Origin: an uncultured Syntrophaceae bacterium
GTDB lineage: Bacteria; Desulfobacterota; Desulfomonilia; Desulfomonilales; Desulfomonilaceae
NCBI GenBank assembly: GCA_964497585.1
Contig: CAZCDS010000010.1
Span: 1 to 55,535, forward strand
Direction: 5' to 3'
Length of the DNA stretch: 55,535 nucleotides
Shown: positions 1-55,535 of the stretch, piece after piece
Numbering within the stretch: the first letter of the stretch is position 1
Layout: the number at the start of each line of letters is the position of its first letter
Notes under the pieces: model-generated
Database searches by the model: none
What the model was told of the DNA's origin: nothing
What the model saw: the letters and a program-made list of their open reading frames with translations, nothing else
Made by a program: the position numbers and the translations under genes

Positions 1-29
1 TGCGCGCGCTGTACGCGGGGAATCGAATA

Positions 30-85
30 CGCTATAAACGCGAAAGTATAGCGGGAAGGGCCTTTTTGCAAAAAGGCCCTTCCCG
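30..85. other. Two adjacent perfect hairpins at the contig edge (CGCTATA-N10-TATAGCG and GGGAAGGGCC-TTTTTGCAAAAA-GGCCCTTCCC).
   Basis: Read directly. The second has a palindromic loop and could act as a bidirectional terminator. Confidence 0.5.
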
Positions 86-117
86 GTAAACTCTTACATC
101 AAAACGACCGACCATCA

Positions 118-1023
118 GTGCAGCCGATGTCAAGGAGGTCCATGGTGCGAACCTTCGAGTATCTCAAACCGACGTCTCTCAAGGAGGCATTTGAACTGCT
201 GGACGAGCACGGAGAGAAAGCCAAGCTCATCGCCGGCGGAACGGACCTCATGGTCCAATGGAAGAAGAAGATCCTTTCACCGGATTACGTCATCTCATTG
301 CGGAACATTCCTGAACTCAGGATCATCGAGTTCGACGGGGGGCTCCGGATCGGGAGTGCGGCCACCCACCGGTCGCTGGAGCTTTCCGAGGAGATCCGGA
401 AGCATTTTCCGGTGATCACCGATGCGGTGAGCAAGCTGGGTTCCGTTCAGGTGCGCAATTCGGCCACCATCGGGGGGAACCTATGCAATGCGGCTCCGTC
501 CGCGGACACCGCTCCGCCGATGCTCGTCTTGGAAGCGGAGGTACACATCGCGAGTTCGAGCGGTGAAAGGACCGTGCCTCTCACTGAATTCTTCACAGGA
601 CCATCGAGGACCGTCCTGCAACACGGAGAAATCGTGACCCGGTTCTCCGTGCCCAAGCCTCTGCCGAACACGGGCATGGCCTACTGGAAGCACACCCGTC
701 GCCAGGCCATGGATCTGCCGATACTTGGCGTGGCCTCGCTCCTCTCCTTTGACGAGGACCTGAAGACCTGCACCAAGGCGAGGATCGGCCTCGGAGTGGC
801 CGCTCCCACGCCCATGCGGGCCACGGACGCGGAGGAATTTCTTCAAGGCAAAACAATTGATGAAACCACGCTCGTGGAGGCGGGAAAGATTGCAGCGGAG
901 CAAGCTTCTCCGCGTACGACGATTCGCGGGACAGAGTGGTACCGGCGAGACATGATTCGTGTCCTCGTGAAAAGAACCGGATTGATCTGTCGGGATCGGG
1001 CGAAAGGAGCCGGCGCCTCATGA
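118..1023 (+). CDS. FAD-binding medium subunit of a xanthine dehydrogenase-family molybdoenzyme (CoxM/XdhB/HcrB-like). The start is uncertain: ATG 118, or GTG 145 after AGGAGG.
   Basis: 301-aa ORF with the typical FAD-binding molybdopterin-dehydrogenase fold motifs (GGTDL, ATIGGNL). Its stop overlaps the start of the next gene, giving an M-S-L operon order. Confidence 0.8.
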   Translation: MQPMSRRSMVRTFEYLKPTSLKEAFELLDEHGEKAKLIAGGTDLMVQWKKKILSPDYVISLRNIPELRIIEFDGGLRIGSAATHRSLELSEEIRKHFPVITDAVSKLGSVQVRNSATIGGNLCNAAPSADTAPPMLVLEAEVHIASSSGERTVPLTEFFTGPSRTVLQHGEIVTRFSVPKPLPNTGMAYWKHTRRQAMDLPILGVASLLSFDEDLKTCTKARIGLGVAAPTPMRATDAEEFLQGKTIDETTLVEAGKIAAEQASPRTTIRGTEWYRRDMIRVLVKRTGLICRDRAKGAGAS

Positions 1024-1517
1024 AACGGACCATAGAGTTTGTCGTAAACGGAAATGCGGTGGTAGTGGAGGTTGAACCTCATTGGCATCTCTTGCGTGTG
1101 CTCCGTGATGAACTGGAGCTGACCGGCGCGAAGCAGGGATGCGGTGAAGGCGAATGCGGCGCGTGCACGGTACTGGTCGACGGCGCGCCGGTCAACAGTT
1201 GCATCTATCCAGTGCTCGAAGCAGAGGGCAAGGAGATACTCACCATCGAGGGGCTGGCAGCGAAGGACGGCTTGCACCCCATTCAGGAGGCCTTCCTCGA
1301 AAAGGCCGGCGTACAGTGCGGCTTCTGCACGCCGGGCATGATCATGTCGGCAAAGGCGCTCCTCGATGCGAATCCGCAGCCCGATGAAGACGAAATCAGG
1401 CACGCGCTTGCTGGGAACATGTGCCGCTGCACCGGCTACGTCCAGATAATCGAATCAATCCGACTCGCCAGCGAGTTGATGTCGGCCCGGTCCAAAGAGG
1501 CTGGCGTGAAGGAGTGA
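1020..1517 (+). CDS. [2Fe-2S] iron-sulfur small subunit of the molybdoenzyme (CoxS/XdhC-like).
   Basis: Plant-ferredoxin-like CGEGECGAC motif and a second C..C..C..C cluster (CGFCTPGM...CRCTGY). ATG at 1020 overlaps the upstream TGA. Confidence 0.85.
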   Translation: MKRTIEFVVNGNAVVVEVEPHWHLLRVLRDELELTGAKQGCGEGECGACTVLVDGAPVNSCIYPVLEAEGKEILTIEGLAAKDGLHPIQEAFLEKAGVQCGFCTPGMIMSAKALLDANPQPDEDEIRHALAGNMCRCTGYVQIIESIRLASELMSARSKEAGVKE

Positions 1518-1520
1518 GAA

Positions 1521-3902
1521 ATGACTGAACTCTTCGTAGGAAAGTCCTTTGCCAGAATGGACAAGGAAAAGGTAACCGGCAGGGCCGAGTTTATTAGCGA
1601 TATCAAGGTTCCCCGGATGCTTTACGGCAAGATTTTGTACAGCAGCCGTCCGCACGCCCGGATCAAGAGCATCGACACGTCACAGGCGGAGAAGCTTCCC
1701 GGCGTGAGAGCGGTCCTCACTGGCTTTAACACACCGGATGTCCGGGTCGGCTTCATCGGTGACCAGACACCCTTGAAGAAGGACAAGGTCAGACAATTCC
1801 GAGACGAGGTCGCGGCGGTGGCCGCGGTGGACGAAGATACCGCGGAAGAGGCGCTCGATCTCATCAAGGTTGAGTACGAGGACCTTCCCCCGGTTTTCGA
1901 TCCTATCGAGGCCATGAAAGAGGACGCGCCGCTCATCCACGAATTCGACGCTCGGGGCAAGCCCCGGCGAAACAATATACTCCCGTTGCCCTGGAAGCTC
2001 GTTGCCGGAGACGTGGAAAAGGCCCGCGCGGAATCAGCATACGTGGTCAAGGACAGCTTCACCACCCAGTGGGTCCACCAGACCTGCATGGGAACGAGCG
2101 GCTGCATCGCGGAATTCGACCTGAACGACAACCTCAACTTCACGAGTGTCACCAACGTACCCTTCGGCGGCAAGGACCGCCTGGACATGTTCCTCAAGAA
2201 CATCGGGGTCAAAGGCCGTACGCGGGTCTTCACTCCTTTCGTGGGCGGAAGTTTCGGCAGCAAGCTCGACACCGACATCTATGAGTTCATTGCGGTTCTG
2301 CTCGCCAGGGAGACCGGTCGCCCGGTGAAGATCCTCTTCACCCGACAGGAGGAATTCACCGCGAGCCCGCCGCGGCAGCCGACCATCGGAACCTGCGAAC
2401 AGGGATGCGACAAGGACGGCCAGCTCACCTTCCGCAAAATCGAGATGATCCTGGACAACGGCGCGTACACATCCTGGGGTGCGACAACGCCTTCGGTGAT
2501 GATGATTCCCGTCTCCTCGCTCTACCGGGTCGCCAATATCGATTATCGTGCCACCTGCGTGTACACCAACAACATCTACGCACAGGCCATGCGTGGCTAC
2601 GGCAATCCCCAGGCCACGTACATCGTTGAACAGTCCATGGATCAGTTGGCCTATGAGGCGGGGATCGACCCGCTGGAATTCCGTACGATCAACGCGAACG
2701 TCCCGGACGAAGTCACGCCCATGAGGCTCAAGATAACGACCTGCCCGCTCAAGGAGTGCCTCGACGAGGTGAAGCAGCGGCTCGACTGGGACGGCAAGAA
2801 GCGTGAAAAGAAGAAAGGCCGCGGGCTCGGGGTCGCCTCCTTCCTCCATGTGGGCGGCGGCGCTAGGGTGTACCTTTCCGACGCGCAGGGCGTCATCCTG
2901 CGAGTCGATGACGACGGCAAGCTCACCGTGATCACCGGCGGCACCGATCAGGGTCAGGGCTCCGAGACGATCATCCACCAGATGGCCGCAGACGCGACCG
3001 GGCTGCGTCCCGAGGATGTGACGATCTTCCTGGGAGACACGAATGTCTGTCCCTGGGACGTCGGCACCCACGCGAGTCGTCACGCATTCATGGTGGGACA
3101 TGCGCTGCTCACGGCAGGCACAGAAGTCAAAGCCAAGATCAAAGACCTTGCGGCCAAGTGGATGGCCGACATCATCGGGCGGAAACTCTCCCGAAAAGCC
3201 AAGCGGGACCCTGACTTCCAGATCCCCGAACTCGATCTGACCGTGCTCTCCGAACCGGACAATCTCGAAGTTCTCAACGGTCGCGTCTTCCTCAAAGACG
3301 ATCCGGACAATCCTCACACAGCCCTTTCCGTCGCGGAAGTCCTTCGCAAGGCGCACATGGTGGGCACGGGCCGCGGGGAAATGGTCACGGCTGAAGCCTT
3401 CTACGATCCCCCTAATGAGATGCTCGACCGGGAGGGCAAGGGGAACCTCTCCTGCTGCTACACCTTCGGCACCCACGGGGTCGAGGTCGAGGTGGACATG
3501 GAAACGGGCCAGGTGAATATCGTCAACTACGTCGCAGCTCATGACGTGGGCCGCGCGATCAATCCCATGCTCGTGAAAGGGCAGATATATGGCGCGGCCG
3601 TGATGGGCACGGGGTACGGGCTCAGCGAGGAGATCCAGGTCAGTGCGGGCCGCGTGATGAACGCGAATCTCCTCGATTACAAGATCCTCACCGCCAAAGA
3701 CAAGGTCCCCATCGAACCGGTCATCGTGGAGCCCATCGAGCCCTCGGGCCCATTCGGCGCGAAGGGGATCGGTGAACCCGCGTGCGTCCCCACCGCTCCG
3801 GCCATTGCCAACGCGGTCTATGACGCGATTGGCGTCCGGATCAAAGACCTGCCGCTCACACCGGAGAAGATCCTCGCCGCAATCAAGGAAAAGGAAGGGT
3901 AA
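1521..3902 (+). CDS. Molybdopterin-binding large subunit, xanthine dehydrogenase/aldehyde oxidase family.
   Basis: 793 aa. Translational coupling 4 nt after the S subunit. Typical length and glycine-rich motifs of CoxL/XdhA-family proteins. No form-I CODH AYXCSFR signature is seen, so a generic Mo-hydroxylase. Confidence 0.85.
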   Translation: MTELFVGKSFARMDKEKVTGRAEFISDIKVPRMLYGKILYSSRPHARIKSIDTSQAEKLPGVRAVLTGFNTPDVRVGFIGDQTPLKKDKVRQFRDEVAAVAAVDEDTAEEALDLIKVEYEDLPPVFDPIEAMKEDAPLIHEFDARGKPRRNNILPLPWKLVAGDVEKARAESAYVVKDSFTTQWVHQTCMGTSGCIAEFDLNDNLNFTSVTNVPFGGKDRLDMFLKNIGVKGRTRVFTPFVGGSFGSKLDTDIYEFIAVLLARETGRPVKILFTRQEEFTASPPRQPTIGTCEQGCDKDGQLTFRKIEMILDNGAYTSWGATTPSVMMIPVSSLYRVANIDYRATCVYTNNIYAQAMRGYGNPQATYIVEQSMDQLAYEAGIDPLEFRTINANVPDEVTPMRLKITTCPLKECLDEVKQRLDWDGKKREKKKGRGLGVASFLHVGGGARVYLSDAQGVILRVDDDGKLTVITGGTDQGQGSETIIHQMAADATGLRPEDVTIFLGDTNVCPWDVGTHASRHAFMVGHALLTAGTEVKAKIKDLAAKWMADIIGRKLSRKAKRDPDFQIPELDLTVLSEPDNLEVLNGRVFLKDDPDNPHTALSVAEVLRKAHMVGTGRGEMVTAEAFYDPPNEMLDREGKGNLSCCYTFGTHGVEVEVDMETGQVNIVNYVAAHDVGRAINPMLVKGQIYGAAVMGTGYGLSEEIQVSAGRVMNANLLDYKILTAKDKVPIEPVIVEPIEPSGPFGAKGIGEPACVPTAPAIANAVYDAIGVRIKDLPLTPEKILAAIKEKEG

Positions 3903-3985
3903 GCGTTTGCCGGGGAGGGCCGTGAGCAGAAGGGCCCTCCCCAGACTTCCATCCAAAGTCTCTATCGTTTCGCGCCCGTAGGCCC
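3881..3985 (+). repeat. Direct repeat copy 1: last ~7 codons of the Mo-subunit gene plus its terminator hairpin plus ~45 bp.
   Basis: ~85% identical to 15371..15483 (AATCAAGGAA.AG.AAGGGTAAG.GTTTGCCG.GGAGGGC...GCCCTCCCCAG.CTTC.ATCCAAAGTCTCTATCG.TTCGCGCC.GTAGCC). Confidence 0.8.
3912..3942 (+). terminator. GC-rich hairpin (10-bp stem GGGGAGGGCC/GGCCCTCCCC) immediately after the Mo-enzyme operon.
   Basis: Perfect inverted repeat 10 nt after the stop. No U-tract, so a transcript 3' stabiliser or Rho-independent-like terminator. Confidence 0.5.
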
Positions 3986-4370
3986 GGTGCCTTCGTCAAA
4001 ACCCTGCGGCCGCCACGTGGGTACATCATGTTTACGGTGAATGCCGCTGGAATCCGGATTCCCAAGGACATGGCGTGCCCTGCCCTCCCCTTCGCCACCC
4101 GGGACCCATCGCATGAGTCCGCAGAGCGAGAGACAACTATGGTGCGCCGCGAACTCTTCGCGAAATACGCGCCCAAACTCAAAGCCGCATGGTACTTCTG
4201 GAATAGAACCAGCAAACAGGCCGGTCACACCGTTTCTTCGAGACCATCAGCGGCCTCGAGGAGGGCCCCTTTCGAATATTCAACCACTTCCAGGGAATCA
4301 GCGGGACGCTCAAATCGGTCGTCCCGCACTTCGCTTGCGCGATGATGTCAGCACCGGTTACCATAGAAGG

Positions 4371-4405
4371 GTTGACAAAAGGACTAGCCTCGTACGATGG
4401 GTATC
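4371..4405 (+). promoter_or_regulatory. Candidate σ70-type promoter (TTGACA ... TACGAT) upstream of the NACHT gene.
   Basis: TTGACAaaaggactagcctcgTACGAT ~150 nt upstream of ATG 4555, with GGAG 10 nt before the ATG. Confidence 0.3.
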
Positions 4406-4554
4406 ACCAACCGCCGCTGCTGTAGAGGTATTGCGCTGACCGGTTGCAGCGGACTTTACCGAGCTTCTTGAATGTTGGTGATCCCAGTCGTGGCTCGGAG
4501 TCTCGGTTGGGGTAGACGGCCCCCTTTTGCTGAAATGTCTACCGGAGTTGAGCT

Positions 4555-7500
4555 ATGGCAAAGCAGATCAAGTCCCCCAAGTCTACTGGAGGAGGCGGAT
4601 ATCTTTTTGAAGACAAGGTGGTTGCTTACTTCCTCTGCTGCATGTTGACGGATTCGCCCCCCTTCGATCCCGAAGATGGGTCAATCACACGAATTGATTT
4701 CCAGTGTGGCCGGCTGGGTTGGCACCTAGACGATGTACTCCTGTTGTTGGAAACGTCGAATACGAAAAGAAGATGCGCAGTTTCCATCAAGAGCAATAGA
4801 CAGATCACTCAGAATGGTTTCCAACAAGAATTCATTTTGAGTTGCTGGGAGCAGTATCTTGGAGGAGAACCCTTTGAGATATCCAAGGACATGCTCTGTC
4901 TGGTTACAGCACCATTAGGTCTGGAAGTGAGAGATGCGGTCGACGAGTTGCTTCAGTGGTCACGGGTCCAGAAGCCTTCGGACCTGAAAAGAGGTTTGGA
5001 ACAGGCCGGTTCTGCGAACAGGTACCATCGGGCCGTGTTCGACAGCTGTTCCTGTCCCGAAGATCTCCGGGCAGCGCACGGTCTCACGGATGATGACATA
5101 GGCAAGCTGTTGAGTCACGTAAGGGTGCTGAAGTTCGATTTCCAATCAGATCCATCCGACTCTGTTCGAGAAGCCATCCGAATGTGCCGCAATATCCTGC
5201 GAAGTAACTCGGCGCGCGATGCGCAACTCCTCTGGGAGTGGTTATGCAGGATTGCTGCTGACAGCCGACCTCTTGCCGGCTCGTTGGTCCTTCCAAAGCT
5301 CATCGATCAACTGCGATTTGATTTCAAGCTACGCGACTTTCCCACCCATGAAGACGATTGGACGAAACTATGTGAACAGACTGGGACTAGTCTGCAAAGG
5401 ATTTCGGACACCATCGGTGGCGCGGTACGGGTGGATAGGCCAGAGGATCTGCAGCGAATCGGAGATTCTGTGCGCGCCAGCAGGATAACACTGATCGCCG
5501 GTCCCTCAGGCTGCGGCAAGACCGTACTGGCAAAGAAGTTTGCCGAATCAATTAGTGAACGAGCCACGGTGATTTGGTGGAATGCCGGACTCCTGGCACA
5601 CGGAGATTTGACATCGTTCGAGGGGAGCCGTCATCTCACCTATACCCTTAAGCAACTTCTTTCCTCCTTCACGGGCCAGGAAGCCTATCTGATCCTGGAT
5701 GGCCTGGACCGGCAATTTGATCGGGACACTTTCGCCAACCTCGCTGTCGTGATGACCACGCTGCGTCTGGGGGACAAATCAAGCCCCTGGCGAGTAGTCA
5801 TCTCCACCCAGGTGGAAGAAGTGCACAGGTTGCAGCGGGAACTCGCGCTAGCGGGTGTGAAGGCCGATCTCTTCCAGATCGTTCCCATTAAGGAGCCGAC
5901 ATGGCAAGAACTCCAGCCTGTATGGCGTGAATTCCCAGCTCTGGGTAGCCTTTCGCTCCGACCGGAACTCCATAGGCTGCTTTTAAAGCCTAAGATGTTG
6001 CAACTTTTCGCCACTAACATTGCAGACGCGCCGGTATCGGAAATATCAGGTTGGACTGGGGAATCGGACCTGATCGTCTGGTTCTGGGAGAATGTTGTAA
6101 GGAAAGGCCCTTCCGGTGCAACAAGGGACAGCTTTGTCAAGCGCCTTGCCCAAAGACAAGCGGACGAGTGTGCGTCCGAGCTTCCCGGAGACTCATTTGG
6201 CGTAGGCGAAACGGCGCCCTTGGGCGAGTTGATCTGCGACAGGATTTGCACATGCACGGACGAGAGATACACCTTCGAGCATGACCTCTTCGGAGACTGG
6301 GCAAGACAAAGGATTCTGGTCGGCAGGCAAAGCAATCTTGCCGATTATGTTGACGAGAAACTGGATTCTCCTGTGTGGCATCGTGCAGTACAACTGCTGG
6401 GGCTGCATCTCCTTGAACGAAGGTCCGTTGACGAGTGGGTCCAAGTCTGGACCAGCTTGCCACACGAAGGTGATCAGAGGGGACTGGCACAGGATCTCAT
6501 GTTGCAAGCAGTTATATTTGCCGCCAATCCACTTCCCCTGCTGGAGCAGATGTGGCCCGTTCTGAGTCAAGATGAAGGGAAGCTGCTCAATCGATTGCTC
6601 GCTGGATTTCTTCTGGTGGCCACATTTCCCAACAGGGCAATACAAGTCACATTGGCAAGCCTCTACCCGGAGTCTGCGACACACGCCAGAACACTGGAGC
6701 GGATACCCTTCGCGCTTTACTGGCCGCCAATAATCAGGTTCCTGCACAATCACAGCGATGACGTACTCAGACTGGCTCCTTTGAGGGCGGCCGAGGTAGC
6801 GGAGAAATGGCTCCAGTATTCTGAATCTGGTCTTCCGTGCAGGACAGAAGCGGCGGATTTAGCCTTGGAGCAGGCGGAGGACAGACTGGCTTCGAAGATG
6901 GTTTATTGGCGCGGTGTACCTAACGAGAAGTTGGATCGAGTGGTCTTCAAGGGAGCGCTAAAAGCTTATTCTGAGTATCCTGAGCGAACGGTGGCATTCG
7001 CCCTGACTGCCTGCGGAAGACGCCCGCCCTCGGATCGGATGAAGGCGAAGATTGAGTATCAGAGAAGGCTGAACCCGTTGCATGCCGACTCAGACTGCCT
7101 TCGAGAGCATACAGACGAGTGGGTTGAGGTATCATGGCGGCAGCGCTACCGCGATCCAGACGCGCAGCCACCGGATCCATGGCCTGATGGGCCCTCGCGC
7201 ATAGTCGACGAGGGTTTCGCAGAAACCTGCCTCACCACGGATGCGGTTCTCAGACTAGCCGCGACTGATCCTGCCGTGGCCAAAGAGATAGTCCTGGCCT
7301 GCTTGATCGAGACACCAAGTGACAGAATGGACGAACCAGAGATGGACAACCCACTTGCCAAGCTGGGCCTCAGCATGGTGGATCAAGAGTACTACCCTCC
7401 ATTTTGGACGAGGTCACCGTTTTGGCTTTTTCTGGGATTGGATCCGTCGGAAGCTGTTAATCTGATTATCCGGTTGGTGGATTTTGTCACTGAGAGATGG

Positions 7501-9837
7501 GCAAGCAAGAAGCGAGCACACAAACAGCAAGTATTCGAAATCGAGGTGACAATTCCCGGTGGCCAGCGCACTTTCGTCGGCGACAAGGAGGTTGCCTACT
7601 GGTTCACCGACTCGGGGACGGCTCCTCATTCGGTCGTCACTGCCCTGATGGCTCTGGAGAAGTGGCTCTACGATACTCTCGACAGGGAAGAATCCGTTTC
7701 GGAAGCCGTTGACCAAATCCTTGGTCGGGCGAAATCCACAGCGTTCCTAGGTTTGCTCTCCTGCGTGGGCAAGCGATACCCACAGCTCTTCCTGAAAGAA
7801 CTGCAGCCACTGTTGGCAATTCCAGAATTGTATCTGTGGGATGCGTGGCACCAAAGCCAAGGACAAGGACTTCAGATGCTTCCTTGGGGTGGGCTCAATC
7901 AGCCGGAGGTCCTTGTTCGGCTCGCTAAAGAATGGCACAGTATGGAACACCGCAGAGTGGACTTGCTCACCGTCGCATTCTACCTTCTCGTTGATGATAA
8001 AGGGACCCAGGACTTCTTTATCAGCGTCCGAGAGCAATGGCGAAATCTTTTGGAAGAGGGAGCTTGCGCCAGTGTTGGAGCCGGATTCCTCAGGCGCCTG
8101 ATTGACATCTTTGATCCTGCCAACCTGAGACAAGTCAGAGGTGCTGAAGGTGAAGTTATAGTGTACAGCGAGGGCATGCTCTCACAGTCTCCGGAATACG
8201 AGGCGGTGAAGCAAGACCTCGAGACCAAACAAATCCTACTGACCATGCCCTACCGTTGCAGACGATTACTATCAGGGGAGGATTCCCTCTCTGAGGAAGA
8301 ACTAGAGGGATTCTTGGCCCAAGTCCAGTCCATACCCTCCCTACAGATTCCGGATGCTTTTGATCTGGCATTCTTCGGCCCGGAAAACTGCGTAACTGGC
8401 GGAGCAGCTGTTCTCGTCAGGCATCACAGGGAATGGCTGAGAAAGCATCCTGATCGAGAACGATGGTGTGTGGAGCATCTCGTGGGAATAGTCTTGAATC
8501 CCCCCGGTCCATCCCCCGTGGAAAGCGAGTTGACCTACGTGGATTTACGATGGCAAGGGTTCTGCGCGCATGCTATCCCTATGCTCTGGGCGGAGCAGCC
8601 TGATTCTCGTGAACTCCGCCTATGTACGGCACGGCTTGGGACGGATGAGAAATACGACACAGTCAGAATACTCTTTGAATCAGCCGCGAGATTCAGACAG
8701 CAGCTAGGCTCGGACCTCAAACGCCTCCAGCACCTCGTTATGCGTTGGGCGGCTGCAAGGCCAATCAACACTCTCATTCAACGATCCGACTCGTCAGCAC
8801 CCAACGTACCGGGATGGCTCGATAACGAGATTGAGCAGTTCTGTCAGGGAAGCATGCTGCCGGAAGTACCGGAATGGAAGAGCATCTGCGATTCAGTGAA
8901 CGCAGCACTCCCCTATTCCAGTCCGTTTGATTGGACGGACGAGTCCAATAAAGCCTTGCGCATCGACCTTCTTCTTGTCATGGCCGCCAACGCTTGGATA
9001 CCTTCGCTCAACAAGGCATTGACTTCTGAAGAGAGAGCGGACTGGATTCATCTTTTCGAGGAAGCTCTGAACTACAGCATGGAGATCATAACCGAAATTC
9101 TCGAGGCCGGTGGAAAGTTAGGCTATGCCAACCACGAATGGTATGAATGGCTCTTTCGGCGACTCGTTAGAGTGATTCCCGAACTGAGCCAAAAGGAAAA
9201 GCCTGACCGATTCTGGAAACCCATCCTTGAATTGGGAGTCGACGGACATTACCGGATTGAGTCCTTCCTCAGTTGGTGGTTCATCGAAAATCTGCAATCA
9301 TCGCCTCCTCCTGGTCGTTTTCTTGAAGAATGGCAGAGAATGGTCGATTTTGCATTTCAGTCCCCACATTGGAGCTTCGAAGAGATCCAACACGGTTTCT
9401 ACGACCTCCAAAAGATGTGGTGCAACGTTATGGGCTTTGGTGCAGCCTGGGTGAAAATGTGGTCGGAGAACCACAGGTCCGTGATTGAGGCAATGCGGCC
9501 GAACTACCAGAAATGGGCCAAGGAATTCCTGGACAGACCGCAGTGCGGATCTTCCTTTGCCATCTTGCTGGAACAGGAAGGGGCACGAGGTCTCGTATTG
9601 GATGGATTGGTCTGGCTGGAGCAAGCCGTAGCAAAGAGGGGAGAAGGCTATTTCCGAGAAGAGAAGGTTCGGCGAATTGTTCTTTCTTGCCTAGACACTT
9701 GCTGGAGTACCGTAGGCCAGGAGATAAGAAGAAACGAAGCAGCCTTCAGTAGTCTGAAAAAGCTATTGCGTATACTGGCGGACAGACAAGAGCGGGTTGC
9801 AATAGAAATGCTGCGCACAATTGCAGAGACATGCTGA
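4555..9837 (+). CDS. Giant (1760 aa) NACHT/STAND-type P-loop NTPase with an uncharacterised ~300-aa N-terminal domain and a long helical-repeat C-terminal region. Candidate NLR-like/Avs-like defence protein.
   Basis: Walker A LIAGPSGCGKT (~nt 5497-5530) and NACHT-type Walker B LILDGLDRQFD ~60 aa downstream. C-terminal ~1200 aa is leucine/tryptophan-rich and helical. N-terminal GYLFEDKVVAYFL...EDGSITRIDF...LDDVLLLLE...AVSIKS is compatible with a divergent PD-(D/E)xK/Mrr-like fold. Confidence 0.65.
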   Translation: MAKQIKSPKSTGGGGYLFEDKVVAYFLCCMLTDSPPFDPEDGSITRIDFQCGRLGWHLDDVLLLLETSNTKRRCAVSIKSNRQITQNGFQQEFILSCWEQYLGGEPFEISKDMLCLVTAPLGLEVRDAVDELLQWSRVQKPSDLKRGLEQAGSANRYHRAVFDSCSCPEDLRAAHGLTDDDIGKLLSHVRVLKFDFQSDPSDSVREAIRMCRNILRSNSARDAQLLWEWLCRIAADSRPLAGSLVLPKLIDQLRFDFKLRDFPTHEDDWTKLCEQTGTSLQRISDTIGGAVRVDRPEDLQRIGDSVRASRITLIAGPSGCGKTVLAKKFAESISERATVIWWNAGLLAHGDLTSFEGSRHLTYTLKQLLSSFTGQEAYLILDGLDRQFDRDTFANLAVVMTTLRLGDKSSPWRVVISTQVEEVHRLQRELALAGVKADLFQIVPIKEPTWQELQPVWREFPALGSLSLRPELHRLLLKPKMLQLFATNIADAPVSEISGWTGESDLIVWFWENVVRKGPSGATRDSFVKRLAQRQADECASELPGDSFGVGETAPLGELICDRICTCTDERYTFEHDLFGDWARQRILVGRQSNLADYVDEKLDSPVWHRAVQLLGLHLLERRSVDEWVQVWTSLPHEGDQRGLAQDLMLQAVIFAANPLPLLEQMWPVLSQDEGKLLNRLLAGFLLVATFPNRAIQVTLASLYPESATHARTLERIPFALYWPPIIRFLHNHSDDVLRLAPLRAAEVAEKWLQYSESGLPCRTEAADLALEQAEDRLASKMVYWRGVPNEKLDRVVFKGALKAYSEYPERTVAFALTACGRRPPSDRMKAKIEYQRRLNPLHADSDCLREHTDEWVEVSWRQRYRDPDAQPPDPWPDGPSRIVDEGFAETCLTTDAVLRLAATDPAVAKEIVLACLIETPSDRMDEPEMDNPLAKLGLSMVDQEYYPPFWTRSPFWLFLGLDPSEAVNLIIRLVDFVTERWASKKRAHKQQVFEIEVTIPGGQRTFVGDKEVAYWFTDSGTAPHSVVTALMALEKWLYDTLDREESVSEAVDQILGRAKSTAFLGLLSCVGKRYPQLFLKELQPLLAIPELYLWDAWHQSQGQGLQMLPWGGLNQPEVLVRLAKEWHSMEHRRVDLLTVAFYLLVDDKGTQDFFISVREQWRNLLEEGACASVGAGFLRRLIDIFDPANLRQVRGAEGEVIVYSEGMLSQSPEYEAVKQDLETKQILLTMPYRCRRLLSGEDSLSEEELEGFLAQVQSIPSLQIPDAFDLAFFGPENCVTGGAAVLVRHHREWLRKHPDRERWCVEHLVGIVLNPPGPSPVESELTYVDLRWQGFCAHAIPMLWAEQPDSRELRLCTARLGTDEKYDTVRILFESAARFRQQLGSDLKRLQHLVMRWAAARPINTLIQRSDSSAPNVPGWLDNEIEQFCQGSMLPEVPEWKSICDSVNAALPYSSPFDWTDESNKALRIDLLLVMAANAWIPSLNKALTSEERADWIHLFEEALNYSMEIITEILEAGGKLGYANHEWYEWLFRRLVRVIPELSQKEKPDRFWKPILELGVDGHYRIESFLSWWFIENLQSSPPPGRFLEEWQRMVDFAFQSPHWSFEEIQHGFYDLQKMWCNVMGFGAAWVKMWSENHRSVIEAMRPNYQKWAKEFLDRPQCGSSFAILLEQEGARGLVLDGLVWLEQAVAKRGEGYFREEKVRRIVLSCLDTCWSTVGQEIRRNEAAFSSLKKLLRILADRQERVAIEMLRTIAETC

Positions 9838-9914
9838 CCATCGAGATGGAGAGCCGCTTGACAGCCGCACCGGCTTGCCTCGCCGAAACGGATGATAAGC
9901 GGTTTGACCAATTT

Positions 9915-10175
9915 GGGCTAATCCGGGATTTGCGTGAGCCCGTGAATCCGGGTAGACCATTCCTAATTCCATGTCCATATTTGCGGTCGACAATCATCAG
10001 GTCCGAACGTTCCCCAATGATTGCCGCTGTTGCACAAGTCGGTCCCCTGCCGCCGATTGACGGCGGACCGACCGAAGGCCAGCCCGTCTTGCTGCCGGCA
10101 CTCATCGCACGAGACGTCAACGGCAAAGATAGGCATGATGCACCCAACACTCCTACGCACTCCTGTCTTTTCGGA
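9915..10175 (+). repeat. Interspersed structured repeat, copy A (full length).
   Basis: Contains a 23-nt 5' unit GTGAATCCGGGTAGACCATTCCT, the core TGTCCATATTTGCGGTCGACAATCA...GGTCCGAACGTTCCCCAATGATTGCC, a conserved hairpin GTCGGTCC-CCTG-CCGCC-GATTGAC-GGCGG-A-GGACCGAC, and the tail AAGGGCGGCCCGTCTTGC.... Confidence 0.85.
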
Positions 10176-10318
10176 TCCACAGGAGCCTCCTGAAGTCGTC
10201 ATCAGAGCCAGGGTGGAAGAGGTGACGCCTCAAAAACCTGGGGCCGGATGAATTCCGGGCGCTAGTCCTCTCGTTGCCCGCCCCTAACCTTCCCATCCAT
10301 GAGCGGGATTCTCTTTCG

Positions 10319-10759
10319 CTACAGGGATAGTTCTTCCACGAGGACGACTTTCACGTCGGTTATCGTGGAGAGATTCTTGTCGTTAGTGAGCAACGCATCG
10401 CAATTACCTTGGAGCGCTGAAGCGACTTGAAAGGCGTCGGTGAGAGTCAGATTGTGGCTGGATCGAATGTCCGCAGCTATGCGCGCGGTGTCCCTTTGTA
10501 TGGGGACGAAAACGGAAGAAGGGTCGCCCCCCATAAGCTCAAGAAATGCCTCGATTACGTCAGCCCTTCCCTGTTTCATCGGCAACACGAGGCACTCAGC
10601 CAGCGTGATGGGAGATGTTACCGGTACGAGGTCGCCGGCCTCGAATCGACGGAAGACCGGTTCAAGAATCGAGCAATAGACAGGATGTCGCTCGACGAAA
10701 TAAATGACCGGCGCAGAATCCAGGAAGACGCGATGCATTCCGTTCAGAACTCCGCTCAT
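10319..10759 (-). CDS. PIN-domain toxin (VapC-like).
   Basis: 146 aa, with an N-terminal FLDSAPVIYF motif and C-terminal acidic residues typical of the VapC PIN fold. Immediately downstream of a small antitoxin-like gene. Confidence 0.7.
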   Translation of the reverse strand: MSGVLNGMHRVFLDSAPVIYFVERHPVYCSILEPVFRRFEAGDLVPVTSPITLAECLVLPMKQGRADVIEAFLELMGGDPSSVFVPIQRDTARIAADIRSSHNLTLTDAFQVASALQGNCDALLTNDKNLSTITDVKVVLVEELSL

Positions 10760-10765
10760 TACACA

Positions 10766-11017
10766 TCACCGATTGGTATCCGCAAGGCGCTTTTCATCCG
10801 ATTCTCGACGGGAGTGGGAGATGTAACCCTGAGCGTCTTCTCCGCAGGCAGGATATGACAACATGCCCATCACGTCCGACCACCTACGTGGCGGCTCAGA
10901 CCGGACAACGGTAGAAGCGCGAGCCTTTTCCGCCAGCGCGGCAATCAGGCCTAGCTGCTCTTCGGTAGTCAGCAAGTCAAGCTTTTCGATGATCTCTTCC
11001 AATATCTCGTTTTTCAT
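10766..11017 (-). CDS. Small antitoxin-like protein (addiction-module component family).
   Basis: 83 aa, MKNEILEEIIEKLDLLTTEEQLGLIAALAEKA, resembling DUF2281/TIGR02574-type antitoxins. 6-bp spacing to the vapC-like gene. Confidence 0.55.
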   Translation of the reverse strand: MKNEILEEIIEKLDLLTTEEQLGLIAALAEKARASTVVRSEPPRRWSDVMGMLSYPACGEDAQGYISHSRRESDEKRLADTNR

Positions 11018-11216
11018 GGTCAGGTCTCCTCAGTCGTGCAGTGAATGCCCGCGCACAGCCACACTCCGAGTTCTCTCTCTTCAGGGTATCGGTATCCAAC
11101 AGGAAGTCAAGCATTCGTTCTCAAAGTCGGACCGGCTTCGATCCTGTGTACTCACGGATTCCGCCAAAAGACTTCATCCTCCGCGGTTTCCAGCTTGATG
11201 GCGGAAGGATTGGACA

Positions 11217-11395
11217 TGTGAATCCGGGTATGAATCCGGGTACACTATACCTCATTCTGTGTCCATATTTGGGCCGACAATCGCGCGGTCCGAACGTTCC
11301 CCAATGATTGGCTCTCTTGGACAAGGCAGTCCCTTGACGCCGATTGACGGCGGACCGACCCACAAGGGCGGCCCGTCTTGCCTCCGGCGGTCTAG
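11217..11395 (+). repeat. Interspersed structured repeat, copy B (tandem 5' units, 3'-truncated).
   Basis: GTGAATCCGGGTA-TGAATCCGGGTACACTATACCT, then core TGTCCATATTTGGGCCGACAATCGCGCGGTCCGAACGTTCCCCAATGATTGG... and the GATTGACGGCGGACCGAC hairpin half. Ends after AAGGGCGGCCCGTCTTGCC. Confidence 0.85.
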
Positions 11396-11499
11396 CCTGT
11401 GACGGAAATCGCTCTTGGAGTCATCTCACCGGTACTCGACGCAATCGCGTTGCCCCCCAAAAGGATCTATGGTACGCTTCACAATATTGGTAAACGTGA

Positions 11500-11725
11500 G
11501 CGCGAAATAGCAGTTGCCAAAAGAAGTGGCAGATTTCTTGTGGAAAGATTGCGGAGGGCTCTTTTTTCGGCAAAAAACCACCCTCCGCACCTCCCACAAA
11601 AAACTCCATATTTTCGGCAAACTGCTCCGCTTTGCTTCGCGAGTTTGCAGGATGACGTAGGCGGTTTCTTGAAACATACGCCACCGGCAATAAGACAGAA
11701 TTTTTGACAATCAGTATAATTGCTC
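11500..11725 (+). promoter_or_regulatory. Duplicated ~230-bp leader/regulatory element, copy 1 (upstream of the lactonase-like gene).
   Basis: ~90% identical to 12781..13010. Contains a GCGGAGGGC...GCCCTCCGC hairpin and a TTGACA...TATAAT-like segment. Ends ~70 nt before ATG 11793. Confidence 0.6.
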
Positions 11726-11792
11726 GTTGTTCGCGCACGCTTCTGATTCCGCCGAGCCAGGTTCCGAATGCTCAGGTCGACGGAGACGCATC

Positions 11793-12746
11793 ATGAAAGC
11801 TGTCACTCCTGTTAGCTCACCGAGCGCCAAGGTGCGGGTCGTAGCGAGCGGTCTGGAGTTCCCCGAGGGCCCGATCGCGATGACTGACGGTTCCGTGCTC
11901 GTGACCGAGATTGCCGCTGGCAGACTCACCAGGGTCCTGCAGGACGGTAGGATCGAACACGTCGCCGAGATCGGCGGCGGCCCCAACGGTGCGGCAATCG
12001 GGCCCGATGGAACCGTCTATGTCTGCAACAATGGCGGCAGCTTCTCGTTCCAACGCAAGGACGATCTGCTCGTCTTCGGACTTGTGGCGCCACCCACCTA
12101 CACACAGGGAAGCATTGACCGGGTCGACCTCTCTACAGGCGAGGTTACCACCCTTTACAGCGCCTGTGGCAATCGTCCGCTGCGTGCCCCTAACGATATT
12201 GTCTTCGACAGCACGGGCGGTTTCTGGTTTACCGATCACGGAATACGCACCGAACGGTCGAGCGACTTCACCGGGGTTTTCTATGCCCAGCCCGACGGTT
12301 CAAGTATCACCGAGAAGATCTTTCCTCTGGCCAGCCCGAACGGCATCGCCCTGTCGCCTGACGGAAGTCGTCTCTATGTCGCTGAGACCCAGGTCGGGCG
12401 CATTTGGTATTGGGACCTTGATGGTCCCGGCGAGATTGCGAAGAACTCGGACAGTGAATTCCATGCGGGCAGGCTCCTCTACGGGGCACCGGGCTACGCG
12501 CTGTTCGATTCGATGGCGGTCGACGGCGAGGGCTGGGTATGTCAGGGGACATTGATGGAGGGTGCCATCACCCAGATCGCTCCGGACGGTCGGACGGTCG
12601 AGATCCTGACTCTGAGTGACCCCATGATCACCAATATCTGCTTCGGTGGTCCCGACTACCGCACGGCATTCATAACGTGTTCCGGCACCGGGCAATTGAT
12701 TGCGGTGGACTGGCCGCGACCTGGTTTGCGATTGGCCTTTCCTTGA
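11793..12746 (+). CDS. SMP-30/gluconolactonase/LRE-like beta-propeller hydrolase.
   Basis: ORF 11727..12746. Start placed at MKAVTPV (ATG 11793 after GGAG). Repeated GG..G..DG..Y...N beta-propeller motifs typical of the lactonase/SMP-30 family. Confidence 0.65.
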   Translation: MKAVTPVSSPSAKVRVVASGLEFPEGPIAMTDGSVLVTEIAAGRLTRVLQDGRIEHVAEIGGGPNGAAIGPDGTVYVCNNGGSFSFQRKDDLLVFGLVAPPTYTQGSIDRVDLSTGEVTTLYSACGNRPLRAPNDIVFDSTGGFWFTDHGIRTERSSDFTGVFYAQPDGSSITEKIFPLASPNGIALSPDGSRLYVAETQVGRIWYWDLDGPGEIAKNSDSEFHAGRLLYGAPGYALFDSMAVDGEGWVCQGTLMEGAITQIAPDGRTVEILTLSDPMITNICFGGPDYRTAFITCSGTGQLIAVDWPRPGLRLAFP

Positions 12747-12780
12747 TCGTCTTGATCGAGGGATCGCGTTCCGCTCAGGT

Positions 12781-13010
12781 AGAGCCTGCGCTTATAGCAG
12801 GTGCCAAAAGAAATGGCAGATTTCTTGTGGAAAGATTGCGGAGGGCTCTTTTTTCGGCAGAAAGACCGCCCTCCGCACCTCCCGCAAAAAACTCCATATT
12901 TTCGGCAAACTGCTCCGCTTTGCTTTGCCAGTTTGCAGGATGATGTGGGGCGATTCTTGAAACACACGCCACCACCAATAAGACAGAATTTTTGACAATC
13001 GGTATATGAA
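12781..13010 (+). promoter_or_regulatory. Duplicated ~230-bp leader/regulatory element, copy 2 (upstream of the ThDP enzyme gene).
   Basis: Same ordered motifs as copy 1 (GCCAAAAGAA.TGGCAGATTTCTTGTGGAAAGATTGCGGAGGGCTCTTTTTTCGGCA.AAA.ACC.CCCTCCGCACCTCCC.CAAAAAACTCCATATTTTCGGCAAACTGCTCCGCTTTGCTT...AATAAGACAGAATTTTTGACAATC). Confidence 0.6.
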
Positions 13011-13040
13011 GATGAGCTTGACGTTTTCCGAGGAGACAGC

Positions 13041-14750
13041 ATGGTGAAAACAACCGAGTACATGATCAAAGCGCTTCGGGATCAGGGCATCAGCCACGTT
13101 TTTATCGGTCTTGGCGGCCTGAATGATAACTTCATGCCGCCTTTGACCGAAACCGAGGGTCTGAGGACAGTCGTCACCGCGTTCGAGGGTGGCGCGGCCT
13201 ATATGGCGGACGGCTATTCACGAGCTTCAGGCGGTCTCGGCGTGTGTTTCGGAATCGGTGGCCCAGGCGTTCTCAACATGACTACCGCGCTCGCCGCCGC
13301 AAGCACCGACCGCAGTTCGGTCCTCGCCGTCAGCGGTGAAGTCGCGCGGAGCTGGGAAGGAATGGGCGGCTTTCAGGACGCTTCCCAGGCCGCGATCGAC
13401 GATATCGACATTCTCCGGCGCATAGCGGGATTGTCGCTGTCGATGTCGTCAGCCGCGGTTGTTCCACGTCATCTCAGGCACGCCATAACGTACGCGTTCA
13501 CAAGGCGGTCACCAGTTCACTTGTCAGTGCCTGTCGATGTGCAGAAGGCGGAGATCCACGAAGAATGGCAGCCGATCCCGACATCGCTGTTGTCCGCGAA
13601 ATTCATCGACGAAGAAGCGTTCGCCACTGCGGTCGGCCTGCTCAATAACTCGGAGACCAGAAACATTATCGTACTCGCTGGTCCCGGCGTAAAGGGATAC
13701 GGCGCGGACATGCTGCTCCAGTTCGCGGAGCGGTTTGATGTCCCGGTGGCGACCACACTTTCGGGCAAAGGGGTGATGCCCGAAGATCATCCATTGGCGC
13801 TCGGCGTGTTCGGTTACGGGGGATCGCGTCCGGCGATCGATGCAATCTGCTCCGATGAGGTGGAGGTTCTGCTCGTCATCGGCTCCGGTTTGTCACAACG
13901 CGACACGATGCAATGGGACCCGAGAATGCTTCCCTCCAAGGCGCTGATTCAGGTGGACGCCGACCCGCTGCTGATCGGCCGGACCTGGACCGCCGATGCA
14001 CCGATTGTCGCCGATCCGGCCGCGCTGCTCAAAGAATTGGCGGATCTCCAGGACGCCGCGGAACTCGAGGCCGGTCGCAACTATCGTCTGGACTTTCTGC
14101 GCAAAATCAACGCGCTCGGTCCTCGCTGTTACAGCAGCGAAGACACGGAGAGCAACGCCATACCCATGCATCCGGCGCGGGTCGTGACAGAGCTTCGCGC
14201 GGCTTTCCCTGATAAAGGTGTGCTCTGCGTCGATTCCGGTGCGCACCGAGCCTGGTTCGCCGAGTATTGGGAAGCGCGCCATCCGGGGACCCACTTCTCT
14301 CTGACGAACCTCGGCCCGATGGGCGGAGCAATTCCACTCGGCATCGGCGCAAAGATGGCCCGGCCCGAGCGCCCGCTCATGGTCGCGACGGGAGATGGAT
14401 GTATGCTGATGCACGGCATGGAACTGCACACCGCTGCGCGCGAGGAGGTTCCGCTCGTCATCGCGCTGATGAACAACCAGGCGTACGGCAACATTTACTT
14501 TCGCGCCGCACAGATGGGACCCGGCCCAGAGCATCTCACCGATATTCCCGGCATCGACTGGGTCGCTTTTGCCAAATCGATGGGGGGTGATGGAGAGCGG
14601 GTGGAACGTCCCGAAGGCATCGCGGCGGCCGTCAGCCGTGGGCTCGACGCCTCGGGCCCGTATCTCCTGGATCTTCAAATTGACAAGACCTATCCAACGC
14701 CTGTCGGTGTCTGGCGGGCACGTCAGAAGGAATGGGAGGATAATGACTAA
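13041..14750 (+). CDS. Thiamine-diphosphate-dependent enzyme (acetolactate synthase / benzoylformate decarboxylase superfamily).
   Basis: 569 aa. N-terminal Pyr domain (GISHVFIGLGGLNDNFMPP...GIGGPGVLN), central domain, and C-terminal PP domain with a GDG...N ThDP motif (ATGDGCMLMHGMELHTA...NNQAYGN). Confidence 0.8.
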   Translation: MVKTTEYMIKALRDQGISHVFIGLGGLNDNFMPPLTETEGLRTVVTAFEGGAAYMADGYSRASGGLGVCFGIGGPGVLNMTTALAAASTDRSSVLAVSGEVARSWEGMGGFQDASQAAIDDIDILRRIAGLSLSMSSAAVVPRHLRHAITYAFTRRSPVHLSVPVDVQKAEIHEEWQPIPTSLLSAKFIDEEAFATAVGLLNNSETRNIIVLAGPGVKGYGADMLLQFAERFDVPVATTLSGKGVMPEDHPLALGVFGYGGSRPAIDAICSDEVEVLLVIGSGLSQRDTMQWDPRMLPSKALIQVDADPLLIGRTWTADAPIVADPAALLKELADLQDAAELEAGRNYRLDFLRKINALGPRCYSSEDTESNAIPMHPARVVTELRAAFPDKGVLCVDSGAHRAWFAEYWEARHPGTHFSLTNLGPMGGAIPLGIGAKMARPERPLMVATGDGCMLMHGMELHTAAREEVPLVIALMNNQAYGNIYFRAAQMGPGPEHLTDIPGIDWVAFAKSMGGDGERVERPEGIAAAVSRGLDASGPYLLDLQIDKTYPTPVGVWRARQKEWEDND

Positions 14751-15310
14751 TGGCCGAAATACCCGATCCCACCAATACGCTCGCTGGCAAGGACCGCGAA
14801 TTGTTCGAGCACATGGCGTCCGCGCGCGCATACGCCGAGGGCCGCTCCCATCTGGGCGATGTCTATGTGCGCATGTTCAACAACCCGGGCGTGACCGCGA
14901 AAGTCGGCGCCCTGGGCGAGCATCTGAGATTCCATGGCTTGCTGCCCGATGACGTACGTGAACTGGTGATCCTGCGTTTCTCCGCCCGGCAGGGGTTTCC
15001 CTACGAGTGGTCCCACCATCAGCGTCCGGCAAAGTTGGCCGGAATCAGCCAAGAGGTGATTGACGCCCTGACCGCGGGGGAGGTGCCCAACACGCTGCCT
15101 GATGCCTCACAGGCGACCCTTGAGGCCGTCGACGCGATCGTCGCGAAGAAATCCATCCCGGCAGATGTACAGCGACGATTCGTGGACGTCCATGGCGTGT
15201 CCGGCCTCGTCGAGGTCGTGGCCATCTGCGGCCTGTACTCGATCATGGGATACATGACCACCGCGTTCGACATCCAGATCGAGGAAGGGCTGCCAAAGCC
15301 ACCGTTTTAG
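14750..15310 (+). CDS. Carboxymuconolactone decarboxylase (AhpD-like) family protein.
   Basis: 186 aa. Overlapping TAATG coupling with the ThDP enzyme gene. Helical AhpD-like core. Confidence 0.55.
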   Translation: MAEIPDPTNTLAGKDRELFEHMASARAYAEGRSHLGDVYVRMFNNPGVTAKVGALGEHLRFHGLLPDDVRELVILRFSARQGFPYEWSHHQRPAKLAGISQEVIDALTAGEVPNTLPDASQATLEAVDAIVAKKSIPADVQRRFVDVHGVSGLVEVVAICGLYSIMGYMTTAFDIQIEEGLPKPPF

Positions 15311-15370
15311 GTACGCATCGGTTGTTCCGTGCGAAATCCAAACGCATCAAGCACTTTGATGAACGGACAC

Positions 15371-15483
15371 AATCAAGGAAGAGAAGGGTAAGAGTTTGCC
15401 GTGGAGGGCTTTCAGCAAAAGTGCCCTCCCCAGCCTTCTATCCAAAGTCTCTATCGCTTCGCGCCGGTAGCCCCCCGCCTGCG
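15371..15483 (+). repeat. Direct repeat copy 2 (orphan 3' end of the Mo-subunit gene plus terminator hairpin).
   Basis: Matches 3881..3985, including the codons encoding ...IKE.KG* and the GGAGGGC/GCCCTCC hairpin. No gene body upstream. Confidence 0.8.
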
Positions 15484-15630
15484 GCGAAGGCTTGCGTCCG
15501 CGACGTCGGGGACAACATACGTACCGTGAATGCTGCTGTAATCCGCCTTCGCTAGGGCACCGCGTGCCGTCTTCTCCCTTAGCGACCTTCAACCCATCGT
15601 AAGGGCTGTCAAGGCCGAGAGATAGGTATA

Positions 15631-16241
15631 GTGAACCCCGAACTACTTGAATCCGTTTTCTGCGGCCTGTATCCTGGACCGAGAAGGTGCAGTCTCGGAC
15701 AGGAGAGGAGTGCAGTATTCGTGAGAAGAATCTGCGCATGGTGCGGAAAGGACATGGGCTCGGTGGGGCCTGAAGGCGACGATCCAAAGCCGATTACCCA
15801 CACAGTATATGCGACGACTGTGCACATCACCAGCTTGCCCAGATAGGCATGAACGTGCCGGCCCTCCTTGAGGGCCTTCATTGTCCGGTGATTGTAGTAG
15901 ACTCCACTGGAATAATCGTGACCGGGAACACGAAGGCACTTGAGATGGTTAAGAAGGAGCTGTCGCAGGTTGAGGGCTACCCGGGAGGAGAGGTGTTTGA
16001 ATGCGAGCACGCAAGGCTTCCCGGTGGATGCGGTAATACGGTGCACTGCTCCGGATGCACCATAAGAAAAGCAGTGATGGAAACGCACTCAACAGGAAAG
16101 AGCCTTTTGAGAACTCCGGCCACCTTGCTCCAACACTCATCCGGAGATGCCAAGGAAATACGGCTGCTGATCTCCACGGAGAAGGTCGAGGATGTTGTGC
16201 TGCTGAGGATTGATGAGGTCAATCCGTCCGGTTCAATCTGA
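15631..16241 (+). pseudogene. Zinc-ribbon (CxWCGK...THxxCDDC) + Cys-rich PAS-like sensor protein. Probably one gene split by a frameshift near nt 15802.
   Basis: ORF 15631..15846 (frame 1) encodes ...ICAWCGKDMG...PITH. Frame 0 from 15774 continues ...SICDDCAHHQLAQIG-MNVPALLEGLHCPVIVVDSTGIIVTGNTKALEMV... to 16241. The joined product has a CxxC...CxxC ribbon followed by a PAS-like fold with CEHARLPGGCGNTVHCSGC. Confidence 0.45.
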
Positions 16242-16574
16242 CCCGACACTACAGCGGTTACTCGGCGGCTAGACGCAGGACTCCCAGTGACAGGCGAAAC
16301 CAGCGGGGATCTTGGATAGTGGTTTCTCCGAGGGGAAACCCTTTGTCGGCTCCCCTTCGAAATTCCGGGGGAAGCTGGTCACACCATACTGGCGTTATGT
16401 CCTAAGTTGATGCAGACGACTATCTGCGCGAAACTTCTGTCATTTCACCGTTAGCATCCAGGTATGTCCTTGTTGGGGAGGAGGTCGGGGAAGACAAATC
16501 GATTGAAAGAGCCCGTCTCGAAGGTGGCGTGCAGGCAACATGAGGAATAAGGTAACATTCCTCTCAAGGAGTTA

Positions 16575-17135
16575 GTGATGGGGAATCGTGGCGGTGTACC
16601 TCCGTTGCTCGCTTGGACGCGGCGAGTCATGGATTTGGCCACCAAGCTGATGCAGCTCATTCTTAGCGACTTACGTAACACTGATCGCCCCATAACGGAC
16701 TACGTTTGGCATGCTTGGTTTGTTATGATTATTCCAAGTCTTCCAATCGTGCTCATAGTATTCGCACTATTTGGACCACGCCTTACCCAAGCAGAATTAG
16801 ATGCTAGGCTCCCGTATATGACTTCGACAATGCATGGGGTAATGTTGGTGGTAGGGGCATGGATTGAGACCCTTGTCATGTGGCCAGTTCTATTTCTGCT
16901 TAGGCGAATCCTTGGCAATACCATCTGGGTTCCTGTCGTCTCCGGGTTGATCTGGGCCGGTCTTCATTTCTCTGGGGGGCAAGAGTGGGGCGTGTCGAAG
17001 ATTTGGAGCTTCTTCATTCTTTCAGTATGCTTCTTGGAATGGGAGAAGAAGTCGAAGGGCTTGGCTATTTTGGTCACAGGGCTGGTCCACATGATCTCAA
17101 ACATGGTTGGTTTCCTGTTGATGGTTTGGCTGTGA
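16575..17135 (+). CDS. CPBP-family (CAAX/Abi-like) intramembrane metalloprotease.
   Basis: 186 aa polytopic membrane protein with conserved E...R, FxxxH-like (WAGLHF) and HxxxN (HMISN) motifs. Local GC noticeably lower than flanks. Confidence 0.55.
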   Translation: MMGNRGGVPPLLAWTRRVMDLATKLMQLILSDLRNTDRPITDYVWHAWFVMIIPSLPIVLIVFALFGPRLTQAELDARLPYMTSTMHGVMLVVGAWIETLVMWPVLFLLRRILGNTIWVPVVSGLIWAGLHFSGGQEWGVSKIWSFFILSVCFLEWEKKSKGLAILVTGLVHMISNMVGFLLMVWL

Positions 17136-17314
17136 CCTTTCCTTTCTGAAAGTACCCGGAGTGTGGGAAGCGATAACCAGGCGAGTCGTATCCGAAAGAA
17201 TTTTGTCGGTGCCGGCCTCGCTAACCCTGAGAGTAGGGCTTCCCTTTGGGATCGGATGATTGATTCGATGATTCGATTGGATGAATCCTTGCGAAGCCGT
17301 TTGGCTAAACTCTA

Positions 17315-17535
17315 GTGGGTGCCCAAGGGTAGCCATCATTCTGATTCTGTGTCCATATTCCCTCTCGACAATTATGCGGTCCGAGCATCCCCCAATGATT
17401 GCCTCTCTTGCACAAGTCGGTCCCATTCTGCCGACTAACCGAACACCGACGCAAGGGCGGCCCGTCTTGCACGGGCTGGCACTCATCGTATGAGCCGTCA
17501 GGCCCCAGAGACACCTATGGTGTCCCCCGAACTCG
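17315..17535 (+). repeat. Interspersed structured repeat, copy C.
   Basis: Core TGTCCATATTCCCTCTCGACAATTATGCGGTCCGAGCATCCCCCAATGATTGCC, degenerate hairpin, tail AAGGGCGGCCCGTCTTGCACGGGCTGGCACTCATCGTATGAGCCGTCAGG and the AGAGACACCTATGGTGTCCCCC motif. Confidence 0.85.
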
Positions 17536-17686
17536 GCCCGAACTTCTGTCCCTCGAACTTTGCCTGCCGCGTATCGGGTCGACAGCACAGTCGGGATAAT
17601 GCCTGCTTTCAGCATGAGTCAACGTCTCTAGGGGCGTTACCCCGACGACCTTGACACGGCCCTTCGGGCACCCGAAGGGTGTGCGG

Positions 17687-19672
17687 TTATTCCGACGAGC
17701 ACGGTTCGCTCATCTCGCTCCCTGCTGTCGGGGCTTCCATGCGACTTTGAATCGTCTTGAACTGATAGAGATGCGCCAGTTGGCTTTGAGTCAGTCTTAG
17801 ACCTCGTTCCCGAAGCAACTTTGCAGTTTCTGTATGGCCGTTATGGACTGCCACCATAAGTGCCAGCTTGCCGAGGTTATTCTTGCCGGTAATTCTCGCT
17901 CCCTTGTCCAGCATGAGCCGGACCAGCTCAGTATCACCTGACTCGGCCGCCACTTCGATAGGAATGGTAAGAGGTCGGGGCACCTCTAGTCTCCCTCCGG
18001 AATAGTGCGTGACCAGGGCTTCGTTGACATCCGCTCCGTGTTCTACCAAGAGCCGCATAACTTGCAGATGGTGGCCGTCGGCAGCCGCGATCAAAGGGGT
18101 ACCATCGTACCTTGTTCCCGCTCGAACGTCGGCGCCCCTTGTCAGGAGGAATTCGACCACCTTCGCGTGACCTTTCTTTGCAGCCTCCAGTAAAGCTGAG
18201 CCGTCGCCACGGTTCCGGGGATTGATTTCCGCACCACCGTCTACGAGGATCTTAACCATTTTCAGGTCACCGCGTCGCGCGGCCTCCTTGAACGGTGTGC
18301 GTCCAAAACGCATCTCCTCGTTGGGATCGGCCCCCCGTGCCAGCAACAGTCGAGCGATCCTGTGCCTTCCGTATTGGACGGCGACAAAGAGCAGTGAACC
18401 GGTACCGCAAAACCTTTGTGCACGGTCGAGATCGCCCTACTCCTCTAGACGCCGGCGAACCTCCGCAGCATCCCCCACTGCGACGGCCCCATCGAGAGTC
18501 AGTTTGGCCCCAGCGTCTATCAGCACGTCGACCACGTCACTGTAACCAGAAAGGACGGCGATGGAAAGTGCCGTGGCGCCTTTCCAGACCGCATTGACAT
18601 CCGCTCCTCGGTCCGTGAGGAGTCTGATCGCCTTAGGGTGACCTCGACTGGCTGCGTACATGAGTACCGTCTCACCGTCCCTATTCCTGGCATTAGGGTC
18701 TGCCCCGGCCTCCAGCAGTATCTTTACGACTTCCGGCCGATTACCTTCAGCCGCGATCATGAGCGCTGTCTGTTGCCCCCACGGGTCTAACGCATTGATC
18801 TCGGCTCCCTTGCCCAGGAGCAGTCGTACGACGGCAGGATTACCTGCCCAAGCGGCGGTCATGAGAGCGGTCCAGGTCCTATAACTGTACGTCGCCGCAT
18901 TGACGTCGAGCCCTCGATCCAGAAGGAGCTTGACGACTTTCAGCCGGCCGTGTCGAACGGCCTCGTTGAAGGCGCTTTGGGTGAACTCGGCATTTCCTTT
19001 GAGGTTCTTGACGCGATCGAGAAGCAGTTTCACCACCTTCACGTGGCCGTGGCCGGCTGCCAACCTCGTAGACACTCTGATACTGGGTATGAGATCCGGG
19101 GGCACAGGTGCGTTGCCACTTCGCTCTTGCGTCTCGCCGGTCGAACCGACGGCCAAGTCCTCACTGAGAAGTCGTCGTACGGTTGCTGCGTCTCCGAGCA
19201 ACGCGGCACTGCTGAGGGTCTGTTTCGCTCCGTGGGTCAGGAGAAGCTTCACGATCTCAGTGTGCCCCTCGCCCGCAGCCACGTCTACGGCGGTCCTTCC
19301 GCGAGCAGTCACTGCACGCAAGTCTGCACCGTGATTCAAAAGCAGCTCGGTTATTTCGAGGTTCCCACGCCGAGCCGCGATCATCAAGGCCGCTGTACGA
19401 TACTTGTCCGCCTCATCCGCGTCGGCGGCCTCGCATAGCAGCCGTTTGGTGAGCCTGAGGTTCCCTTCCCTGACAGCATCCAAAAGGGGATTCCTATGCC
19501 ACCAGGGACGTGAGGTTACGTCAACACCGTGTTCTCTGTAATGAGCCTCAGCCTCCCGCGCAGGATCGGTGTCTGCAAGAACGTTGAGGGTCGGGAAGCT
19601 CGGGGCAAAACATACCAGTCCACCGATGAACACCGTCGCGGCGAACATGACGACGCGATTGCCGTGCATCAT
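17687..19672 (-). pseudogene. Secreted ankyrin-repeat protein (~660 aa) interrupted by an in-frame TAG at 18437..18439.
   Basis: ORFs 18437..19783 and 17687..18346 are in the same frame. Translation across the gap reads ...VRRRLEE*GDLDRAQRFCGTGSLLFVAVQYGRHRIARLLLARGADPNEE..., a continuous ankyrin repeat. The downstream part has no ATG of its own. N-terminus MMHGNRVVMFAATVFIGGLVCFA is a signal peptide (start 19672, RBS GGAG). Confidence 0.6.
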
Positions 19673-19741
19673 TCTTGACTCCTCTGGCGAGGCGAGTTGT
19701 CTCAAGCATTTGTCACCCTTGGGGACATCACCTCCGGCGAA

Positions 19742-19945
19742 ACCATCGTTGATTTTGAATCCATATTTGCGGCCGACAATCACGCGGTGCGAACGTTCCC
19801 CAATGATTGCCTCTCTTGGACACGTCGGTCCCTTTCTGCCGATTGACGGCGGACCGACTCAAGAGCGGCCCTCCCTCACTAGGTACAACCGTCCCATGAG
19901 CTGTCAGGCTACAGAGATGGGTATGGTGTTCCCAGGAATCTTGAA
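19742..19945 (+). repeat. Interspersed structured repeat, copy D.
   Basis: ATCCATATTTGCGGCCGACAATCACGCGGTGCGAACGTTCCCCAATGATTGCCTCTCTTGGACACGTCGGTCCC...GCCGATTGACGGCGGACCGAC..., lying between two ankyrin genes. Confidence 0.85.
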
Positions 19946-20018
19946 CCAGCCAACGAACGGCGCCGAGCCATTCCGCGCGAATCCTCACCGGGCTTACTGA
20001 GAGGTTACCTTCTCCGCA

Positions 20019-23000
20019 CTATTCCGTGGCACCTCGGGACCTGAGGAACTGAGCGACTTTCTTCTGTCCCTCGCACCGTGCCATCCACAGGGCAGTCCTG
20101 CCATACCTGCCTCTGCCGTTGATATCCGCTCCGTTATCCAGAAGAAGCTTGACTACATTCAGGTGACCTCGTTCTGCCGCCGACTGCAAAGGCGTGTGGC
20201 CGAGTGAGCCAGCCCGCGCGTTGACATCGGCACCATCATTTATCAGCCGTTGGACCTGTTGCACATCCCCCATGAGAGCGGCGACATCCAGCGTCATCAC
20301 AGCGCCACGCTCCAGGAGTATTCTTGCTTTTTCCGGGCTGCCGTATCGGACGGCGTTCTCCAGGGGAGTGCGGCCGTCTTTTGCTGTAACGTTGACGTGA
20401 GCCCCTTTATCCAGGAGCAGTTTCATGATGTCCACCTTGCCGGGCCTTGCCGCCGCAGCCATCAGGGGTGTATTTCCGAGGCCAGACCTGACATTGACAT
20501 CGGCGCCCTTGTCAAGGAGCAACTTCACCATTTCTAAGTCACTGCGTCCCCCGGCATACCAGGACAAGACGCTCCGGCCTCGTATGGTCCTCGTCCGGAT
20601 GTCAGCACCTCTGGCGATGAGCATTCTTGCTGCTTCGTGATGGGCGTACATGACTGCATCTTGAAGGGCAGTCGCGCCTTTATTGTCCACTATGTTCATA
20701 TCCGCGCCTCTCTTCACCAGCAAACTTACCAGGTCCAAGTTTCTGCCGAATCGGGCCGCGGCCATCAAGGCAGTCCTTCCCTTCTTGTCCGTAGCGTTTA
20801 CGTTTGCTCCGTTGTCAAGGAGAAATTTCACGTCTTGAAGAATGTGCTGCTTGGGAGAAGAGCCCTTTGCCCTGGTTCTGTATCTCGTGGCTCCGTTTAC
20901 GACAGCGACGAGTGGTGTGCGGCCATGTCGGTCCCTTGCGTTGATATCGGCCCCCTTGTCGAGCAGCAGCTTAGCTACCCACTCCTGGCCCGTGGCCAGT
21001 GCTTCTATTAGCAGCGGGTCACCATTGGGGCATCGTGCGTTGACGTTTGCTCCCTTTTCGATAAGCAGTTTCACCACTTCCGGACTCACGTTTCCATCAG
21101 GCAGGGAAGGCTCAATAGCGAAGTACAGAGGTGCTCCCCCGTGCATCCCCGCCATGTTCACATCAGCACCTCCTTCTATCAGCGCCTTGACCATCGCCAA
21201 CCTCCGTCCCATGCAAGCATCAGTTAGAGGCGTATGCCTGTCATGGCAGGACGATACGTTGACGCGAGCACCCTTTTGGGTGAGAAGCCTTACCATATCC
21301 AGATTGCCCTTCAGCGCGGCTATGGCCAGAGCTGTTTCTCCCCGGTTGTCTTTCGCGTTCACGTCGGCTTTGTATTGCAAGAGCAGTTTGACCAACCCCA
21401 TGTGGTTGCCTGATGCAGCGTGCACCAGTGCAGTTTGACCACGGGCATCCCGTGCGTTTACGTCGGCCCCTTGCTTGAGAACGACCTCCAGCCCTTTCTC
21501 GTCTTTCATAGCGGCCAGATGGCTCACGTTGAGCGTGACGCCACGGTCTTTCAGTAGTTTCACGACATTCGAGTGCCCATGCTCCATCGCTCTCAGGAGC
21601 GCGGTCATCCGGGACTGGTCCTGCTTTTTCGAGGAGTCCGCTCTGTCCAGCAATAGCTTCACCATGTCGGTTCGGCCATTCGCGGCTGCCAGGACTATTG
21701 GGCTGTCACCTCCTCGGTTCCCTCCCTTAGGAGGAACACCACTATCCAGAAGATACTTCACTACGTCGATGTGTCCCGCTGCAGTTGCCTGGAATAGTGC
21801 CTGCCCTCCCTGTCCGTTCTCTCCGGTAAGACGAGCCCCTTTCTTCACCAGCAGCTTCACCATTTCCAGATCGCCTTTCCCAGCTACCACGGTGAGTGCA
21901 GTGTAGCAGCTCTGGATTCTGGTTCCTCCCTCGCACGCCCAGTGGTTTACGTCCGCTCCATTATCGATAAGCAGCTTCATGACCTCCCGGTGGCCACCCA
22001 TGGCAGCGAGAACCAACGGATTGCCCACCATGGATGCGGGACCTTTGTTGACGTCAGCCTCATGCTCCAACAACAGTCGCACCATCTCGATGTGCCCACG
22101 CTGGGAGGCTTCTGCCAGTGGAGTCAACACGAACATCGCGTCAACGTTAGCCCCTCTGGCCAGCAGAAGCTCTGCAACTGCCTTGTAACCTCCTTGGGCA
22201 GCTACCATTAGCGGAGTTTGTCGGTCCATGAAGAGAGTAGTAGGACCCGGCCCTGCCCCTGCGTTCACACCCACTCCATTATCCAGGAGCGACCTTACCA
22301 CTTCCAAGTGCCCTTTTCCGGCAGCGGCCAAGAGGGCTTCGTTGCCACCGAGTCTACGGACCCTTTGAGCCTTATCATCCTTCATTTTGGCCAGTTGCCG
22401 CTTCACTTCCTCAACATCCCCCAGGACGGAAGCTACCTTGAGGGTCATTGGGACGCCCCGAGCCAGGAGCAGCTTGACTATATCGAGATGCCCTTTATCG
22501 GCAGCCGCCCACAATGCTTTCCTACCGCTGTCCCCTGTCGAGATGACATCAGGGCGCCTGTCCAGGATCAGTTTGACGATTGCTGAGTGCCCTGTCCGAG
22601 CGGCATCAGCAAGGGCGTCCGTGCTTGGTACACGCCCGGGGTTTGCATCGATCTCAGCCCCTCTTTCCAGGAGCAGATTCGCAATTTCCAGATGTCCCTT
22701 CAGTGCAGCATTAACCAATGGGGTGGCGTATTCTTTGTCTGAGTTGACATTCGCGCCTCGGTCCAGGAGAAGCTTCACCACTTCCAAGTGTCCGTGCAAA
22801 GCTGCCTCCCACAAGGCCGACCTCCCGCGGCCTCGTGCGTTGACGTCAGCCCCCCTGTCCAACAGGAGTTTCACAACTTCCAGGTGCCCGTTTCGAGCAC
22901 TAAGAGGCAGAGCCGCAAGGAAACTCTCGGCCGTAGGGTTCACATCGCTTCCCTTGGCAAGGAGGAGCTTCACCACCGCCATGTGTCCTCCTGCAGCGGC

Positions 23001-23219
23001 AGCAGCGAGCGGAGTGCGGCCGTTAGGGTATCGGGCATTGATATCAGATCCTCTGCTCAAGAGCCGCACAACCTCCTCCAAATGGCCTTTCGCGGCGGCT
23101 TTGATCAAGGCCCGGTCCTGGTCCGGCATCCGGTTAGACTGCCCAAGCGCCACCAGAGGCAACAGCAACGCGAAAGTCACCACCACTACCACACCGATAT
23201 GAAAGCGATTCAGGGACAC
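20019..23219 (-). CDS. Giant secreted ankyrin-repeat protein (~1066 aa, ~28 ankyrin repeats).
   Basis: Start re-assigned to GTG 23219 (GGAGG-N6-GTG), giving signal peptide VSLNRFHIGVVVVVTFALLLPLVALGQS. The 85 codons upstream in the ORF track are a read-through of the 23-nt tandem repeats (MVYPDSTGMVYPDST). The body is uninterrupted G-TPL-AA--GH---V--LL--GADVN repeats. Confidence 0.8.
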   Translation of the reverse strand: MSLNRFHIGVVVVVTFALLLPLVALGQSNRMPDQDRALIKAAAKGHLEEVVRLLSRGSDINARYPNGRTPLAAAAAGGHMAVVKLLLAKGSDVNPTAESFLAALPLSARNGHLEVVKLLLDRGADVNARGRGRSALWEAALHGHLEVVKLLLDRGANVNSDKEYATPLVNAALKGHLEIANLLLERGAEIDANPGRVPSTDALADAARTGHSAIVKLILDRRPDVISTGDSGRKALWAAADKGHLDIVKLLLARGVPMTLKVASVLGDVEEVKRQLAKMKDDKAQRVRRLGGNEALLAAAGKGHLEVVRSLLDNGVGVNAGAGPGPTTLFMDRQTPLMVAAQGGYKAVAELLLARGANVDAMFVLTPLAEASQRGHIEMVRLLLEHEADVNKGPASMVGNPLVLAAMGGHREVMKLLIDNGADVNHWACEGGTRIQSCYTALTVVAGKGDLEMVKLLVKKGARLTGENGQGGQALFQATAAGHIDVVKYLLDSGVPPKGGNRGGDSPIVLAAANGRTDMVKLLLDRADSSKKQDQSRMTALLRAMEHGHSNVVKLLKDRGVTLNVSHLAAMKDEKGLEVVLKQGADVNARDARGQTALVHAASGNHMGLVKLLLQYKADVNAKDNRGETALAIAALKGNLDMVRLLTQKGARVNVSSCHDRHTPLTDACMGRRLAMVKALIEGGADVNMAGMHGGAPLYFAIEPSLPDGNVSPEVVKLLIEKGANVNARCPNGDPLLIEALATGQEWVAKLLLDKGADINARDRHGRTPLVAVVNGATRYRTRAKGSSPKQHILQDVKFLLDNGANVNATDKKGRTALMAAARFGRNLDLVSLLVKRGADMNIVDNKGATALQDAVMYAHHEAARMLIARGADIRTRTIRGRSVLSWYAGGRSDLEMVKLLLDKGADVNVRSGLGNTPLMAAAARPGKVDIMKLLLDKGAHVNVTAKDGRTPLENAVRYGSPEKARILLERGAVMTLDVAALMGDVQQVQRLINDGADVNARAGSLGHTPLQSAAERGHLNVVKLLLDNGADINGRGRYGRTALWMARCEGQKKVAQFLRSRGATE

Positions 23220-23320
23220 AACCTGCCTCCTACTCCCAACGGATCGGTTGCCTGTTCGCGCTGACACTACCTGATGCACCAAAGTCTTCGCGTACGGAAT
23301 GCGCGTTCCCGAGTCAAGCC

Positions 23321-23412
23321 CGTGGAATGCGGGTACACCAATCCTAACTCCGTGTCCATATTTGCGGTTGACAATCACCTGGTCCGAGCGTCCCCCAATG
23401 ATTGGCCCTCTT
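23321..23412 (+). repeat. Interspersed structured repeat, copy E (5' half only).
   Basis: GTGGAATGCGGGTACACCAATCCTAACTCCGTGTCCATATTTGCGGTTGACAATCACCTGGTCCGAGCGTCCCCCAATGATTGG, then interrupted by copy F. Confidence 0.8.
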
Positions 23413-23655
23413 GTGGAATCTGGGTACACCATACCTGTGGAATCTGGGTACACCATACCTAATTCCGTGTGCATATTTCCTCTCGAGAATTACCGAGTCC
23501 GAACGTTCCTCCATGATTGCCCCTCTTGCCCACGTCGGTCCCCTGCCGCCGATTGACGGCGGACCGACGCAAGGGCGGCCCGTCTTGCACGGGCTGGCAC
23601 GCATCGTATGAGCCGTCAACGGCAGAGATAAGTATGGTCTCTCCCGAGGTTTCGA
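23413..23655 (+). repeat. Interspersed structured repeat, copy F (full length, with two perfect 23-nt 5' units).
   Basis: TGGAATCTGGGTACACCATACCTG x2, then core TGTGCATATTTCC..., the perfect hairpin GTCGGTCCCCTGCCGCCGATTGACGGCGGACCGAC, and tail AAGGGCGGCCCGTCTTGCACGGGCTGGCACGCATCGTATGAGCCGTCAACGGCAGAGATAAGTATGGTCTCTCCC. Confidence 0.85.
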
Positions 23656-23690
23656 ACTCTCATCTTCTCTGCGTGCAACCAGTGCAAAGG

Positions 23691-24092
23691 TCATTGCCCC
23701 ACATCCGTCCCTGACAATAAGCTCTGTACATGATCTATGAATGCCTGGACCTGAGCCGCTACGGAAGTACGATTCAAACTCTCTTCGTGAACGGGGTAAT
23801 CATATCGAAGTTGGACTGCGAAGTCCGTCAGGTCGACAAGGGACTCGAACCTCGTGCAGTCTTCCTGAGCTTGACTCTCCAGGAGACTCATCAGGAGCCT
23901 AAGGTCATGGGTCCTGGAATAACCGATGCGTCGAAGACTCAACCATGACTTCAGACCTTTTTCCACCGCTTGCTGGGCATGAAAACCGAAGATGGAATCC
24001 TCGAATAGCTCTCGATCGAGCATATTCCGGATCGCCTTCAGGTCCACCTTGGCGAGATTGAGCATCCTTTCCGCATCTTCACGGTCTATCAT
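23691..24092 (-). CDS. HEPN-domain protein (toxin component of a HEPN-MNT pair).
   Basis: 133 aa, all-helical, with an R-x(4-6)-H-like motif (RRIGYSRTHDL). 14-bp overlap with the upstream MNT gene. Confidence 0.65.
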   Translation of the reverse strand: MIDREDAERMLNLAKVDLKAIRNMLDRELFEDSIFGFHAQQAVEKGLKSWLSLRRIGYSRTHDLRLLMSLLESQAQEDCTRFESLVDLTDFAVQLRYDYPVHEESLNRTSVAAQVQAFIDHVQSLLSGTDVGQ

Positions 24093-24423
24093 AGAGGACC
24101 CTGCCTTCTTTCATGGAGCGGGCGATGACATGATTCGTGGAGTCCTTCCATTTCTCGATCTCCTCCGGCGTGAAGAGCAGTATGTCTATTGCCACGGGAA
24201 CCCCCCAGAGCGCTCGACGTATCCTGCTCGCCTCGGCCCACCGGGAGCCTCTATGAAACGAAGATTCCTTCTCTACGACGAGAAGATCCACGTCTGAATC
24301 CGGTCCTAACTCTCCCCGGACGGCAGATCCGAACAGAGTGATCCGCTCCGGTTCGGCGATCTCCAGCACCGCTTTCACAATGTCCTGAATTATCGACTCA
24401 ATGTCCCGGTTGATCTCGGTCAT
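24079..24423 (-). CDS. Minimal nucleotidyltransferase (MNT) antitoxin-like protein.
   Basis: 114 aa with GSAVRGELGPDSDVDLLV (G-S-x9-13-D-x-D nucleotidyltransferase motif). Confidence 0.7.
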   Translation of the reverse strand: MTEINRDIESIIQDIVKAVLEIAEPERITLFGSAVRGELGPDSDVDLLVVEKESSFHRGSRWAEASRIRRALWGVPVAIDILLFTPEEIEKWKDSTNHVIARSMKEGRVLYDRP

Positions 24424-24751
24424 GCCCCAACCTTTTCGAGGAGTTTTTCAAGATCCGTCCCGATCTCATGGGCGACTGTCAGAACTTCCTTGATGAGCTG
24501 AACCGTGCTCTTATTGGGAGCTTGTCCTGGTATCCAGGATTTGTATCGCCCGGCGCAATCATTTCATCACTGTCCGCGCTCCTTTGTCAACTCCCGGAGA
24601 TGCCGGACGCGTTGGACTCTCGCGGGACTTGTTATAATATGAGTATCCACGAGGAATTCAGGCCCGCTTTTTCCGCTCGCGTCGGATTCCTCACGGAATC
24701 GGTTCCTTAGGGGATCGCTTCGGATCGATCCGCTGTTACGGGATAGGCAAC

Positions 24752-25987
24752 GTGACGCGACGCATCTACATGGACAACGCAGCAACAAGCTTTCCCAAGC
24801 CGCCTCAGGTGACCGAGGCCATGGTCCATTTCATGCTGGAGGTCGGTGCGAACCCGGGACGATCCCGCCACGATCAGTCCAGGGAAGCCGCCAAAATGGT
24901 GAAAGAGACGAGGGAAGCCCTTGCAACGCTGTTCAATGTTCCCGAACCGAACCGCATCGTGTTCACGCTCAACGCCACGGAATCGCTCAACACGGTTATC
25001 TACGGGACCCTGGAGCCAGGAGACCACGTGATCATAACCCAGATGGAACACAATTCCGTGATCCGGCCGGTCAGGCACCTGGAGAGCACAGGGACGATCA
25101 CCGTTTCCGTCTCGCCCTGCGACAGGATGGGCGTCTGCGACGTCGATGCTATCAAAGGGCTGATCCGGGACAATACCAGGCTGGTCGCGGTCAACCATGC
25201 CTCGAACGTCTGCGGTACGATCCAGGACATCCGGGCCGTGCGGGAAGCCGTCGGGGACGTGCCGTTGCTCGTGGACGTAGCCCAGACCGCGGGCGCGGTT
25301 CCGATCGACGCGCAGGAGATGGGAATCGATTTCCTTGCGTTCACCGGTCACAAGGCGTTGTACGGCCCGCAGGGCACGGGTGGGCTCTACGTCCGGGAAG
25401 GGCTCCCCATCAAACCCCTCAAACGAGGAGGCACAGGGAGCGTGTCCGACAATGAACACCAGCCGGATTTCTTCCCCGATTACCTGGAGAGCGGAACTAT
25501 GAACAACGTTGGAATCGCGGGACTGCAGGCCGGGGTCAATTTTGTCCTTGATACCGGCGTGGAGAATATCCGACAACACGACGGAAAACTCCTTGCGGCA
25601 TTCGTGGACGGTCTGATGGGCGTGCCAGGATTGACGCTCTATGGGCCGCTCAAGCCGGAAAAGCAGACGGCCATCCTCTCCATGACCTTCGACGAGGCAC
25701 TTCCTGAGGGTCTGCACCATACCATCGGCGGATGCGGCGGCCGAGCCATCCCTGCCGCCTTCGAGTCGATCCATCCACAGGAAGCCGGATCGATCCTCAA
25801 GGAAGAGCACGAAATTTCCGTCAGAGTAGGACTCCACTGCGCTCCCCTCGCGCACCGCGCGCTCGGCTCGTACCCAGACGGCACCGTCAGGTTCAGCCTC
25901 GGGTACTTCAATACGCTCGAGGAAGTGCGGATCGCGGTCAGCGCAGTCAAGAGACTTGCCGAGAAGGTGGATTACCTGGATGATTGA
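24752..25987 (+). CDS. Class-V aminotransferase-fold PLP enzyme (cysteine desulfurase NifS/SufS-like family).
   Basis: 411 aa. MDNAATSFPKP N-terminus, PLP-lysine motif FLAFTGHKALYGPQGTGGLYV, and C-terminal RVGLHCAP characteristic of cysteine desulfurases. Confidence 0.75.
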   Translation: MTRRIYMDNAATSFPKPPQVTEAMVHFMLEVGANPGRSRHDQSREAAKMVKETREALATLFNVPEPNRIVFTLNATESLNTVIYGTLEPGDHVIITQMEHNSVIRPVRHLESTGTITVSVSPCDRMGVCDVDAIKGLIRDNTRLVAVNHASNVCGTIQDIRAVREAVGDVPLLVDVAQTAGAVPIDAQEMGIDFLAFTGHKALYGPQGTGGLYVREGLPIKPLKRGGTGSVSDNEHQPDFFPDYLESGTMNNVGIAGLQAGVNFVLDTGVENIRQHDGKLLAAFVDGLMGVPGLTLYGPLKPEKQTAILSMTFDEALPEGLHHTIGGCGGRAIPAAFESIHPQEAGSILKEEHEISVRVGLHCAPLAHRALGSYPDGTVRFSLGYFNTLEEVRIAVSAVKRLAEKVDYLDD

Positions 25988-26117
25988 TAAGACTTGCGCG
26001 TTTGCGAGGACAATCTCTGTCGGGATTGCTCGGATCGGTTCACTGTCCAGCGGCAAAATGATATCATCATCAACCGATTCGTTTTGGAGAGAAGCGATGC
26101 GGTGAGGATGTGAGCCC

Positions 26118-26459
26118 TTGAGATCAAGACTCCTCGAAGAGTTGAGTGCCAAGCTTAGCCCGGTTTTTCGCAAATACGGGGTGCTTCGCGCGATAGCTTT
26201 CGGCTCTCTCGCCCGTGGCGACGAATCGAAGAAGAGCGATCTGGACCTCATTATCATCCAGGATTCTGACAAGCGCTTCCTCGATCGGTACGAGGGTATC
26301 CTGCATGACGTGACCGCGACCGTACGCGGACGGGACGTGGATCTGCTTATCTACACTCCGGATGAGTTGGAACGGATGTCCGAGCGCCGCTTCATCAAGA
26401 CCGCCCTGAACGAAGGGATCGTCCTTTATGAGCAGGACCGACAACAGACACCAAGCTGA
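26118..26459 (+). CDS. Minimal nucleotidyltransferase (MNT) antitoxin-like protein, second pair.
   Basis: 113 aa, FGSLARGDESKKSDLDLII motif. Confidence 0.7.
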   Translation: MRSRLLEELSAKLSPVFRKYGVLRAIAFGSLARGDESKKSDLDLIIIQDSDKRFLDRYEGILHDVTATVRGRDVDLLIYTPDELERMSERRFIKTALNEGIVLYEQDRQQTPS

Positions 26460-26844
26460 GCGATGGCTCCTCACCGCGCGCGAGGATCTCGCTGCCGCGG
26501 AAGCACTTCTCGGCGCCGGCATGTACCCCCAAGCCTGTTTCTACTCACAGCAAGCTGCTGAGAAGGCCGTGAAATCCCTGTGGTACATGATCGACTCGGA
26601 CCCGTGGGGTCATTCCGTCCAGCGCCTCATCACCGATTTCCCGGAAAGGGATACCATTCCCGATCCAAATACCTGGGCGCAAAAAGGCGCGCTTCTCGAC
26701 CAGTTCTACATTCCCACCCGATACCCTAACGGACTCCCGGATCTGACTCCCGGCCAAACCTATAAGAAGGAAGACGCCCTCCGAGGCATCGAAGCGGCAC
26801 GAATGCTGCTGGAAGGCTGTGGGAAATGGCTTGAGTCCCGGTAG
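26428..26844 (+). CDS. HEPN-domain protein, second pair.
   Basis: 138 aa helical protein overlapping the MNT gene by 32 bp. Classic MNT-HEPN operon order. Confidence 0.6.
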   Translation: MSRTDNRHQAERWLLTAREDLAAAEALLGAGMYPQACFYSQQAAEKAVKSLWYMIDSDPWGHSVQRLITDFPERDTIPDPNTWAQKGALLDQFYIPTRYPNGLPDLTPGQTYKKEDALRGIEAARMLLEGCGKWLESR

Positions 26845-26890
26845 GAGAAGCCAAGCCTTGAAACGTTTCTCGGGTCTTCGAAGATCCACA

Positions 26891-27643
26891 TCAGCCGGAT
26901 CTGTTAATCAGAGTGGCAGCGTACGCGGCCCCGAATCCATTGTCGATGTTCACGACAGTTACGCCTGGCGCACAGGAATTGAGCATCCCGAGCAGAGCTG
27001 CTATTCCGCCGAAGGATGCGCCGTACCCGATCGACGTGGGGACTGCAATCACCGGGCGATCCACAAGACCGCCGATTACACTCGGGAGCGCTCCCTCCAT
27101 GCCTGCCGCCGCAATGATCACGGACGCTGAGCGTAGCTTCGCGCTGTGTTCGAGGAGTCGGTGAATGCCCGCGATTCCGACGTCGTAGAGCGTCTCCGTC
27201 TCGTTCCCCATGGCTCGGGCAGTGACCGCGGCTTCCTCAGCAACGGGAAGGTCAGAGGTTCCCGCCGCGACCACGAGCACGGTTCCCTTACCACTGATGT
27301 CGATCGCCCCTTTGCTCCACAAGAGGGTTCGCGCGGTGGAATTGTGCTCAAGATCGGGAAATTCTTTCACTACTCCCGCTGCCTTGTCGTCGTCGACCCG
27401 GGTGATGAGTATAACGTCCTGGCGCTCCTTCAGGCTCTTGAAAATACCCAGAATCTGAGCCACGCTCTTACCCTGGCCGAAGATTACCTCGGGAAATCCG
27501 ATCCGCACCGCACGGTGATGATCGACGGACGCGTAGCCGAGATGGTCGGTTTCCAGATCCCGGAAAGCAGCGGCCGCGTCGGCCGGCGTCACACGTCCCG
27601 CGCGTACGTCCTCGAGTATCTCCATGAGCCGTGAGCGATTCAT
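26891..27643 (-). CDS. larB: LarB-like (PurE-fold) nickel-pincer cofactor biosynthesis carboxylase.
   Basis: ORF 26891..27829 trimmed to MNRSRLMEILEDVRAG (ATG 27643). ~250 aa with C-terminal PurE-like ...PVIAVPTSIGYGASFGGIAALLGMLNSCAPGVTVVNIDNGFGAAYAA. Confidence 0.6.
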   Translation of the reverse strand: MNRSRLMEILEDVRAGRVTPADAAAAFRDLETDHLGYASVDHHRAVRIGFPEVIFGQGKSVAQILGIFKSLKERQDVILITRVDDDKAAGVVKEFPDLEHNSTARTLLWSKGAIDISGKGTVLVVAAGTSDLPVAEEAAVTARAMGNETETLYDVGIAGIHRLLEHSAKLRSASVIIAAAGMEGALPSVIGGLVDRPVIAVPTSIGYGASFGGIAALLGMLNSCAPGVTVVNIDNGFGAAYAATLINRSG

Positions 27644-27800
27644 TCCCTCTCCCTCGCTTCTCCCACAATTTGCTCTGAATACTATGATAAATACCGATGG
27701 TACGGCAACCGTTCTTGAGGTCAGAGGTGGTGGCAGCAATTCCCTGCAGACGGCCCGCTCGTTAGGAGCTTCCGGGCCGGTGGGTGCTTTCCCCCTGTCA

Positions 27801-29177
27801 TCATTCCCCCAGCAGCTCGGCAACGTCAATTCCGTACTTCTTGATCCTGTTCCAAACGGTCTGACGACTCACCCCCAGCATTTCCGCCGCGATCTTCCTT
27901 TTCCCGCCCGCCCTTACGAGAGTGTCAATGAGATGCTGCTTTTCGGTACGGCCGATGGGTTTCTCGTGAAATGCAGTGAGCGGGGGAGGCCGGTCCAGTA
28001 TAGACTCGGGGAGATGAGCCCGGGTAATAAGATCTCCCGTGCAGACCACAAACGCATATTCCAGGACGTTTATCAATTCCCGGACGTTTCCGGGCCAATG
28101 GTAGCGTGCCAGGAGACGCATGCCCTCGTGATCGATGCCCCTGACCGTTTTGCCGGACCTCGACGCCGCGTCCCCGATGAACTTCTCGATCAACAGCGGG
28201 AGGTCGCCGGGCCGCTCTCGAAGGGGAGGAATCGAAATGGGAATCACGTTCAGACGAAAGAAGAGGTCCTCGCGAAAGAGCCCTTGCGCCATCATCTGCC
28301 GCAGGTCCCTATGCGTGGCCGCGATGACCCGAACATCGATCGGAACCGGTCTGTAGTCACCTACCCGCTCAATCTCCTTCTCCTGGAGTACTCTCAGCAG
28401 GCGCACCTGAGTGGGCGGCGGCAGGTCCCCGATCTCGTCGAGGAAGATGTCTCCCGAGTTCGCGGCCTGGAACCGTCCTTTTGTGGTCCGATCCGCCCCC
28501 GTGAACGCGCCCTTTACGTGTCCGAATAGTTCGCTCTCCAGCAGAGTTTCACTCAACGCGGCGCAGTTCACCCGAATGAAAGGGCCGGCGCTCTTCATGC
28601 CCAGTCGGTGAATCACGCTTGCCACGAGTTCTTTGCCTGTTCCGCTCTCGCCGTAGATGAGCACCGGCGCATCCGATCCAGCGGCCTTGGCGATAATGTC
28701 ATAGAGATTCTTCATCTGCGGGGAAACTCCGATGATGCCGTAAAAGCCTGCCCGGTCCTCGAGCATGCTGCGGAGCTGAGTGATCTCCTCGTCCTTCTGG
28801 TCGACCGCCGTCATGTCGGTGATGGTCTCGACAGCGCAGCTGACCTCTCCCCTGTCGTCGTGCAGGATTCGGGACCTCTTAAGGATTGGCAAGTACGTTC
28901 CGTCCTTCCGTCTCAGAGCGCATCGCGTCTTTGGCAGGTCACCGACCCTGAAGAGGCCGCAACCCTCGCGCCTGCCGCTAGCTCCCACATCGGGACAGAC
29001 GTCGCAGTCAAGCACTGAACAGGGTTTTCCCAACATTTCCTCTGCCGCGTATCCGGTAATCGACTCCATGGCACTGTTGACGAACAGAATAGTGGTGTCC
29101 GGAGCGACGAGCATGAGGCCGTCTGTCAAGGTGTCGAGCACCGACTTCCAAAAAGGCGATTTTTCGTCACCTAGCAC
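27801..29177 (-). CDS. σ54-dependent transcriptional activator (bacterial enhancer-binding protein) with an N-terminal Cys-rich PAS sensor domain and a C-terminal Fis-type HTH.
   Basis: GESGTGKE Walker A, GAFTGA σ54-contact motif, ...[11 protein letters not shown]..., C-terminal ...[18 protein letters not shown]. The PAS region carries [10 protein letters not shown]...GCGLF. Confidence 0.9.
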
Positions 29178-29194
29178 TGATTTTTCTCCAGGGC

Positions 29195-29235
29195 ATTTCT
29201 GTCAAGAATATGTTATCTAACATGACAATTTTCGT
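29195..29235 (+). promoter_or_regulatory. Candidate UAS/operator (TGTCA-N18-TGACA with an internal ATGTTATCTAACAT palindrome) between the divergent EBP gene and the σ54 promoter.
   Basis: Inverted repeats ~300 nt upstream of the -24/-12 element, the typical distance for enhancer-binding protein sites. Confidence 0.35.
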
Positions 29236-29506
29236 CAAGATCGTTACCTCGCCTTTACATGCACGCGACAACGTCGACATGTTGCTGCCCGACCTCCCAT
29301 AGGGACGGATATCCCCCTGACATGAGGACTGGTTTCCTTCATTTTCTGGGAGGGAACGGGTTTGATCGCAGGAGCGGCCCGAGCAGGAAGAGACCGAGCC
29401 GGGCAGGAATCCCATCGCCATAGAGGGTTCTGCTGTACTGAGAAGAAGCTGTGGTGTCAATTACATAGAATGATCATTTGCTTTCTGATGACCCAAATGC
29501 ACACTT

Positions 29507-29522
29507 TGGCATCAAGATTGCA
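29507..29522 (+). promoter_or_regulatory. σ54 (RpoN) -24/-12 promoter.
   Basis: TGGCAT-caaga-TTGCA matches the TGGCAC-N5-TTGCA consensus. It lies ~140 nt upstream of ATG 29663 and divergent from a σ54 activator gene. Confidence 0.65.
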
Positions 29523-29662
29523 GAGGTTATTCCCTAGCGGCGTGGTCGTGATTCCGATCCTCGCGCCGAAAGGGAGAATTGCAAGGATCAGAAGAAGCCA
29601 CTGTCCGATCGGGACTCGCGTGCACGCCGCTTCAGAAGAAAAGCTAGATAGGGAGGTGCCAG

Positions 29663-29947
29663 ATGGAAGCGCATGAAAATCCTCTGAGGAGGATGACGGA
29701 GACAACCGGCACCATCATGATAATTATCTGGACGTTCGTTCTCGGGCCCGTGGGGTTCCTGCTGTTGTTGGGTACCGCCTACGCAATGATTTCCGGGAAT
29801 CTGGCTCTGGGCATCGTTTGCGGCCTATTGATGTTTTCACCGCTTCTGGTCACCGCTGTGTGGGCTCCACTCGTGGCCCTGACGCTCCTTGTCGAGCGGT
29901 TCAGTGCAAGAGCGATTCCGGCCCCCGAGACCAACCTCACGCGGTAG
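29663..29947 (+). CDS. Small membrane protein (94 aa, 2-3 TM helices).
   Basis: GGGAGG RBS. Hydrophobic segments IMIIIWTFVLGPVGFLLLLGTAYAMI and LGIVCGLLMFSPLLVTAVWAPLVALTLLV. Confidence 0.5.
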   Translation: MEAHENPLRRMTETTGTIMIIIWTFVLGPVGFLLLLGTAYAMISGNLALGIVCGLLMFSPLLVTAVWAPLVALTLLVERFSARAIPAPETNLTR

Positions 29948-30200
29948 ACGGGTGGGCACCGGGAATTTGCCCTGAAGAGCGTACCCGCCCGTTTGACCTT
30001 TCCATCGGAGAGGGGCGTACGCGCTTCTGTCCGCGGTGCAACCCTTCCACAGACCTTCGATCACCGATTCCAAAGACGCGGGCAGACGGACCCCTCGTCG
30101 GGATGAAGGCTCCACATGAGGCCGGTCCGGCGTTCTTTGTCTCTGCCTCGAGCATCATGCTCAAATACATGGTATACCTGGGCTGGGAGCGAACAAGGCA

Positions 30201-31916
30201 ATGCCATGTCTCAGTCCTTTCTTACGCGGGTTGGCGTGCGCGCTTTTGTTCACGTTAGCGATATCCGGAATTCTCTGCCACGGAGCAAGACCGAGTTCCG
30301 AAGAATGCCTTGTCTGCCATGGTCGGGAAGACGTTTGTTCGAAGCGAGGCAAGAGTCGGTTCATCGATGGCGGTCGGTTCTCGCACTCCGTCCATGGGAG
30401 AAATGGCATCGGTTGCCCGTCGTGCCATCAAGGAATCAGTAGAATCAGGAAAGATGCCGCCGTCCCTCATGAATTGGGAACCAAACCCAAGTGCACCGAA
30501 TGTCACGAGCGGGTGAGCAGACAGTACGCGAAGAGCCTGCACGCCCGTATATCGAAGAAGATATGCTATTCATGCCACAATCCCCATTATAGTAGATCTT
30601 TCCGTCGGATGTCGGGGGAGGAGAGGAAGAGAATTTGTCTCGCATGCCATGACGCGTACCAGACTCACCTTTGGCTGCCCCAGAAACAGCTTCATTTCAG
30701 ACACCTGGAATGCACCTCATGCCATGCTCTGAACGCGGAAATCGGGATGGTATTCTTCATCACGGACGAACATGCGCCCGGAGTTACGAAGATCCTCGAT
30801 TTCGCTCGCCTCCGCCCCTTCGTGGGCAGCGGAAAACAGGGCCTCGTCGAAACCGTCGACCGGGACGGAAACGGCACGATCTCGTCCGAGGAGATCCGAT
30901 ACTTTATGAGAAGGCTCAGAGAAGCGGGCATTTCCGGGGCTTCTTTGAAGGTAAGGATCCTCGTGCTCAAGCCGACCCACAATTTCTCGGACCGGGGCGA
31001 ACGGGCTCGAAACTGCACCCTCTGTCATTCGGCATCTGCGCGGTTCTATACGAAACTCCTGCTCATGCTCCCGGAAAAGGATGGAGGCATCAGGACAATC
31101 CCGGTGGAAAAGCGTATTCTTTCGCGCCGCGGCCAATCACCGTTCATGGGAGACTTCTATCTCCTCGGAGAGTCGAAGATCCACAAGAAGGATCTCGACG
31201 ACCTGATCCAGGCCATAAGACTGATAGGATTCAAGTGGCTTGACGTGCTCGGAGTGCTGACGCTCCTTGCGTGCTTGTCGGCGGTGTTGCTGCACGCAGC
31301 GTTGATGCTTTTCACGCGGAAGTACAGGAGAGAGGCGAGCGTACCGGAGCAGGTCGAGTTGCGACCTGTGCCCGTCCGAGCCTGGCACTATATCCACGGC
31401 TTCTGGGTAATCCTCCTGGTGCTCACCGGGGTTCAGTTGAGGCTGCCGGACCTGGCTCCGATCTTCGCCACATTCCTCAACGCGGTGAACCTCCACAACA
31501 TCAGTGGAGCGGTTCTGATTATCGACTATTTCTTCTGGATTTCCTACACCCTTTGGACAGGAGAGTTCAGGAGCCGCCTCTTCATGTGGCCCGGCGATGT
31601 CCTGAAGCATACCGAGCAGATCGTCCGATACTACGGATACTTGATCTTTGTGGGGACGCGTTTCCCCGGCCCTCTGCCCGGGGGCTCGGGCCTGCATCCC
31701 TTTGAAAGGTTGCTCTACTTGATCGTGATGCTGGTTCTCATCCCCGTTCAGATCGGAACCGGGATTCTCCTCTTCGACGTGTACGCGATGATGCCGATTA
31801 TCACATCCCTGGGAGGACTTCGCGTTGTCGACACCGTGCACATAGCCATAGGCTATCTACTCATATCCTTCCTGATCCTTCACACGTACTTCCATACACT
31901 CAAACGGTTCCGATGA
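30201..31916 (+). CDS. Heptaheme cytochrome c fused to a C-terminal b-type cytochrome-like membrane domain, with a canonical EF-hand Ca-binding loop.
   Basis: Seven CxxCH motifs (CLVCH, CPSCH, CTECH, CYSCH, CLACH, CTSCH, CTLCH). N-terminal signal peptide. EF-hand loop DRDGNGTISSEE (nt ~30858-30893). C-terminal ~230 aa has 4-5 TM helices with conserved His (HYIHGFW...), like hydrogenase/formate-dehydrogenase cytochrome b subunits. Confidence 0.8.
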   Translation: MPCLSPFLRGLACALLFTLAISGILCHGARPSSEECLVCHGREDVCSKRGKSRFIDGGRFSHSVHGRNGIGCPSCHQGISRIRKDAAVPHELGTKPKCTECHERVSRQYAKSLHARISKKICYSCHNPHYSRSFRRMSGEERKRICLACHDAYQTHLWLPQKQLHFRHLECTSCHALNAEIGMVFFITDEHAPGVTKILDFARLRPFVGSGKQGLVETVDRDGNGTISSEEIRYFMRRLREAGISGASLKVRILVLKPTHNFSDRGERARNCTLCHSASARFYTKLLLMLPEKDGGIRTIPVEKRILSRRGQSPFMGDFYLLGESKIHKKDLDDLIQAIRLIGFKWLDVLGVLTLLACLSAVLLHAALMLFTRKYRREASVPEQVELRPVPVRAWHYIHGFWVILLVLTGVQLRLPDLAPIFATFLNAVNLHNISGAVLIIDYFFWISYTLWTGEFRSRLFMWPGDVLKHTEQIVRYYGYLIFVGTRFPGPLPGGSGLHPFERLLYLIVMLVLIPVQIGTGILLFDVYAMMPIITSLGGLRVVDTVHIAIGYLLISFLILHTYFHTLKRFR

Positions 31917-31948
31917 GGAGTTCAGCCGGCGTATCGCAGACAAACGAA

Positions 31949-31976
31949 AGCCCCGGAAAGGAGGATACAAAACCGG
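31949..31976 (+). terminator. Hairpin (AGCCCCGG...CCGGGGCT) 35 nt after the cytochrome gene.
   Basis: 8-bp GC stem. No strong U-tract. Confidence 0.4.
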
Positions 31977-32687
31977 GGCTCTGCATGGGGAAAAGGGTAT
32001 GTTGACAGCGGGCTACGCCTCCCGCTGAAGATGGGGCTTCTTAGATCATGATTCTAAATAGTTGTCAAGTAAAATTAAAGTAATTTCTAGAATAAACCGG
32101 ATTTACCAAACAATTAGTTTAGCATATTTATCTAAGTGCCTGTTATACATCATTATTATGTTGGGTACTGGCGCAGGCCAATCGTGTCCGCAGCTCTCCA
32201 TCTTAGGGCAGCACAGAGGAATCGGGCACGCGTCCCGGTTCGCCGGAACGGAGGCGTTTCGCGTGCGGCCTCCCACAGCTCCGTTGGGCTTCGCCCACCC
32301 GCGATCGACAGGATGTCGTTCCTCGCAAAACCAACTACTTACAAGGAATGTGTGGGCTACCTGGTACAGCATGCCGTCGAACCAGCCGCGGAGAGTTCTC
32401 GGCTCCGGCATGCGACCCCGGGTTTTCCCGGCAATGGCTTCCGGCGGAACGCCAATCCGGCACGTGGAATCGGACAAGTGAGCCGGTTCCCTGGGCTTCA
32501 TCCTGCGAACGAGGATCGCTGGAATCCTGGTGAAAGGCACGAGAGGAGAAAGAGGGTCTTCTTCGCGGCTTCGTGGCTGAGACTTATTATGCTCTTTGTC
32601 TCTTGGCTCTGGTTTCTCCTTAATTCTTGTTCCGCTTGGGGTGCCGGCGGTGGAACCTTGCAGGGGGAAGAGACTTGGGATGCGCCA

Positions 32688-33134
32688 TCAGCCGTAGACC
32701 GCGCGGATCACGTCAGCCTTGCCAAGGATGCCCACCAGTTTGTCTCCGTCCACCACCGGGATCGTGTAGAGCTTGCCCTCTCCCATGAGACGCGCAACCT
32801 CCGAAACATCCGTATCGGAGGTTACCGTGACCGCGGGGCTTGTGCAGATTTCCCCGACCTTTGTGGCCGTGATGCGCTTGATTTCCTTTTCCATGCGCCA
32901 GGGGTTCTCCAGCGGTATGAAGGAATCGAGAATGAAGAAAAACGTGGGTATATGCAAAGGCTTGTCCTGGTTGACAAGATCGGACTCGCAGACCACCCCG
33001 ATTACCTTGTTGTCCTTGTCCACCACGGGAACACCGTTGATCCGTCTGAGGGAAAGGATCTCCGCAAGTTCTCTTAACGTGGTTTCCGGTGTAACGGTAA
33101 CCACATCCCGTGTCATAATATCGGCAACTTTCAT
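32688..33134 (-). CDS. CBS-domain pair protein.
   Basis: ORF trimmed to MKVADIMTRDVVTV (ATG 33134, RBS GGAGGAGG). Two CBS motifs (...GVPVVD..., ...TIPVVDGDKLVGIL...). Confidence 0.8.
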   Translation of the reverse strand: MKVADIMTRDVVTVTPETTLRELAEILSLRRINGVPVVDKDNKVIGVVCESDLVNQDKPLHIPTFFFILDSFIPLENPWRMEKEIKRITATKVGEICTSPAVTVTSDTDVSEVARLMGEGKLYTIPVVDGDKLVGILGKADVIRAVYG

Positions 33135-33219
33135 GATACTTTCCTCCTCGCAGGCAGCGCCGGACAGGGCACCGTGCCAGGAACCCCTATCACGTAATAC
33201 AACGCGCCTTTCATTGTGG

Positions 33220-36200
33220 TCACAGCTCACACCGCTGGCGGCCCCCGTGGTATTCCTGGATTGACATGACCCGGTAGGAATCACCTCGGTGAAGCGCGTA
33301 CAGACCGAGGGAAAGAGCATTGGCCCCTGAGAGGGTCGTGAAATAGGGAATGTTGTGGTTGAGCGACGCGACGCGAATATGAAAGGAGTCCCGGATCGCT
33401 TTCTTTCCTTCGGACGTGTTGATCACGAGAGAGATTTCGCCTCTACGGATGAGGTCGATGACGTCGATCGTCCCGTCTTCGTGGACTTTTCCGACCGTCG
33501 TCGATTCGATTCCCGCCTCTTTGAGAACCGCGGCGGTGCCGTCGGTACAGGCAAAGGTGAAACCGCACTCGCGGAGTCTCCGCGCGACGATGACCGCACT
33601 CCTTTTGTCTCGGTCCGCGACGCTAAGGAAGACCGTACCCTCCTTCGGGATCGGGAAATCGGTGCTGTACTGGGACTTGAGGAATGCAGGCCCGAATTCG
33701 CAGTCAATACCCATGACTTCGCCGGTCGATTTCATTTCCGGGCCCAGGAGCACATCCACGCCTACGAACTTGATGAACGGGAAGACAGCCTCCTTGACAC
33801 TAATGTGTACGGGGATCACTTCTCGGGTGAAGCCGACCTCCGGGAGCGTCTTGCCGGCCATGACCCGGGCGCCGATCTTTGCCAGCGGAACCCCAATCGC
33901 CTTGGACACGAAGGGAATCGTCCTCGAAGCTCTCGGATTCACCTCAAGCACGAAGATCTCGCCGTCTTTGAGTGCGAGCTGGAGGTTCATCAGGCCTTTC
34001 ACTCCCAGCTCCAAAGCGAGCAGTCGGGTGATCCTTCGAATCTCGTCGAGGTGATAGCGGCCAAGGCTGTACGGTGGCAAGGAGCAGGACGAGTCGCCCG
34101 AATGGACACCTGCCTCCTCGATGTGCTCCATGATTCCGCCGATGACCACTTCTTCCCCGTCACATACCGCGTCCACGTCGATCTCCACCGCGCCGGCGAG
34201 GTAGCCGTCGAGCAGAATCGGATGATCTGGTGAAGCCTGCACCACGTTGCTGAGGTACTCCTCCAGCTCTTCCTGTGAATGGACGATCTCCATTGCGCGG
34301 CCCCCCAGGACGTACGAGGGGCGCACCACCAGCGGATATCCGATCCTCAGGGCGACTTCCATGACCTCATTGTAGGAATGGGCAATGTCATTGGGGGGCT
34401 GCTTGAGGCCGAGTTTGAGGAGCAACTCCTTGAACCGCTCGCGATCTTCGGCTCGGTCGATTGCGTCCGGCGATGTGCCGATAATGGGAACTCCCGCTTT
34501 CCGCAGCGGAACGGCAAGCTTCAGCGGGGTCTGTCCGCCGAACTGTACGATAACGCCATACGGCTTTTCCTTCTCCACGATGGCCAGGACATCTTCCAGG
34601 GTCAGGGGCTCGAAATAGAGCCTATCGGAGGTGTCATAATCCGTGCTGACCGTTTCGGGGTTGCAGTTGACCATGATGGTCTCAAACCCGTCTTCCTTGA
34701 GAGCAAAAGCGCCGTGAACGCAGCAGTAGTCGAACTCGATCCCCTGGCCGATCCGATTGGGACCGCCACCAAGGATCATGATTTTCTTTCGGTCCGTTGT
34801 GCCTGACTCGTCCTCATCCTCGTACGAGGAGTAGAGATAGGGCGTGTACGCTTCGAACTCCGCCGCGCACGTATCCACCCGCTTGAACACCGGCAGGACA
34901 TCGTTGTGTTGGCGGAGCGTACGGACCTCGTCCTCTGACAGACCGGTCAGCTCACCCAGCCTCACGTCCGAAAATCCATACGCCTTCGCCCGTCGTAGGA
35001 GATCCGATCCGTTTTCGCTCAACAATGAATTGGGCTCGGCGAGTCCTTTTTCCATCTCGACGATCTGCTCGATCTGCGCGAGAAACCATGGATCTATCGC
35101 GCTGGCCTCATAGATCTCCTCGATGCGCACGCCGGCTCTCATCGCGTCGGCAAGGTGCCACAGACGATCCGGGCTCGGCCTTTTGAGGCGGGCGAGGATC
35201 TCTTCCTTGGAGAGGCGCTCTTTCAGACGAGGTTCGAAGCCGTACACGTCGATCTCAAGGGACCGGATCGCCTTCTGGAGTGACTCTTTGAAGGTCCGAC
35301 CGATGGCCATGACCTCGCCCACGGACTTCATTTGTGTGGTGAGCGTAAAATCGGCGCCGGGGAATTTCTCGAAGGTGAACCTGGGGATCTTCGTCACAAC
35401 ATAGTCAATGGTCGGTTCGAAGGATGCAGGCGTTTTCAGGGTGATGTCGTTGGCGATCTCGTCAAGCGTGTACCCCACCGCGAGTTTGGCCGCAATCTTC
35501 GCGATGGGAAATCCGGTGGCCTTGGAAGCCAACGCGCTCGACCGGCTCACCCGGGGATTCATCTCGATGACTACAACCCGGCCGGTATCGGGGTGAACGG
35601 CAAACTGAATGTTCGACCCGCCTGTGTCAACGCCTATCTCACGGATGATTGCCACGGACTGGTCTCGGAGGATCTGGTACTCTTTGTCCGTAAGGGTTTG
35701 AGCCGGCGCGATGGTGATCGAGTCCCCGGTGTGGACTCCCATTGGATCGAAATTCTCGATAGAGCAGATGATCACGACATTGTCCGCGCCGTCGCGCATG
35801 ACCTCCAGCTCAAATTCCTTCCACCCCAGCACGGACTCTTCTACGAGGACCTGCCCCTTCGGGGAGAGATCCAGGCCCCACTTGGCAAGTCGTTCGAAAT
35901 CCTCTCGCGAAAAGGCGACGCTCCCCCCGGTTCCGCCAAGGGTAAAGGAGGGCCGGATCACGTTGGGGAATCCGACCTGTTCACCGATTTCCCTGGCCTC
36001 GTCGAGGGACCGGGCGTACCCGCTTTCCGGAAGATCGAGCCCGATATTGCTCATCGCCGCCTTGAACTGATCCCGGTCCTCGGCCTTGTTGATCGCTTCG
36101 AAGCTCGCTCCGATGAGTTCAACATTGTACCGTTCCAGCACGCCTTGTTCGTAAAGCTCCACCGCGCGATTAAGCGCGGTCTGCCCTCCCAGCGTCGGGA

Positions 36201-36459
36201 GAAGGGCGTCAGGACGTTCCCGTTCGATGATCGTAGCGATGATGTCGGCCTTGATGGGCTCGATGTACGTCGCGTCCGCGAATTCGGGATCCGTCATGAT
36301 CGTGGCGGGATTGGAGTTCACAAGCACCACGCGGTACCCTTCCTCCTTGAGAGCCTTGACCGCCTGGGTTCCCGAATAATCGAACTCGCAGGCCTGACCG
36401 ATGATGATCGGACCGGACCCGATGATAAGTATGGACTTGAGATCCGTGCGTTTGGGCAT
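33220..36459 (-). CDS. carB: Carbamoyl-phosphate synthase large subunit.
   Basis: 1079 aa from [33 protein letters not shown].... Duplicated ATP-grasp halves, C-terminal MGS-like domain. Confidence 0.95.
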
Positions 36460-36687
36460 GTAGGCTACTTCTCTGCGATCACAGCTGTTTTCATCCGTTG
36501 GACAGGAAAAGGACCTGCCGGAGACCAACGGAGAATATATGGTTCCGCACACAAAATTTCAAGAGAAAGTCCGGCTCCCGTTGAATCGAGTCGCGCAGGC
36601 TCACCTCGCAAAGCACCGGCGTCAATGGTATGCTCACCCAACCGACCTCACGGCCGGAGATCCTTGGCACAGGGAGCCTCCGCAAAC

Positions 36688-38109
36688 ATGATCAACCTTC
36701 GCTTCGGATTCCCCGAAATGAAATCCTTTATGAAGGACTCCTGGGCCCTCGGCTGGCCCATTATCTTGATCATGTTCTTCCAGTTCGCCATCGGAATTAC
36801 CGACGTGTACGTGGCCGGATACCTGGGAACCGACGTGGTCGCGGCGGTGGGGTATGTGGGCCAGCTCTATTGGACACTCATGATCATCGCCAACGGCATC
36901 TCTGTCGGCACGGTTTCCATGGTTTCCCAGGCATACGGTGCACGCGTGCCTGCCGGAGCCGGAAGCGTAACAGCGCATTCGCTCTCCTTGGGATTCGCAG
37001 TCGGCGGGCTTGTCACGGTCCTCGCGGGACTCTACCCCGCGTCATTCGTGCGGTTGTCCGGGATGCCCGGACAAATAGAAGACATCGCGACGGCGTTCAT
37101 CCGGATCTTCTCACTGGTGATCGTCCCGACGTACTTCTCGATCATAACCGCGGGCGTACTGCGGGCTTCCGATCGGGTCCGCATAGCCATGCTTAACAGC
37201 TTCGTCGCCGCGCTCGTCAACGTTTTCGGCGATTTCGTTCTTGCTTTTGGATGGGGGCCCATACCGGCGTTCGGTTACCGGGGAATCGCCTGGTCGACCG
37301 CCTGCGCCACCACCGTGGGCATGTCGCTTAATCTGATACACTTCTGCTACGGCCCGGCGCGGATTCGTTTGAGATTCTTCCGCCACCCCCTCTCCCGGTG
37401 TTATCGAAACCTCGTCAAGTTGGGAGTTCCATCGGCTTTGCAGCAGGTGGCGTGGAACGCGGGAACCCTCGTTGTCTACTTTCTCGTGGGACACTTGCAG
37501 CAGGGGGAGATCACCGCGCTGGCCGCCATGACCGCAGGGCTGAGGGTCGAAGCCGTGATCTTTCTGCCGATCTTCGCCTTCAATATGGCCGCGGCCGTGC
37601 TCACGGGCAATCGACTCGGCGCCTACGACGTCAGCGGCGCGAGATCCGGAGCCAAGGCAGCTTCATTGCTCTGCATCATGGTGGTGGTTCTTCCTGCCCT
37701 CGCCATATTCATCTTAGCGAGCAGGATCGCCGGACTGCTCACCTCGGACGCCGCGGTGATAGCGGAAATGACACGCTACCTCCGCATCAACATGGTTCAG
37801 GTGCCCTTCATGGCTGTCGGCGTCACACTTTCCGGGGCCTTGCAGGGAGCCGGAGACACCTTTGCCACCATGCGGATAGTCTTCACCGGAATGTGGATGG
37901 TCAGGATTCCGTTCATCCTGGGAGCAATCTATTGGCTGCGGTCAGGGCCGGTCGGCGTCTGGTGGGCCATGTGCTTTTCCATCATTATCATGTGCGGGCT
38001 GCTCGCGTACCGATTCCACGGAGACGCGTGGACAACGGCGTCGGTCGATAAGGACAGGAAGACCCTGCTCTGGGAGGCGTGCTTGAAACAGTCCGCAAGC
38101 GGGGATTGA
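36688..38109 (+). CDS. MATE-family multidrug/oligosaccharidyl-lipid efflux transporter.
   Basis: 473 aa from MINLRF (AGGGAG RBS). 12 predicted TM helices. Typical MATE N-terminus ...ALGWPIILIMFFQFAIGITDVYVAG. Confidence 0.8.
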   Translation: MINLRFGFPEMKSFMKDSWALGWPIILIMFFQFAIGITDVYVAGYLGTDVVAAVGYVGQLYWTLMIIANGISVGTVSMVSQAYGARVPAGAGSVTAHSLSLGFAVGGLVTVLAGLYPASFVRLSGMPGQIEDIATAFIRIFSLVIVPTYFSIITAGVLRASDRVRIAMLNSFVAALVNVFGDFVLAFGWGPIPAFGYRGIAWSTACATTVGMSLNLIHFCYGPARIRLRFFRHPLSRCYRNLVKLGVPSALQQVAWNAGTLVVYFLVGHLQQGEITALAAMTAGLRVEAVIFLPIFAFNMAAAVLTGNRLGAYDVSGARSGAKAASLLCIMVVVLPALAIFILASRIAGLLTSDAAVIAEMTRYLRINMVQVPFMAVGVTLSGALQGAGDTFATMRIVFTGMWMVRIPFILGAIYWLRSGPVGVWWAMCFSIIIMCGLLAYRFHGDAWTTASVDKDRKTLLWEACLKQSASGD

Positions 38110-38333
38110 TCGCGACGGGGGTTCCCAAGAAAAGCGGTAATCGGGGCACCGCTCCGGGAGCGAGATCCCATGAAAGACCCTGCACGTTGATTCGCCAACC
38201 TCGCCCTCTCGCAGAGGCGGAGAGCACAGGCGGAATTCCAGCTTCCCCATTTCCGGAGGGAGGTTTAGCGCGACGAGGGCTTTCATCTCCCGTGGGACAG
38301 GGGATTGCGCCTGTCAATGCATGGGAGTTGGTA

Positions 38334-39689
38334 TCACAGACCAGGCCAGTCCACATTGTTCGGCAGGTATTGACATCGATCCGATCGTCTGAAGTACGCG
38401 ACGAAATCTTTCGGATATGAGCGGTCCACATATCTGGTGAGCGTGCTTCGGCTCTGTTGAGGAGAGAGTCTGGTCCTGCTCACGATCGTCCCGTCCTCGT
38501 TCGCGTAGTAGAGAATGCCGACGCAACTGCCCGGATTGGCATCGCCGTGAATCGCCCGCACGCAACCGGCAAGAGCCAGCGCTTTGGCCAGGTCCCTCGT
38601 GCTGATGTGGTGCCCAAGAGCGTAGACAAGATTACCATCTTTTCGTATACCGAAGCCGCTTCGCATGGCTATGTACCACAAAGGTCCCCTGTTGATATTG
38701 AGGATCCGTTTCTTCTCTTGCGTGTTTTTCCCTTGTGGCCTGAGTACCGGCCTGTCCTCGTTGAGCAGAAATCCGAGACCGATCTCCGCGTCAACATCTT
38801 TGCCTCCCCTCCTGATTGAGGTGACGACCTTGCCGTCCTTCACGATCAGGTGTTTCAATTGGCGTGCGTCACGAACCTGAGATACGGGGATCCGATCGTT
38901 CCATTCCCGGATGTCCACCGACCCGTCCTGGAACATGATAAGCGTCGCTATTCCGTTCACCATCTTCTTCAGGACCTTGCCCCGGCAGACGAGGCCACCG
39001 CGTATGGTGTGTCTGCTTTGCCACAGGGCATTGGTGATTGCCAGAAGGAAAGGTTGCTCGAATCGCTCCACTTTGGAATCGCACTCCGACGCTCCAGGCT
39101 CGTTGGACCCTGCGTAAAGCCTGACAGAAACCCGCTTCAAATTGAACAGAAGCATGTACACGATCGAGTTGGGGAATTCCGCGCTGGGCCGGTACACGGT
39201 CCTGCAGATCAAAGGCGGATCGTTGTCGCCTCCAGGTACCCTTGTCCGTTGCCAAATTCCTTCTCCGGCCAACTCCGGCTCGCTGTACAAGGGAGGGATA
39301 TCTGTTACCTCTACAGTGCGCTCAGCCTCGGCCATCGCGCCCAACCGCTCGAGAAGCATATGGAATGTCTTCTCGTGCCCTTTTTCCAGGGCCCAGCGCA
39401 ACGCGGTATTGCCGTCCCGTTCGGTTGCCCGAGCGTCCGCTCCCTTCTCAAGCAACAGTTTGACGAGTCTCGTGTTGCCTTTCATCGCAGCGAGCATCAG
39501 TGCGGTTGTACCGAAATTGTTTGTTGCATTGACATCCGCGCCTTCGGCCAGCATGCGTTCCGCCCGTTCTTCATCACCCGCGAGTACGGCATCCCAGAGC
39601 CCCATTTCAAGCGCGGTCAAGCCATGAACCCGACCGACAACAAACAGCAGACTACAAACTACAACCACACACACACAAGCTTTTCTCAT
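38334..39689 (-). CDS. Secreted protein with N-terminal ankyrin repeats and a C-terminal phosphodiester-glycosidase-like (DUF2233/NAGPA-like) domain.
   Basis: Signal peptide MRKACVCVVVVCSLLFVVGRVHG. Three ankyrin repeats (...GADVNATNNFGTTALMLAAMKGNTRLVKLLLEKGAD...). C-terminal ~280 aa ends ...ALGHHISTRDLAKALALAGCVRAIHGDANPGSCVGILYY. The domain assignment is tentative. Confidence 0.55.
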   Translation of the reverse strand: MRKACVCVVVVCSLLFVVGRVHGLTALEMGLWDAVLAGDEERAERMLAEGADVNATNNFGTTALMLAAMKGNTRLVKLLLEKGADARATERDGNTALRWALEKGHEKTFHMLLERLGAMAEAERTVEVTDIPPLYSEPELAGEGIWQRTRVPGGDNDPPLICRTVYRPSAEFPNSIVYMLLFNLKRVSVRLYAGSNEPGASECDSKVERFEQPFLLAITNALWQSRHTIRGGLVCRGKVLKKMVNGIATLIMFQDGSVDIREWNDRIPVSQVRDARQLKHLIVKDGKVVTSIRRGGKDVDAEIGLGFLLNEDRPVLRPQGKNTQEKKRILNINRGPLWYIAMRSGFGIRKDGNLVYALGHHISTRDLAKALALAGCVRAIHGDANPGSCVGILYYANEDGTIVSRTRLSPQQSRSTLTRYVDRSYPKDFVAYFRRSDRCQYLPNNVDWPGL

Positions 39690-40690
39690 GACTCGTCACC
39701 GTCCGCTATGCAGGAAAAGTTACCGGGACCGACTGATGAATCGCTGGACAAGCTGGATTTCACCGTTTGTTCCTGATCAGCTGTCCCTCCGCTATTGGGC
39801 GCACGAATCCCACGCCCTACCGTCAGCGTCATTCTCGACGCTGGACCTACTGCTCAAAGCTATCTGGTAATGGTGCCCCAAGAGAAATGTTGAGGCTACA
39901 TTGACAGGTCACATTCTCGAATCACACAAGACTCTTGCTCTGTCGCTGAGGAGACGCTTGCAGAGCTATCCCATTGACCACCTGACCCCTTCTCCCAGGA
40001 GGTGGAATTGTTGAGTCCATCCCATAAATTATAAGTCGGAATTGTCTTGTCGGTGTTGCCTGGTTCGCCCGGAAACGCCGGCATCTTGACGTGTCTCTCA
40101 GACGGGTATTCGTCCCTTCCTTACTCCTCCGCTCTCTATTGTCTCAACCATTGTAGACTCTGACCACTCTCGTCGAAGAAAGTTTCAAATTCTTTGGGAC
40201 ACGGGAACTCTTTTTTTGCGGTTCCAGGTCTCTTGGTTCCGAGGCTGGCGACTGGGAAGGACGAAGATGACCGTCGCACTTCCGGCAGAGTGGTCACCTT
40301 GGCGCAAGCGGGGGGCCAGAAACCATGGAAAAACCAATTGTCGGTTTGAAAGGAAGAGATAACCAACGGCAGGGAAGGACCAAAACCTTGACACATAACG
40401 AGGCAGGAGGCTAATCATTCGACCGCCCTTTGCACCTTGTCGAACATTACCTCCAGTTCACCACCTTTAACGGTGACGGGATCGTATGCCGCGGTAAACA
40501 TCGGAGTGCAGCCTAAACTTTGGAGTGTTTTTCACAAGCCACTGAGGATCCGGCTACGATATTTCCTCTGATCGATTTTTTCAAAAATTCACGTCGATCC
40601 ATAAATCCTCCATTTCTTTTCTCCCTCAGACGGCCATGGATAGTCTCATCCTGCCTTCGCTTGTGGTACAGCGGTAAGTTGAGTGGCGTG

Positions 40691-41599
40691 CTATCTGCTT
40701 TTCAGCTTCTCGATTAGTCGGTTGGACGTGGAATTTACCTTATCTTGACTGCGCCCGATCACAATGGCAATGTATCGCCCGGTTTGGTTGACCACGACCA
40801 ACTCTTTTTCGGGGCCGACCATTGAGTACCGATTTCCTTGCAGGGCACGGTTCATGAATTTAGGGTTATTATTGAGACGTGTGGTGGCGTATTTGAATGC
40901 CTCGGCACTCTCGCCTTTGTCTGCATAACCAAACACGAAGGCCTGACAATCCCCGACGGTGCCGATCATGCCCTCACGGAAGCGGAAAATATTTTCCGTA
41001 TCAAGGATGTAGCTGTTCATCACGCCAAGGGGTCCGCGAACGTATTTCGGATGGGAAAACCCGAGCGGCTGACGAAGCAGTAGATCTGCCAGCTCGGGCC
41101 GTTCGCCTGTGTTGGAGATGCGCGAATCGACTGCCTTTGCCAGCCCGACAACACCTTGGACGGTTCGCTCCTCTGAGTCCCGGCCGATCACCGTGACCAG
41201 CAGGTTTCCTTTCCAGAAGTTGAGGTAATAATCTTGGAGCATTGCCTCCTGGCCGATCGACATGGCTTTACCATTGTCACCTATCTTGAAAGTGTAGATG
41301 CCGTATGCCGAGGCTGGGCTTTTCATTTCATATATTTCCAGACCGATAGATCTTCCGCTTACATCCACATACTCTGCGCTCAGCACTTGCCTAAATCCAT
41401 ATTCATGGTAAATACCGGCCCCACCGTTGATCATCCTGAAGAGCTGATCACCGCGATAGCTTTTTGGTTCGCCGCTCATTTTCCAGCCAACAACCTCACC
41501 GCTTGCCGGCAGGTAACCGGATAGCTCCCCTGGCGCTTGTTGCGCCGCTGCGCTCGCCGCAATGAGGAGCAGGGTAATACCGATGAGTTTTACATGCAT
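40691..41599 (-). CDS. Secreted hypothetical protein (signal peptide).
   Basis: Start at MHVKLIGITLLLIAASAAAQQ (ATG 41599, RBS AGAGG). 4-bp overlap with the upstream DUF362 gene. Confidence 0.55.
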   Translation of the reverse strand: MHVKLIGITLLLIAASAAAQQAPGELSGYLPASGEVVGWKMSGEPKSYRGDQLFRMINGGAGIYHEYGFRQVLSAEYVDVSGRSIGLEIYEMKSPASAYGIYTFKIGDNGKAMSIGQEAMLQDYYLNFWKGNLLVTVIGRDSEERTVQGVVGLAKAVDSRISNTGERPELADLLLRQPLGFSHPKYVRGPLGVMNSYILDTENIFRFREGMIGTVGDCQAFVFGYADKGESAEAFKYATTRLNNNPKFMNRALQGNRYSMVGPEKELVVVNQTGRYIAIVIGRSQDKVNSTSNRLIEKLKSR

Positions 41600-41610
41600 G
41601 ATGGCGCCTC

Positions 41611-42579
41611 TCAAAGCGTTACCTCTCTGACCTGAATGTCCGACAGGCGGATTTCTCCTAGTCCGTGCTCATGCGCCATTCTGGTCGTTTGAATCGCTTC
41701 ACCCTTGATGCCAAGCAGATTGGCGCCGTACACATCCATAGCTACCCGATCCACGCCGGCGAAGACTACCTGCGGCTTGATCAGTTTTCCCGGACCATAC
41801 GGACCGTTGGTGGTGATAATTTCCGTGCCATCGAAGACACACAGATCCGGCCTCCTCACCAGATTTACATCGGCGATGCATTGTGAGAGAAACTCGACAT
41901 CGTCGTAGTATCCGGTTGACCCGGATCCGTGATGAAAGAACCCGTTGGTGCTGGCTGACGTCGCGCCCATCATGTTCTTCATGGTCCCTGTAAAGCGAAC
42001 CCCGGTGTGGTCTTTCGCGATGGGGATGTTGATGAACACGTCGCAATCCAGCAATCCTCTGGCGATCTCGGCTTTCTTTAATGAACGGCCTTTCGGAACG
42101 GCCACTTCCGTATAATCGCCGCCCAGGTACCTGATGCCCTTGATTTCGTCACGGAATCTCTCGGAGAGCACGCCGCGCCGCCAATAGGAATTTCCGAGTT
42201 TTTTGAAGACGCCGATTTCCTTCGCTCCGGCGTCTAAGCACATGCGGATCACAGCCAGAGTAATCTCCGGTTTCACGTAGCTGCCCGGATTCTGCCAGGA
42301 AGAGTTGATCAACAGACCCACTTTCGATTGCTTCGAGACGAATTTGCTCATCCCGCCTAGGATTTCTACGGCCTTGATCGTGTTCTTGAAATAATTTGAA
42401 CTCTTAACCGCCGCTATGTCAACTCGGGCGTCGGCGAATGCGAGGTTGTGCATCCATCCGACAGTACTGCCTCCCAGGATCGATGAAGCGCCCAGAACGG
42501 TGCTCCTCTTGATGAATTCGCGGCGATCAAAACTGAACCTGTTGTTCTTTTCTTTTGTATCAATAGGTGCTTTGCTCAT
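41611..42579 (-). CDS. DUF362-family protein with a Tat signal peptide.
   Basis: RREFIKRSTVLGASSIL twin-arginine motif. ~320-aa body typical of DUF362 proteins. Confidence 0.5.
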   Translation of the reverse strand: MSKAPIDTKEKNNRFSFDRREFIKRSTVLGASSILGGSTVGWMHNLAFADARVDIAAVKSSNYFKNTIKAVEILGGMSKFVSKQSKVGLLINSSWQNPGSYVKPEITLAVIRMCLDAGAKEIGVFKKLGNSYWRRGVLSERFRDEIKGIRYLGGDYTEVAVPKGRSLKKAEIARGLLDCDVFINIPIAKDHTGVRFTGTMKNMMGATSASTNGFFHHGSGSTGYYDDVEFLSQCIADVNLVRRPDLCVFDGTEIITTNGPYGPGKLIKPQVVFAGVDRVAMDVYGANLLGIKGEAIQTTRMAHEHGLGEIRLSDIQVREVTL

Positions 42580-42640
42580 TCCAATTTCTCCTTTTAGAAT
42601 GACTATCTGAAGTCTCTCTCTACCTTGCCGTATCGGCAGA

Positions 42641-43687
<1,047 letters not shown>

Positions 43688-43693
43688 TCATAA

Positions 43694-44092
43694 TCAGCCA
43701 CCGTACTGTTCTTCGCTCACTTGTTCAAACCAGTCGGCAGTCGTGCCATCGAGTTGTTCCTGGATGGCGATGTGTGTCATGGACGTGGTAGACGATGCTC
43801 CGTGCCAGTGCTTCTCATTCGGCGGGATCCAAACGATATCCCCCGGGCGGATCGCCTCGACAGGTCCACCCTCGCGTTGCACTCTACCGCAACCCGCTGT
43901 GACAATCAGGATCTGCCCCACCGGGTGGGTATGCCATGCCGTTCGTGCGCCCGGTTCAAACGTCACACTCGCGCCGGTCACACGGGATGGCGCATTTGCC
44001 GACAGAAACATTGGGTCAATACGCACGACGCCTGTAAACCACTCGCCGGGTCCTGGGATTGATGCCTGCGTTCCTGCTCTTCTAATTTCCAT
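43694..44092 (-). CDS. Cupin-domain protein.
   Basis: 132 aa with cupin motifs ...[24 protein letters not shown]... and ...[17 protein letters not shown].... Confidence 0.8.
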
Positions 44093-44107
44093 AGTTTTTG
44101 CTCCCTT

Positions 44108-45295
44108 CTATAGCGCCGATCTTAATACTTCGACGATATCCTCTTTGCTCATGGGCGGACGTCCTGGGAGTTTGCCATTCTCGTCGTGGACGACAAGCAC
44201 CGCATCCTCCGCGTAGCGCGAAAACAGATCATCACCGATGCCAAGCTCCGAAAGACGTGTGGGGCATCCAATGGAGCGCAAAAAGTCCTCAAACTTGTCA
44301 ATAGCTTCCATGGCCAGGCTCATGTCGTCTTTCTCCGTCGCCGACAAGCCGAAGATGCGCTGTGCGAACTGGACGAAACGAGAGGGACGGGCCTTGGCGG
44401 CAAAGCGCATCCACGCCGGGTTGACCACCGCCAGTCCTGCTCCATGAGTGATGTCGTGGTGGGCGGAGAGAGCGTGCTCGATCATGTGTACCGGGGGTGT
44501 GTAGTTCGTGCCGACTTGCACCCAACCGTTAAGGGCCACAATTGATGCCCATTGCACCTGAGCGCGCGCTTCGAGGTCGCTCCCGTCGGCTACTGCCTTC
44601 CGCCCCCATTCCATGGCGTTGATAATGACTCCTTCTGCGAAACGGTCCTGGATTGGCGTGCCGTCGACACCGGTGAAGTAGCCTTCAGTCACGTGGGTGA
44701 TAATGTCGCAGACGCCGTAGGCGGTCTGATCTTTCGGCACGGTCAGGGTCAACTCGGGATCGACCAGCGCCACCTTCGGGAAGAGGCAGTCGGCGATTAC
44801 AAAGGATTTCACTTTTGATGCATCATTACTGATAACGGCTCCCTTGTTCATCTCCGAACCGGTGGCGGCCAGACTGGGCACGGTGATGATGGGCAGGGCG
44901 TTCGTCGGGATCACCCAGTTATCCTGTCCGTGGCCAATCATATCCCAGGGTTCGCCGTCATACAGAGCTGCCGCCGCAATCACCTTGGATGCGTCCATTG
45001 TACTACCGCCGCCCAGGGCGATGACTACGTCGCAGCCCTCGTTGCGGGCTATGTTCGCGCCGCGGGCTACTGAGGTAATTCGAGGATTGGGCTCGACACC
45101 GGAGCATTCCGCCACGGAAACACCGGCGTCCTTCAGACTCGCCACAGCGCGATCGAACACACCGTTGCGCTTGACGCTGCCGCCGCCGGTGACGACCAGG
45201 GCGCGATTGCCGCAGGAACGAGCCACCTCGCCCAAGCGCGATAACGTCCCAGCTCCTAAGATGATCTTCGTCGGGTTTTGGAATTCGAATTCCAT
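44108..45295 (-). CDS. Iron-containing (group III) alcohol dehydrogenase.
   Basis: Start at MEFEFQNPTKIILGAG (AGGAGA RBS). GGGSTMD motif and the His-rich metal site of Fe-ADH. Confidence 0.85.
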   Translation of the reverse strand: MEFEFQNPTKIILGAGTLSRLGEVARSCGNRALVVTGGGSVKRNGVFDRAVASLKDAGVSVAECSGVEPNPRITSVARGANIARNEGCDVVIALGGGSTMDASKVIAAAALYDGEPWDMIGHGQDNWVIPTNALPIITVPSLAATGSEMNKGAVISNDASKVKSFVIADCLFPKVALVDPELTLTVPKDQTAYGVCDIITHVTEGYFTGVDGTPIQDRFAEGVIINAMEWGRKAVADGSDLEARAQVQWASIVALNGWVQVGTNYTPPVHMIEHALSAHHDITHGAGLAVVNPAWMRFAAKARPSRFVQFAQRIFGLSATEKDDMSLAMEAIDKFEDFLRSIGCPTRLSELGIGDDLFSRYAEDAVLVVHDENGKLPGRPPMSKEDIVEVLRSAL

Positions 45296-45483
45296 TATGG
45301 TCTCCTTGCTTGATATCGTCTTGATGATCACAGTCTAATCCTCTCGAACAGAACACGGTAGCTCAATCCTATCGGATTTTTGCCTATTCTTCCGAATGGT
45401 CGAAAAAAGTTGGCGGAAGATGTTCGGGCGTGCTATTTTCAGAATAAGATTATTTTCGACGATATTCGTAAGGCGGTAAAGGA

Positions 45484-46398
45484 ATGAAAAAGGATGGAGT
45501 CATGAAATCTGCGCTTGATGAATTGCGAAAGAAAATTGCCCGATGGACCGAGCAGGGCGATCTAGAGACGACCGCAGTCCCCGGTTTGTCACTCTATCGA
45601 CGGGACGAGCCGTCGGAACCGATCAGTGGAATGTATGAGCCGAGCATTTGCGTCGTCGCACAAGGCGCAAAGCGTGTGATTCTTGGTGACGACGACTCAT
45701 ATGTGTATGACACTCGCCACTATTTGATTACATCCGTGCATTTGCCTACGGTTGTGCAGATCATTGATGCCAGCGAAGATAAGCCTTATCTAGGTTTCAA
45801 GTTGAGACTCGATATGCGCGAGATTTCGCAAATGATGGTGGACAGTAATCTCCCTGCCCCCCGCGTGCAACAGTCCAGTCGCGGCATGGCGACCGGCGAG
45901 GTGACGCTGTCTCTGCTTAACGCTTTTCAGCGGCTGGTCGATTTACTTGCAGATGAAAAGGACATCCCCATTCTTGCGCCGACTATCCAACGGGAAATCG
46001 TTTACCGCTTGCTCGTGGGCGATCAAGGGGCACGTCTGCGTCAAATTGCGACGACGGGAAGTCAGAGTCAGCAGATCGCTCGGGTTATTGAATGGTTAAA
46101 GGCGAACTTCGCCCAGCCGTTTCGTGTCGACGATCTATCGGCCAAGGCAGGGATGAGCGCCTCAACCTTTCATCACCATTTCCGGTCGATGACCGCTCTA
46201 AGCCCCTTGCAGTACCTGAAACAGCTACGGTTGCAAGAAGCCAGACGGCTGATGCTTACGGAGAGCCTGGATGCGGGGACAGCGGCATTCCAAGTCGGTT
46301 ACGAAAGTCCTTCTCAATTCAGTCGCGAATACAGCCGCCTCTTCGGGGCGCCACCGCTGCGAGACATTACAAACTTGCGTCAAATGGCGGCTGTATAA
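45484..46398 (+). CDS. AraC-family transcriptional regulator.
   Basis: N-terminal AraC-type effector-binding domain, C-terminal double HTH (...FHHHFRSMTALSPLQYLKQLRLQEARRLM...QVGYESPSQFSREYSRLFG...). Confidence 0.85.
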   Translation: MKKDGVMKSALDELRKKIARWTEQGDLETTAVPGLSLYRRDEPSEPISGMYEPSICVVAQGAKRVILGDDDSYVYDTRHYLITSVHLPTVVQIIDASEDKPYLGFKLRLDMREISQMMVDSNLPAPRVQQSSRGMATGEVTLSLLNAFQRLVDLLADEKDIPILAPTIQREIVYRLLVGDQGARLRQIATTGSQSQQIARVIEWLKANFAQPFRVDDLSAKAGMSASTFHHHFRSMTALSPLQYLKQLRLQEARRLMLTESLDAGTAAFQVGYESPSQFSREYSRLFGAPPLRDITNLRQMAAV

Positions 46399-46501
46399 AG
46401 ATTGTAGCTTCCCGCAAATTCATGTGACAAACGGAATGGAAGTTCCGATCAAAGCATGGGGAAGGGGCATTGCCCGACGGACCGGTAAAGCCGACCAGCA
46501 C

Positions 46502-46741
46502 ATGACTGCGGTCCCAGGCTTCTCACTTCGTCGGCGGGACGAACCGACCCCGCCGATCAGCGTGACGTATGAACCGCGCATTTGCGTGAACGCACAAGGG
46601 GCCAAACACGTGCTGCTCAGAGACGAGACGTATGGTTATGGCCGGCGGCATTTCTTGTCCAAAGACGATGAGGCCATGGAAAATATCACCAGATACATCA
46701 TGCGGGCATCCTTCATCCGGGATGTGGATGCTCCGACATGA
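46502..46741 (+). pseudogene. Fragment paralogous to the AraC regulator N-terminal domain.
   Basis: MTAVPGFSLRRRDEPTPPISVTYEPRICVNAQGAKHVLLRDETYGYGRRHFL aligns with residues ~30-80 of the upstream AraC (TAVPGLSLYRRDEPSEPISGMYEPSICVVAQGAKRVILGDDDSYVYDTRHYL), then diverges and terminates. Confidence 0.45.
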
Positions 46742-49700
46742 AGTGCCCCCGGTGCCAGCACGACAATCCCCCGCAGTCGAGCTTCTGCCTGGAGTGCGGA
46801 GGGCGTTTGACCCTCAGGTGCGGCTCGTGTGGCGCTGACCTTCCGTCAGGATCCAAATTCTGCAACAACTGCGGGGCTCCCGTACAGCCCTCGGCCCCCT
46901 CTCGACCCCGGTTCGACTCCCCTGATACCTACACTCCAAAACACCTCGCCGAGAGCATCCTGACCTCCAAGAGTGCTCTCGAAGGCGAACGCAAGCACGT
47001 GACCGTGCTGTTCGCCGATCTCAAGGGCTCGATGGAGCTCCTCGCCGACCGGGACCCCGAGGAGGCGCGGAGACTCCTCGATCCGGTCCTGGAGCGGATG
47101 ATGGAGGCCGTCCATCACTACGAGGGCACGGTGAATCAGGTGATGGGCGACGGGATCATGGCGCTCTTCGGCGCGCCGGTGGCCCACGAGGACCACGCGG
47201 TCCGTGCCTGCTATGCCGCGCTCCGGATGCAGAAGTGGATCAACCATTATGCGGACGAACTCCAGCGTGGGGGCGGCGCCCCGGTGCAGATTCGCGTGGG
47301 GCTCAATTCGGGCGAGGTGGTCGTGCGCGCCATCGGCAGTGACCTGCACATGGACTACACCGCCGTCGGGCAGACCACCCACCTCGCCGCCCGGATGGAG
47401 CAGATCGCCAGGCCAGGGTCCGTCCTGGTCAGCGGCGACACCCTGAAGCTGGCCGAAGGGTACGTACAGGTGAGACCGCTCGGGCCGGTCATCGTGAAGG
47501 GGCTGGAGAACCCGACTGAGGTGTACGAGCTCACCGGGGTCGGGCCGGCCCGGTCCCGACTCCAGGCCAGCGCCGCGCGCGGCCTGACCCGTTTTGTGGG
47601 GCGCGAGCGAGAGCTGCAGCGGCTAGCAGAGACGCTCGAGCAAGCCGGTGCAGGACACGGGCAGGTGGTCGCCGTCGTGGGCGAGGCGGGCGTGGGGAAA
47701 TCCCGCCTCGCCTGGGAGTTGACGCGCTCGCACCGCACCTACGGTTGGCTGGTGCTCGAAAGCGGTTCGGTCTCCTATGGGAGGACCACGCCGCACCTGG
47801 CCGTCAACGAGCTGTTGAAGTCATATCTAAGGATCCAGGAGCGTGACGACCAGCGGGAGATTCGCGAACGAGTGGCGGGCAAACTCGTGACGCTGGACCG
47901 GACGCTGGAACCGCTCTTGACGCCGCTCCTGGCGCTCCTGGATGTCCCTGTCGACGATGTCGCGTGGGACTGTCTCGACCCTCCGCAACGCCGCCAGCGG
48001 ATCCTGGAGGCGGTCAAACAGCTCCTCTTCCGGGAAAGTCAGGTCCAACCTCTCCTCTTGCTCTTCGAGGATCTTCACTGGATTGACTCCGAGAGCCAAG
48101 CGCTGCTCGAAGGCCTCATCGACAGCCTCCCGACCGAGCGCATCCTGCTCCTCGTCAACTACCGTCCCGAGTACCAGCACGCCTGGGGGAGCAAGACCTA
48201 CTACACCCAGCTCAGGATCGATCCGTTGGCGCCCGAGAGCGCCGAAGAGCTGCTCACAGCCTTGGTGGGCCAGGACAGGACGCTCGAGCCGCTCAAGCGA
48301 GTGTTGATCGAGCGGACCGAGGGCAACCCCTTCTTCCTCGAGGAGAGCGTGCAGAACCTGGTGGAGACCAAGGCGCTCGTTGGGGATCGGGGGGCCTATC
48401 AAATGACGAAGGCTCCGGAGGCATGGCAGATCCCGGCGACGGCTCAGGCGATCCTCGCGGCGCGTATCGACCGCTTGCCGTCCGAGGCCAAGCGGTTGCT
48501 TCAGGCTGCCTCCGTGATCGGGAAGGATGTGCCGTTGACGCTCCTGCAGGCAATCGCTGAGGTGCCCGAGAACAGCCTTCGCCAAGGGCTCGCCTACCTC
48601 CAGACGGCCGAGTTCCTATACGAGACGCACCTCTTGCAGGATCTCCAGTACACCTTCAAGCACAACCTCACCCGGGAGGTCGCCTACGGGAGCGTGCTCC
48701 AGGACCGCCGGCGCACACTCCATGCCCGGATTGTGGACGCCATCGAGGCACTCTACCCCGACCGGCTCGCCGAGCAGGTCGAGCGCCTGGCTCACCATGC
48801 CTTCCGGGGCCAGTTGTGGGAGAAGGCGGTCACTTACCTCCGGCAGGCCGGCGCCAAGGACCTCGCCCGCTCGGCCTACAGGGAGGCCGTGGCCAGCTTC
48901 GAGCAGGCACTGGAAGCATTGCACCCTCTGCCCGACACGCGCCAGAAGATCGAGCGCGCGATCGATCTTCGCCTTGACCTTCGCCAGTCGCTCTTCCCGC
49001 TGGGCGAGGTCGCGAAGATCTTGGAGTATCTCCAGGAAGCCGAAGGGCTGGCCAGAACCCTTGAGGATCCGCGACGACTCGGATGGGTGTTGGGCTATAT
49101 GACCGGCCATCACGTACACACTGGCAGTCACGTAACAGAGGTGCGCACGTTTGCGCAAAGGGTCGAGGCCATCGCCGTGCGGCTCGGCGATGTTCCGCTC
49201 CAGATAGTAGCCCAATACTATCTTGTTGCCGCCTCCCACCTCTCAGGCGACCATCGCGGGACCGAGCATCTCTGCCGGAAACTGATACAGTCGCTGCACG
49301 GCCAGCCGACCCGTGAGCGGTTCGGCCTCGTGGTGTCTCCCGCCGTCTGGTCGCGTGCCCAGTTGGGACGCGCCCTCGCCGAACGCGGCGAATTCGACGA
49401 GGGAGACGCTCACGGACAAGAGGCTATCCGGGCCGCCGAAGAGCTCGATCACCCATTCAGCGTGGTCTCGGGATGTCTCGATCTCGCGTATCTCAAGAGC
49501 ATTCGAGGGGAACTGAGCCAGGCCGCCGATCTGCTCGAACGTGCGGTCGATCAGTGCCGCGAGTGGAACATCACAAGTCACAATCCGATCACAATGGCTT
49601 CCCTGGGGCATGTGTATGCATGGTCGGGACACATTGAGGAGGGTGTCTCCTGTTTACAGCAAGCTCTGGCCGCCTACGAATGCGCAGGGACTGGGTTTTA

Positions 49701-50106
49701 CCAGTCACTTGCAGTCGAACAACTCGCCGAAGCGTATCTGCTTGCAGACCAGCCCGAGAAAGCCCGAGCCTGCGCCGACCGCGCGGTGACGCTCGCCCGC
49801 GAGCGTGGTGAACGTGGTTATGAGGCATGGGCCCGCCGCCTCCAGGGCGAGATCGCCTCGCATCATGGCCGTCCCGACGTGGCCGCGGCCGCGTCGCTCT
49901 ACGGCGCCGCAATGACCCTGGCCTCGGAGCTCGAGATGCGCCCCCTTATGGCTCACTGCCACCTCGGCCTCGGCAGGTTGTACAAGCGGACGGGTAAACG
50001 CGAGCAGGCCCAGGAGCACCTGACTACCGCGACGGCGATGTACCGCGAGATGGACATGCGCTTCTGGTTGGAGCAGGCACAGGCTGAACCGACGGTCCTG
50101 AGCTAA
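46738..50106 (+). CDS. Multidomain signalling protein: double zinc-ribbon, class III adenylate/guanylate cyclase, AAA/STAND ATPase and TPR repeats.
   Basis: N-terminal CPRCQ...CLECG...CGSCG...CNNCG. Cyclase motifs (VTVLFADLKGS..., ...GDGIMALFGAP...). Walker A VVGEAGVGKSRL. C-terminal TPR-like helical repeats. 1122 aa. Confidence 0.85.
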   Translation: MKCPRCQHDNPPQSSFCLECGGRLTLRCGSCGADLPSGSKFCNNCGAPVQPSAPSRPRFDSPDTYTPKHLAESILTSKSALEGERKHVTVLFADLKGSMELLADRDPEEARRLLDPVLERMMEAVHHYEGTVNQVMGDGIMALFGAPVAHEDHAVRACYAALRMQKWINHYADELQRGGGAPVQIRVGLNSGEVVVRAIGSDLHMDYTAVGQTTHLAARMEQIARPGSVLVSGDTLKLAEGYVQVRPLGPVIVKGLENPTEVYELTGVGPARSRLQASAARGLTRFVGRERELQRLAETLEQAGAGHGQVVAVVGEAGVGKSRLAWELTRSHRTYGWLVLESGSVSYGRTTPHLAVNELLKSYLRIQERDDQREIRERVAGKLVTLDRTLEPLLTPLLALLDVPVDDVAWDCLDPPQRRQRILEAVKQLLFRESQVQPLLLLFEDLHWIDSESQALLEGLIDSLPTERILLLVNYRPEYQHAWGSKTYYTQLRIDPLAPESAEELLTALVGQDRTLEPLKRVLIERTEGNPFFLEESVQNLVETKALVGDRGAYQMTKAPEAWQIPATAQAILAARIDRLPSEAKRLLQAASVIGKDVPLTLLQAIAEVPENSLRQGLAYLQTAEFLYETHLLQDLQYTFKHNLTREVAYGSVLQDRRRTLHARIVDAIEALYPDRLAEQVERLAHHAFRGQLWEKAVTYLRQAGAKDLARSAYREAVASFEQALEALHPLPDTRQKIERAIDLRLDLRQSLFPLGEVAKILEYLQEAEGLARTLEDPRRLGWVLGYMTGHHVHTGSHVTEVRTFAQRVEAIAVRLGDVPLQIVAQYYLVAASHLSGDHRGTEHLCRKLIQSLHGQPTRERFGLVVSPAVWSRAQLGRALAERGEFDEGDAHGQEAIRAAEELDHPFSVVSGCLDLAYLKSIRGELSQAADLLERAVDQCREWNITSHNPITMASLGHVYAWSGHIEEGVSCLQQALAAYECAGTGFYQSLAVEQLAEAYLLADQPEKARACADRAVTLARERGERGYEAWARRLQGEIASHHGRPDVAAAASLYGAAMTLASELEMRPLMAHCHLGLGRLYKRTGKREQAQEHLTTATAMYREMDMRFWLEQAQAEPTVLS

Positions 50107-50164
50107 TGTGCTATCATGTCTCCTTGAGAAACAGAATTCGGCTGATGCCACCAGGAGGTTGACG

Positions 50165-50527
50165 ATGATTGAAATTCTGCCCCAGTCCGAAGGAAAGACC
50201 CTTGGCGTTCGTTTGACGGGAAAGGTGACAGACGAGGATTACGAGAAGGTTTTCCTCCCGGCCCTGGACGAGCTGATCAAGAAGTACGGCAAAGCTAGCT
50301 GCGTTTATTTCATGGATGAAGATTTCGAGGGCTGGAAACTGGGCGCCATGTGGGACGACGCCAGCTTCGGCATGAAACACAGGAATGATTTCGAAAAAAT
50401 TGCCGTTGTTGGTGGACCGAAGTGGGCGGAATGGGCTACGAAGATCGCCGCTCATCTCATGTCATGCGAAGTGAAGACCTACACCGGAGACCAACTTGAC
50501 GATGCCTGGTCCTGGACCAAGGGGTGA
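50165..50527 (+). CDS. STAS/SpoIIAA-like (DUF3478-type) small protein.
   Basis: Start MIEILPQSEG after AGGAGG-N6. ~120 aa with the MIEILP...KIAVVGG pattern typical of SpoIIAA-like DUF3478 proteins. Confidence 0.5.
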   Translation: MIEILPQSEGKTLGVRLTGKVTDEDYEKVFLPALDELIKKYGKASCVYFMDEDFEGWKLGAMWDDASFGMKHRNDFEKIAVVGGPKWAEWATKIAAHLMSCEVKTYTGDQLDDAWSWTKG

Positions 50528-50729
50528 GGCAGACAAGACCGTTAAGGAGATGCCGAAGGTCTTCGATATGCGCCTCGGAGTCTTTCTGCCTCGAGCAAGA
50601 GGCTTCGGAGAATCGGTCTTCCGGGCCGTAAGCGAAAGAAACTCTCAAACTGTTTGGGATAGGGGACTCCTTTTTCTGGTTTCTGATTCCCAGGCTCCAG
50701 CCTGGGAACGAGGAAAGGAGGATGAGGCG

Positions 50730-51587
50730 ATGGGGAGTGGGGAATTGAGTGCGACTGGTAATACCGACAAGAAGGCTGAGGCACCACGGCTGAGCTGGTG
50801 CTGGTTGCTAATCGTGGGCGTGATAGTATTGTGGCTTGCTGCCTGGTATCTTACGACTGTGTTCATCCAGAGTCCTCAAGAAAGAGGCACTTTCGGCGAC
50901 ATGTTCGGGTCGGTTAACTCCCTGTTCGCCGGACTAGCCTTTGCGGGACTTCTCTTTGCAATTTTCCTCCAACGAAAGGAATTGGAGCTTCAGCGCCAAG
51001 AACTTCAGGAGGCACGGGTTCAGTATCGCAGGCAAGCCGATCAGCTTGAGGCCCCAGCGCGGACTATTTCAAAACAGCGCTTTGAGGATACCTTCTTTCG
51101 CATGTTGGACATTCTGAAAAAACAGGTTGGCGAGGTCACTACTCATTGCAACGCTTCGTCCGGGGAGGTGACCGGATATGATGCACTGGCTTGCATCTAT
51201 TCAGAGTTCAAGGAAACTTACGATCAATTCCATGAGGAAAGAGAACCCTCAGGTCATTCAAGAGAGCAGAACGCACTAACCCTTATTCTCCAGCAACACC
51301 CGCAATTGCTGAACTACTTTGGTACCCTCGTACACACACTCTCTCTACTCGAGAAAAGTGACATTCGAGACAAGATATTCTACGGTACATTCTTATCCGC
51401 CCAACTTCAGCGGCACGAGAAGCTTCTGTTATTTTATTATGCTCTCTGCCCAGAGTTTGGAGATACCAAGCGGAGGGTCGAGAATTACTCCGTACTTTAC
51501 GGTATTGACAAGGCAGGCCTGATCGAGCCTTTGGATGCCAATGACTACGATGCGAAAGCTTGGGAGCCGCGCAACGAGGCCGACTGA
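50730..51587 (+). CDS. Membrane protein with two N-terminal TM helices, a coiled coil and a helical C-domain. Resembles putative phage abortive-infection (Abi) proteins.
   Basis: Start MGSGEL after AGGAAAGGAGG. WLLIVGVIVLWLAAWYLTTVFIQSP...FGDMFGSVNSLFAGLAFAGLLFAIFLQRKELELQRQELQE. Local GC (~50%) is well below the contig average. Confidence 0.45.
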   Translation: MGSGELSATGNTDKKAEAPRLSWCWLLIVGVIVLWLAAWYLTTVFIQSPQERGTFGDMFGSVNSLFAGLAFAGLLFAIFLQRKELELQRQELQEARVQYRRQADQLEAPARTISKQRFEDTFFRMLDILKKQVGEVTTHCNASSGEVTGYDALACIYSEFKETYDQFHEEREPSGHSREQNALTLILQQHPQLLNYFGTLVHTLSLLEKSDIRDKIFYGTFLSAQLQRHEKLLLFYYALCPEFGDTKRRVENYSVLYGIDKAGLIEPLDANDYDAKAWEPRNEAD

Positions 51588-51942
51588 TTGAGAGGTCGGC
51601 TGGGCAATGGGTCAGGCCTACTCTTGGCTCTTCTTGACCGGCCCCTAAGCCGCCTCCACCGATGGTTTGTCCGCCTCAGACTGCGACGACATAATTGGCC
51701 TCCGGCGGCGTCACTCGCCCTGAATAGTCTTTCGATCATATTCAGATCATCTTGCCAACTGTTTGAGGATCTCCTCTCGTACTCGCTTCTCGGCCGCCTG
51801 CTGAACGTGAAAACAGACAGTGTCCCACGGGACAATCCCTCCCTGAAAGTTGTTTCTGATATTCAGGAAAGCGTTCTCCGCCTTAGTGGACCGTTTGCCC
51901 AATTACATTGTCATGAACTGTCCGTAGGAACTCATGTTCGTC

Positions 51943-52012
51943 ATTCCGGCGAAAGCCGGAATCCAGACCCTGCAAACCTTTCCGGTTTCCTGGACCCCGG
52001 CTTCCGCCGGGG
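51943..52012. terminator. Two tandem hairpins (ATTCCGGC-GAAA-GCCGGAAT and CCCCGGC-TTCC-GCCGGGG) between convergent genes.
   Basis: Perfect 8-bp and 7-bp stems, the first with a GNRA tetraloop. They sit between the 3' ends of 50730..51587 (+) and the flotillin gene (-). Confidence 0.45.
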
Positions 52013-52079
52013 TGACGGTCAAGAATCCGAGACCGTGATTACGGCAAGAAGTATGTACTGTCGACCTACGACACCTGCC

Positions 52080-53600
52080 CTATTCCTTCGGTTCCTTTGC
52101 CGGTTTCCGGGTGACTTTCGTCGTGTCGGGCCGGGCTTGAGCCGCGCTACCGAGGAATTCGGGCAGTTCGAGCCCCACCTGTTTCGCGAGTTCGTGCATT
52201 GGCGGGAGCACGCCCATGATACGGCGGCCAAGGTCCGCCACTCCGCCGTGGTCGCCGCCGCCGCTGTCCCAGACGGTGATCTTGTCGAGTGGGAGATTCT
52301 TGATGGCTTCCACCTGTATCTTGGAGACATCGGTGAGCTTCTCGATGAGGAGCAGAGCCGCGGCGAGCGAAGGATCGGCCGTACACGCGGCAACGAGAGC
52401 CCGGTACCCTTCCGCCTTGGAATCGAGAATGGCCTGGATTCCCTTGGCTTCCGCTTCCATCTTGATGCGGACTCCTTCAGCTTCACCGGAGGCCACGAGA
52501 ATCTGCTGCTTCCTGGTGGCCTCTGCCTGGACCACAAGTTTCTCTCTGTCCGCTTCCGCTGGGACGACCACCTCTGCCCTGAGCCGTGCTTCTTCACGCT
52601 GAGCACGGGCTTCTTCCGCGGCCTTCTGGGCCTGTTCCTGGGCGACGCGGATGGAGCCGTCCGCCTGCATGGCCGCGGTTTGTCCCTTTGAGCGGGCTTC
52701 TTCTTCCGCAACCTTCTGACTCGCATGGTACCCGGCCTTGGCGGAATTGGCCTGGGTCTCCTTTTCAACGGCTTCCGCGTCGAGCATCGCCGTCTTTTGC
52801 CTGCGGTCACGTTCCGCGGCTGCTTCGCCGATCGCGGCCTCTGACTCCGCTGCAGCCACGGCTCTGCGCTTGTTTCTGTTCGCCTCCGCCTCGCCGACGG
52901 ATGCCTCCGCGTCGGCCGCGGCTACCGCAACGCGCTTGTCACGCTCTCTTGCCGCGACGCCGGTTCTTCCGAGCTTATCCTGTTCCGCGACATCGATTTC
53001 GGCCTGGTTGATCGCTTCGGCCGCGGCTTTTCGGCCGAGTGCCTCAATATAGCCGCTCTCGTCCTCGATATCTCGAATATTGACGTTGATCAGCGCGAGA
53101 CCGATCTTCTCCAGTTCCACGGATACCGCTTCATTGACCTTTGCCATGAATGCCTGCCGGTCGCGGTTGATGTCTTCGATCTCCATGGTTGCGATAACGG
53201 CCCGCATCTGGCCAAGGATAATATCCTGGGCCTGTTTCTTGATCTCATCGAGGCCCTGACCCAGGAGACGCACCGCGGCGTTCTGCATGATTCCCTCTTC
53301 CGTGCTGATCGCCGCGGTGACGGTGGTCGGGACTGATACACGGATATTCTCCTGGGACAATGCGCTGTCAAGCTCGATGGGCACAACGAAGGGTTCCAGA
53401 TCGAGCCACTCGTATGCTTGCAGCAGAGGCCAGACAAATGCAGCGCCGCCGTGTATGCATTTGGCCACGCCTTTACCCGTTTTCCCGTAGATCACAAGAA
53501 TCCGATTGGCGGGACACCGCTTGTAACGTGACGACAGCGCCCAGACGAAGACGATGAGCAGTGTAACGAGAATCAGCGTAATGAGCAGCGTCGCTCCCAT
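52080..53600 (-). CDS. Flotillin-like SPFH/band-7 protein.
   Basis: N-terminal TM helix, SPFH domain, and a long Ala/Glu-rich coiled-coil (EAEAKG... repeats). 506 aa. Confidence 0.85.
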   Translation of the reverse strand: MGATLLITLILVTLLIVFVWALSSRYKRCPANRILVIYGKTGKGVAKCIHGGAAFVWPLLQAYEWLDLEPFVVPIELDSALSQENIRVSVPTTVTAAISTEEGIMQNAAVRLLGQGLDEIKKQAQDIILGQMRAVIATMEIEDINRDRQAFMAKVNEAVSVELEKIGLALINVNIRDIEDESGYIEALGRKAAAEAINQAEIDVAEQDKLGRTGVAARERDKRVAVAAADAEASVGEAEANRNKRRAVAAAESEAAIGEAAAERDRRQKTAMLDAEAVEKETQANSAKAGYHASQKVAEEEARSKGQTAAMQADGSIRVAQEQAQKAAEEARAQREEARLRAEVVVPAEADREKLVVQAEATRKQQILVASGEAEGVRIKMEAEAKGIQAILDSKAEGYRALVAACTADPSLAAALLLIEKLTDVSKIQVEAIKNLPLDKITVWDSGGGDHGGVADLGRRIMGVLPPMHELAKQVGLELPEFLGSAAQARPDTTKVTRKPAKEPKE

Positions 53601-53601
53601 C

Positions 53602-54240
53602 TTATTCCCCCTTCCGATCGTCGATTGGCTCGACCTCTATAGTGTTTTCGTCCGCAATGCCGGTGACACGCACCGGTGTCCCCGCTTGGATAGCGCCACC
53701 GTCCCTGGACTTCGCATTGACATAGCTGATGGTGCCGCTGACCATGACTCGCACCTTGCCTCGGCCGTCTTCGGGCACATTGATGTACACCGTGCCCTCT
53801 TCACCGATCGAGGTCCAGATGGAGATGTTCCCGACTTCCTGAAACTGGAGGAGCTTGTACACGACGTACGAAATGAGAAACATCGCGACGGCTCCCCACA
53901 CGATGCTGTAGGCCACGGCAAGAATCACAGGGGTTCCGCTCGTGAGGTAGAGCGCTCCCGCCCAACTGAAGAGCATCCCGAACGCGAGACAGGAACGAAC
54001 CGATACGAGCGTAAAGGTTATCTCACCCCCCAGATCGTGGCCGTAAGCCCCGTCGGACGGATGGGAGGCATCGACTGACGCGTCACCAAAGTCCTGAGGG
54101 TGATCCAGAGCCGTATGTTCTTCTCCCCCGATACCGATGACCAGCGAAATCACCTGCCACGCAAAGAGGACCGAAAAGAAGATCGCTGCCGCAACAAATC
54201 CCTTGGTCAGTAGTGTCAACCCCTGCCACCAGGCTTCCAT
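53602..54240 (-). CDS. NfeD-like membrane protein (flotillin-associated, OB-fold C-terminus).
   Basis: Three or four TM helices and a C-terminal beta-rich domain. Stop immediately adjacent to the flotillin start. Confidence 0.7.
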   Translation of the reverse strand: MEAWWQGLTLLTKGFVAAAIFFSVLFAWQVISLVIGIGGEEHTALDHPQDFGDASVDASHPSDGAYGHDLGGEITFTLVSVRSCLAFGMLFSWAGALYLTSGTPVILAVAYSIVWGAVAMFLISYVVYKLLQFQEVGNISIWTSIGEEGTVYINVPEDGRGKVRVMVSGTISYVNAKSRDGGAIQAGTPVRVTGIADENTIEVEPIDDRKGE

Positions 54241-54884
54241 GCTCCCATAACCTCCTGACTCTTGTGGTCGGCTTGGCCGGTGTTATTGTCGCCTACGGAC
54301 GGAGATCTGATCGTGACAATCGTTCAGGTCCCATAATAGCATCTTGAAGGGCTTGAGGGTGCACAATCTCGCAGGGTTTTGCCGGAACGGACCGGGGAGA
54401 CTTCCTCAGACGCATCGCAGGGGGTGCTCTCTTCGAAGTCCCATGGCAGGCCGGTGAGGCATGGGGTGTCCCTTCACGAGCGGCAGAACCTTTGGTGGCG
54501 CGAGAAGGGCACCTGCCCCCGTCGGAGCCGGATGAGGCGGCCGGACATGTACTCGGCCCGGACGCTCATGCTGCGAGAGCACCAAACAGAGTAGCTCGGA
54601 TCGACGCCCGAACCGCAACTTGAAGGGTTACTGTCCACCTTGCAGTACGCTCCATCAGCGTGCTACTATGCTTGGACTCGAGGATTCTGTTCCCTGAACC
54701 GCATTATTATCGCGCACAGGGGATTCCGAGCAACTTTGACGCCGGCAGTCATCCGGAAACGGTCCCGAGGGACCGGAAGCCGATCGGAGAGCCCGCGGCT
54801 TTAGTCCGTGAACGGCTCTTTCGTAAGACCGCCGGCTTGAACCGGGTTAGGCAAGACTTAACCGAATTCTCGGAGGAGGATGGA

Positions 54885-55331
54885 ATGAAAAAGGCTCTTT
54901 TGGTGATGTTTGTTGCTTCCCTGTTCCTGGGTGTGGCGGTCCTTGGTCAGGCTGCCGAGAAGAATGGAACCATCGTGGTCATCGGAAAGAACCTGAAAGA
55001 CAGTAAGGGCAGGATCGGAGCGGCACTCTTCAAGTCCGCCGACGGGTTCCCCAAGGATTCCAAGAAGGCTTTCAAGAGAGGCAGAGCCAAAATAAAAGAC
55101 AAAAAGGCCCAAATCGAATTCAAGGGTATACCCTACGGAGAATATGCTGTTGCGCTCATCCACGACGAAAATGAAAACGGCAAGATGGACTACAACGCTA
55201 TCGGCTTGCCAAAAGAGGGGTACGGCTTCTCCAACGACGCCATGGGCACGCTCGGACCGCCGGACTTCAAGGACGCCAAGTTCAAGCTTGACTCGCCCAA
55301 GAAGGATGTGCCCATCAAACTGAACTATTAG
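54885..55331 (+). CDS. DUF2141-family secreted protein.
   Basis: Start MKKALLVMFVASLFLGVAVLGQA (signal peptide) after GGAGGAGG. Matches the ~150-aa DUF2141 pattern (...GYGFSNDA...). Confidence 0.6.
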   Translation: MKKALLVMFVASLFLGVAVLGQAAEKNGTIVVIGKNLKDSKGRIGAALFKSADGFPKDSKKAFKRGRAKIKDKKAQIEFKGIPYGEYAVALIHDENENGKMDYNAIGLPKEGYGFSNDAMGTLGPPDFKDAKFKLDSPKKDVPIKLNY

Positions 55332-55535
55332 AGCTTCGTCGACTCGCATACCCCGACGGAATGAAGCTGACCGAAAGCCGCAATGCCCGTCACCGCCCGC
55401 CGGGGGTTTTTGACAAAGGCGACCGGTGTACCTGCCCGACATCATAGAGTTTTTGGGGAGGGGTCCGGGGGGGGGGTTTTTTCAAAAAACCCCGCCCCCG
55501 GTAAATCATGCGCCTCTCAGTGGCTGGGTGGGGGG

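What the first reader, a model, noticed from the sequence alone, without database searches (positions are those of the whole stretch)
3881..15483. ~100-bp direct repeats containing the 3' end and terminator of the Mo-enzyme gene bracket an 11.4-kb accessory block
The last codons of the Mo large-subunit gene (...AIKEKEG*), its terminator hairpin and ~45 bp downstream (3881-3985) recur at 15371-15483 without any gene body, at ~85% identity. The DNA between carries the NACHT giant, VapBC, two repeat-family copies, and a lactonase/ThDP-enzyme/CMD trio with duplicated leaders. Duplication of a gene's 3' end at the far boundary of an insert is the classic footprint of site-specific integration into the 3' end of a gene (att-like). 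No integrase is present, so this may be a decayed or satellite island, or a product of recombination between repeats.
Basis: seen in the sequence. Interest (0 to 1): 0.6.

Follow-up and report, generated by a model that had tools for sequence, protein, structure and literature searches.

The report
Composite dispersed repeat, not proven att site
The two repeats are real and do carry the last codons of the molybdenum-enzyme gene. They are assembled from short repeat elements scattered through this genome, and they bracket a patchwork of unrelated gene cassettes, so they look like ordinary repeat-driven rearrangement rather than the footprint of an integrated island.

Summary
Window 3881-4160 and 15371-15650 are collinear direct repeats of about 280 bp: 75% identical overall (E 1e-51), 87% in the first 100 bp, with sharp edges.

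Each copy is a composite of four parts:
- the last 19-22 nt plus stop codon of the Mo-subunit gene, a tail that is native in homologues;
- a roughly 110-nt hairpin element (M1) with four further copies and one hairpin-only copy in the window;
- about 90 nt of unclassified sequence;
- the roughly 60-nt right terminus of a 215-nt MITE-like family, which has six further copies, all on the + strand between 4 and 24 kb.

The right edge of the A/B homology coincides with that terminus.

The 11.4 kb between the copies is not one island. It holds an Avs4-like STAND gene (low GC), a VapBC-like pair, and a lactonase-ThDP-CMD operon that is 88-94% nt-identical to other metagenome contigs with different neighbours. 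Two 212-nt elements inserted in that cassette (upstream of the lactonase gene and between it and the ThDP gene) have visible empty sites in relatives.

The 55-kb window contains no integrase, transposase or tRNA.

The best reading is homology-driven copying within a repeat-rich mosaic. An e14/icd-like att origin is unsupported but not excluded. The decisive empty-site contigs (P0336, P0337) exist but could not be fetched. Interest is low.

The parts
1521..3902 (+). Mo-cofactor-binding large subunit gene (xanthine dehydrogenase / CO dehydrogenase family). Its last 22 nt form the left end of repeat copy A.
   Evidence: Pfam Ald_Xan_dh_C, MoCoBD_1 and MoCoBD_2. The C-terminus ...AIKEKEG* is native in homologues.
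3881..4160 (+). Repeat copy A (R_A): gene tail plus stop (3881-3902), hairpin element M1 (3900-4012), unclassified stretch (4013-4099), right terminus of the MITE-like family (4100-4158).
15371..15650 (+). Repeat copy B (R_B): frameshifted gene-tail relic (15371-15391), M1 (15389-15500), unclassified stretch, MITE-like right terminus (15592-15646). No gene body lies upstream.
55396..55509 (-). M1 copy D, a full-length hairpin element without gene tail or MITE end, lying between convergent genes.
   Evidence: nhmmer with the A/B profile, E 7e-8. 59-63% identical to A and B. CM R1 65.8 bits.
52..97 (-). Hairpin-only copy C of M1, inverted, just upstream of the Mo operon.
   Evidence: nhmmer E 1.3e-6 to 2.6e-5. 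CM 68.6 bits. Perfect 15-bp stem, z = -5.8.
11508..11718 (+). It carries an M1-like core (11551-11617) and is inserted upstream of the lactonase gene.
   Evidence: Absent from the orthologous site in L013, i.e. an empty site. The M1 profile built without it hits at E 7e-5.
12793..13006 (+). Element L2, 214 nt, 88-96% identical to L1, inserted between the lactonase and ThDP genes.
   Evidence: Absent from L011, L013 and L014, where the two genes are 46-82 nt apart. The repeat finder D7 and D9.
9942..10154 (+). Long MITE-like repeat, about 215 nt, between the giant gene and the VapBC-like pair.
   Evidence: nhmmer E 9e-67. Families D2, D3 and D6.
11231..11383 (+). Long MITE-like repeat with its right end truncated. 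It lies about 50 nt left of the start of homology with the foreign trio cassette.
   Evidence: nhmmer E 1e-40, model positions 4-155. Homology to L013 starts at 11436.
17337..17535 (+). Long MITE-like repeat outside the A-B interval.
   Evidence: nhmmer E 4e-64.
19729..19946 (+). Long MITE-like repeat outside the interval, between ankyrin genes.
   Evidence: nhmmer E 6e-67.
23323..23656 (+). Partial copy (23323-23414) plus full copy (23438-23656) of the long MITE-like repeat, in tandem.
   Evidence: nhmmer E 1e-22 and 3e-70. 19-nt inverted termini, 74% complementary.
4555..9837 (+). 1760-aa P-loop STAND protein, Avs4-like; a candidate defence gene. GC 0.51-0.555.
   Evidence: PADLOC Avs4 E 5e-18; only sub-threshold Pfam P-loop hits. 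Homologues are 26-47% identical and come from scattered phyla. GC profile.
10319..11017 (-). VapBC-like pair: PIN toxin (10319-10759) and an 83-aa upstream partner (10766-11017).
   Evidence: Pfam PIN E 8.5e-12; the partner has no hit.
11436..15353 (+). Lactonase (11793-12746), ThDP enzyme (13041-14750) and CMD (14750-15310) operon cassette, interrupted by L1 and L2.
   Evidence: 88-94% nt identity to L011, L013 and L014 and 83% to L012, all with different neighbours. Pfam SGL, TPP_enzyme and CMD.

Best explanation
R_A and R_B are the two closest copies of a roughly 280-bp composite non-coding unit. The unit consists of the Mo-gene tail, the hairpin element M1, about 90 nt of unclassified sequence, and the right terminus of a MITE-like repeat.

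They sit in a 20-kb stretch (4-24 kb) where heterogeneous cassettes are separated by same-strand copies of lineage-specific dispersed repeats. The cassettes are an Avs4-like gene, a VapBC-like pair, a horizontally shared lactonase-ThDP-CMD operon, orphan ORFs and ankyrin genes.

Copy B most likely arose by homology-driven copying, not by an integrase. The proposed route is ectopic recombination, gene conversion or templated break repair (or unequal crossing-over) that was primed in the MITE-like part. Synthesis then ran leftwards through M1 into the last codons of the Mo gene and ended at an arbitrary point. On this reading the intervening 11.4 kb need not have arrived as one piece.

Shown: the repeat and its sharp edges; its modular make-up; the dispersal of the modules; the mosaic origin of the block; mobility of the related L elements through empty sites; absence of recombinase genes in the window.

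Inferred: the copying mechanism and its direction, A to B. The direction rests on the tail being native coding sequence at A.
For: - Modular make-up and dispersal.
- The A/B homology ends at 4155-4165 / 15644-15655. The MITE-like family model ends at 4158 / 15646. The right edge is therefore the repeat terminus, as expected if that homology primed the event.
- The left edge is arbitrary, 19-22 nt inside the coding sequence, and the upstream flanks are unrelated.
- Across repeat families the nearest copies are often the most similar: L1-L2 at 88-96%, 1.29 kb apart, and A-B at 81% in M1 against 48-63% to other copies. This points to local copying or conversion.
- The block is a mosaic: GC 0.51-0.56 for the Avs4-like and VapBC-like genes against 0.57-0.62 for the trio.
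- The trio is 88-94% nt-identical to contigs with other neighbours, one of them next to a DDE_3 transposase.
- L1 and L2 are clean insertions.
- All eight hits to the MITE-like model (six further copies plus the two termini in A and B) are on the + strand within 4-24 kb.
- No integrase, transposase or tRNA in the window.
Against: - There is no direct evidence for the copying mechanism.
- A templated-repair event over 11.5 kb is inferred only from the positions of the edges.
- The terminal inverted repeats of the MITE-like family are weak: 15/19 at consensus level, shuffle p about 0.013, and detected by the tool in only one copy. 'MITE' is therefore a label of resemblance.
- The left part of the 'short MITE' in A and B was matched only by eye and by MAFFT.
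- The whole genome could not be searched, so further tail-bearing copies or a paralogous Mo gene cannot be ruled out.
- The direct-repeat-around-accessory-genes geometry is also what integration predicts.
Confidence: 0.45

Rival explanations
1. The repeats are attL/attR of an old genomic island. It would have integrated by site-specific (e14/icd-like) or Campbell-type recombination into the 3' end of the Mo gene. The island carried its own substitute gene end, and the integrase has since been lost or acts in trans (a satellite).
For: - Direct repeats that start inside the 3' end of a gene and bracket defence and toxin-antitoxin genes.
- A native tail at A and a frameshifted relic at B.
- Lower GC in 4-11.4 kb.
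- The precedent of e14 in icd, where a 163-bp pseudo-icd' is displaced to the far end (PMC6379469).
Against: - No integrase or pseudogene in the block or in the 55-kb window.
- The repeat is built from elements dispersed at other loci.
- Its right edge equals a repeat-family terminus, which att models do not predict.
- The block is a mosaic, with a trio operon shared at 88-94% nt with other contexts.
- DNA to the right of B is equally accessory and repeat-rich.
- 25% divergence between the copies.
- No match to phages or plasmids.
Confidence: 0.2
2. Copy B is the last relic of a second, tandemly duplicated or paralogous Mo-enzyme operon. The duplication would have arisen by unequal crossing-over between same-strand MITE-like copies, and the gene bodies were later deleted up to 19-22 nt before the stop codon.
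For: - B retains only the extreme gene tail plus everything downstream up to the repeat terminus.
- Directly oriented repeats that could mediate unequal crossing-over are abundant here.
- This enzyme family is highly paralogous in related genomes; 7850 hits at E <= 1e-50.
Against: - No residual similarity to the Mo gene upstream of 15371.
- The 60 nt between the CMD stop codon and B are continuous with the foreign trio cassette up to 15353-15357. The deletion would therefore have to end exactly at a cassette joint.
- The window contains no second Mo operon.
Confidence: 0.15
3. The whole roughly 280-bp unit, gene tail included, is itself a mobile non-autonomous element. It would be a pack-MITE-like element or a case of flank transduction that picked up 19 nt of the Mo gene, and it exists in further copies elsewhere in the genome. 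A and B would then be just two insertions.
For: - Related 212-nt L elements with an M1-like core are demonstrably mobile, with empty sites in relatives.
- M1 and the MITE-like end are dispersed.
- Sharp edges on both sides.
Against: - Only two copies are seen in 55 kb.
- Logan contigs run through A and B without breaking, whereas they break inside the long MITE-like repeat, L2 and hairpins C and D. There are therefore no near-identical extra copies in that sample.
- No target-site duplication is evident.
- Neither the source genome nor other copies were found in the public collections.
Confidence: 0.15

Closest known systems
e14 / phage 21 integration into the 3' end of icd in E. coli (attL/attR with a displaced pseudo-icd')
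   Same: A direct repeat begins inside the 3' end of a protein-coding gene. The functional gene end is at the left junction and a non-functional relic is at the far junction. The two copies are diverged and more than 100 bp long (PMC6379469).
   Different: There is no integrase or phage gene. The repeat extends about 260 bp beyond the stop codon into DNA made of dispersed elements. The interior is a mosaic of cassettes. No excision or empty-site evidence exists.
MITEs (miniature inverted-repeat transposable elements)
   Same: Short (about 150-215 nt), non-coding, multi-copy and intergenic. Inverted termini are weak. The related L elements show clean insertion and empty-site polymorphism.
   Different: The inverted termini are poor and no target-site duplication could be defined. 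No parent transposase is in view. All copies lie on one strand and are clustered, which is unusual for TIR elements.
REP / BIME extragenic palindromes
   Same: M1 carries a GC-rich imperfect palindrome placed just after stop codons or between convergent genes. It occurs in both orientations, and the stem is maintained despite sequence change.
   Different: M1 is about 110 nt, not 20-40 nt. Genome-wide copy number and any RAYT transposase are unknown. The covariation signal is modest.
IS26 translocatable units and pseudo-compound arrays
   Same: Cassettes of unrelated origin are separated by directly oriented copies of one repeat (PMC4196232).
   Different: The repeats here encode no transposase. 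The cassette edges do not all abut the repeats. No mechanism has been shown.

Membership tests
Integrase-mediated island / prophage att pair (e14-icd type) | Direct repeats at both ends that contain the 3' end of the target gene | tested here: met
   3881-4160 vs 15371-15650. The tail AIKEKEG* is native at copy A and a relic at copy B.
Integrase-mediated island / prophage att pair (e14-icd type) | Tyrosine or serine recombinase gene (or its remnant) next to one att site | tested here: not met
   Pfam scans of all large ORFs in the window and of small ORFs in the block's intergenic DNA found none. There is no tRNA or tmRNA.
Integrase-mediated island / prophage att pair (e14-icd type) | Repeat sequence specific to the two junctions, not a dispersed element | tested here: not met
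   M1 copies at 55396-55509(-), 11543-11654, 12830-12942 and 52-95(-). The MITE-like right end occurs at six other loci. Only the 19-22-nt tail is specific to the pair.
Integrase-mediated island / prophage att pair (e14-icd type) | Empty site in related genomes (gene followed directly by the right flank) | tested here: inconclusive
   Relatives at 80-82% aa identity have no conserved downstream synteny.
Integrase-mediated island / prophage att pair (e14-icd type) | Interior of a single foreign origin | tested here: not met
   GC is heterogeneous. The trio cassette is shared at 88-94% nt with contigs that have other neighbours, whereas the giant gene has no relative above 47% aa.
MITE | Short, non-coding, multiple copies | tested here: met
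   Six long copies plus two right-end fragments. No Pfam hits for overlapping ORFs.
MITE | Terminal inverted repeats | tested here: inconclusive
   19-nt arms, 74% complementary, in one copy only. At consensus level 15/19, shuffle p about 0.013.
MITE | Target-site duplication and insertion / empty-site polymorphism | tested here: inconclusive
   Empty sites were shown for the related L1 and L2 elements only. No target-site duplication could be defined, and no empty site is available for the long family or for R.
REP / BIME | Extragenic imperfect palindrome, conserved as a hairpin, in many copies | tested here: met
   The hairpin is present in all six copies, and 5 of 10 pairs show a compensated change in at least one copy. 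The count covers this window only.
REP / BIME | Associated RAYT (TnpA-REP) transposase and genome-wide high copy number | not testable with these tools
   The source genome is not in the searchable collections.
Intrinsic (Rho-independent) terminator | GC-rich stem-loop followed by a U-tract | tested here: not met
   The stem is present, but there is no T-run, and the scan does not report the A or B hairpins.
IS26-like translocatable-unit array | Cassettes separated by directly oriented copies of a transposase-encoding IS | tested here: not met
   Directly oriented repeats are present, but no transposase is encoded in them or anywhere in the window.

The most novel reading that the evidence does not exclude
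The 4-24 kb stretch is a cassette-capture platform. Unrelated genes (a defence STAND gene, a toxin-antitoxin pair, a horizontally shared metabolic operon, ankyrin genes) would be recruited and shuffled by recombination at same-strand copies of non-autonomous repeats. This would be a transposase-less analogue of IS26 translocatable-unit arrays or of integron cassette arrays, with R_A and R_B as two of its joints.
Probability: 0.12. Interest if true: 0.55.

Novelty: new member of a known kind. Interest (0 to 1): 0.25.

Why it matters
If the att reading were right, this would be a new integration target, the 3' end of a xanthine-dehydrogenase-family gene, for an integrase-less island that carries an Avs-like defence gene.

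The evidence points to something more ordinary: lineage-specific dispersed repeats that mark the joints of a mosaic variable region in an uncultivated Thermodesulfobacteriota-like bacterium.

The practical lesson is for island callers. A direct repeat that contains a gene end and flanks accessory genes can arise from repeat-driven copying. It should not be scored as an att site without an integrase or an empty site.

Tried and rejected
- Rfam found nothing, either at gathering thresholds over the window or at E <= 5 on 3800-4600. There are no tRNA or tmRNA genes.
- Empty-site test via Mo-subunit homologues at 80-82% aa identity (L002-L005): downstream genes are not conserved and no A/B-like DNA is present.
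- Hairpin pattern scan of genome contigs: one chance hit inside coding DNA of an unrelated MAG. The source genome is not in that collection.
- Scans of JGI metagenome contigs for the MITE-like core and for the A/B core: 0 hits each.
- Megablast of the block against plasmids and phages: no match.
- Extending the window with Logan contigs failed. The contigs are short and end inside repeats or hairpins.
- Residual Mo-gene similarity upstream of B, or similarity downstream of the repeat: none.
- Similarity between B and the DNA downstream of CMD in the trio's relatives: none. An eye-catching CAATCAAG...CGTGGAGG match in L013 is not above shuffles.
- The 128-aa and 185-aa ORFs to the right of B have no counterpart next to the Mo operons of relatives.
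- An integron attC reading of the same-strand repeats was rejected by inspection. There are no R''/R' (RYYYAAC / GTTRRRY) ends, and the cassettes are large and lie on both strands.
- A 1288-bp tandem-array idea for the equal spacing of two repeat pairs is not supported by the intervening DNA.


Full report
**1. The observation**

The two sequences were read directly. The repeat finder reports 3894-3985 vs 15383-15474 at 87% (family D8). MAFFT and a sensitive blastn show that the homology is longer. It runs from 3881 to about 4155-4165 and from 15371 to about 15644-15655: 275-285 bp, 75% identity, E 1e-51. Identity is 87% in the first 100 nt and 68% in the remaining 175 nt.

The edges are sharp. 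Neither the 120-180 nt upstream nor the 400 nt downstream of the two copies align better than shuffled sequence.

The first 22 nt of copy A are the last codons (AIKEKEG*) of the Mo large-subunit gene at 1521-3902, which carries Pfam MoCoBD_1/2 and Ald_Xan_dh_C. Homologues end in LAA[LI]KEKE.., so this tail is native coding sequence and was not brought in by an element. Copy B keeps the tail with one substitution and a 1-nt deletion and has no gene body in front of it.

Independent Logan contigs from SRR14802572 span both junctions: L001 covers window 1314-10067 and L009 covers 12977-17474. The arrangement is therefore not an assembly artefact.

**2. What the repeat is made of**

The unit is modular.

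(a) Hairpin element M1. After the stop codon comes a roughly 110-nt element that starts with a GC-rich hairpin. A profile made from A and B alone finds a full-length third copy at 55399-55505 on the minus strand (E 7e-8) and a hairpin-only copy at 53-97 on the minus strand, just upstream of the Mo operon (E 2.6e-5). A profile from A, B and D finds the two 'leaders' at 11551-11617 and 12838-12905 (E 7e-5 and 1.4e-4). A covariance model gives the same set. The stem is kept in all six copies despite sequence change. It is not followed by a U-tract and is not reported by the terminator scan.

(b) MITE-like right terminus. The last roughly 60 nt of the unit (4100-4158 and 15592-15646) are the right terminus of a 215-nt dispersed family. 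A profile built only from four long copies hits A at E 2.7e-5 and B at E 3.2e-6. The long family has copies at 9942-10154, 11231-11383 (truncated), 17337-17535, 19729-19946 and 23323-23414 plus 23438-23656. All are on the + strand and all lie within 4-24 kb. Its inverted termini are weak: 19 nt at 74% in one copy, and 15/19 at consensus level with p about 0.013. I therefore call it MITE-like only.

(c) About 90 nt between M1 and the terminus (4013-4099) are unclassified.

The right edge of the A/B homology coincides, within about 5-10 nt, with the terminus of the long family. Copy D has M1 but neither the tail nor the MITE-like end. A and B share the same three-part junctions, so they derive from one duplication of the composite and not from independent insertions.

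**3. What lies between and around the copies**

- The giant ORF (4555-9837, 1760 aa) has only sub-threshold P-loop hits in Pfam and a partial PADLOC Avs4 match (E 5e-18). Its relatives are 26-47% identical and scattered over several phyla.
- 10319-10759 on the minus strand is a PIN protein, with an 83-aa partner upstream.
- The lactonase-ThDP-CMD trio is a conserved operon. Window 11436-15353 is 88-94% identical at the nucleotide level to JGI and Logan contigs L011, L013 and L014, and 83% to L012. Those contigs have different neighbours: TrkA, DUF3303, and a DDE_3 transposase.
- Against those contigs, the two 'duplicated leaders' are clean insertions of a roughly 212-nt element, L1 at 11508-11718 and L2 at 12793-13006. 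The orthologous sites in L013 and L011 are empty and the flanks align straight across.
- Homology with L013 ends at 15353-15357, 14-17 nt before copy B. It begins at 11436, about 50 nt after the truncated long repeat.
- GC is 0.59-0.61 in the Mo operon, 0.51-0.56 across the Avs4-like and VapBC-like genes, 0.57-0.62 in the trio, and 0.51-0.55 again to the right of B.
- To the right of B the same style continues to about 24 kb, with orphan ORFs, more long repeats and three ankyrin-repeat genes.
- The 55-kb window encodes no integrase, transposase, tRNA or tmRNA. The block has no near match in plasmid or phage collections.

**4. Interpretation**

The att reading predicts four things: a recombinase, a junction-specific repeat, an interior of one origin, and a boundary between foreign and native DNA at B. 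None of these is seen. The coincidence of the right edge with a repeat-family terminus is also unexplained by that reading.

A homology-driven event explains both edges. Pairing would occur in the MITE-like part and copying would run leftwards through M1 until it stopped at an arbitrary point 19-22 nt inside the gene. Such an event could be gene conversion, templated repair or unequal crossing-over.

This also fits the local pattern in which the nearest copies are often the most similar: L1-L2 at 88-96%, and A-B at 81% in M1 against 48-63% to other copies. The mechanism is inferred and has not been shown. I give this reading 0.45.

The rivals are:
- an old e14/icd-like or Campbell-type integration whose integrase is gone (0.2; precedent in PMC6379469);
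- a relic of a second Mo operon (0.15);
- a mobile composite with more copies elsewhere in the genome (0.15).

**5. What could not be done**

Relatives of the Mo operon at 80-82% aa identity have no conserved downstream synteny. The source genome is not in the genome or JGI contig collections.

**6. Comparison with known systems, and verdict**

The geometry resembles e14/icd att sites. The building blocks resemble MITEs and REP-like palindromes. The array of cassettes separated by directly oriented repeats resembles IS26 arrays (PMC4196232), but without a transposase. Membership in the att class fails on three tested features: recombinase, junction specificity and single origin.

The elements themselves are new, lineage-specific members of known kinds. 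The finding is real but most likely ordinary repeat-driven genome plasticity, and interest is 0.25. The most novel reading not excluded is a transposase-less cassette-capture array, at about 0.12.

Noticed in passing
window 11508-11718 and 12793-13006: The 'duplicated leaders' are two copies of a roughly 212-nt insertion element that is absent from the orthologous sites of L011, L013 and L014. Each carries an M1-like hairpin and a sigma54-like motif, TGGCAG-N5-TTGT (AAGTGGCAGATTTCTTGTGG). A PAS/sigma54 activator is encoded at 27801-29177(-). The elements may bring promoters to the lactonase and ThDP genes.
   Followed up: partly
window 9920-10094 -> 11208-11382 and 11492-11740 -> 12780-13028: Two different, non-overlapping repeat pairs have the same displacement of 1287-1288 bp, although the DNA between them is unrelated. 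This is either coincidence or a trace of an old periodic array.
   Followed up: partly
window 4011-23656: All eight hits to the MITE-like repeat model (six further copies plus the two right-end fragments in A and B) are on the + strand and confined to 4-24 kb. None lies in the remaining 31 kb. Strand bias and clustering of this kind are unusual for TIR elements.
   Followed up: partly
window 11436-15353; loci L011, L012, L013, L014: The lactonase-ThDP-CMD operon is 83-94% nt-identical to contigs from other metagenomes with entirely different neighbours. In L012 it lies directly next to a DDE_3 (IS630-type) transposase. The ThDP enzyme is 72-78% identical to most other listed homologues, including one annotated as alphaproteobacterial. 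This looks like a horizontally mobile metabolic cassette of unknown substrate.
   Followed up: partly
window 4555-9837: A 1760-aa P-loop STAND protein with a partial Avs4 match. Full-length relatives, only 26-47% identical, are scattered over Nitrospirota, Acidobacteriota, Actinomycetota and Bacteroidota. It is a candidate anti-phage sensor with an uncharacterised N-terminal effector region.
   Followed up: partly
window 17687-18346(-), 18437-19783(-), 20019-23474(-), 38334-39689(-): Four ankyrin-repeat proteins, one of them 1151 aa with at least 16 ANK repeats. This is an unusual density for a bacterium. Their internal repeats produce repeat finder families D1, D4 and D5.
   Followed up: no
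window 40-100(-) and 3897-3962(+): The Mo operon is bracketed by inverted copies of the M1 hairpin: copy C upstream on the minus strand and copy A downstream on the plus strand. C is a perfect 15-bp-stem palindrome, z = -5.8.
   Followed up: no
window 46738-50106 and 50496-51587: A second STAND-like protein (double zinc ribbon, adenylate/guanylate cyclase, AAA_16 and TPR domains) lies next to an ORF with a putative AbiC domain. This may be another defence locus.
   Followed up: no
loci L001, L007, L009, L010: Short-read (Logan) contigs of the same sample end inside the long MITE-like repeat (window 10067 and 17474), inside L2 (12977), and inside hairpins D (55472) and C (57). They run through R_A and R_B without breaking. 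The long repeats, L elements and hairpins therefore have near-identical copies or are perfect palindromes, while R_A and R_B do not.
   Followed up: partly

Follow-up and report, generated by a model that had tools for sequence, protein, structure and literature searches.

A divergent member of the Avs4 family with a predicted Cap4-type nuclease domain in an uncultured Desulfomonilaceae bacterium

What is the 1760-residue protein encoded near the start of this stretch of DNA, and is it the novel type of antiviral receptor that the initial annotation took it for? The window, which here means the whole 55,535 nucleotides analyzed (contig CAZCDS010000010.1), carries an ATG-started reading frame at 4555–9837 of the plus strand, stop codon included, that is open throughout and complete, confirming the gene as originally called. 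A Shine-Dalgarno-like GGAG, read from the sequence at 4544–4547 (+), lies 7 nt 5' of the ATG, and a scan for promoters and terminators around the gene gave nothing above chance. Public data contain a protein identical to the product (P0001), and the Logan contig SRR14802572 carries the same gene. Because there are about 75 full-length homologues (26–40% identity), and searching with an N-terminal-domain profile at E ≤ 1e-30 recovers at least 1663 cluster representatives (50% identity), the frame is no chance ORF. Its GC3 of 0.58, against 0.70–0.79 in the flanking metabolic genes, points to horizontal acquisition. We find that the protein is a divergent member (a subclade) of Avs4 (AVAST type 4), a known family of NLR-like sensors that bacteria use against phage. 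We estimate a probability of about 80% that it is a single-polypeptide antiviral STAND receptor of the Avs4 lineage, combining a Cap4-type PD-(D/E)xK nuclease, a STAND ATPase and a ~1100-aa sensor in an abortive-infection mechanism.

The layout proposed at the outset, an effector followed by a STAND NTPase and a helical-repeat sensor, is supported by domain models and profile alignments, and the ~1200 C-terminal residues described as helical are indeed predicted to be so almost wholly. An AF2 model of aa 561–1760 (pLDDT 87.8) matched EcAvs4 (8dgf_B) in a Foldseek search of the PDB with E=1.6e-20, TMq 0.67 and TMt 0.54 over 1261 columns, the other PDB matches having TM ≤ 0.23; the two proteins are 14% identical in the structural alignment. 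Model and search place a C-terminal sensor of Avs4 fold at aa ~640–1760 (6472–9834, +). Lee et al. 2026 draw the boundaries between Avs families by the structure of the sensor, and 8dgf is the sole close match of this sensor in the PDB.

The same relationship is recovered from sequence profiles. The full-length family profile matched EcAvs4 (8dgf; E=5.8e-29) through segments that follow the same order in both proteins, with aa 276–817 corresponding to EcAvs4 188–704 and aa 919–1219 to EcAvs4 765–1089; this profile alone reached EcAvs4, a single-sequence phmmer search of the PDB returning generic P-loops only. The NCBIfam Avs4 model (NF041815) matched aa 272–804 at E=2.3e-23, with 81.5 bits against an equivalog cut-off of 1500 bits. 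The PADLOC Avs4 model, which the PADLOC library returned without a curated cut-off, matched aa 909–1102 at E=4.6e-18, with ~200 of the 1570 profile positions in its best-matching stretch. Scores so far below the curated level, together with the partial PADLOC match, mark the protein as a divergent relative and not an Avs4 equivalog. Relatives that PADLOC's Avs4 model does recognize score E 1e-116 to 1e-196 on it, and hhalign aligned the family of the window protein with them at a probability of 100 (E=3.3e-114) over 1644 columns, the N-terminal domain included. Three such proteins, P0076, P0080 and P0086 (WP_068825324, Wenyingzhuangia fucanilytica), are whole-length homologues at 22–26% identity with partial coverage. 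They have the same overall length, Walker A site (~aa 312–322) and GGGGxxFE / DD / xK N-terminal domain as the window protein, but match PADLOC Avs4 end to end and carry QxK, whereas the clade of the window protein matches it partially (E ~1e-18 to 1e-25) and carries SxK. The whole-length homology bears out the suggestion of an Avs-like defense candidate; since PADLOC-Avs4 proteins also already possess this N-terminal domain, a novel type is not supported.

EcAvs4 itself resembles the window protein in being a single gene with an effector, a STAND NTPase and a ~1100-aa helical sensor, NTPase and sensor being homologous by profile, but differs in its effector, a ~170-aa Mrr-like nuclease instead of a ~285-aa Cap4-like domain. 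At this distance it is possible, with the odds against it, that the divergent clade kept the architecture and output while sensing a phage or mobile-element protein other than the portal, and so forms a distinct Avs family sharing ancestry with Avs4. Such a change of trigger is harder to reconcile with a sensor collinear with EcAvs4 and structurally unique to it over ~1260 columns, or with the end-to-end alignment to PADLOC-recognized proteins. Avs4 homologues, moreover, reportedly recognize very diverse portals by their fold. In its favor are the low identity, a TMq short of near-identity, the coverage of only parts of the protein by the PADLOC and NCBIfam models and a third, C-terminal profile segment that is not significant alone against EcAvs4. 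Similar helical sensors have also diversified to many phage proteins, and portal sensing extends to the unrelated sensor of Avs11 (Lee et al. 2026).

Between effector and sensor lies the STAND NTPase module, whose nucleotide-binding and helical domains occupy aa ~296–560 (5440–6234, +) according to the profile alignments. Both motifs quoted in the initial annotation are present. In the Walker A motif GPSGCGKT (aa 316–323; 5500–5523, +), none of G316, G319, G321 and K322 varies among 52 homologues; in the Walker B motif LILDGLDR (aa 379–386; 5689–5712, +), D382 is invariant in the same set, with G383 and D385 conserved in at least 90%. The profile alignment brings the Walker A motifs of the two proteins together and pairs the Walker B with VIVVDSAEKL of EcAvs4. 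It also pairs HDLFGDW (aa 576–582; 6280–6300, +), at the start of the modeled C-terminal part, with THDIYEEWA; H576, D581 and W582 are invariant, and we infer that this is the probable location of the winged-helix histidine motif. The label NACHT falls short in Pfam, the model (PF05729) giving 17.8 bits against a gathering threshold of 26.7 and aligning to aa 310–335 only, that is, to the P-loop. It is one of four sub-threshold Pfam matches at aa 293–407, with AAA_16, ATPase_2 and NPHP3_N, and the precomputed labels of the homologues likewise disagree (AAA_16, NACHT, ATPase_2, nSTAND1, nSTAND3 and nSTAND5). The central domain is homologous to a structurally defined STAND, that of EcAvs4, and the protein has the STAND features of Walker A and B motifs, a conserved-histidine (H576) module and a fused repeat sensor.

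For the N-terminal domain, a divergent PD-(D/E)xK/Mrr-type nuclease had been guessed and a fold comparison suggested, which we ran on the predicted structure. The fold predicted for aa 1–~285 (4555–5409, +; pLDDT 92.8) is that of a PD-(D/E)xK nuclease, with an alpha-beta-beta-beta-alpha-beta core at aa 15–118 and a helical extension at aa 123–282; the model thus contains both a restriction-endonuclease-like core and a Cap4-type helical extension. In structure it lies closest to Cap4-type nucleases, those of SeAvs3, CBASS Cap4, Lamassu LmuA and Hachiman HamA, and not to Mrr-type enzymes. The guess was right as to superfamily and wrong as to Mrr, for which there is no family match, and the domain is predicted to be a Cap4-type DNA nuclease fold.

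The N-terminal motifs listed earlier, GGGGYLFE (aa 12–19), EDGSITRID (aa 40–48), LDDVLLLLE (aa 58–66) and SIKS (aa 77–80), are all present, and three of them contain the candidate catalytic residues E19, D59/D60 and K79, which were placed from the order of secondary-structure elements and are 94–100% conserved (n=190). The acid E19 (4609–4611, +), in the GGGGxxFE motif, lies on helix alpha-1 (aa 15–31) and is glutamate in 179 of the 190. D59-D60 (4729–4734, +), the 'D' of PD-(D/E)xK, opens strand beta-2 just ahead of aa 61–66 and is kept in 189 and 190 of the 190, respectively. At the end of strand beta-3, S77-I78-K79 (4783–4791, +) occupies the (D/E/Q)xK position; here K79 is K in 182 members and R in eight, and the usual E/Q is replaced by S77, which is S in 170 members and Q in 17. 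Serine is the state of the window protein's clade, and glutamine belongs to the clade recognized by PADLOC's Avs4 model, QxK being visible in P0076–P0094. Compared with the Cap4-type effectors (CBASS Cap4, 6VM6 and 7YIB; the N-termini of SeAvs3, 8DGC, and SeAvs7; LmuA; HamA), the domain thus departs from (Q/E)xK. It is also set apart from them by a T-G-G-G-G motif ahead of helix 1 and by having no match to Pfam Cap4/DUF4297.

Sequence families place the domain less readily than structure. Pfam and NCBIfam gave zero nuclease family matches for it, the N-terminus had no match when the whole protein was searched against Pfam, and 42 such N-terminal domains searched against Pfam at E ≤ 1 hit no nuclease family, Cap4/DUF4297 and Mrr included; nor did the N-terminal profile match any PDB sequence. 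PADLOC returned weak matches alone, to DUF626_VIII (aa 8–77) and to the candidate system PDC-M54A, whose models match 11 of the 42 domains. The PDC-M54A match is collinear (aa 172–420 with profile positions 178–428 of 1657; E=2.8e-10) and confined to ~250 residues that take in the last part of the N-terminal domain together with the P-loop region, and it probably reflects a shared domain type, not membership. To our knowledge, no active Cap4 nuclease of the SxK type has been described. The serine found in 170 of 190 members, with the 17 glutamines falling in the PADLOC-Avs4-recognized clade, and the failure of every nuclease HMM to match would suit a module that is altered or inactive and serves for DNA binding, scaffolding or, via SxK, another chemistry such as nicking or an RNA substrate. 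We consider this unlikely. It is a rather doubtful, though less remote, proposition that the SxK clade forms an Avs family of its own, very large and as yet unannotated, with a diverged trigger, a non-canonical Ser-x-Lys Cap4 site of altered chemistry, or both.

A protein of this architecture could also serve signaling or regulation outside defense, in the manner of MalT-type or cyclase-linked STANDs. The gene is flanked by metabolic operons, many STAND clades are unrelated to defense, and a cyclase-AAA_16-TPR STAND (46738–50106) is encoded in the same window. Against this, the protein has no DNA-binding or signaling output domain, and its output is a nuclease fold common to CBASS, Lamassu, Hachiman and Avs effectors. 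Its relatives exchange the N-terminus for death-type effectors, namely CHAT (2.5e-25), PNP_UDP_1 (2.9e-15), EAD10 (2.3e-19) and, in P0002, a trypsin-like domain (PF13365), an effector modularity typical of Avs proteins. The family is spread patchily over more than a dozen bacterial lineages, some archaea (methanogenic) and plasmids; the single protein used as query found no relative among GTDB representative genomes, whereas the narrower family alignment did. With atypical base composition and homology to an experimentally proven defense protein in addition, a role outside defense is very improbable. Across 38 related loci there is no conserved partner or downstream gene, and the neighbors, in a survey made without a background set, include integrases, transposases, TIR, AbiEi, type I R-M, BrxL and other STANDs.

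For the reading that we prefer, an Avs4-lineage receptor, homology with EcAvs4, SeAvs3 and SeAvs7 suggests a mechanism covering trigger, oligomeric state, DNase activity and defense phenotype. In an uninfected cell, the monomer would be held in an autoinhibited state. During infection, the sensor would bind a conserved phage structural protein, most likely the portal protein, since this is what Avs4 senses; given the remote similarity to characterized Avs4 (14% identity; 81.5 against 1500 bits), retained portal specificity would be an extrapolation. Binding would open the ATP-bound NTPase and lead to oligomerization, probably as a tetramer, in keeping with the tetramerization of Cap4 and Mrr domains upon target binding in Avs3, Avs4 and Avs7 (PMC13581612; bioRxiv 10.64898/2026.08.25.746987). 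The Cap4-like domains may thereby be united into active dimers that would cleave double-stranded DNA irrespective of sequence; the result would be death or arrest of the infected cell and an end to phage spread.

The gene is thus an ordinary kind of defense gene missed by current annotation pipelines. It represents no new kind of system, but a large and widespread branch of the Avs4 lineage that lies far under the curated Avs4 threshold and whose members public records list as 'hypothetical protein', 'AAA family ATPase' or 'ATP-binding protein'. With such labels and sub-threshold scores, censuses of defense systems in environmental bacteria and archaea probably undercount this branch. The SxK clade is a naturally occurring case of Ser in place of Gln/Glu at the Cap4 nuclease site, and with so distant an Avs4 sensor one could probe the reach of fold-based portal recognition.

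The initial annotation placed the gene in a defense island bounded by direct repeats, next to a VapBC-like pair and followed by a mobile-looking repeat. A repeat does occur at 9937–10137, directly after the gene, with five further copies in the window. A 120-aa ORF at 9831–10193, which overlaps the stop codon, is mostly made up of this dispersed repeat and has no family match; as there is also no conserved downstream gene in the 38 related loci, we dismissed it as a partner. The VapBC-like pair was half verified: a PIN-domain gene is present at 10319–10759 (-), but the adjoining 83-aa ORF at 10766–11017 (-) has no family match.

Direct repeats do exist at 3880–4155 and 15370–15644, 11.49 kb apart; they are 75% identical across 278 nt, rising to 87% in a 92-nt core. 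The island reading is weak: the genes of the 11.5-kb block are for the most part metabolic (SGL lactonase, TPP enzyme, CMD), with no integrase among them, and each bounding repeat terminates in a ~55-nt module, spotted by eye and not picked up by blastn-short, that also closes the dispersed repeat family, whose six copies lie at other places in the window. We therefore rejected the block as an integrated island. The immediate neighbors of the gene are metabolic genes and the PIN gene, with no dense defense island. A tRNA and Rfam search of the window returned no matches. Well downstream, at 46738–50106, the window encodes the second STAND protein, of cyclase-AAA_16-TPR architecture.

A single unbroken ORF at 4555–9837 (+), with an ATG start and GGAG 7 nt before it, encodes a protein of 1760 aa, and an identical protein is present in public data. 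All six motifs quoted in the initial annotation were found in its translation: GGGGYLFE (aa 12–19), EDGSITRID (aa 40–48), LDDVLLLLE (aa 58–66), SIKS (aa 77–80), Walker A GPSGCGKT (aa 316–323), and Walker B LILDGLDR (aa 379–386). Approximately 75 full-length homologues share 26–40% identity with it, and at E<=1e-3 an N-terminal-domain profile search returned 4315 cluster representatives (50% identity), of which 1663 remained at E<=1e-30; nearly all of the top 150 were proteins of 1700–1800 aa with the same architecture, or fragments of such proteins. The ORF is a real gene under selection.

In Pfam, the P-loop of the NTPase matched AAA_16, ATPase_2, NPHP3_N, and NACHT, all below threshold, and the NACHT label proposed previously is not upheld at 17.8 bits vs a cut-off of 26.7. 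The NCBIfam Avs4 model matched aa 272–804 (E=2.3e-23; 81.5 bits vs a 1500-bit equivalog cut-off) and the PADLOC Avs4 model aa 909–1102 (E=4.6e-18). The sole non-generic match of a 52-member family profile to solved proteins was the portal-sensing antiviral STAND EcAvs4 (PDB 8dgf; E=5.8e-29), with collinear segments 276–817 to 188–704 and 919–1219 to 765–1089 and a third collinear but weak segment (1488–1733 to 1339–1577); Walker A, Walker B, and the invariant H576-D..DW motif each align with the equivalent EcAvs4 element. Residues 561–1760 were modelled with AlphaFold2 (pLDDT 87.8) as helical repeats almost throughout, and Foldseek against the PDB matched this model to EcAvs4 alone (E=1.6e-20, TMq 0.67, 1261 columns), other matches being generic solenoids with TM <= 0.23. 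As the portal is the Avs4 trigger, it is also our best guess for this protein; we rate it at about even or somewhat better because identity to EcAvs4 is just 14% in the Foldseek alignment, and sensing of a different trigger is the less probable reading.

Among the more distant homologues, P0086 (Wenyingzhuangia), P0076, and P0080 have this N-terminal domain in common with the 1760-aa protein (as GGGGxxFE/DD/QxK) and are matched over their full length by the PADLOC Avs4 model (E 1e-116 to 1e-196). Profile–profile alignment of this group with the family of the 1760-aa protein (probability 100, E=3.3e-114) runs from the first nuclease helix to the C-terminus, 1644 columns in all, which places the protein in a sister clade that has diverged from the recognised Avs4 proteins. 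The pairing of an Avs4 sensor with this Cap4-like domain is already present within what current tools call Avs4.

The N-terminal domain (aa 1–297) was unassigned in Pfam, NCBIfam, and PDB-sequence searches with the protein and 41 diverse homologues. AlphaFold2 on the 42-sequence alignment (pLDDT 92.8, pTM 0.86) predicts helix 15–31, strands 43–49, 61–66, and 71–78, helix 91–102, and strand 113–118, followed by a helical extension (aa 123–282); in the model this order reproduces the alpha-beta-beta-beta-alpha-beta core seen in PD-(D/E)xK nucleases. From secondary-structure order we infer that the E...D...(E/Q)xK positions correspond to E19 in helix 1, D59-D60 where strand 2 begins, and S77-x-K79 where strand 3 ends. 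Of 190 family members, 179 have E19, 189 D59, all D60, and 182 K79 (R in the other 8), supporting maintenance of the nuclease site. Position 77 is S in 170/190 and Q in 17/190, the latter in the more distant relatives P0076–P0094; judged from the alignment, the serine is an unusual, clade-wide feature where Gln/Glu would be expected. An altered or inactive SxK nuclease, for which this serine would speak, seems unlikely. The PADLOC model DUF626_VIII weakly matched 12/42 N-terminal domains (best E=7e-5), covering aa 8–77 of the present protein with its GGGG..FE..DD..K core, which suggests that a further catalogued defence component shares this nuclease core.

Bacterial relatives belong to Deltaproteobacteria, Nitrospirota, Cyanobacteria, Bacteroidota, Actinomycetota (Micromonospora), Myxococcota, Planctomycetota, Gemmatimonadota, Armatimonadota, Paraburkholderia, Bdellovibrio, and Salinibacter, archaeal ones to Methanoregula and Methanolinea; plasmid-borne relatives occur in Geminocystis, Burkholderia, Aromatoleum, and Paraburkholderia, and none was found in phage records. 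Modular effector exchange is a hallmark of Avs proteins, and some relatives keep the NTPase and sensor with the N-terminus exchanged for a CHAT protease (E=2.5e-25), a PNP_UDP_1 nucleosidase-like domain (E=2.9e-15), the adaptor EAD10 (E=2.3e-19), or, in homologue P0002, a trypsin-like protease (PF13365). In the cyanobacterial loci L005, L015, and L051, EAD10 forms the first 64 aa, implying that a separately encoded effector may be recruited; at the Nostocales loci L006, L008, and L012 the N-terminus is just 41 aa, w/o family assignment. The 150 ORFs nearest the gene at 38 loci included no conserved partner. Raw counts, with no background set, were HTH regulators 5, phage integrases 4, rve transposases 3, TIR 3, the MADS components mad2 3 and mad3 2, two each of D5_N primases, AbiEi, HSDR_N, and NACHT, and one each of BrxL, nSTAND1, N6 methylase, and HipA. 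This pattern would fit a stand-alone, mobile defence gene; that the protein is a STAND serving some purpose other than defence we consider very improbable.

We favor an Avs4-lineage antiviral STAND with nuclease output (probability roughly 0.8). In Avs3, Avs4, and Avs7, the Cap4 or Mrr domains assemble as a C2-symmetric tetramer that contains two active dimers, and toxicity and defence are lost when the nuclease is inactivated (PMC13581612; bioRxiv 10.64898/2026.08.25.746987). By homology, the sensor would bind a conserved phage protein, at best guess the portal, the ATP-bound STAND module would open and oligomerise, the Cap4-like domains would assemble into active dimers inside a tetramer, and DNA would be degraded, aborting infection. 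The initial annotation had proposed a candidate novel defence protein; the protein stays wholly within the Avs framework as known, where we place it in a divergent subclade. The clade is large and widespread, fails curated Avs4 thresholds, and its members are named 'hypothetical protein', 'AAA family ATPase', or 'ATP-binding protein' in public records.

The gene lies downstream of a CoxM/S/L-type molybdenum hydroxylase operon (118–3902) and is followed by a PIN-domain (VapC-like) gene (10319–10759, -), whose upstream neighbour on the same strand, an 83-aa ORF (10766–11017, -) and putative antitoxin gene, has no Pfam or NCBIfam family match. Farther downstream are an SGL-type lactonase, a TPP enzyme, and a CMD-family gene, then three ankyrin-repeat proteins and a HEPN/MntA-like pair. 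GC3 is 0.58 in the Avs-like gene, 0.62 in the PIN gene, and 0.58 in the HEPN gene vs 0.70–0.79 in metabolic neighbours, supporting horizontal acquisition of the Avs-like gene itself. The HEPN gene (23691–24092, -) overlaps the MntA-like nucleotidyltransferase gene (24079–24423, -), probably as a type VII HEPN/MNT toxin–antitoxin pair, which shares the low GC3. Four ankyrin-repeat proteins (17687–18346, 18437–19783, 20019–23474, and 38334–39689, all -; 219, 448, 1151, and 451 aa) lie in a 22-kb stretch, which is unusual in a free-living bacterium; the last has a sub-threshold NAGPA-like (phosphodiester glycosidase) match (21.6 bits vs 25). A second STAND-type protein (46738–50106, +; 1122 aa; unusually high GC, 0.65) combines a double zinc ribbon, class III adenylate/guanylate cyclase, AAA_16 NTPase, and MalT-type TPR.

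The gene had been placed in an 11.4-kb block bounded by direct repeats. These repeats are real (3880–4155 vs 15370–15644; 75% over 278 nt), but a delimited island was set aside: there is no integrase, the contents are mostly metabolic, and the ~55-nt end module, recognised by eye and not detected by blastn-short, also closes a dispersed family of which the window contains six more copies (9937–10137, 11231–11388, 17327–17530, 19750–19933, 23317–23413, and 23440–23647; module also at ~4105–4160 and ~15593–15648). The family is non-coding, in one orientation, ~100–200 nt long and 75–86% identical, with no conserved ORF or Rfam match, an internal hairpin (GTCGGTCC..CCGCCG-ATTGA-CGGCGG-ACCGAC), and the 3' module, seen by eye only, CATCGTATGAG..GTCA..CAGAGATA.GTATGGTG..CCCGAAC. 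One copy is directly 3' of the Avs-like gene and several sit at 5' ends of oppositely oriented ankyrin genes. The repeat pairs 9943->11231 and 11507->12794, with no detectable similarity to each other, have near-equal copy-to-copy offsets (1288 vs 1287 nt), which may be chance. The latter pair (11507–11718/12794–13006; 213 nt, 92% identical) lies directly upstream of the adjacent SGL lactonase (start 11727) and TPP enzyme (start 13041), contains a sigma-54-like TGGCAG-N5-TTGT element and a GCGGAGGGC/GCCCTCCGC palindrome, and may represent a regulatory region that was duplicated; the gene at 27801–29177 (-) encodes a sigma-54 activator.

Follow-up and report, generated by a model that had tools for sequence, protein, structure and literature searches.

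A rare, co-oriented DNA repeat with inverted ends at the module junctions of an accessory island in an uncultured Thermodesulfobacteriota lineage

A non-coding DNA repeat of ~235 bases with inverted ends constitutes a real, undescribed family in an uncultured lineage of Thermodesulfobacteriota. The repeats occupy every junction between the gene modules of a 20-kb defence/accessory island, and the breakpoints of module gain and loss fall inside them. The best-supported class for the repeat is MITE-like, with an incomplete fit: our leading reading, held at somewhat less than even confidence, is that of an old family of MITE-like elements, the direct copies of which have become recombination substrates.

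Repeat copies and the island that carries them

Copies were located by nhmmer with a family HMM in the window, the whole 55-kb stretch of DNA that was analysed (55,535 nucleotides). Nine copies or fragments were found, 9/9 on the plus strand (two-sided binomial p = 0.004; p ~0.016 when Zs/B3s and E/F are each counted once). All lie inside one 20-kb island, and the remaining ~35 kb of the window has 0 by nhmmer. The island begins right after an XDH-like (xanthine-dehydrogenase-family) gene at 1521..3902. Its modules comprise an Avs-like STAND gene, VapBC, a lactonase/TPP enzyme/CMD group, PAS, small ORFs and ankyrin genes; they reach 6 kb, lie on both strands and in some cases have their own promoter-like regions. 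The features are as follows.

3880..4087, plus strand: XDH tail (last ~22 nt), terminator-like hairpin and spacer, copy 1
4088..4158, plus strand: Zs, 3' fragment including the right inverted repeat (HMM 160-231, E 1.2e-5), right-end unit TATGGTGCGCCGCGAACTC; left edge of the island, between the XDH-like gene and the Avs-like STAND gene
9931..10177, plus strand: copy A, full length, right inverted repeat decayed (nhmmer 227.6 bits); between the STAND gene (end 9837) and vapC (10319..10759, minus strand)
11215..11450, plus strand: copy B (179.3 bits, HMM 3-241), 5' two-thirds intact, 3' third degenerate, 5' unit partly doubled; between vapB (start 11017, minus strand) and the lactonase module
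15370..15558, plus strand: XDH tail, terminator and spacer, copy 2, after the CMD gene
15559..15669, plus strand: B3s, 3' fragment with the right inverted repeat (HMM 133-253, E 1.6e-18); positional ortholog of the 3' part of L3mid, a full copy in a close relative
16361..16417, plus strand: G5, 5' stub with the left inverted repeat and about 20 nt (HMM 8-64); counterpart of the left end of the relative's copy L3end
17308..17547, plus strand: copy C, full length (212.2 bits, HMM 9-241), left inverted repeat degenerate, right-end unit repeated with a further unit at 17543-17564; downstream of an ankyrin gene (17687..18346, minus strand)
19732..19946, plus strand: copy D, full length, left inverted repeat degenerate (208.1 bits); between two ankyrin genes
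23314..23414, plus strand: copy E, 5' fragment (HMM 6-106, 100.6 bits); about 80 nt upstream of the likely start of a 1151-aa ankyrin ORF
23413..23668, plus strand: copy F, full length including an extra 5' unit (nhmmer 23431-23668, 229.8 bits), with two tandem 24-nt left-end units at 23413-23436 and 23437-23460; right edge of the repeat array, beside a HEPN-MNT pair

An earlier note on this DNA had described six copies, A to F. All six were recovered by nhmmer on the plus strand at about the positions it gave, and the family HMM bears out their single orientation despite flanking genes on both strands and their location at module junctions. As a full set, however, the six are incomplete, three fragments having been missed (4088-4158, 15559-15669 and the weak 16361-16417). 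The last of these, G5, is weak by HMM (E 0.5) and is supported by alignment, being about 92% identical to the left end in the relative. Copy B, which had been ended at 11395, has a degenerate but present 3' third that reaches about 11450. E and F had been called nested or tandem; E directly abuts F, and nesting is contradicted by the lack of any 3' remainder of E beyond F. The gene labelled NACHT in that note has only weak P-loop Pfam matches and an Avs4-like NCBIfam match.

The end of the XDH-like gene is itself duplicated. A ~280-nt direct repeat, 82% identical between 3880-4158 and 15370-15669, runs into the repeat fragments. The duplicate sits 11.5 kb inside the island, is seen once and is absent at the right border.

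Anatomy, coding potential and RNA structure

Full copies of the element are 215-250 nt long. Its ends are imperfect terminal inverted repeats of ~24 bp, the left reading GGAATCCGGGTACACCATACCTA and the right, reverse-complemented, GAGTTCGGGGTACACCATACCTA. These are seen in the full copies A, C, D, F, L3mid and L3A, with some ends degenerate. In the window, a 14-nt core of the inverted repeat is matched 8 times where 0.15 matches are expected; five of these are left ends on the plus strand and two are right ends on the minus strand. The earlier note had listed an 'AGAGA..TATGGTGT.CCC tail', which is present, and had missed that it is the reverse complement of the 5' unit and thus forms the terminal inverted repeat. 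The 1-3 tandem 5' units that it described are clearly doubled only in F (2 x 24 nt), partial in B and degenerate in A, and of its long conserved hairpin A, D and F keep an intact form, B a weakened one and C a disrupted one.

Conservation is highest inside the element. A 24-nt internal core, GGTCCGAACGTTCCCCAATGATTG, occurs six times at <=3 mismatches, always on the plus strand, with 0 expected in shuffles, and GCCGATTGACGGCGG is exact in A, B, D and F with one mismatch in L3mid. The best 24 nt of the internal core have a mean pairwise identity of 89% vs 63-68% in the inverted repeats, and this excess is significant (permutation p < 0.0002). Mismatches in the inverted repeats are uncompensated, unpaired cells being the sole departures in 9/19 pairs, which fits protein-binding ends rather than a paired stem. 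Over their whole length the copies are 64-84% identical in pairwise comparison, a wider range than the ~75-85% given previously. No pair exceeds 84%, which gives no hint of recent transposition. Identity between copies is unbroken for at most 35-38 nt, a poor substrate for RecA-type exchange.

The repeat is non-coding. Substitutions distribute over codon positions as 41/45/44, without codon periodicity, in agreement with the nucleotide-level conservation reported before, and indels in the copies break reading frames. One plus-strand and one minus-strand frame stay open through most copies, yet without codon periodicity; the two have their third positions in common, which can happen by chance among open frames where the DNA is GC-rich. 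The right inverted repeat has an ATG that reads outward, which was rejected by inspection as a gene start, as the peptides are not conserved past the repeat. No match to a sigma-70 promoter was found in the repeat, and by inspection the TGGCAC of some copies is without the correctly spaced GC of a sigma-54 promoter.

The copies might also be multicopy genes for a structured small RNA of ~230 nt transcribed from the plus strand, which would account for their uniform orientation whatever the direction of the flanking genes and for the conserved internal core. In line with this, helices 2 and 4 contain several changes to G-U wobbles on the plus strand, and the folding energy is somewhat below that of shuffles (z = -2.8). 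However, the latter holds on both strands, and an equal folding of the two is what any DNA with inverted repeats would show. RNAalifold gives an unfavourable covariation term (+1.88), pairing is lost through most of the changes in the long hairpin and in the terminal stem, and in the named structure 80.0% of cells are paired vs 78.9% in shuffles, with 88/500 shuffles at least as high; these structure tests use 7 full copies only and have low power. A consensus match over all copies found no promoter-like or terminator-like site inside them, truncated copies are common, and no copy matches a known RNA family in Rfam at gathering thresholds or at E up to 10, a Twister-sister match (E 4.8) being noise. 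The structured-RNA family offered as a candidate in the earlier note is thus disfavoured, and we regard it as quite improbable.

No consistent target-site duplication was found at the copy ends, with a possible TA/TA at L3A only; the copies are old, and a duplication may have decayed. Likewise, no conserved 4-5-nt target was found 5' of the left end, and the left flanks vary among copies. These results bear on the other candidate of the earlier note, IS200/IS605-type elements, which would here be non-autonomous (PATE-like) or remnants of TnpB/IscB guide RNAs inserted strand-specifically via single-stranded DNA. Such single-strand transposition would account for the uniform orientation, and subterminal hairpins are present. 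However, the IS200/IS605 family is not known to have terminal inverted repeats, whereas this element has true ones of 24 bp; no tetra- or pentanucleotide is conserved beside the left ends, no TnpA or TnpB gene lies in the 55-kb window, and no copy has an Rfam match. This origin is very improbable. DGR template/variable repeats were rejected as well, as the change rates show no adenine bias (A 0.18, C 0.19, G 0.19, T 0.19); no reverse transcriptase was found in the 55 kb. IS200/605 ends, attC sites and DGR repeats each fail a defining feature.

Module changes and sequence turnover in a close relative

Outside the source genome, the family is found on contig L003 of a close relative, a relative with a 98% identical XDH protein. 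A second sample yielded L004, to which L003 is identical. In the window, B (HMM 3-241) and B3s (133-253) are separated by a 4.2-kb module, and G5 (8-64) and C (9-241) by a 0.9-kb module; at each of these places L003 has a single full copy, the pattern left by one crossover between direct repeats. Furthermore, synteny left of copy A stops at the first base of its left inverted repeat. The window and the relative differ by three module-level changes within 7 kb, every one at repeats. The breakpoints of partial copies are scattered along the element, at about HMM 45-64, 106 and 133-160.

The repeats themselves have diverged far more than their surroundings. Copies at the same position are 74-77% identical (ts/tv about 0.9), against about 93% for both flanks, where ts/tv is 1.7 (VapBC block) and 1.0 (PAS block). 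The turnover of the repeats has been about 3.5 times that of the adjoining DNA. At about 40% of the differing sites both states also occur in other paralogs, and the nearest paralog switches segment by segment along a copy. Site halves beside conserved modules have diverged as much as the distal halves.

An integron-like or attP-like cassette array, with the repeats as its dedicated recombination sites, would also suit these features; modules would be integrated and excised beside the XDH-like gene, at its 3' end. The recombinase would come from elsewhere and would bind the end units (arm-type sites) together with an internal core, e.g. CCGCC-GATTGAC-GGCGG. In keeping with this, there is one site in the same orientation per module junction in a single island after a conserved gene, tandem repetition is seen among the end units, conservation is higher in the internal core than at the ends, with GCCGATTGACGGCGG exact in A, B, D and F, and the module changes in the relative are all at repeats. 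The cargo, toxin-antitoxin pairs and an Avs-like STAND protein, is typical of arrays and islands, and a right-end unit recurs after a VapC homolog (73% aa identity) in another genome. The leftmost site, Zs, and the internal duplicate, B3s, are both 3' partials, B3s beginning at HMM 133, where the 3' arm of the central palindrome lies, and Zs further 3' (160). The second set of XDH tail, terminator and repeat fragment, 11.5 kb into the island, points the same way, as integration at a target gene end followed by tandem accretion leaves such an end duplication (PMC5704250). However, the 55 kb holds no integrase or recombinase gene, the differing breakpoints of partial copies define no single crossover point, and the equal divergence of proximal and distal site halves is not what a central fixed crossover predicts. 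Canonical attC end motifs are absent, and the modules are large, up to 6 kb, some with promoter-like regions of their own. Overall, we consider a cassette array the main rival, possible but doubtful.

Two versions of this idea can be weighed separately. Canonical integron attC sites without an integrase (CALIN) would likewise be co-oriented imperfect palindromes between cassettes, toxin-antitoxin cassettes among them, and in both cases the arrays of close relatives differ by whole cassettes. However, the RYYYAAC and GTTRRRY (R-box) motifs are absent within 25 nt of every element end, no IntI gene is present, and the cassettes are long, reaching 6 kb, and lie on both strands. Sites of attC type measure about 57-141 nt, whereas this element, at about 235 nt, is about twice the maximum, and the sites that flank a shared module are not conserved with it. 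This explanation is the least probable of those considered. A cassette platform unrelated to integrons, in which a recombinase from outside shuffles defence, toxin-antitoxin and accessory modules by the conserved gene at ~235-bp sites, is rather unlikely; in such a platform each event would re-assort or replace sites and thereby leave them far more diverged than the modules.

The MITE-like reading, which we prefer, rests on the terminal inverted repeats, the ~235-bp length, the non-coding nature and the several partial or degenerate copies. The copies would have spread by a transposase or recombinase working in trans on the end units, with the tandem end units and the conserved internal palindromes as its putative binding sites, and would have built up in one permissive accessory island. 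No transposase, integrase/recombinase, TnpA, TnpB or IntI gene was found anywhere in the 55-kb window, nor a reverse transcriptase gene, so that any enzyme would act in trans. Because all copies are direct repeats, they may now act as recombination substrates, and crossovers within them may delete, insert or swap the intervening gene modules. The repeats may also exchange sequence among themselves by recombination or gene conversion, which would scramble them faster than their flanks. The repeat with its inverted ends, its lack of coding, its rarity, the breakpoints within copies and the excess divergence are direct observations, from which an origin by transposition and a present activity of recombination or gene conversion are inferred. 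Several features run against a MITE. The uniform orientation is not predicted by random cut-and-paste insertion, the copies cluster within 20 kb, the ends when compared give no consistent target-site duplication, the 55 kb holds no autonomous partner, and a core better kept than the inverted repeats is the reverse of the usual MITE pattern. Of the options in the earlier note, MITE-like is the best supported, although neither a target-site duplication nor a partner transposase was found.

Distribution, related systems and significance

The repeat family is very rare and lineage-restricted. Beyond the source genome it was found on the two identical JGI contigs of the close relative (L003 and L004) and as one solo end unit elsewhere. 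The latter, on L015 from another genome, is a near-consensus right-end unit that follows the VapC homolog mentioned above; at the other loci of VapC homologs with 70-79% identity the element is absent, and it is missing at loci of XDH homologs with about 80% identity. A scan of a genome collection gave one match, by chance, and no copy of the element; no copy was found in the metagenome and viral collections scanned, and plasmid and phage collections gave no match to it. A 16-nt end pattern (15 specified bases) had 28 matches in the viral collection, which is chance level. The end motif had no match in full-text papers, and translated spurious ORFs searched against a library of 15 billion proteins returned one translated copy only (P0001). 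The Logan contigs of the source genome are short and end inside repeats.

Among known repeats, Correia/NEMIS of Neisseria and ERIC/IRU of enterobacteria are MITEs of 100-300 bp, intergenic, lineage-restricted and with terminal inverted repeats; they occur in full, truncated and internally deleted forms and may carry functional internal sites. The present repeat resembles them in being small, non-coding, intergenic and lineage-restricted, with inverted ends and truncated forms. Unlike them, it has no target-site duplication or partner IS that was found, and it is co-oriented, confined to one island and better conserved in its core than in its inverted repeats, with copies 64-84% alike. BOX of Streptococcus pneumoniae and BIMEs/REP clusters are likewise modular, interspersed and not protein-coding, with a tandemly reiterated sub-unit; however, they have no known sequence relationship to this repeat, are spread genome-wide and are not known to delimit gene modules.

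The arrangement also recalls CIMEs and accreted integrative elements, in which direct repeats bound modules without integration genes, the island lies at a gene 3' end that is duplicated inside it, and partial sites stand at the array edge (PMC5704250). The present array differs from CIMEs (PMC5704250) in being far denser, with nine sites in 20 kb and modules of 0.1-6 kb, in having no integrase, and in having ~235-bp repeats with inverted ends rather than short identical cores.

Should the repeat prove to be no more than a decayed MITE family, it would add modestly to what is known: one new repeat specific to an uncultured lineage of Thermodesulfobacteriota. That close relatives, 98% identical in a core protein, differ by whole modules exactly at the repeats makes it worth following up. 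Either generic recombination among repeats in one orientation or a site-specific system not yet recognised could be at work, and the island lends itself to testing, in a concrete case, how such a defence/accessory region is assembled and reshuffled.

Copies and anatomy of the repeat

Repeat finding in the window returns families of 91-160 nt with copies at 9.9, 11.2, 17.3, 19.7, 23.3 and 23.4 kb. A 24-nt core, GGTCCGAACGTTCCCCAATGATTG, occurs six times in the window with at most three mismatches, on the + strand every time, and never in 100 shuffles. The positions below come from a profile HMM trained on the copies; three further fragments, absent from the list of the earlier note, belong to the same family.

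Copies and fragments of the repeat in the window
9931-10177, + strand: copy A
11215-11450, + strand: copy B
17308-17547, + strand: copy C
19732-19946, + strand: copy D
23314-23414, + strand: copy E, 5' fragment only
23431-23668, + strand: copy F, with an extra 5' unit ahead
15559-15669, + strand: B3s, 3' part (HMM E 1.6e-18)
4088-4158, + strand: Zs, 3' part (HMM E 1.2e-5)
16361-16417, + strand: G5, 5' stub (HMM weak; clear in the alignment to the relative)

In the remaining ~35 kb the HMM search finds no further member of the family. The nine copies and fragments all lie on the + strand (two-sided binomial p 0.004; p ~0.016 when the duplicated pair and the E/F pair each count once). The six-copy, same-strand family claimed in the earlier note is thus confirmed and extended. 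The copies are related as described there, but their pairwise identity in a multiple alignment spans 64-84% rather than ~75-85%.

Read in reverse complement, the 3' tail corresponds to the 5' unit, which gives the element imperfect terminal inverted repeats of ~24 bp (left, GGAATCCGGGTACACCATACCTA; right, reverse-complemented, GAGTTCGGGGTACACCATACCTA). Such end units are reiterated in tandem in copy F (2 x 24 nt), partially in copy B and in degenerate form in copy A, and three CGAAC-containing end units follow copy C. On L015, a contig of another genome, the end unit CCCGGAACT is present twice. The conserved core between the ends includes the short palindromes GTCGAC, GAACGTTC and CAATGATTG. 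The interior also contains a long hairpin (GTCGGTCC...CCGCC-GATTGAC-GGCGG-ACCGAC), a small variable hairpin in two versions among copies and a CTCAT-CGY-ATGAG hairpin, and CAGAGA directly precedes the right inverted repeat. Mean pairwise identity is 75-87% over positions 40-145, with a maximum of 89% in the 24 columns CGTTCCCCAATGATTGCCTCTCTT, whereas it is 63-68% in the inverted repeats (permutation p < 0.0002). No target-site duplication at the element ends is consistent among copies. A 22-nt unit resembling the right end, CTTCTGTCCCTCG.AC..TGCC, is found immediately 3' of copy C (17543-17564) and ~115 nt past copy D (20061-20082), the latter within the 3' end of the large ankyrin ORF.

Protein, RNA and DNA readings of the element

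Most copies are open in one + frame and one - frame. However, substitutions are distributed 41/45/44 over the codon positions and indels disrupt the frames, so that a protein-coding repeat is rejected and conservation is at the nucleotide level, as the earlier note held. Its proposal of a structured RNA family is not supported by the following analyses. No copy matches an Rfam family at the gathering thresholds, nor when E values up to 10 are admitted, and no tRNA is present. RNAalifold predicts hairpins with an unfavourable covariation term (+1.88). For one specified structure, a terminal stem and five hairpins, the paired share of cells is 80.0% versus 78.9% in shuffles, and 88 of 500 shuffles equal or exceed the real value; 9 of the 19 pairs in the terminal stem depart solely via unpaired cells. 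The folding z of -2.8 is about equal for the two strands, as expected of any inverted-repeat DNA. No promoter-like or terminator-like match lies within any copy. DGR-type mutagenesis is excluded because A, C, G and T change at equal rates.

Uncompensated mismatches in the inverted ends, short palindromes, reiterated end units and truncated copies point to a mobile or recombinogenic DNA element recognised by protein, rather than to an RNA or a protein. Among known classes, a miniature inverted-repeat transposable element (MITE), the best of the earlier candidates, comes closest, and we tentatively favour a MITE-like element whose direct copies secondarily act as recombination substrates, at somewhat less than even probability. 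Terminal inverted repeats are shared with MITEs. However, a single orientation throughout, confinement to one island and a core conserved above the ends are awkward for a MITE, as are the lack of any known target-site duplication or partner and the absence of young copies. The IS200/605-type derivation raised earlier is rejected, since inverted repeats are present, the target fails and the genes are absent from the 55 kb. Canonical attC sites fail on both end motifs and length.

Organisation of the island

The copies punctuate an island of ~20 kb that begins directly 3' of a xanthine-dehydrogenase-family (XDH-like) Mo-subunit gene (1521..3902).

Order of the island, left to right
Left: Zs; Avs4-like STAND ATPase, 4555..9837; A; VapC/VapB (-); B
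After B: SGL lactonase, TPP enzyme, CMD; B3s; PAS-like gene, split in the window; G5
After G5: two small ORFs (-); C; ankyrin, ankyrin (-); D
Right, after D: ankyrin, 1151 aa (-); E, F; HEPN-MNT (-)

A class-V aminotransferase gene comes next after HEPN-MNT. No transposase, integrase or reverse transcriptase gene is encoded within the 55 kb. The segment 3880-4158, which comprises the last ~22 nt of the XDH-like gene, a terminator hairpin, a spacer and Zs, is duplicated at 15370-15669 with 82% identity. The two copies of gene tail, terminator-like hairpin and spacer (3880-4087 and 15370-15558) are 11.5 kb apart, each followed by a 3' repeat fragment. This duplicated gene end may be the footprint of integration at the 3' end of the gene.

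The main rival to the MITE-like reading, which we consider rather improbable, is that the repeats serve as dedicated recombination sites, either in a cassette array or in integrative modules that accreted in tandem; the accretion concept is described in PMC5704250. Such sites would explain why all copies share one orientation and stand at module junctions, why the gene end is duplicated, why the site at the array edge is a 3' partial and why the interior is conserved. However, a recombinase is absent from the 55 kb, the breakpoints share no single crossover position, and site halves adjacent to conserved modules have diverged as much as distal halves, which this explanation does not predict.

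Several other features of the genes are observed. The gene at 4555-9837 (+; 1760 aa), called NACHT in the earlier note, shows only weak P-loop matches in Pfam; its match to NCBIfam Avs4 (AVAST type 4; E 2e-23) is far below the family cut-off, and its product is classed as an Avs-like STAND protein of uncertain subtype. A direct repeat of ~215 nt (11507-11718 and 12794-13006; 88-96% identical) lies upstream of the lactonase and TPP-enzyme genes and contains a palindrome, GCGGAGGGC...GCCCTCCGC. A sigma-70-like promoter match falls at 11692-11720, and the repeat resembles a promoter or regulatory region that has been duplicated. HEPN genes flank the aminotransferase gene on both sides, at 23691-24423 (-) and 26118-26844 (+). 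The left HEPN gene (23691-24092) forms a pair with a nucleotidyltransferase (MNT) gene (24079-24423), and the ORF 26118-26459 is a candidate partner of the right one. A 521-aa ORF at 24707-26272 (-) is spurious, having no family matches and lying antisense to the aminotransferase gene (24752-25987, +). The region 46738-52691 may be a second defence-type region, without repeat copies: a cyclase-STAND-TPR gene lies in a patch of 63-68% GC, and beyond it GC falls in a patch that holds a putAbiC-like gene (50496-51587) and a 367-aa ORF without assigned function.

Distribution and turnover between close relatives

The names attached to homologs of ~80% identity put the organism in Thermodesulfobacteriota, close to Desulfomonilaceae. 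The window is part of an NCBI MAG contig of 145.8 kb, and it is reproduced by Logan contigs from SRR14802572, which break within copies A and C. Very few occurrences of the element turn up in public data. Pattern scans over one genome per species, JGI metagenomes and viral contigs yield no copies, and plasmid and phage collections yield no match. With the open - frame of the repeat as bait, 5.8 billion sequences give one protein cluster, P0001, the sole true match among representatives of 15 billion proteins. It leads to two JGI contigs from different samples, L003 and L004, which are 100% identical across 2984 bp. Loci with XDH homologs (~80% identity) or VapC homologs (70-79%) lack the element, except that on the 544-kb L015 a near-consensus solo right-end unit (CAGAGACAATTGAGTATGGTGTACCCGGAACTCCCGGAACTCC, 10470-10510) lies 25 nt past the stop of a VapC homolog (73% amino-acid identity), with no full element nearby.

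The relative is judged close because the XDH-like protein of the window is 98% identical to the JGI protein sharing its 90% cluster. L003 carries three co-oriented copies, in the order HSDR_N-like gene, L3A, VapC VapB, L3mid, PAS gene, L3end. Differences between L003 and the window at the module level sit at the repeats. Left of copy A, homology stops at the first base of the left inverted repeat, with the STAND gene in the window and another gene in L003. A 4.2-kb window module lies between B (HMM 3-241) and B3s (133-253), and L003 has one full copy, L3mid, at that place; a 0.9-kb module lies between G5 (HMM 8-64) and C (9-241), where L003 has only L3end, whose left end resembles G5 and whose body resembles C. 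Overlapping partial copies flanking an indel are the trace that a single crossover between direct repeats leaves. Either deletion in the relative or Campbell-type insertion in the window could account for it. In the relative the PAS-like gene is whole (203 aa; L003 238-849), and in the window (15631-16241, +) it is split into two frames; its called start is an ATG within the right inverted repeat (TATGGTG).

Divergence is far greater in the repeats than in the sequence flanking them. Identity between window and relative is 93.3% across the VapBC block with its non-coding parts included (ts/tv 1.7) and 92.8% across the PAS block, whereas same-position repeats are 74-77% identical (ts/tv ~0.9). 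Nor are such copies closest to each other: L3mid matches D at 80.7% identity and B at 77%. Because, moreover, the nearest paralog switches between segments along the copies and, at ~40% of differing sites, both states are also present in other paralogs, replacement by paralogs or gene conversion seems to fit better than point mutation in situ. If the element is MITE-like with recombining direct copies, crossovers between them would gain, lose or swap gene modules. The value of the finding lies mainly in how quickly the repeats turn over compared with their flanks, and in the changes of modules that close relatives show at the repeats.

Follow-up and report, generated by a model that had tools for sequence, protein, structure and literature searches.

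We analysed a 55,535-nucleotide stretch of DNA (the window) in which an SMP-30/gluconolactonase-like gene is followed, on the forward strand, by a gene for a ThDP-dependent enzyme. A preliminary description of this DNA had placed a structured leader directly upstream of each gene, and this arrangement was confirmed, both gene identities being upheld by Pfam (Table 1). The lactonase-like protein has 317 aa, the same length as its cluster mates, and its ATG (11793) lies 76 nt past the end of the first copy (copy A). The ATG of the ThDP-enzyme gene (13041) lies 36 nt past the end of the second copy (copy B). The host lineage is uncultured and ankyrin-rich, and the cluster mates are "Deltaproteobacteria bacterium" MAGs.

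The two copies are direct repeats with ~92% identity, and the window contains no other full copies. Positions 11507-11718 and 12794-13006 align over 213 columns with 92% identity and one 1-nt indel. The duplication reported earlier, a unit of ~230 bp with ~90% identity, is real but shorter, at ~210 bp, as the outer 8-14 nt on each side were unrelated flank. All four motifs listed for the unit were found in both copies, and the 40-mer and 24-mer motifs each had 2 exact matches in the window versus 0.00 expected. Copy B (12838-12846 / 12868-12876) reproduces one of the listed features, a hairpin GCGGAGGGC-21 nt-GCCCTCCGC, exactly; copy A has one mismatch in the 3' arm (ACCCTCCGC) and a loop of 20 nt. 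Three full-length copies were available for comparison.

The element does not code for protein. Its six-frame translation was compared with 5.8 billion proteins. No protein family was matched, and the search returned only two gene calls, which overlap other copies of the element. The concatenated six-frame translation of a 502-bp long form of the element (see below) gave no match to proteins, a search that random candidates probably swamped.

Table 1. Positions of the features discussed, in window coordinates
Feature	Position	Strand	Basis or remark
Frameshifted remnant of IS630-family transposase C-terminus	4121..4332	+	tblastn with L007 DDE_3 transposase; two HSPs, different frames; E = 3e-6
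Copy A (probable MITE), 209 bp	11508..11716	+	Bounds from alignment of the copies, flanks unrelated; nhmmer profile E = 1.5e-73
Left TIR, copy A	11508..11537	+	Contains the previously listed motif TGGCAGATTTCTTGTGG; copy B counterpart 12795-12824
Internal imperfect palindrome, copy A	11509..11626		Self reverse-complement BLAST 73%, E = 1e-9; copy B counterpart 12796-12914
Right TIR, copy A	11687..11716	-	Contains the previously listed motif AATAAGACAGAATTTTTGACAATC; copy B counterpart 12975-13004
Sigma-70-like promoter match AAGACA-17 nt-TATAAT, copy A	11692..11720	+	10/12 consensus positions
TA target-site duplication, right of copy A	11717..11718		Left partner 11506-11507 = AA
SMP-30/gluconolactonase-like gene, between the two direct copies	11793..12746	+	Pfam SGL 1.1e-45
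TA target-site duplication, left of copy B	12793..12794		Right partner 13005-13006
Copy B (probable MITE), 210 bp, lactonase-ThDP spacer	12795..13004	+	nhmmer E = 1.5e-75
Copy B equivalent of the promoter match, AAGACA-17 nt-TATATG	12980..13008	+	Weaker -10; did not pass scan
ThDP-dependent enzyme gene, 3' of copy B	13041..14750	+	Pfam TPP_enzyme_N/M/C
Distant partial relative, GC-rich hairpin then CCCCAAAAACTCTATGATGTCGGGCAGG, cut at window end	55433..55497	-	nhmmer E = 6e-4; BLAST 68% over 69 nt

Ends and target site of the element

Each copy is bounded by imperfect, weak terminal inverted repeats (TIRs) of ~30 nt with about 55% identity. Ungapped matches of 17/30 (copy A) and 16/30 were reached by 18 and 51 of 100,000 shuffles. 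Furthermore, 17 ends, taken from 8 elements, fit a single ungapped consensus, TA followed by TAGYGATTGYCAAAAATTCTGTC.

Copy B is flanked by TA on both sides and copy A on its right side; the AA to the left of copy A is a decayed TA. The same dinucleotide adjoins 13/15 MITE-type ends from other copies, plus both ends of an IS found at one related locus (L007). Formally, a 2-bp TA duplication cannot be distinguished from TA as part of the element ends. The left flanks (CTTA, GAAA, GTTA, ATCA, TTTA) have only TA in common and show no fixed tetranucleotide.

Three other classes did not fit. IS200/IS605-derived elements have subterminal hairpins and no TIRs, and they insert 3' of a fixed tetranucleotide without duplication; here TIRs are present, the left flanks share no such tetranucleotide, and no TnpA/TnpB gene lies nearby. 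A REP/BIME has palindromic units of 20-40 nt that are headed by 5' GT[AG]G, makes no target-site duplication and is associated with a RAYT gene. The present unit measures 210 bp, begins TAGCAG and is flanked by TA on either side, and there was no Y1 transposase among the Pfam-scanned ORFs of the window. An integron attC site was rejected on inspection: the RYYYAAC/GTTRRRY core sites are missing, and even the GTT is absent from copy B.

Both sites are empty in related loci

Orthologous lactonase-ThDP loci were fetched by ThDP-enzyme homologues with 94-72% identity (L004, 94%; L005 and L006, 90%; L008, 87%). We found that site B is empty in L004, L005 and L006, and site A in L005/L006 and L008, with the same gene order. 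In the empty loci the flanks rejoin at one dinucleotide, which is a single TA, or GG/TG in some relatives. At site A this dinucleotide is TA in L008 and TG in L005, 23 nt after a conserved GCTTCAC and directly 5' of ATTGCTCG/ATTATCTG. Site B reads GCGCT-TA-element-TA-TGAAGATG in the window, GCGC-TA-TGGATG in L005 and GCCCT-GG-TGAAGATG in L004, and its lengths are exact for a 2-bp duplication. Compared with L004, L005 and L006, the window has 212 extra nt at copy B, cleanly inserted, and the flanks of this copy are 89-97% identical to L004, where they are uninterrupted.

A search for the leader upstream of the same genes in other genomes had been proposed as a check. In L004, L005, L006, L007 and L008, the DNA that precedes the orthologous lactonase and ThDP genes lacks the element. 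The possibility that it occurs only as the flank of another repeat family had also been raised, and no such repeat lies near copy B. We conclude that the two 'leaders' are very probably two separate insertions of one ~210-bp non-autonomous TA-targeting transposable element (MITE).

In L004 the lactonase and ThDP genes are 82 bp apart and are probably co-transcribed. The lactonase gene has been lost independently in L007 and L008. In addition, another element, of ~95 bp and inverted, lies in L008 about 15 nt away from site B and shares both of its ends with the present one; the right-end sequence GGTTGTCAAAAATTCCGTC terminates this ~95-bp element in L008 and also in a further locus, L017. Positions 10-24 kb of the window and the corresponding locus in relatives stand out as a hot spot of TA-targeting insertion, with two copies in the window, the small L008 element, the IS630-family IS of L007 and the loss of the lactonase gene in L007/L008.

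A dispersed and mosaic family

Related metagenome contigs carry the family at at least five further independent loci, and the window has two full copies and one weak partial copy in its 55 kb. The contexts are diverse. The copy in L011 is full length and 80% identical, and lies antisense in an operon spacer between the co-directional HGD-D and BcrAD genes. The L017 copy lies between convergent genes, and L018 also carries a family member. Both window copies and a copy in L009 are in sense orientation 36-76 nt 5' of a start codon; 3/6 contexts are sense-upstream of a gene. L009 also contains two long forms of 502 bp as well as solo arms and a tandem array, and in L009 and L017 the hairpin has taken up other sequences. 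With its long forms, hairpin inserts and tandem arrays, the family is mosaic and goes beyond the complexity of a textbook MITE.

Short-read Logan contigs from the source sample are interrupted within copy B and within the partial copy that the end of the window cuts, which is the behaviour to be expected of repeats. An exact 22-mer scan of genome contigs gave only two chance matches, inside coding regions. Exact scans of metagenome contigs gave none with a 33-mer and two chance matches with a 21-mer, these collections evidently not including the relevant metagenomes. A BLAST search of plasmids with the element, in distant mode, gave no match.

Only 1,288 bp separate the two copies, which share their orientation and are about 92% identical, as they would be if one of them were a native upstream region that recombination or replication slippage had copied locally. 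However, the relatives lack the sequence at either site, the bounds are sharp and TA-flanked with unrelated flanks, and more copies exist elsewhere. In the right part that the copies share, copy B has 94.0% identity to a copy in L009, on an unrelated contig, versus 90.1% to copy A. Since copy B is nearer to that L009 copy than to copy A, two independent insertions are indicated rather than a local duplication, which is exceedingly unlikely.

The element might instead be a shared operator or promoter, possibly mobile, that is retained for the binding of a transcription factor and for the co-regulation of a regulon. Each copy contains TTTTCGGCARA two times, and the window has no further match (4 versus 0.11 expected); the block CGCAAAAAACTCCATATTTTCGGCAAAC is the best conserved part and is intact in the L011 copy in spite of its divergence. 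Three sense-upstream contexts agree with such a role. Nevertheless, the two TTTTCGGCA copies are explained by the architecture of palindrome and loop, the contexts are heterogeneous with no linked regulator, and the sites are empty in relatives. We therefore consider a retained operator unlikely, and the earlier proposal of a regulator-binding region tied to these metabolic genes was not supported, given the empty sites and the unrelated neighbours.

The long hairpin

The small hairpin is the tip of a ~118-nt imperfect palindrome that the preliminary description had missed. Its tip stem is GCGGAGGGC/(G or A)CCCTCCGC, and its right arm is the block CAAAAAACTCCATATTTTCGGCAAACTGCT of that description and ends in a third, inward-facing TIR-like sequence. 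For the palindrome of copy A, the RNA fold z was -5.5 on the plus strand and -8.2 on the minus strand. The predicted RNA folds of the minus versus plus strand were -64.0 vs -46.8 kcal/mol in copy A, -58.1 vs -51.5 in copy B and -46.0 vs -39.1 in the L011 copy. Pairs of the G-U type totalled 14 vs 6 between the strands, which are small counts, and under DNA parameters both strands fold equally. The diverged L011 copy has extra stem mismatches and no compensating changes. Between subfamilies the tip stems differ yet pair (GCGGAGGGC/GCCCTCCGC, CTGGGGGC/GCCCCCAG and GGGGAGGGCC/GGCCCTCCCC). The better fold as minus-strand RNA is left unexplained by the promoter model (see below).

A dominant long hairpin, the mosaic and tandem arrangements with sequences inserted in the hairpin (L009, L017), the greater stability of minus-strand RNA in all three full-length copies, and the varying tip stems that keep their pairing would all suit another hairpin-dependent class. 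This could be a REP/BIME (RAYT) or an IS200/IS605-type palindrome-associated element, either recognised as ssDNA or acting as a structured ncRNA from the minus strand. Such a class is very unlikely. TIRs with TA on both sides fit a DDE transposase and not Y1/HUH enzymes, which make no target duplication. The element lacks a GT[AG]G head, and neither the window nor the loci contain a RAYT, TnpA or TnpB gene. Moreover, the strands fold equally under DNA parameters, and the G-U counts are low.

The hairpin-loop inserts, tandem arrays and 502-bp forms (L009, L017) would also be compatible with a reading in which the element is a module of a mosaic, hairpin-centred family. In this view the hairpin may be selected as minus-strand RNA, in keeping with the G-U asymmetry and the 7-17 kcal/mol advantage, and the element would encode or template a structured ncRNA, or serve as a strand-specific target or insulator, and would have rewired an ancestral lactonase-ThDP operon into two genes driven separately. 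We give this reading little credence.

Promoter-like sequences and the leader hypothesis

Among the two copies, only copy A passed the promoter scan. Its -10 hexamer is a hybrid, made up of the element end (TA), the duplicated TA and the flank (AT). The right end of the MITE may supply a sigma-70-like promoter, but L011 and L017, the diverged copies, do not conserve the -35 and -10 hexamers. The earlier suggestion of a small mobile promoter cassette comes near to this picture of a mobile, MITE-like insertion with a sigma-70-like match, a putative promoter, at its right end. An outward -35 TTGACA, 11-12 nt from the right end, combined with a -10 in the flank was rejected, there being no -10-like hexamer 16-18 nt downstream in either copy.

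The left arm of both copies contains the sigma-54-like sequence TGGCAG-N5-TTGT with correct -24/-12 spacing. The sigma-54 consensus is GG-N10-GC (-24 TGGCAC / -12 TTGCW). A sigma-54 promoter at the TGGCAGATTTCTTGTGG motif was rejected: the GG and the spacing are present, but GT replaces the -12 GC. A canonical sigma-54 site, TTGGCAT-N5-TTGCA, occurs elsewhere in the window.

Transcription from upstream, for example from the left-arm TGGCAG-N5-TTGT, could make the element a cis-regulatory RNA leader (riboswitch-like or an attenuator) that co-regulates the lactonase and ThDP genes. The sense orientation of three copies close to start codons, the fold of the first 120 nt on the plus strand (z = -5.4 to -5.5 versus shuffles) and the -24/-12-like motif in both copies would fit this explanation. 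It is largely refuted by the same sites being empty in relatives that keep the genes. Furthermore, the element is antisense in the L011 operon spacer and lies between convergent genes in L017, the L011 stem gains mismatches without compensation, the sigma-54 motif lacks the -12 GC while the canonical site lies elsewhere, and the opposite strand forms the more stable hairpin. The proposed Rfam check found no family at the gathering threshold (window) or at E <= 1-5 (region, L009-L011), only noise. A leader of this kind is exceedingly unlikely, and the riboswitch-like reading of the preliminary description was not borne out in these empty, antisense, convergent and unrelated contexts.

A candidate mobiliser and possible consequences of insertion

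IS630-family elements are the group of bacterial elements known for duplicating TA. In L007, at the same locus, we identified an IS630-family IS (Pfam DDE_3 6.5e-33) with a TA duplication. Its ends are TAGTGAGGCTCCCAAAGAACTGCGG and begin with TAGTGA...CCAAAGAACTG. They have TAG(T/C).. and CCAAAGAA..TG in common with the ends of the element, with about 11/25 matches ungapped and more with one gap. The TA target and the L007 IS, which is flanked by TA and resembles the element in part at its ends, suggest that an IS630-type transposase probably moves the MITE in trans. The window itself contains a remnant of such a gene (Table 1), with fragments below Pfam-detectable length, and no intact transposase with matching ends was found.

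According to the proposed mechanism, the element inserts at TA and duplicates it. Its left 120 nt form the long imperfect palindrome, with a third TIR-like sequence as the outer right edge, and the unit resembles a small palindromic MITE, complete in itself, joined to a tail of ~90 nt with a further TIR at its end. Each insertion would displace the native upstream DNA by about 211 bp and would set the AAGACA -35 at 17 nt from a -10 at the junction, TATAAT in copy A and TATATG in copy B. Transcripts that read through the element would contain an imperfect hairpin of ~50 bp. The direct copies bracket the lactonase gene, and recombination between them could delete it.

Should the right-end promoter be active, the two genes would be uncoupled by the insertions and driven anew, a small natural case of MITE-driven operon rewiring. 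For annotation, a false lead is removed: a 90%-identical structured 'leader' resembles a riboswitch or regulon signal but is repeat DNA. Specialists in mobile elements would find none of these consequences surprising.

Comparison with known systems

The element is probably a MITE, a type of repeat common in bacteria. Bacterial MITEs typically have TIRs, a terminal 5'-TA-3', target-site duplications and long stem-loops; RUP has been attributed to IS630-Spn1, and Correia elements have sigma-70-like promoters, are cut by RNase III and affect the expression of neighbouring genes (PMC2229807, PMC10969869).

Like a riboswitch or 5' leader, the element is a structured sequence that directly precedes metabolic genes, and both window copies lie in sense orientation. 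Unlike these, it is not conserved with the genes, occurs in unrelated and antisense contexts and has no Rfam match.

The ~120-nt imperfect palindrome, the location in intergenic transcribed regions, the size variants by insertion, the mosaics and the several reading frames open across the element recall ERIC/IRU and BIME (PMC2229807). In contrast, ERIC has short TIRs and another sequence, and BIMEs consist of 20-40-nt REPs moved by RAYT, whereas the present element has 30-nt TIRs and a TA duplication.

The RUP element of Streptococcus pneumoniae shares the TA target and has TIRs that resemble an IS630-family IS of the same lineage, from which mobilisation in trans was inferred (PMC2229807). 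The TIRs of RUP closely match IS630-Spn1, whereas here the match to the sole IS630-family IS found (L007) is partial.

Correia elements (CREE/NEMIS) of Neisseria are similar as a functional analogy only. They are likewise small and non-coding, with TIRs and TA termini with target duplication; they also form a long stem-loop when transcribed, often lie just 5' of genes and have a sigma-70-like promoter at the end. The present element differs in its length (210 bp versus about 100-155 bp), in its asymmetry, with a palindromic half, a tail and three TIR-like sequences, and in its host, an unrelated uncultured lineage, while the Correia family has a 26-bp TIR.

The duplicated sequence and its insertion sites

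The preliminary description proposed a duplicated structured leader of ~230 bp. We confirmed two direct copies upstream of the lactonase-like and ThDP-enzyme genes, 92% identical over 213 columns with one 1-nt indel (11507-11718 against 12794-13006), although the junctions shorten the unit to ~210 bp. The four motifs listed earlier were each found in both copies, and the 40-mer and 24-mer motifs have exactly 2 matches each in 55.5 kb, against 0.00 expected. The lactonase ATG lies 76 nt past the end of copy A, and the ThDP-enzyme ATG 36 nt past that of copy B. The proposed 9-bp hairpin is exact in copy B but has one mismatch in copy A, and is the mere tip of a long imperfect palindrome. Three of the six reading frames of the element lack stop codons along its full length, a fourth is open except for the first codon, and the other two have stops in the tail only. 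Elsewhere, some gene callers have annotated element copies as 'proteins' (record P0121) or have run real genes on into such copies (P0122).

Relatives were chosen as close homologues of the ThDP enzyme, and their contigs were fetched. The gene order lactonase, ThDP enzyme, CMD-family gene is kept in three of them (L004, enzyme 94% identical; L005 and L006, 90%). The lactonase-ThDP spacer measures 294 bp in the window versus 82 bp in L004. At the insertion position of copy B (site B), the left flank (12701-12792) matches L004 2961-3052 at 89% and the right flank (13007-13043) matches 3055-3091 at 97%. Since both flanks are contiguous in L004, the window's element was inserted cleanly at site B. 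The filled site reads GCGCT-TA-[TAGCAGG...ATCGGTA]-TA-TGAAGATG; the empty site reads GCGC-TA-TGGATG in L005 and GCCCT-GG-TGAAGATG in L004, with the length exact for a 2-bp duplication. Site A, filled, reads ...GAGCGCGA-AA-[TAGCAGT...ATCAGTA]-TA-ATTGCTCG. Its empty forms in L008 (GAGTGCTG-TA-ATTATCTG) and L005 (AAGTGACA-TG-ATTGCTCG) lie 23 nt past a conserved GCTTCAC, the same distance as in the window. Both copies are absent from all sampled relatives, and the parsimonious reading is a gain of both in the window's lineage.

We also observed that the lactonase gene was lost independently in two relatives, L008 and L007. The lactonase-ThDP locus is unstable across the lineage.

Ends and architecture of the element

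The first 30 nt of copy A match the reverse complement of its last 30 nt at 17/30 ungapped positions, a score reached by 18/100,000 shuffles; copy B scores 16/30 (51/100,000). One end consensus, TA|TAGYGATTGYCAAAAATTCTGTCYGATTG, aligns 17 ends from 8 elements without gaps. Because the terminal repeats share this consensus, two of the motifs described earlier are explained: TGGCAGATTTCTTGTGG lies within the left repeat and AATAAGACAGAATTTTTGACAATC is the right one. A third version, facing inward, forms the outer end of the right palindrome arm (...TTTTCGGCAAACTGCT). The 210-bp unit thus resembles an entire palindromic element of ~120 bp joined to a tail of ~90 nt, which itself ends in another repeat. 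The sequence TTTTCGGCARA occurs twice per copy, but the palindrome and loop layout explains the pair, which speaks against reading it as an operator signal.

As RNA, the palindromic half is predicted to fold more stably from the minus than from the plus strand: -64.0 versus -46.8 kcal/mol in copy A (5 versus 2 G-U pairs), -58.1 versus -51.5 in copy B (4 versus 3), and -46.0 versus -39.1 in L011 (5 versus 1). With DNA folding parameters, both strands are equal. The tip stem varies by subfamily with pairing kept (GCGGAGGGC/GCCCTCCGC; CTGGGGGC/GCCCCCAG; D7 repeat, GGGGAGGGCC/GGCCCTCCCC). These small numbers leave room for selection on a single-stranded form of the hairpin. In the stem of diverged copies, we found mismatches and no compensating changes.

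Family members elsewhere

Exact-pattern scans of genome and metagenome collections gave chance matches only. The family was found by six-frame translation of the element against the protein database, seeking gene calls that overlap other copies; with a phmmer run, this led to contigs L009, L010, L011, L017, and L018. The 502-bp long forms of L009 (94% identical to each other) share the left arm and the last ~150 nt with the short element and have ~290 nt extra between; one stops 44 nt upstream of a DUF6125 gene. L009 also carries a solo left arm and a tandem array of left-arm units. Judged from its sequences, the family is mosaic. An nhmmer profile recovered all collected copies and, in the window, the two full copies, a weak partial one, and nothing else. 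In the right part that all three share, an L009 copy is 94.0% identical to copy B, whereas copy A is only 90.1% identical to it; therefore, A and B are not simply mutual duplicates. In the Logan short-read assembly of the source sample, contigs end within copy B and within the partial copy, as is usual for repeats.

These data argue against both a riboswitch-like leader and a shared regulator-binding region or operator: the same sites are empty in relatives, and contexts and orientations are mixed. For the riboswitch, the element also has no Rfam match at any threshold, and the uncompensated stem mismatches of the diverged copies are likewise unfavorable.

Features of the window and of related contigs
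Feature	Contig	Coordinates	Remarks
Copy A	window	11508-11716	limits set by junctions
Copy B	window	12795-13004	limits set by junctions
Palindrome, copy A	window	11509-11626	~118 nt, 73% self-complementary, E = 1e-9
Partial copy	window	55433-55497	E = 6e-4
SMP-30/gluconolactonase-like gene	window	11793-12746	Pfam SGL 1e-45
ThDP-dependent enzyme gene	window	13041-14750
Candidate promoter, copy A	window	11692-11720	AAGACA-17 nt-TATAAT, 10/12 positions
IS630-type (DDE_3) transposase remnant	window	4121-4332	frameshifted
Second repeat family	window	9943-10180, 11231-11400, 17341-17560, 19729-19950, 23324-23660	~220-250 bp
92-nt repeat pair	window	3894-3985, 15383-15474	87% identical
Near-canonical sigma-54 promoter	window	29506-29522 (+)	TTGGCATCAAGATTGCA
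Sigma-54 activator gene	window	27801-29177 (minus)	divergent, ~330 nt from the promoter
Multihaem cytochrome / cytochrome b gene	window	30201-31916	with a small ORF, downstream of the promoter
Ankyrin-repeat proteins, large	window	17687-23474, 38334-39689	219, 448, 1151, 451 aa; internal DNA repeats
PIN-domain gene	window	10319-10759
1760-aa ORF	window	4555-9837	no Pfam domain
Long forms	L009	3969-4470, 12551-13052	502 bp; tandem unit + element's right 150 nt
Tandem array	L009	6265-7097	three repeats of a ~250-360-bp unit headed by the left arm, with a different GC-rich hairpin and GC-rich tail
Full-length copy	L011		80% identical, TA-flanked; antisense, between HGD-D and BcrAD genes
Copy with ~100-nt insert in hairpin	L017		convergent genes on either side; adjoins a second small element
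Right part only	L018		shares its locus with an L009 long form; different sample
Lactonase remnant	L008	3580-3640	start codon region fused to the gene's last ~100 nt
Lactonase remnant	L007	9880-9935	stump similar to that of L008, beside an IS630-family IS

Likely mobilizer

A 2-bp TA duplication with terminal inverted repeats is the signature of IS630/Tc1-mariner transposases. RUP and IS630-Spn1 are an example (PMC2229807). In L007 (ThDP enzyme 86% identical), the ThDP gene is immediately preceded by an IS whose product is a DDE_3 transposase carrying HTH domains (Pfam 6.5e-33). This IS has TA on both flanks, and its ends (TAGTGAGGCTCCCAAAGAACTGCGG) are like those of the element in their opening bases and across the CCAAAGAA..TG block; the likeness is not close. 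L008 carries a different ~95-bp element, inverted and TA-flanked, ~15 nt from site B, with both termini as in our element. The window holds its own transposase remnant; a cognate transposase was not found in the window or the fetched loci. From this partial likeness of ends and the missing cognate enzyme, we infer with moderate strength only that an IS630-type transposase moved the element.

Possible effects on neighboring genes

A small mobile promoter cassette had also been proposed, and of the three proposals it alone is supported in part. The mobile insertion stands, but the promoter is a consensus match that copy A alone passes. In copy A, the -10 hexamer combines bases from the end of the element, the duplicated TA, and the flank; copy B (AAGACA-17 nt-TATATG) did not pass. 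Other copies have TATAAA, TATATG, or TTATTG at the -10 position, and the -35 is changed in L011 and L017. An outward sigma-70-like promoter is thus plausible in copy A, and doubtful as a property of the whole family. A sigma-54 candidate, TGGCAG-N5-TTGT, was rejected: its spacing is right, but it is without the -12 GC. A canonical TTGGCAT-N5-TTGCA exists elsewhere in the window, beside a sigma-54 activator gene. Our scan gave no convincing intrinsic terminator at the element, and read-through transcripts of the lactonase gene would include the long hairpin.

Other repeats in the window

A second, unrelated repeat family has at least 5 copies in 14 kb and no Rfam match. Its inverted termini (GGGTACACCATACCTAAT ... 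AGGTATGGTGTCCCC) are distinct from those of the element, and its GC-rich core (GGTCCGAACGTTCCCCAATGATTGCC...GCCGATTGACGGCGGACCGAC) is well conserved. The family probably represents either a further MITE or a structured-RNA repeat. One member precedes copy A by ~110 nt, and in L009 the hairpin loop of an element copy contains a fragment of this second repeat. The 92-nt repeats directly follow the stop codons of a xanthine-dehydrogenase-like gene and a CMD-family gene; each has a hairpin, GGGGAGGGCC-N10-GGGCCCTCCCC, and then CCAAAGTCTCTATCGTTTCGCG. Their architecture resembles the center and right arm of the element, with nhmmer similarity not significant (E = 0.65).

Relation to known elements

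Taken together, the sequence features indicate that the element is a TA-targeting MITE; its kind is well known, but the family is new and has no name. The host lineage is uncultured, and its cluster mates are MAGs labelled "Deltaproteobacteria bacterium". Correia elements offer a documented precedent: these MITEs carry sigma-70-like promoters, and RNase III cuts their hairpins once transcribed (PMC10969869). Correia and RUP elements are functionally the closest known systems.

Follow-up and report, generated by a model that had tools for sequence, protein, structure and literature searches.

Two ankyrin-repeat (ANK) genes stand next to each other on the minus strand of the window, the 55,535-nucleotide stretch of DNA that we analyzed. 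The intact one (20019-23219) encodes a giant protein of 1066 amino acids, composed of a predicted signal peptide followed by ~30 ANK repeats, and terminates in a TAG stop codon at 20019-20021. The second (17687-19672) has the same build when its 661 codons are translated in one frame, and it is broken by an in-frame TAG, as a sequence-only reading of this DNA had described for a gene of ~660 amino acids. A third signal-peptide ANK protein of 451 amino acids is encoded on the same strand at 38334-39689. All objects described in that earlier reading lie where it had placed them. The clustered pair resides in a lineage-specific island of ~20.8 kb (3903-24751).

An intact giant ankyrin gene

The open reading frame of the giant spans 20019-23474. 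Its supported start is the GTG at 23219, positioned 6 nt past GGAGTAGGAGG, which gives exactly the 1066 amino acids assigned previously. The 85-codon N-terminal extension (to 23474) is spurious and encoded by copies of a repeat, repeat X, described below. Because the gene caller took the longer 1151-aa ORF, an exact look-up of the 1066-aa product returned no match.

The Pfam ANK models (PF12796/PF00023) recognize the giant, with Ank_2 matching at E=4e-179 (582 bits versus a cut-off of 27.3). A home-made repeat HMM delineates 29 repeat units, and an AF2 model built from a 25-sequence alignment (pLDDT 85.7) predicts 30-31 helix pairs, so that the earlier count of ~28 repeats was slightly low. 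The alignment was used in place of single-sequence prediction, which at a pLDDT of 52 was unusable. The helix pairs are predicted to stack as helix-turn-helix units into a solenoid whose global shape is uncertain (pTM 0.53) and which has a low-confidence break at mature residues 234-265. A Foldseek search with this model returned the 24-repeat domains of ankyrin-1 (E=5e-34) and AnkB (E=1e-33), and NOMPC was also among the top matches. The repeats within both clustered genes have diverged at the DNA level and TRF found no array inside either gene, which indicates that the ANK repeats are not the product of a recent neutral amplification.

A nonsense codon in the second gene

The second gene starts with an ATG at 19672 that is preceded by GAGGAG. 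A single stop, the TAG at 18437-18439 on the minus strand, divides its one frame into 411 and 250 codons. Both halves match Pfam Ank_2 (218 and 144 bits versus the cut-off of 27.3), and the 250 codons past the TAG are still open and repeat-like, with matches to the repeat HMM down to E=1e-11. The TAG recurs in contig L036, which Logan assembled independently from run SRR14802572 and which is 100% identical over 6111 bp. Because the TAG occupies a variable position of the LLxxGAxxN repeat motif, it probably arose from an AAG. The second gene is likely a recent pseudogene, or else yields a truncated 411-aa product; no start codon or ribosome-binding site lies where it could drive expression of its downstream part. 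Pyrrolysine incorporation or read-through was rejected, since TAG is an ordinary stop in the window that terminates 9 of the 30 genes, the giant included.

Predicted export of the ankyrin proteins

All three ANK proteins begin with a short basic n-region and an uncharged hydrophobic run of 16-23 residues, and none has another hydrophobic segment. The signal-peptide calls were made by heuristic n/h/c analysis. On the minus strand, the predicted Sec signal peptides span 23142-23219 in the giant (MSLNRFH-IGVVVVVTFALLLPLVALG, with QSN following the cleavage site) and 19574-19672 in the second gene (MMHGNR-VVMFAATVFIGGLVCFAPSFPTLNVLA, followed by DTD). Small residues occupy positions -3 and -1 of the predicted cleavage sites, which fall between ALG and Q in the giant, VLA and D in the second protein, and VHG and L in the third, near residues 26, 33 and 23, respectively. 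The signal peptide of the giant, its sole hydrophobic segment, further carries a proline at -6 ahead of A-L-G at -3 to -1. By heuristic inspection, the three N-termini contain neither a twin-arginine motif nor a lipobox. Together with the Pfam ANK matches, these Sec-type N-termini bear out the earlier description of secreted-type ankyrin proteins, the one at 38334-39689 included.

The Sec signal predicts a periplasmic location by analogy with Rickettsia RARP-1, which was long assumed to be secreted and was experimentally placed in the periplasm (bioRxiv 10.1101/2022.02.23.481736). Within a view limited to 55 kb of the genome, the ANK proteins may also be exported beyond the outer membrane; no component of a T1SS, T2SS, T3SS or T4SS was found in the 55-kb window. 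In the giant, with a hydrophobic run of 19 residues between balanced charges, the segment may instead be an uncleaved signal anchor. Acidic regions after the hydrophobic segment in the second and third proteins favor an exported C-terminal part.

The third protein and its conserved family

The third protein, encoded outside the island, joins 3 ANK repeats to a phosphodiester-glycosidase-like C-terminal domain (Pfam). Its orthologues are 90-93% identical and form a conserved Desulfomonilaceae family, with hundreds of relatives in Desulfomonilaceae and Thermodesulfobacteriota, most of which lack the ANK module. It is a member of a different, conserved family and no paralogue of the cluster. The sequence-only reading had set a widespread periplasmic housekeeping scaffold against its own proposal; that description roughly fits the third protein, but not the clustered pair, since neither gene has an orthologue.

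The ankyrin pair resides on a lineage-specific island

The island is inserted between a Mo-enzyme large-subunit gene and a cysteine desulfurase gene. In 11 related Desulfomonilaceae loci these flanking genes are 88-2045 bp apart, versus 20,850 bp here, and both island junctions are reproduced at 100% in independent Logan contigs (L038 and L039). No ANK, CPBP-like or HEPN/MNT gene lies near the cysteine desulfurase in 32 related loci, save one small unrelated ANK gene (L002). A megablast search of the island against 72,556 plasmids gave no match, promoter and terminator scans returned nothing beyond chance, and the ORF at 4041-4439 showed no paralogy with the PAS-like ORF.

Besides the ANK pair, the island contains VapBC (PIN toxin), HEPN-MNT, an Avs4-like STAND NTPase, a divergent CPBP-like gene and all copies and fragments of repeat X. 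One MNT/HEPN toxin-antitoxin-type pair lies upstream of the giant on the minus strand (23691-24423; MNT 24079-24423, NTP_transf_2 at 1e-11; HEPN 23691-24092, 4e-13), and both HEPN-MNT pairs noted before are confirmed. The gene previously called a CPBP protease (16575-17135, plus strand) is convergent with the second ANK gene and encodes a putative, divergent CPBP (Rce1-like) membrane protein. It has no direct Pfam or NCBIfam match, even at E<=1, but the label gains transitive support from its 369 homologues: 34 of 60 aligned homologues match PF02517 (best 1.6e-7), and E98, H131, H172 and N176 are invariant or nearly so among them. The closest homologue (80% DNA identity) resides on a contig that has neither an ANK gene nor repeat X, and in this one comparison available the link between CPBP and ANK genes is not conserved. 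The proposed linkage to CPBP, HEPN-MNT and repeats hence holds as co-residence in the 20.8-kb island, not as a conserved operon. No partner gene for the clustered ANK proteins is evident.

The Avs4-like NTPase, the PIN toxin and HEPN-MNT raise the alternative that the N-terminal hydrophobic segment stays uncleaved as a membrane anchor and the ANK array faces the cytoplasm, where it would work with these defence-type genes, for example as a phage sensor or decoy. The length and balanced charges of the giant's run would suit such an arrangement, and among the PADLOC models, PDC-M72A, 'Ankyrin' and MzaA hit the ANK proteins. However, these PADLOC/NCBIfam matches cover ANK repeats only and score far under the equivalog cut-offs (MzaA 308 bits versus 800), and the partner components of the matched systems are absent. 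The ANK genes are 8-13 kb from the NTPase, with unrelated metabolic genes in between, and the acidic regions described above speak for export. We regard a membrane-anchored defence role as very improbable.

The GC3 of the ANK genes is 0.60-0.65, versus 0.72-0.79 for the flanking backbone genes, and their codon adaptation is likewise below that of the backbone. These values, the abundance of selfish modules and repeats around the pair, the nonsense codon in one of the two genes and the lack of an orthologue for either would agree with decaying or neutral cargo, acquired horizontally with the island, functionless here and now being lost. By contrast, short of a very recent arrival, selection would probably be needed to maintain a 3.2-kb ORF that has an intact signal peptide, ~30 well-formed repeats and a good ribosome-binding site, and the DNA-level divergence of the repeats speaks against recent neutral amplification. 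On balance, functionless cargo appears unlikely.

A structured repeat brackets the ankyrin genes

Repeat X is a structured repeat of ~200-250 nt that occurs as six copies and two fragments, all 8 inside the island (blastn self-hits, nhmmer). Its orientation is identical in 8/8, and one copy sits in nearly every inter-module spacer. Copies bracket both clustered ANK genes: copy 3 lies downstream of the second gene (17308-17551; nhmmer E=4e-65), copy 4 between the two genes (19730-19950), and copies 5 (partial, 23298-23428) and 6 (23416-23666) together upstream of the giant (23298-23666). All of these were found on the plus strand by blastn self-hits, alignment and nhmmer. Copies 5-6 hold an exact 24-nt tandem duplication at 23412-23460.

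A 29-nt core pattern of repeat X occurs 6 times, versus 0 expected in shuffles. Read as a possible MITE, repeat X has several copies and terminal inverted repeats, although the latter match imperfectly (14/19 to 17/22); no target-site duplication or partner transposase was identified. Rfam gave nothing at gathering score, its sole match being a chance-level twister-sister (E=4.5), and the window contains no tRNA. The core pattern had 0 matches in metagenome_contigs and viral_contigs, and nhmmer found repeat X in none of 35 related loci (L001-L035) and not in L037. An integron-cassette reading of the repeat-bracketed genes was rejected: inspection of the consensus by eye on both strands revealed no attC cores (RYYYAAC/GTTRRRY), and the window contains no integrase. 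Still more speculatively, the ANK genes and the toxin-antitoxin/defence modules might be the cassettes of a system for building cassette arrays or islands that is not yet described and would use repeat X in place of attC as its junction element. The giant would then be an exported 'conflict' protein that is exchanged rapidly and directed against grazers, partners or competitors; we give this idea a slim chance.

Host lineage and relatives of the ankyrin proteins

Neighboring conserved genes are 72-80% identical to those of Desulfomonilaceae and Desulfomonile tiedjei metagenome-assembled genomes (MAGs), which assigns the window to a sulfate-reducer relative of the family Desulfomonilaceae; the cysteine desulfurase next to the island shares 79% identity with a Desulfomonilaceae MAG and 75% with a D. 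tiedjei MAG. Among 5.8 billion proteins, neither the giant nor the second gene has an orthologue, the best matches reaching a repeat-driven 35-41% identity. The sole exception, a truncated second-gene product, is identical and stems from the same sequencing run. Among the 117 best matches to the second gene, a crude N-terminal heuristic marks 54 as long ANK proteins of environmental bacteria whose N-termini resemble signal peptides. D. tiedjei DSM 6799 is itself a documented free-living outlier, with 42 ANK proteins of which 19 have signal sequences (PMC3932732; Jernigan & Bordenstein 2014, PeerJ 2:e264). The lineage, the D. tiedjei inventory and the environmental matches all qualify the earlier view that such arrays are unusual in free-living bacteria.

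The sequence-only reading had further proposed host-interaction effectors. Such secreted effectors or adhesins, once exported by Sec, would pass the outer membrane as well and manipulate another cell, be it of an animal host, a grazing protist or a partner in syntrophy; a block of phagocytosis is one example. Sponge symbionts and their phages have been reported to encode signal-peptide ANK proteins that reduce phagocytosis, and the rapid turnover seen here (no orthologues, one fresh pseudogene) would suit genes under conflict. Host-associated bacteria are enriched in ANK proteins, and the D. tiedjei survey speculated that the ANK set of this species serves its syntrophic interactions (PMC3932732). 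Yet the lineage is free-living, the window lacks the secretion components listed above, and RARP-1 shows that an ANK protein once assumed secreted can be periplasmic. With the NCBIfam equivalog models for Dot/Icm Ank proteins, scores are 73-308 bits versus cut-offs of 450-1400 (best AnkH, 280 versus 600), so far under the cut-offs that the matches reflect repeats only. We find an effector role improbable.

Discussion

We favor, as the probable explanation, that the pair encodes accessory Sec-exported, periplasmic, protein-binding solenoids carried as island cargo, one of which was recently inactivated. Each ANK gene would be translated from its own ribosome-binding site, as seen in the sequence. 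Judging from the N-terminal heuristics, the signal peptide would then direct the protein to SecYEG, and signal peptidase I would cut after ALG or VLA. The mature giant of ~1040 amino acids is predicted to fold its ~30 stacked helix-turn-helix repeats into an elongated, curved periplasmic solenoid. By analogy with RARP-1, Bdellovibrio Bd3460 and Pseudomonas AnkB, the concave groove may bind one or more protein partners, so that the giant could act as a scaffold, tether or inhibitor. In the second gene, one nonsense mutation following codon 411 would recently have abolished function.

The abundance of signal-peptide ANK proteins in free-living Desulfomonile has been unexplained since 2014, and this locus adds to that question. 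Some of these genes, at a minimum, are carried on an island, lack orthologues and, because one is freshly broken, are turning over, so that they are no core scaffolds. Lineage-wide conservation is seen for others, among them the gene for the ANK-glycosidase-like protein (38334-39689), which makes two classes separable for functional tests. ANK arrays in this lineage reach ~30 repeats. The intact giant is a concrete candidate for functional study; no new mechanism is revealed here.

Comparison with known ankyrin systems

The clustered pair belongs to the signal-peptide ANK expansion already documented for Desulfomonile. It shares with the D. tiedjei set the family-level lineage, a composition of ANK repeats only with signal sequences, long arrays and adjacent gene clusters, of which Desti_0108-0110, 4612-4613 and 5169/5172/5175 are published examples (PMC3932732). 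Unlike in D. tiedjei, where SMART counts of 23, 21 and 19 repeats are listed and 23 is the maximum (PMC3932732), the giant has ~30 repeats, above every D. tiedjei entry in the published table. An island location is demonstrated for the ANK genes here and absent from the published D. tiedjei description.

The Dot/Icm (T4SS) effectors of Legionella and Coxiella are likewise bacterial ANK-repeat proteins. They use C-terminal T4SS signals and are not known to use Sec signal peptides, whereas the present proteins carry predicted Sec signals and come from a free-living lineage.

Closer in location are RARP-1, Bd3460 and Pseudomonas AnkB, periplasmic ANK proteins that bind bacterial envelope proteins and are conserved within their own lineages. 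RARP-1 has periplasmic partners (bioRxiv 10.1101/2022.02.23.481736), and Bd3460 inhibits DD-endopeptidases (PMC4686830). Bd3460 and AnkB are both encoded beside their partner, whereas the present pair, with ~30 repeats in the giant, has neither orthologues nor a conserved partner gene. With 1066 and 661 residues, the clustered proteins are not small ANK proteins beside a target enzyme of the Bd3460 type; among the adjacent genes, the CPBP-like one alone resembles an enzyme gene, and this adjacency is missing at its closest homologue. Bd3460 and Pseudomonas AnkB are small, with a few repeats each, and in Pseudomonas aeruginosa AnkB is linked to catalase.

In sequence and fold, the best matches of the giant are eukaryotic: the 24-repeat membrane-binding domain of ankyrin-R/B (4RLV, 8CS9) and the 29-repeat spring of NOMPC (5VKQ). 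These form continuous superhelical arrays of comparable or shorter length, in which an extended inner groove binds several partners. They differ in being cytoplasmic and in having extra domains, whereas the giant is bacterial and, apart from its predicted signal peptide, made up entirely of ANK repeats, with an identity of 23-28% to its eukaryotic counterparts at the level of the repeats.

Two clustered ankyrin genes, one of them interrupted

Three minus-strand open reading frames span 17687-23474, the longest of which (20019-23474, 1151 codons) has its 5' end within an intergenic repeat. The supported start of this giant gene is a GTG at 23219, 6 nt past GGAGTAGGAGG, from which we obtained the 1066-aa ankyrin protein that an earlier, sequence-only reading had described. 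Every ankyrin model in Pfam matches it (Ank_2, E=4e-179), and an HMM trained on the protein's own repeat units detects 29 of them. An AlphaFold2 model based on a 25-sequence alignment of long ankyrin proteins displays 30-31 helix pairs (pLDDT 85.7, pTM 0.53; single-sequence pLDDT 52), with mature residues 234-265 as the sole low-confidence stretch. By sequence and by fold, the giant most resembles the 24-repeat domain of ankyrin-R/B, NOMPC and DARPins, a likeness at the level of the repeat (23-36% identity).

The adjacent second gene (17687-19672, minus strand) begins with an ATG at 19672 preceded by GAGGAG; its 661 codons share one reading frame, broken once by a TAG at 18437-18439. TAG is an ordinary stop in the window, where it terminates nine of 30 genes including the giant, and the next start codon 3' of it is a mid-repeat TTG that lacks a ribosome-binding site. 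Because the stop falls on a variable position of an 'LLxxGAxxN' motif, its simplest origin would be one AAG-to-TAG change. The 250 codons beyond it are open and keep good scores against the repeat HMM, which argues that the nonsense lesion is recent and the gene a fresh pseudogene. An artefact of the window's assembly was considered and rejected, as a 6111-bp contig of the Logan assembly of run SRR14802572 matches 17453-23563 at 100% identity and carries the identical stop.

The two genes share 30-36% identity, not above generic ankyrin similarity. At the DNA level their repeats have drifted apart, and Tandem Repeats Finder detects an array in neither gene, pointing to an old array and against recent amplification as its source.

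The ankyrin cluster lies on a mosaic island

In 11 related loci, the Mo-enzyme large-subunit gene (1521-3902) and the cysteine desulfurase gene (24752-25987; closest to genes of Desulfomonilaceae and Desulfomonile tiedjei MAGs, 69-79% identity) are 88-2045 bp apart; in the window 20,850 bp separate them. At the cysteine-desulfurase site, all 32 related loci lack the ankyrin and CPBP-like genes as well as the HEPN/MNT pair. Each junction of the inserted stretch recurs at 100% identity in a Logan contig of its own (L038, 1314-10067; L039, 23896-28044).

This insertion, 3903-24751, is a mosaic. Its left end encodes a 1760-aa STAND P-loop NTPase (4555-9837, plus strand), probably a divergent antiviral STAND gene, with weak Avs4 similarity (81.5 bits in NCBIfam, where the cut-off is 1500; PADLOC Avs4, E=5e-18). 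A VapBC-type pair, composed of a VapC-like PIN-domain toxin (10319-11017, minus strand) and a candidate 83-aa antitoxin ORF directly upstream, sits between the first two copies of a repeat element, X. The remaining members are an SMP-30/gluconolactonase-like gene (11727-12746), a TPP-enzyme gene, a CMD-family gene, a small PAS-like ORF, the CPBP-like gene (16575-17135, plus strand), the two ankyrin genes and an MNT-HEPN pair recognized by Pfam. No match to the island turned up among the plasmid records.

GC3 and codon adaptation of the ankyrin genes (0.60-0.65) resemble those of the other island genes and lie below those of flanking backbone genes (0.72-0.79), and we found no orthologue of either gene among 5.8 billion public proteins. 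Together with their location, these features mark the pair as accessory island cargo. One gene is interrupted and the other intact; that the pair is neutral cargo in decay strikes us as improbable.

X (about 200-250 nt) occurs in six copies (9921-10160, 11208-11422, 17308-17551, 19730-19950, 23298-23428, which is partial, and 23416-23666) and two right-end fragments of about 57 nt (4100-4158 and 15592-15648). All eight lie on the plus strand within the island, with none across the other 34.7 kb of the window. Nearly every inter-module spacer holds one, so that each ankyrin gene has copies on both sides. X forms conserved hairpins, and its two ends are complementary, though imperfectly; it has no match in Rfam, no attC-type core site on inspection, and no counterpart in the related loci, JGI metagenomes and viral contigs searched. 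Logan contigs terminate inside its copies, as expected of a multi-copy element, and we regard X as what it looks like, an unclassified MITE- or REP-like element.

Other repeats were also seen. Copies of a 275-nt direct repeat (75% identity) at 3880-4155 and 15370-15644 both terminate in an X right-end fragment; the copy at 15370 opens with a duplicate of the Mo-enzyme gene's final ~20 nt (caatcaagga..gggtaa), after which comes the same terminator-like hairpin. The pair resembles an att-type duplication around an 11-kb sub-segment of the island, 4156-15369. A 213-nt direct repeat (92% identity; 11507-11718 and 12794-13006) lies on either side of the gluconolactonase-like gene, and a 59-nt piece of it matches the related genome L028 at 83%. 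At the island's intergenic site, three related genomes hold a different 1.6-2 kb insert that encodes an ORF of 419-439 aa (L004, 6327-7961; L013, 7958-10000; L016, 4037-6080); insertions may recur at this site.

Compared with related Desulfomonilaceae genomes, the window has two further insertions, one at 25988-26890 with a second MNT-HEPN pair (26118-26844) and one at about 27830-31940. The latter, of ~4 kb, carries a gene for a sigma-54 activator (27801-29177) and one for a multihaem cytochrome c that has a fused cytochrome b561-like domain (30201-31916). Further along the window are genes for a 1122-aa protein with a zinc ribbon, an adenylate/guanylate cyclase domain, AAA_16 and TPR repeats (46738-50106, plus strand), a protein with a putative AbiC-like domain (50496-51587, plus strand) and an SPFH/flotillin-like protein (52080-53600, minus strand). 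A 158-nt direct repeat (71% identity) has one copy near the start (45535-45692) and one just beyond the end (46469-46626) of an AraC-family regulator gene (45484-46398).

The CPBP-like neighbour and the third ankyrin protein

The CPBP-like protein has no direct match in Pfam or NCBIfam. An exhaustive search returned 369 homologues; among 60 that were aligned, 34 match PF02517 and Glu98, His131, His172 and Asn176 are conserved, suggesting a divergent CPBP-family member. This branch comprises ~160-aa membrane proteins (369 representatives) with a conserved Glu/His/His-x3-Asn pattern, many of which, 16575-17135 included, PF02517 misses. The nearest homologue shares 80% DNA identity across the gene and 190 nt upstream, with homology ending just past the stop codon, and its contig bears neither an ankyrin gene nor a copy of X. 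The proposed linkage of CPBP and ankyrin genes thus was not conserved in this one comparison.

The third ankyrin protein (38334-39689, minus strand), encoded outside the island, differs in kind from the clustered pair. It fuses three ankyrin repeats to a phosphodiester-glycosidase-like domain, has orthologues of up to 90-93% identity, and has hundreds of relatives in Desulfomonilaceae and Thermodesulfobacteriota, mostly without the ankyrin module. The C-terminal family is very large in these groups and mostly missed by Pfam.

The clustered ankyrin genes, the stop, the third protein and the repeats were all as the sequence-only reading had reported. To these, our analysis adds the island context, the likely fresh pseudogene and the split between orthologue-less island genes and a conserved ankyrin-enzyme family.

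Predicted export and comparison with known ankyrin proteins

By a heuristic on n/h/c features, the n-region of all three ankyrin proteins is short and basic, the hydrophobic run is uncharged and 16-23 residues long, and the -3/-1 site has small residues (ALG|QS, VLA|DT, VHG|LT); none has a further hydrophobic segment, a twin-arginine motif or a lipobox. The earlier interpretation stands in part: the heuristic agrees with its signal peptides, and the CPBP adjacency was not conserved in the single comparison above. The giant's hydrophobic run spans 19 residues with balanced flanking charge, so its N-terminus may be an uncleaved anchor. A membrane-anchored cytoplasmic array cooperating with the defence-type neighbours is nevertheless very unlikely, as PADLOC and NCBIfam matches to defence-associated ankyrin proteins cover repeats only, far under cut-offs.

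Jernigan & Bordenstein (PeerJ 2014, PMC3932732) named Desulfomonile tiedjei DSM 6799 as the sole free-living bacterium to reach 20 ankyrin proteins or more. Its set numbers 42, 19 with signal sequences, and includes arrays of up to 23 SMART repeats and several adjacent gene clusters; the authors speculated about a role in syntrophy. By a crude heuristic, signal-peptide-like N-termini occur in 15 of the 120 best matches to the giant and 54 of 117 to the second gene. Many of these are ankyrin-only proteins of 800-1800 aa from environmental MAGs, and a single MAG contributes two (947 and 1067 aa). Large exported ankyrin arrays thus appear to be a recurring trait of environmental bacteria, particularly the Desulfomonilaceae lineage, and the clustered pair is a further case of this known kind.

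The best-supported reading, which we consider reasonably probable, is that such a protein would be exported by Sec and cleaved by signal peptidase, that its long solenoid would reside in the periplasm, and that the concave groove would bind proteins, acting as scaffold, tether or inhibitor. The gene structure, the ankyrin identity of the repeats, the position on the island, the lack of orthologues and the nonsense codon are shown by the data, and export, cleavage, compartment and binding function are inferred from them and from analogy. An extracellular effector aimed at grazers or partners is unlikely: NCBIfam Dot/Icm ankyrin matches again cover repeats only, far under cut-offs. As analogies for the periplasmic solenoid, we used two experimentally characterised ankyrin proteins with Sec signals. 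RARP-1, contrary to earlier assumptions, is periplasmic and not secreted, and Bd3460 is periplasmic and inhibits DD-endopeptidases.
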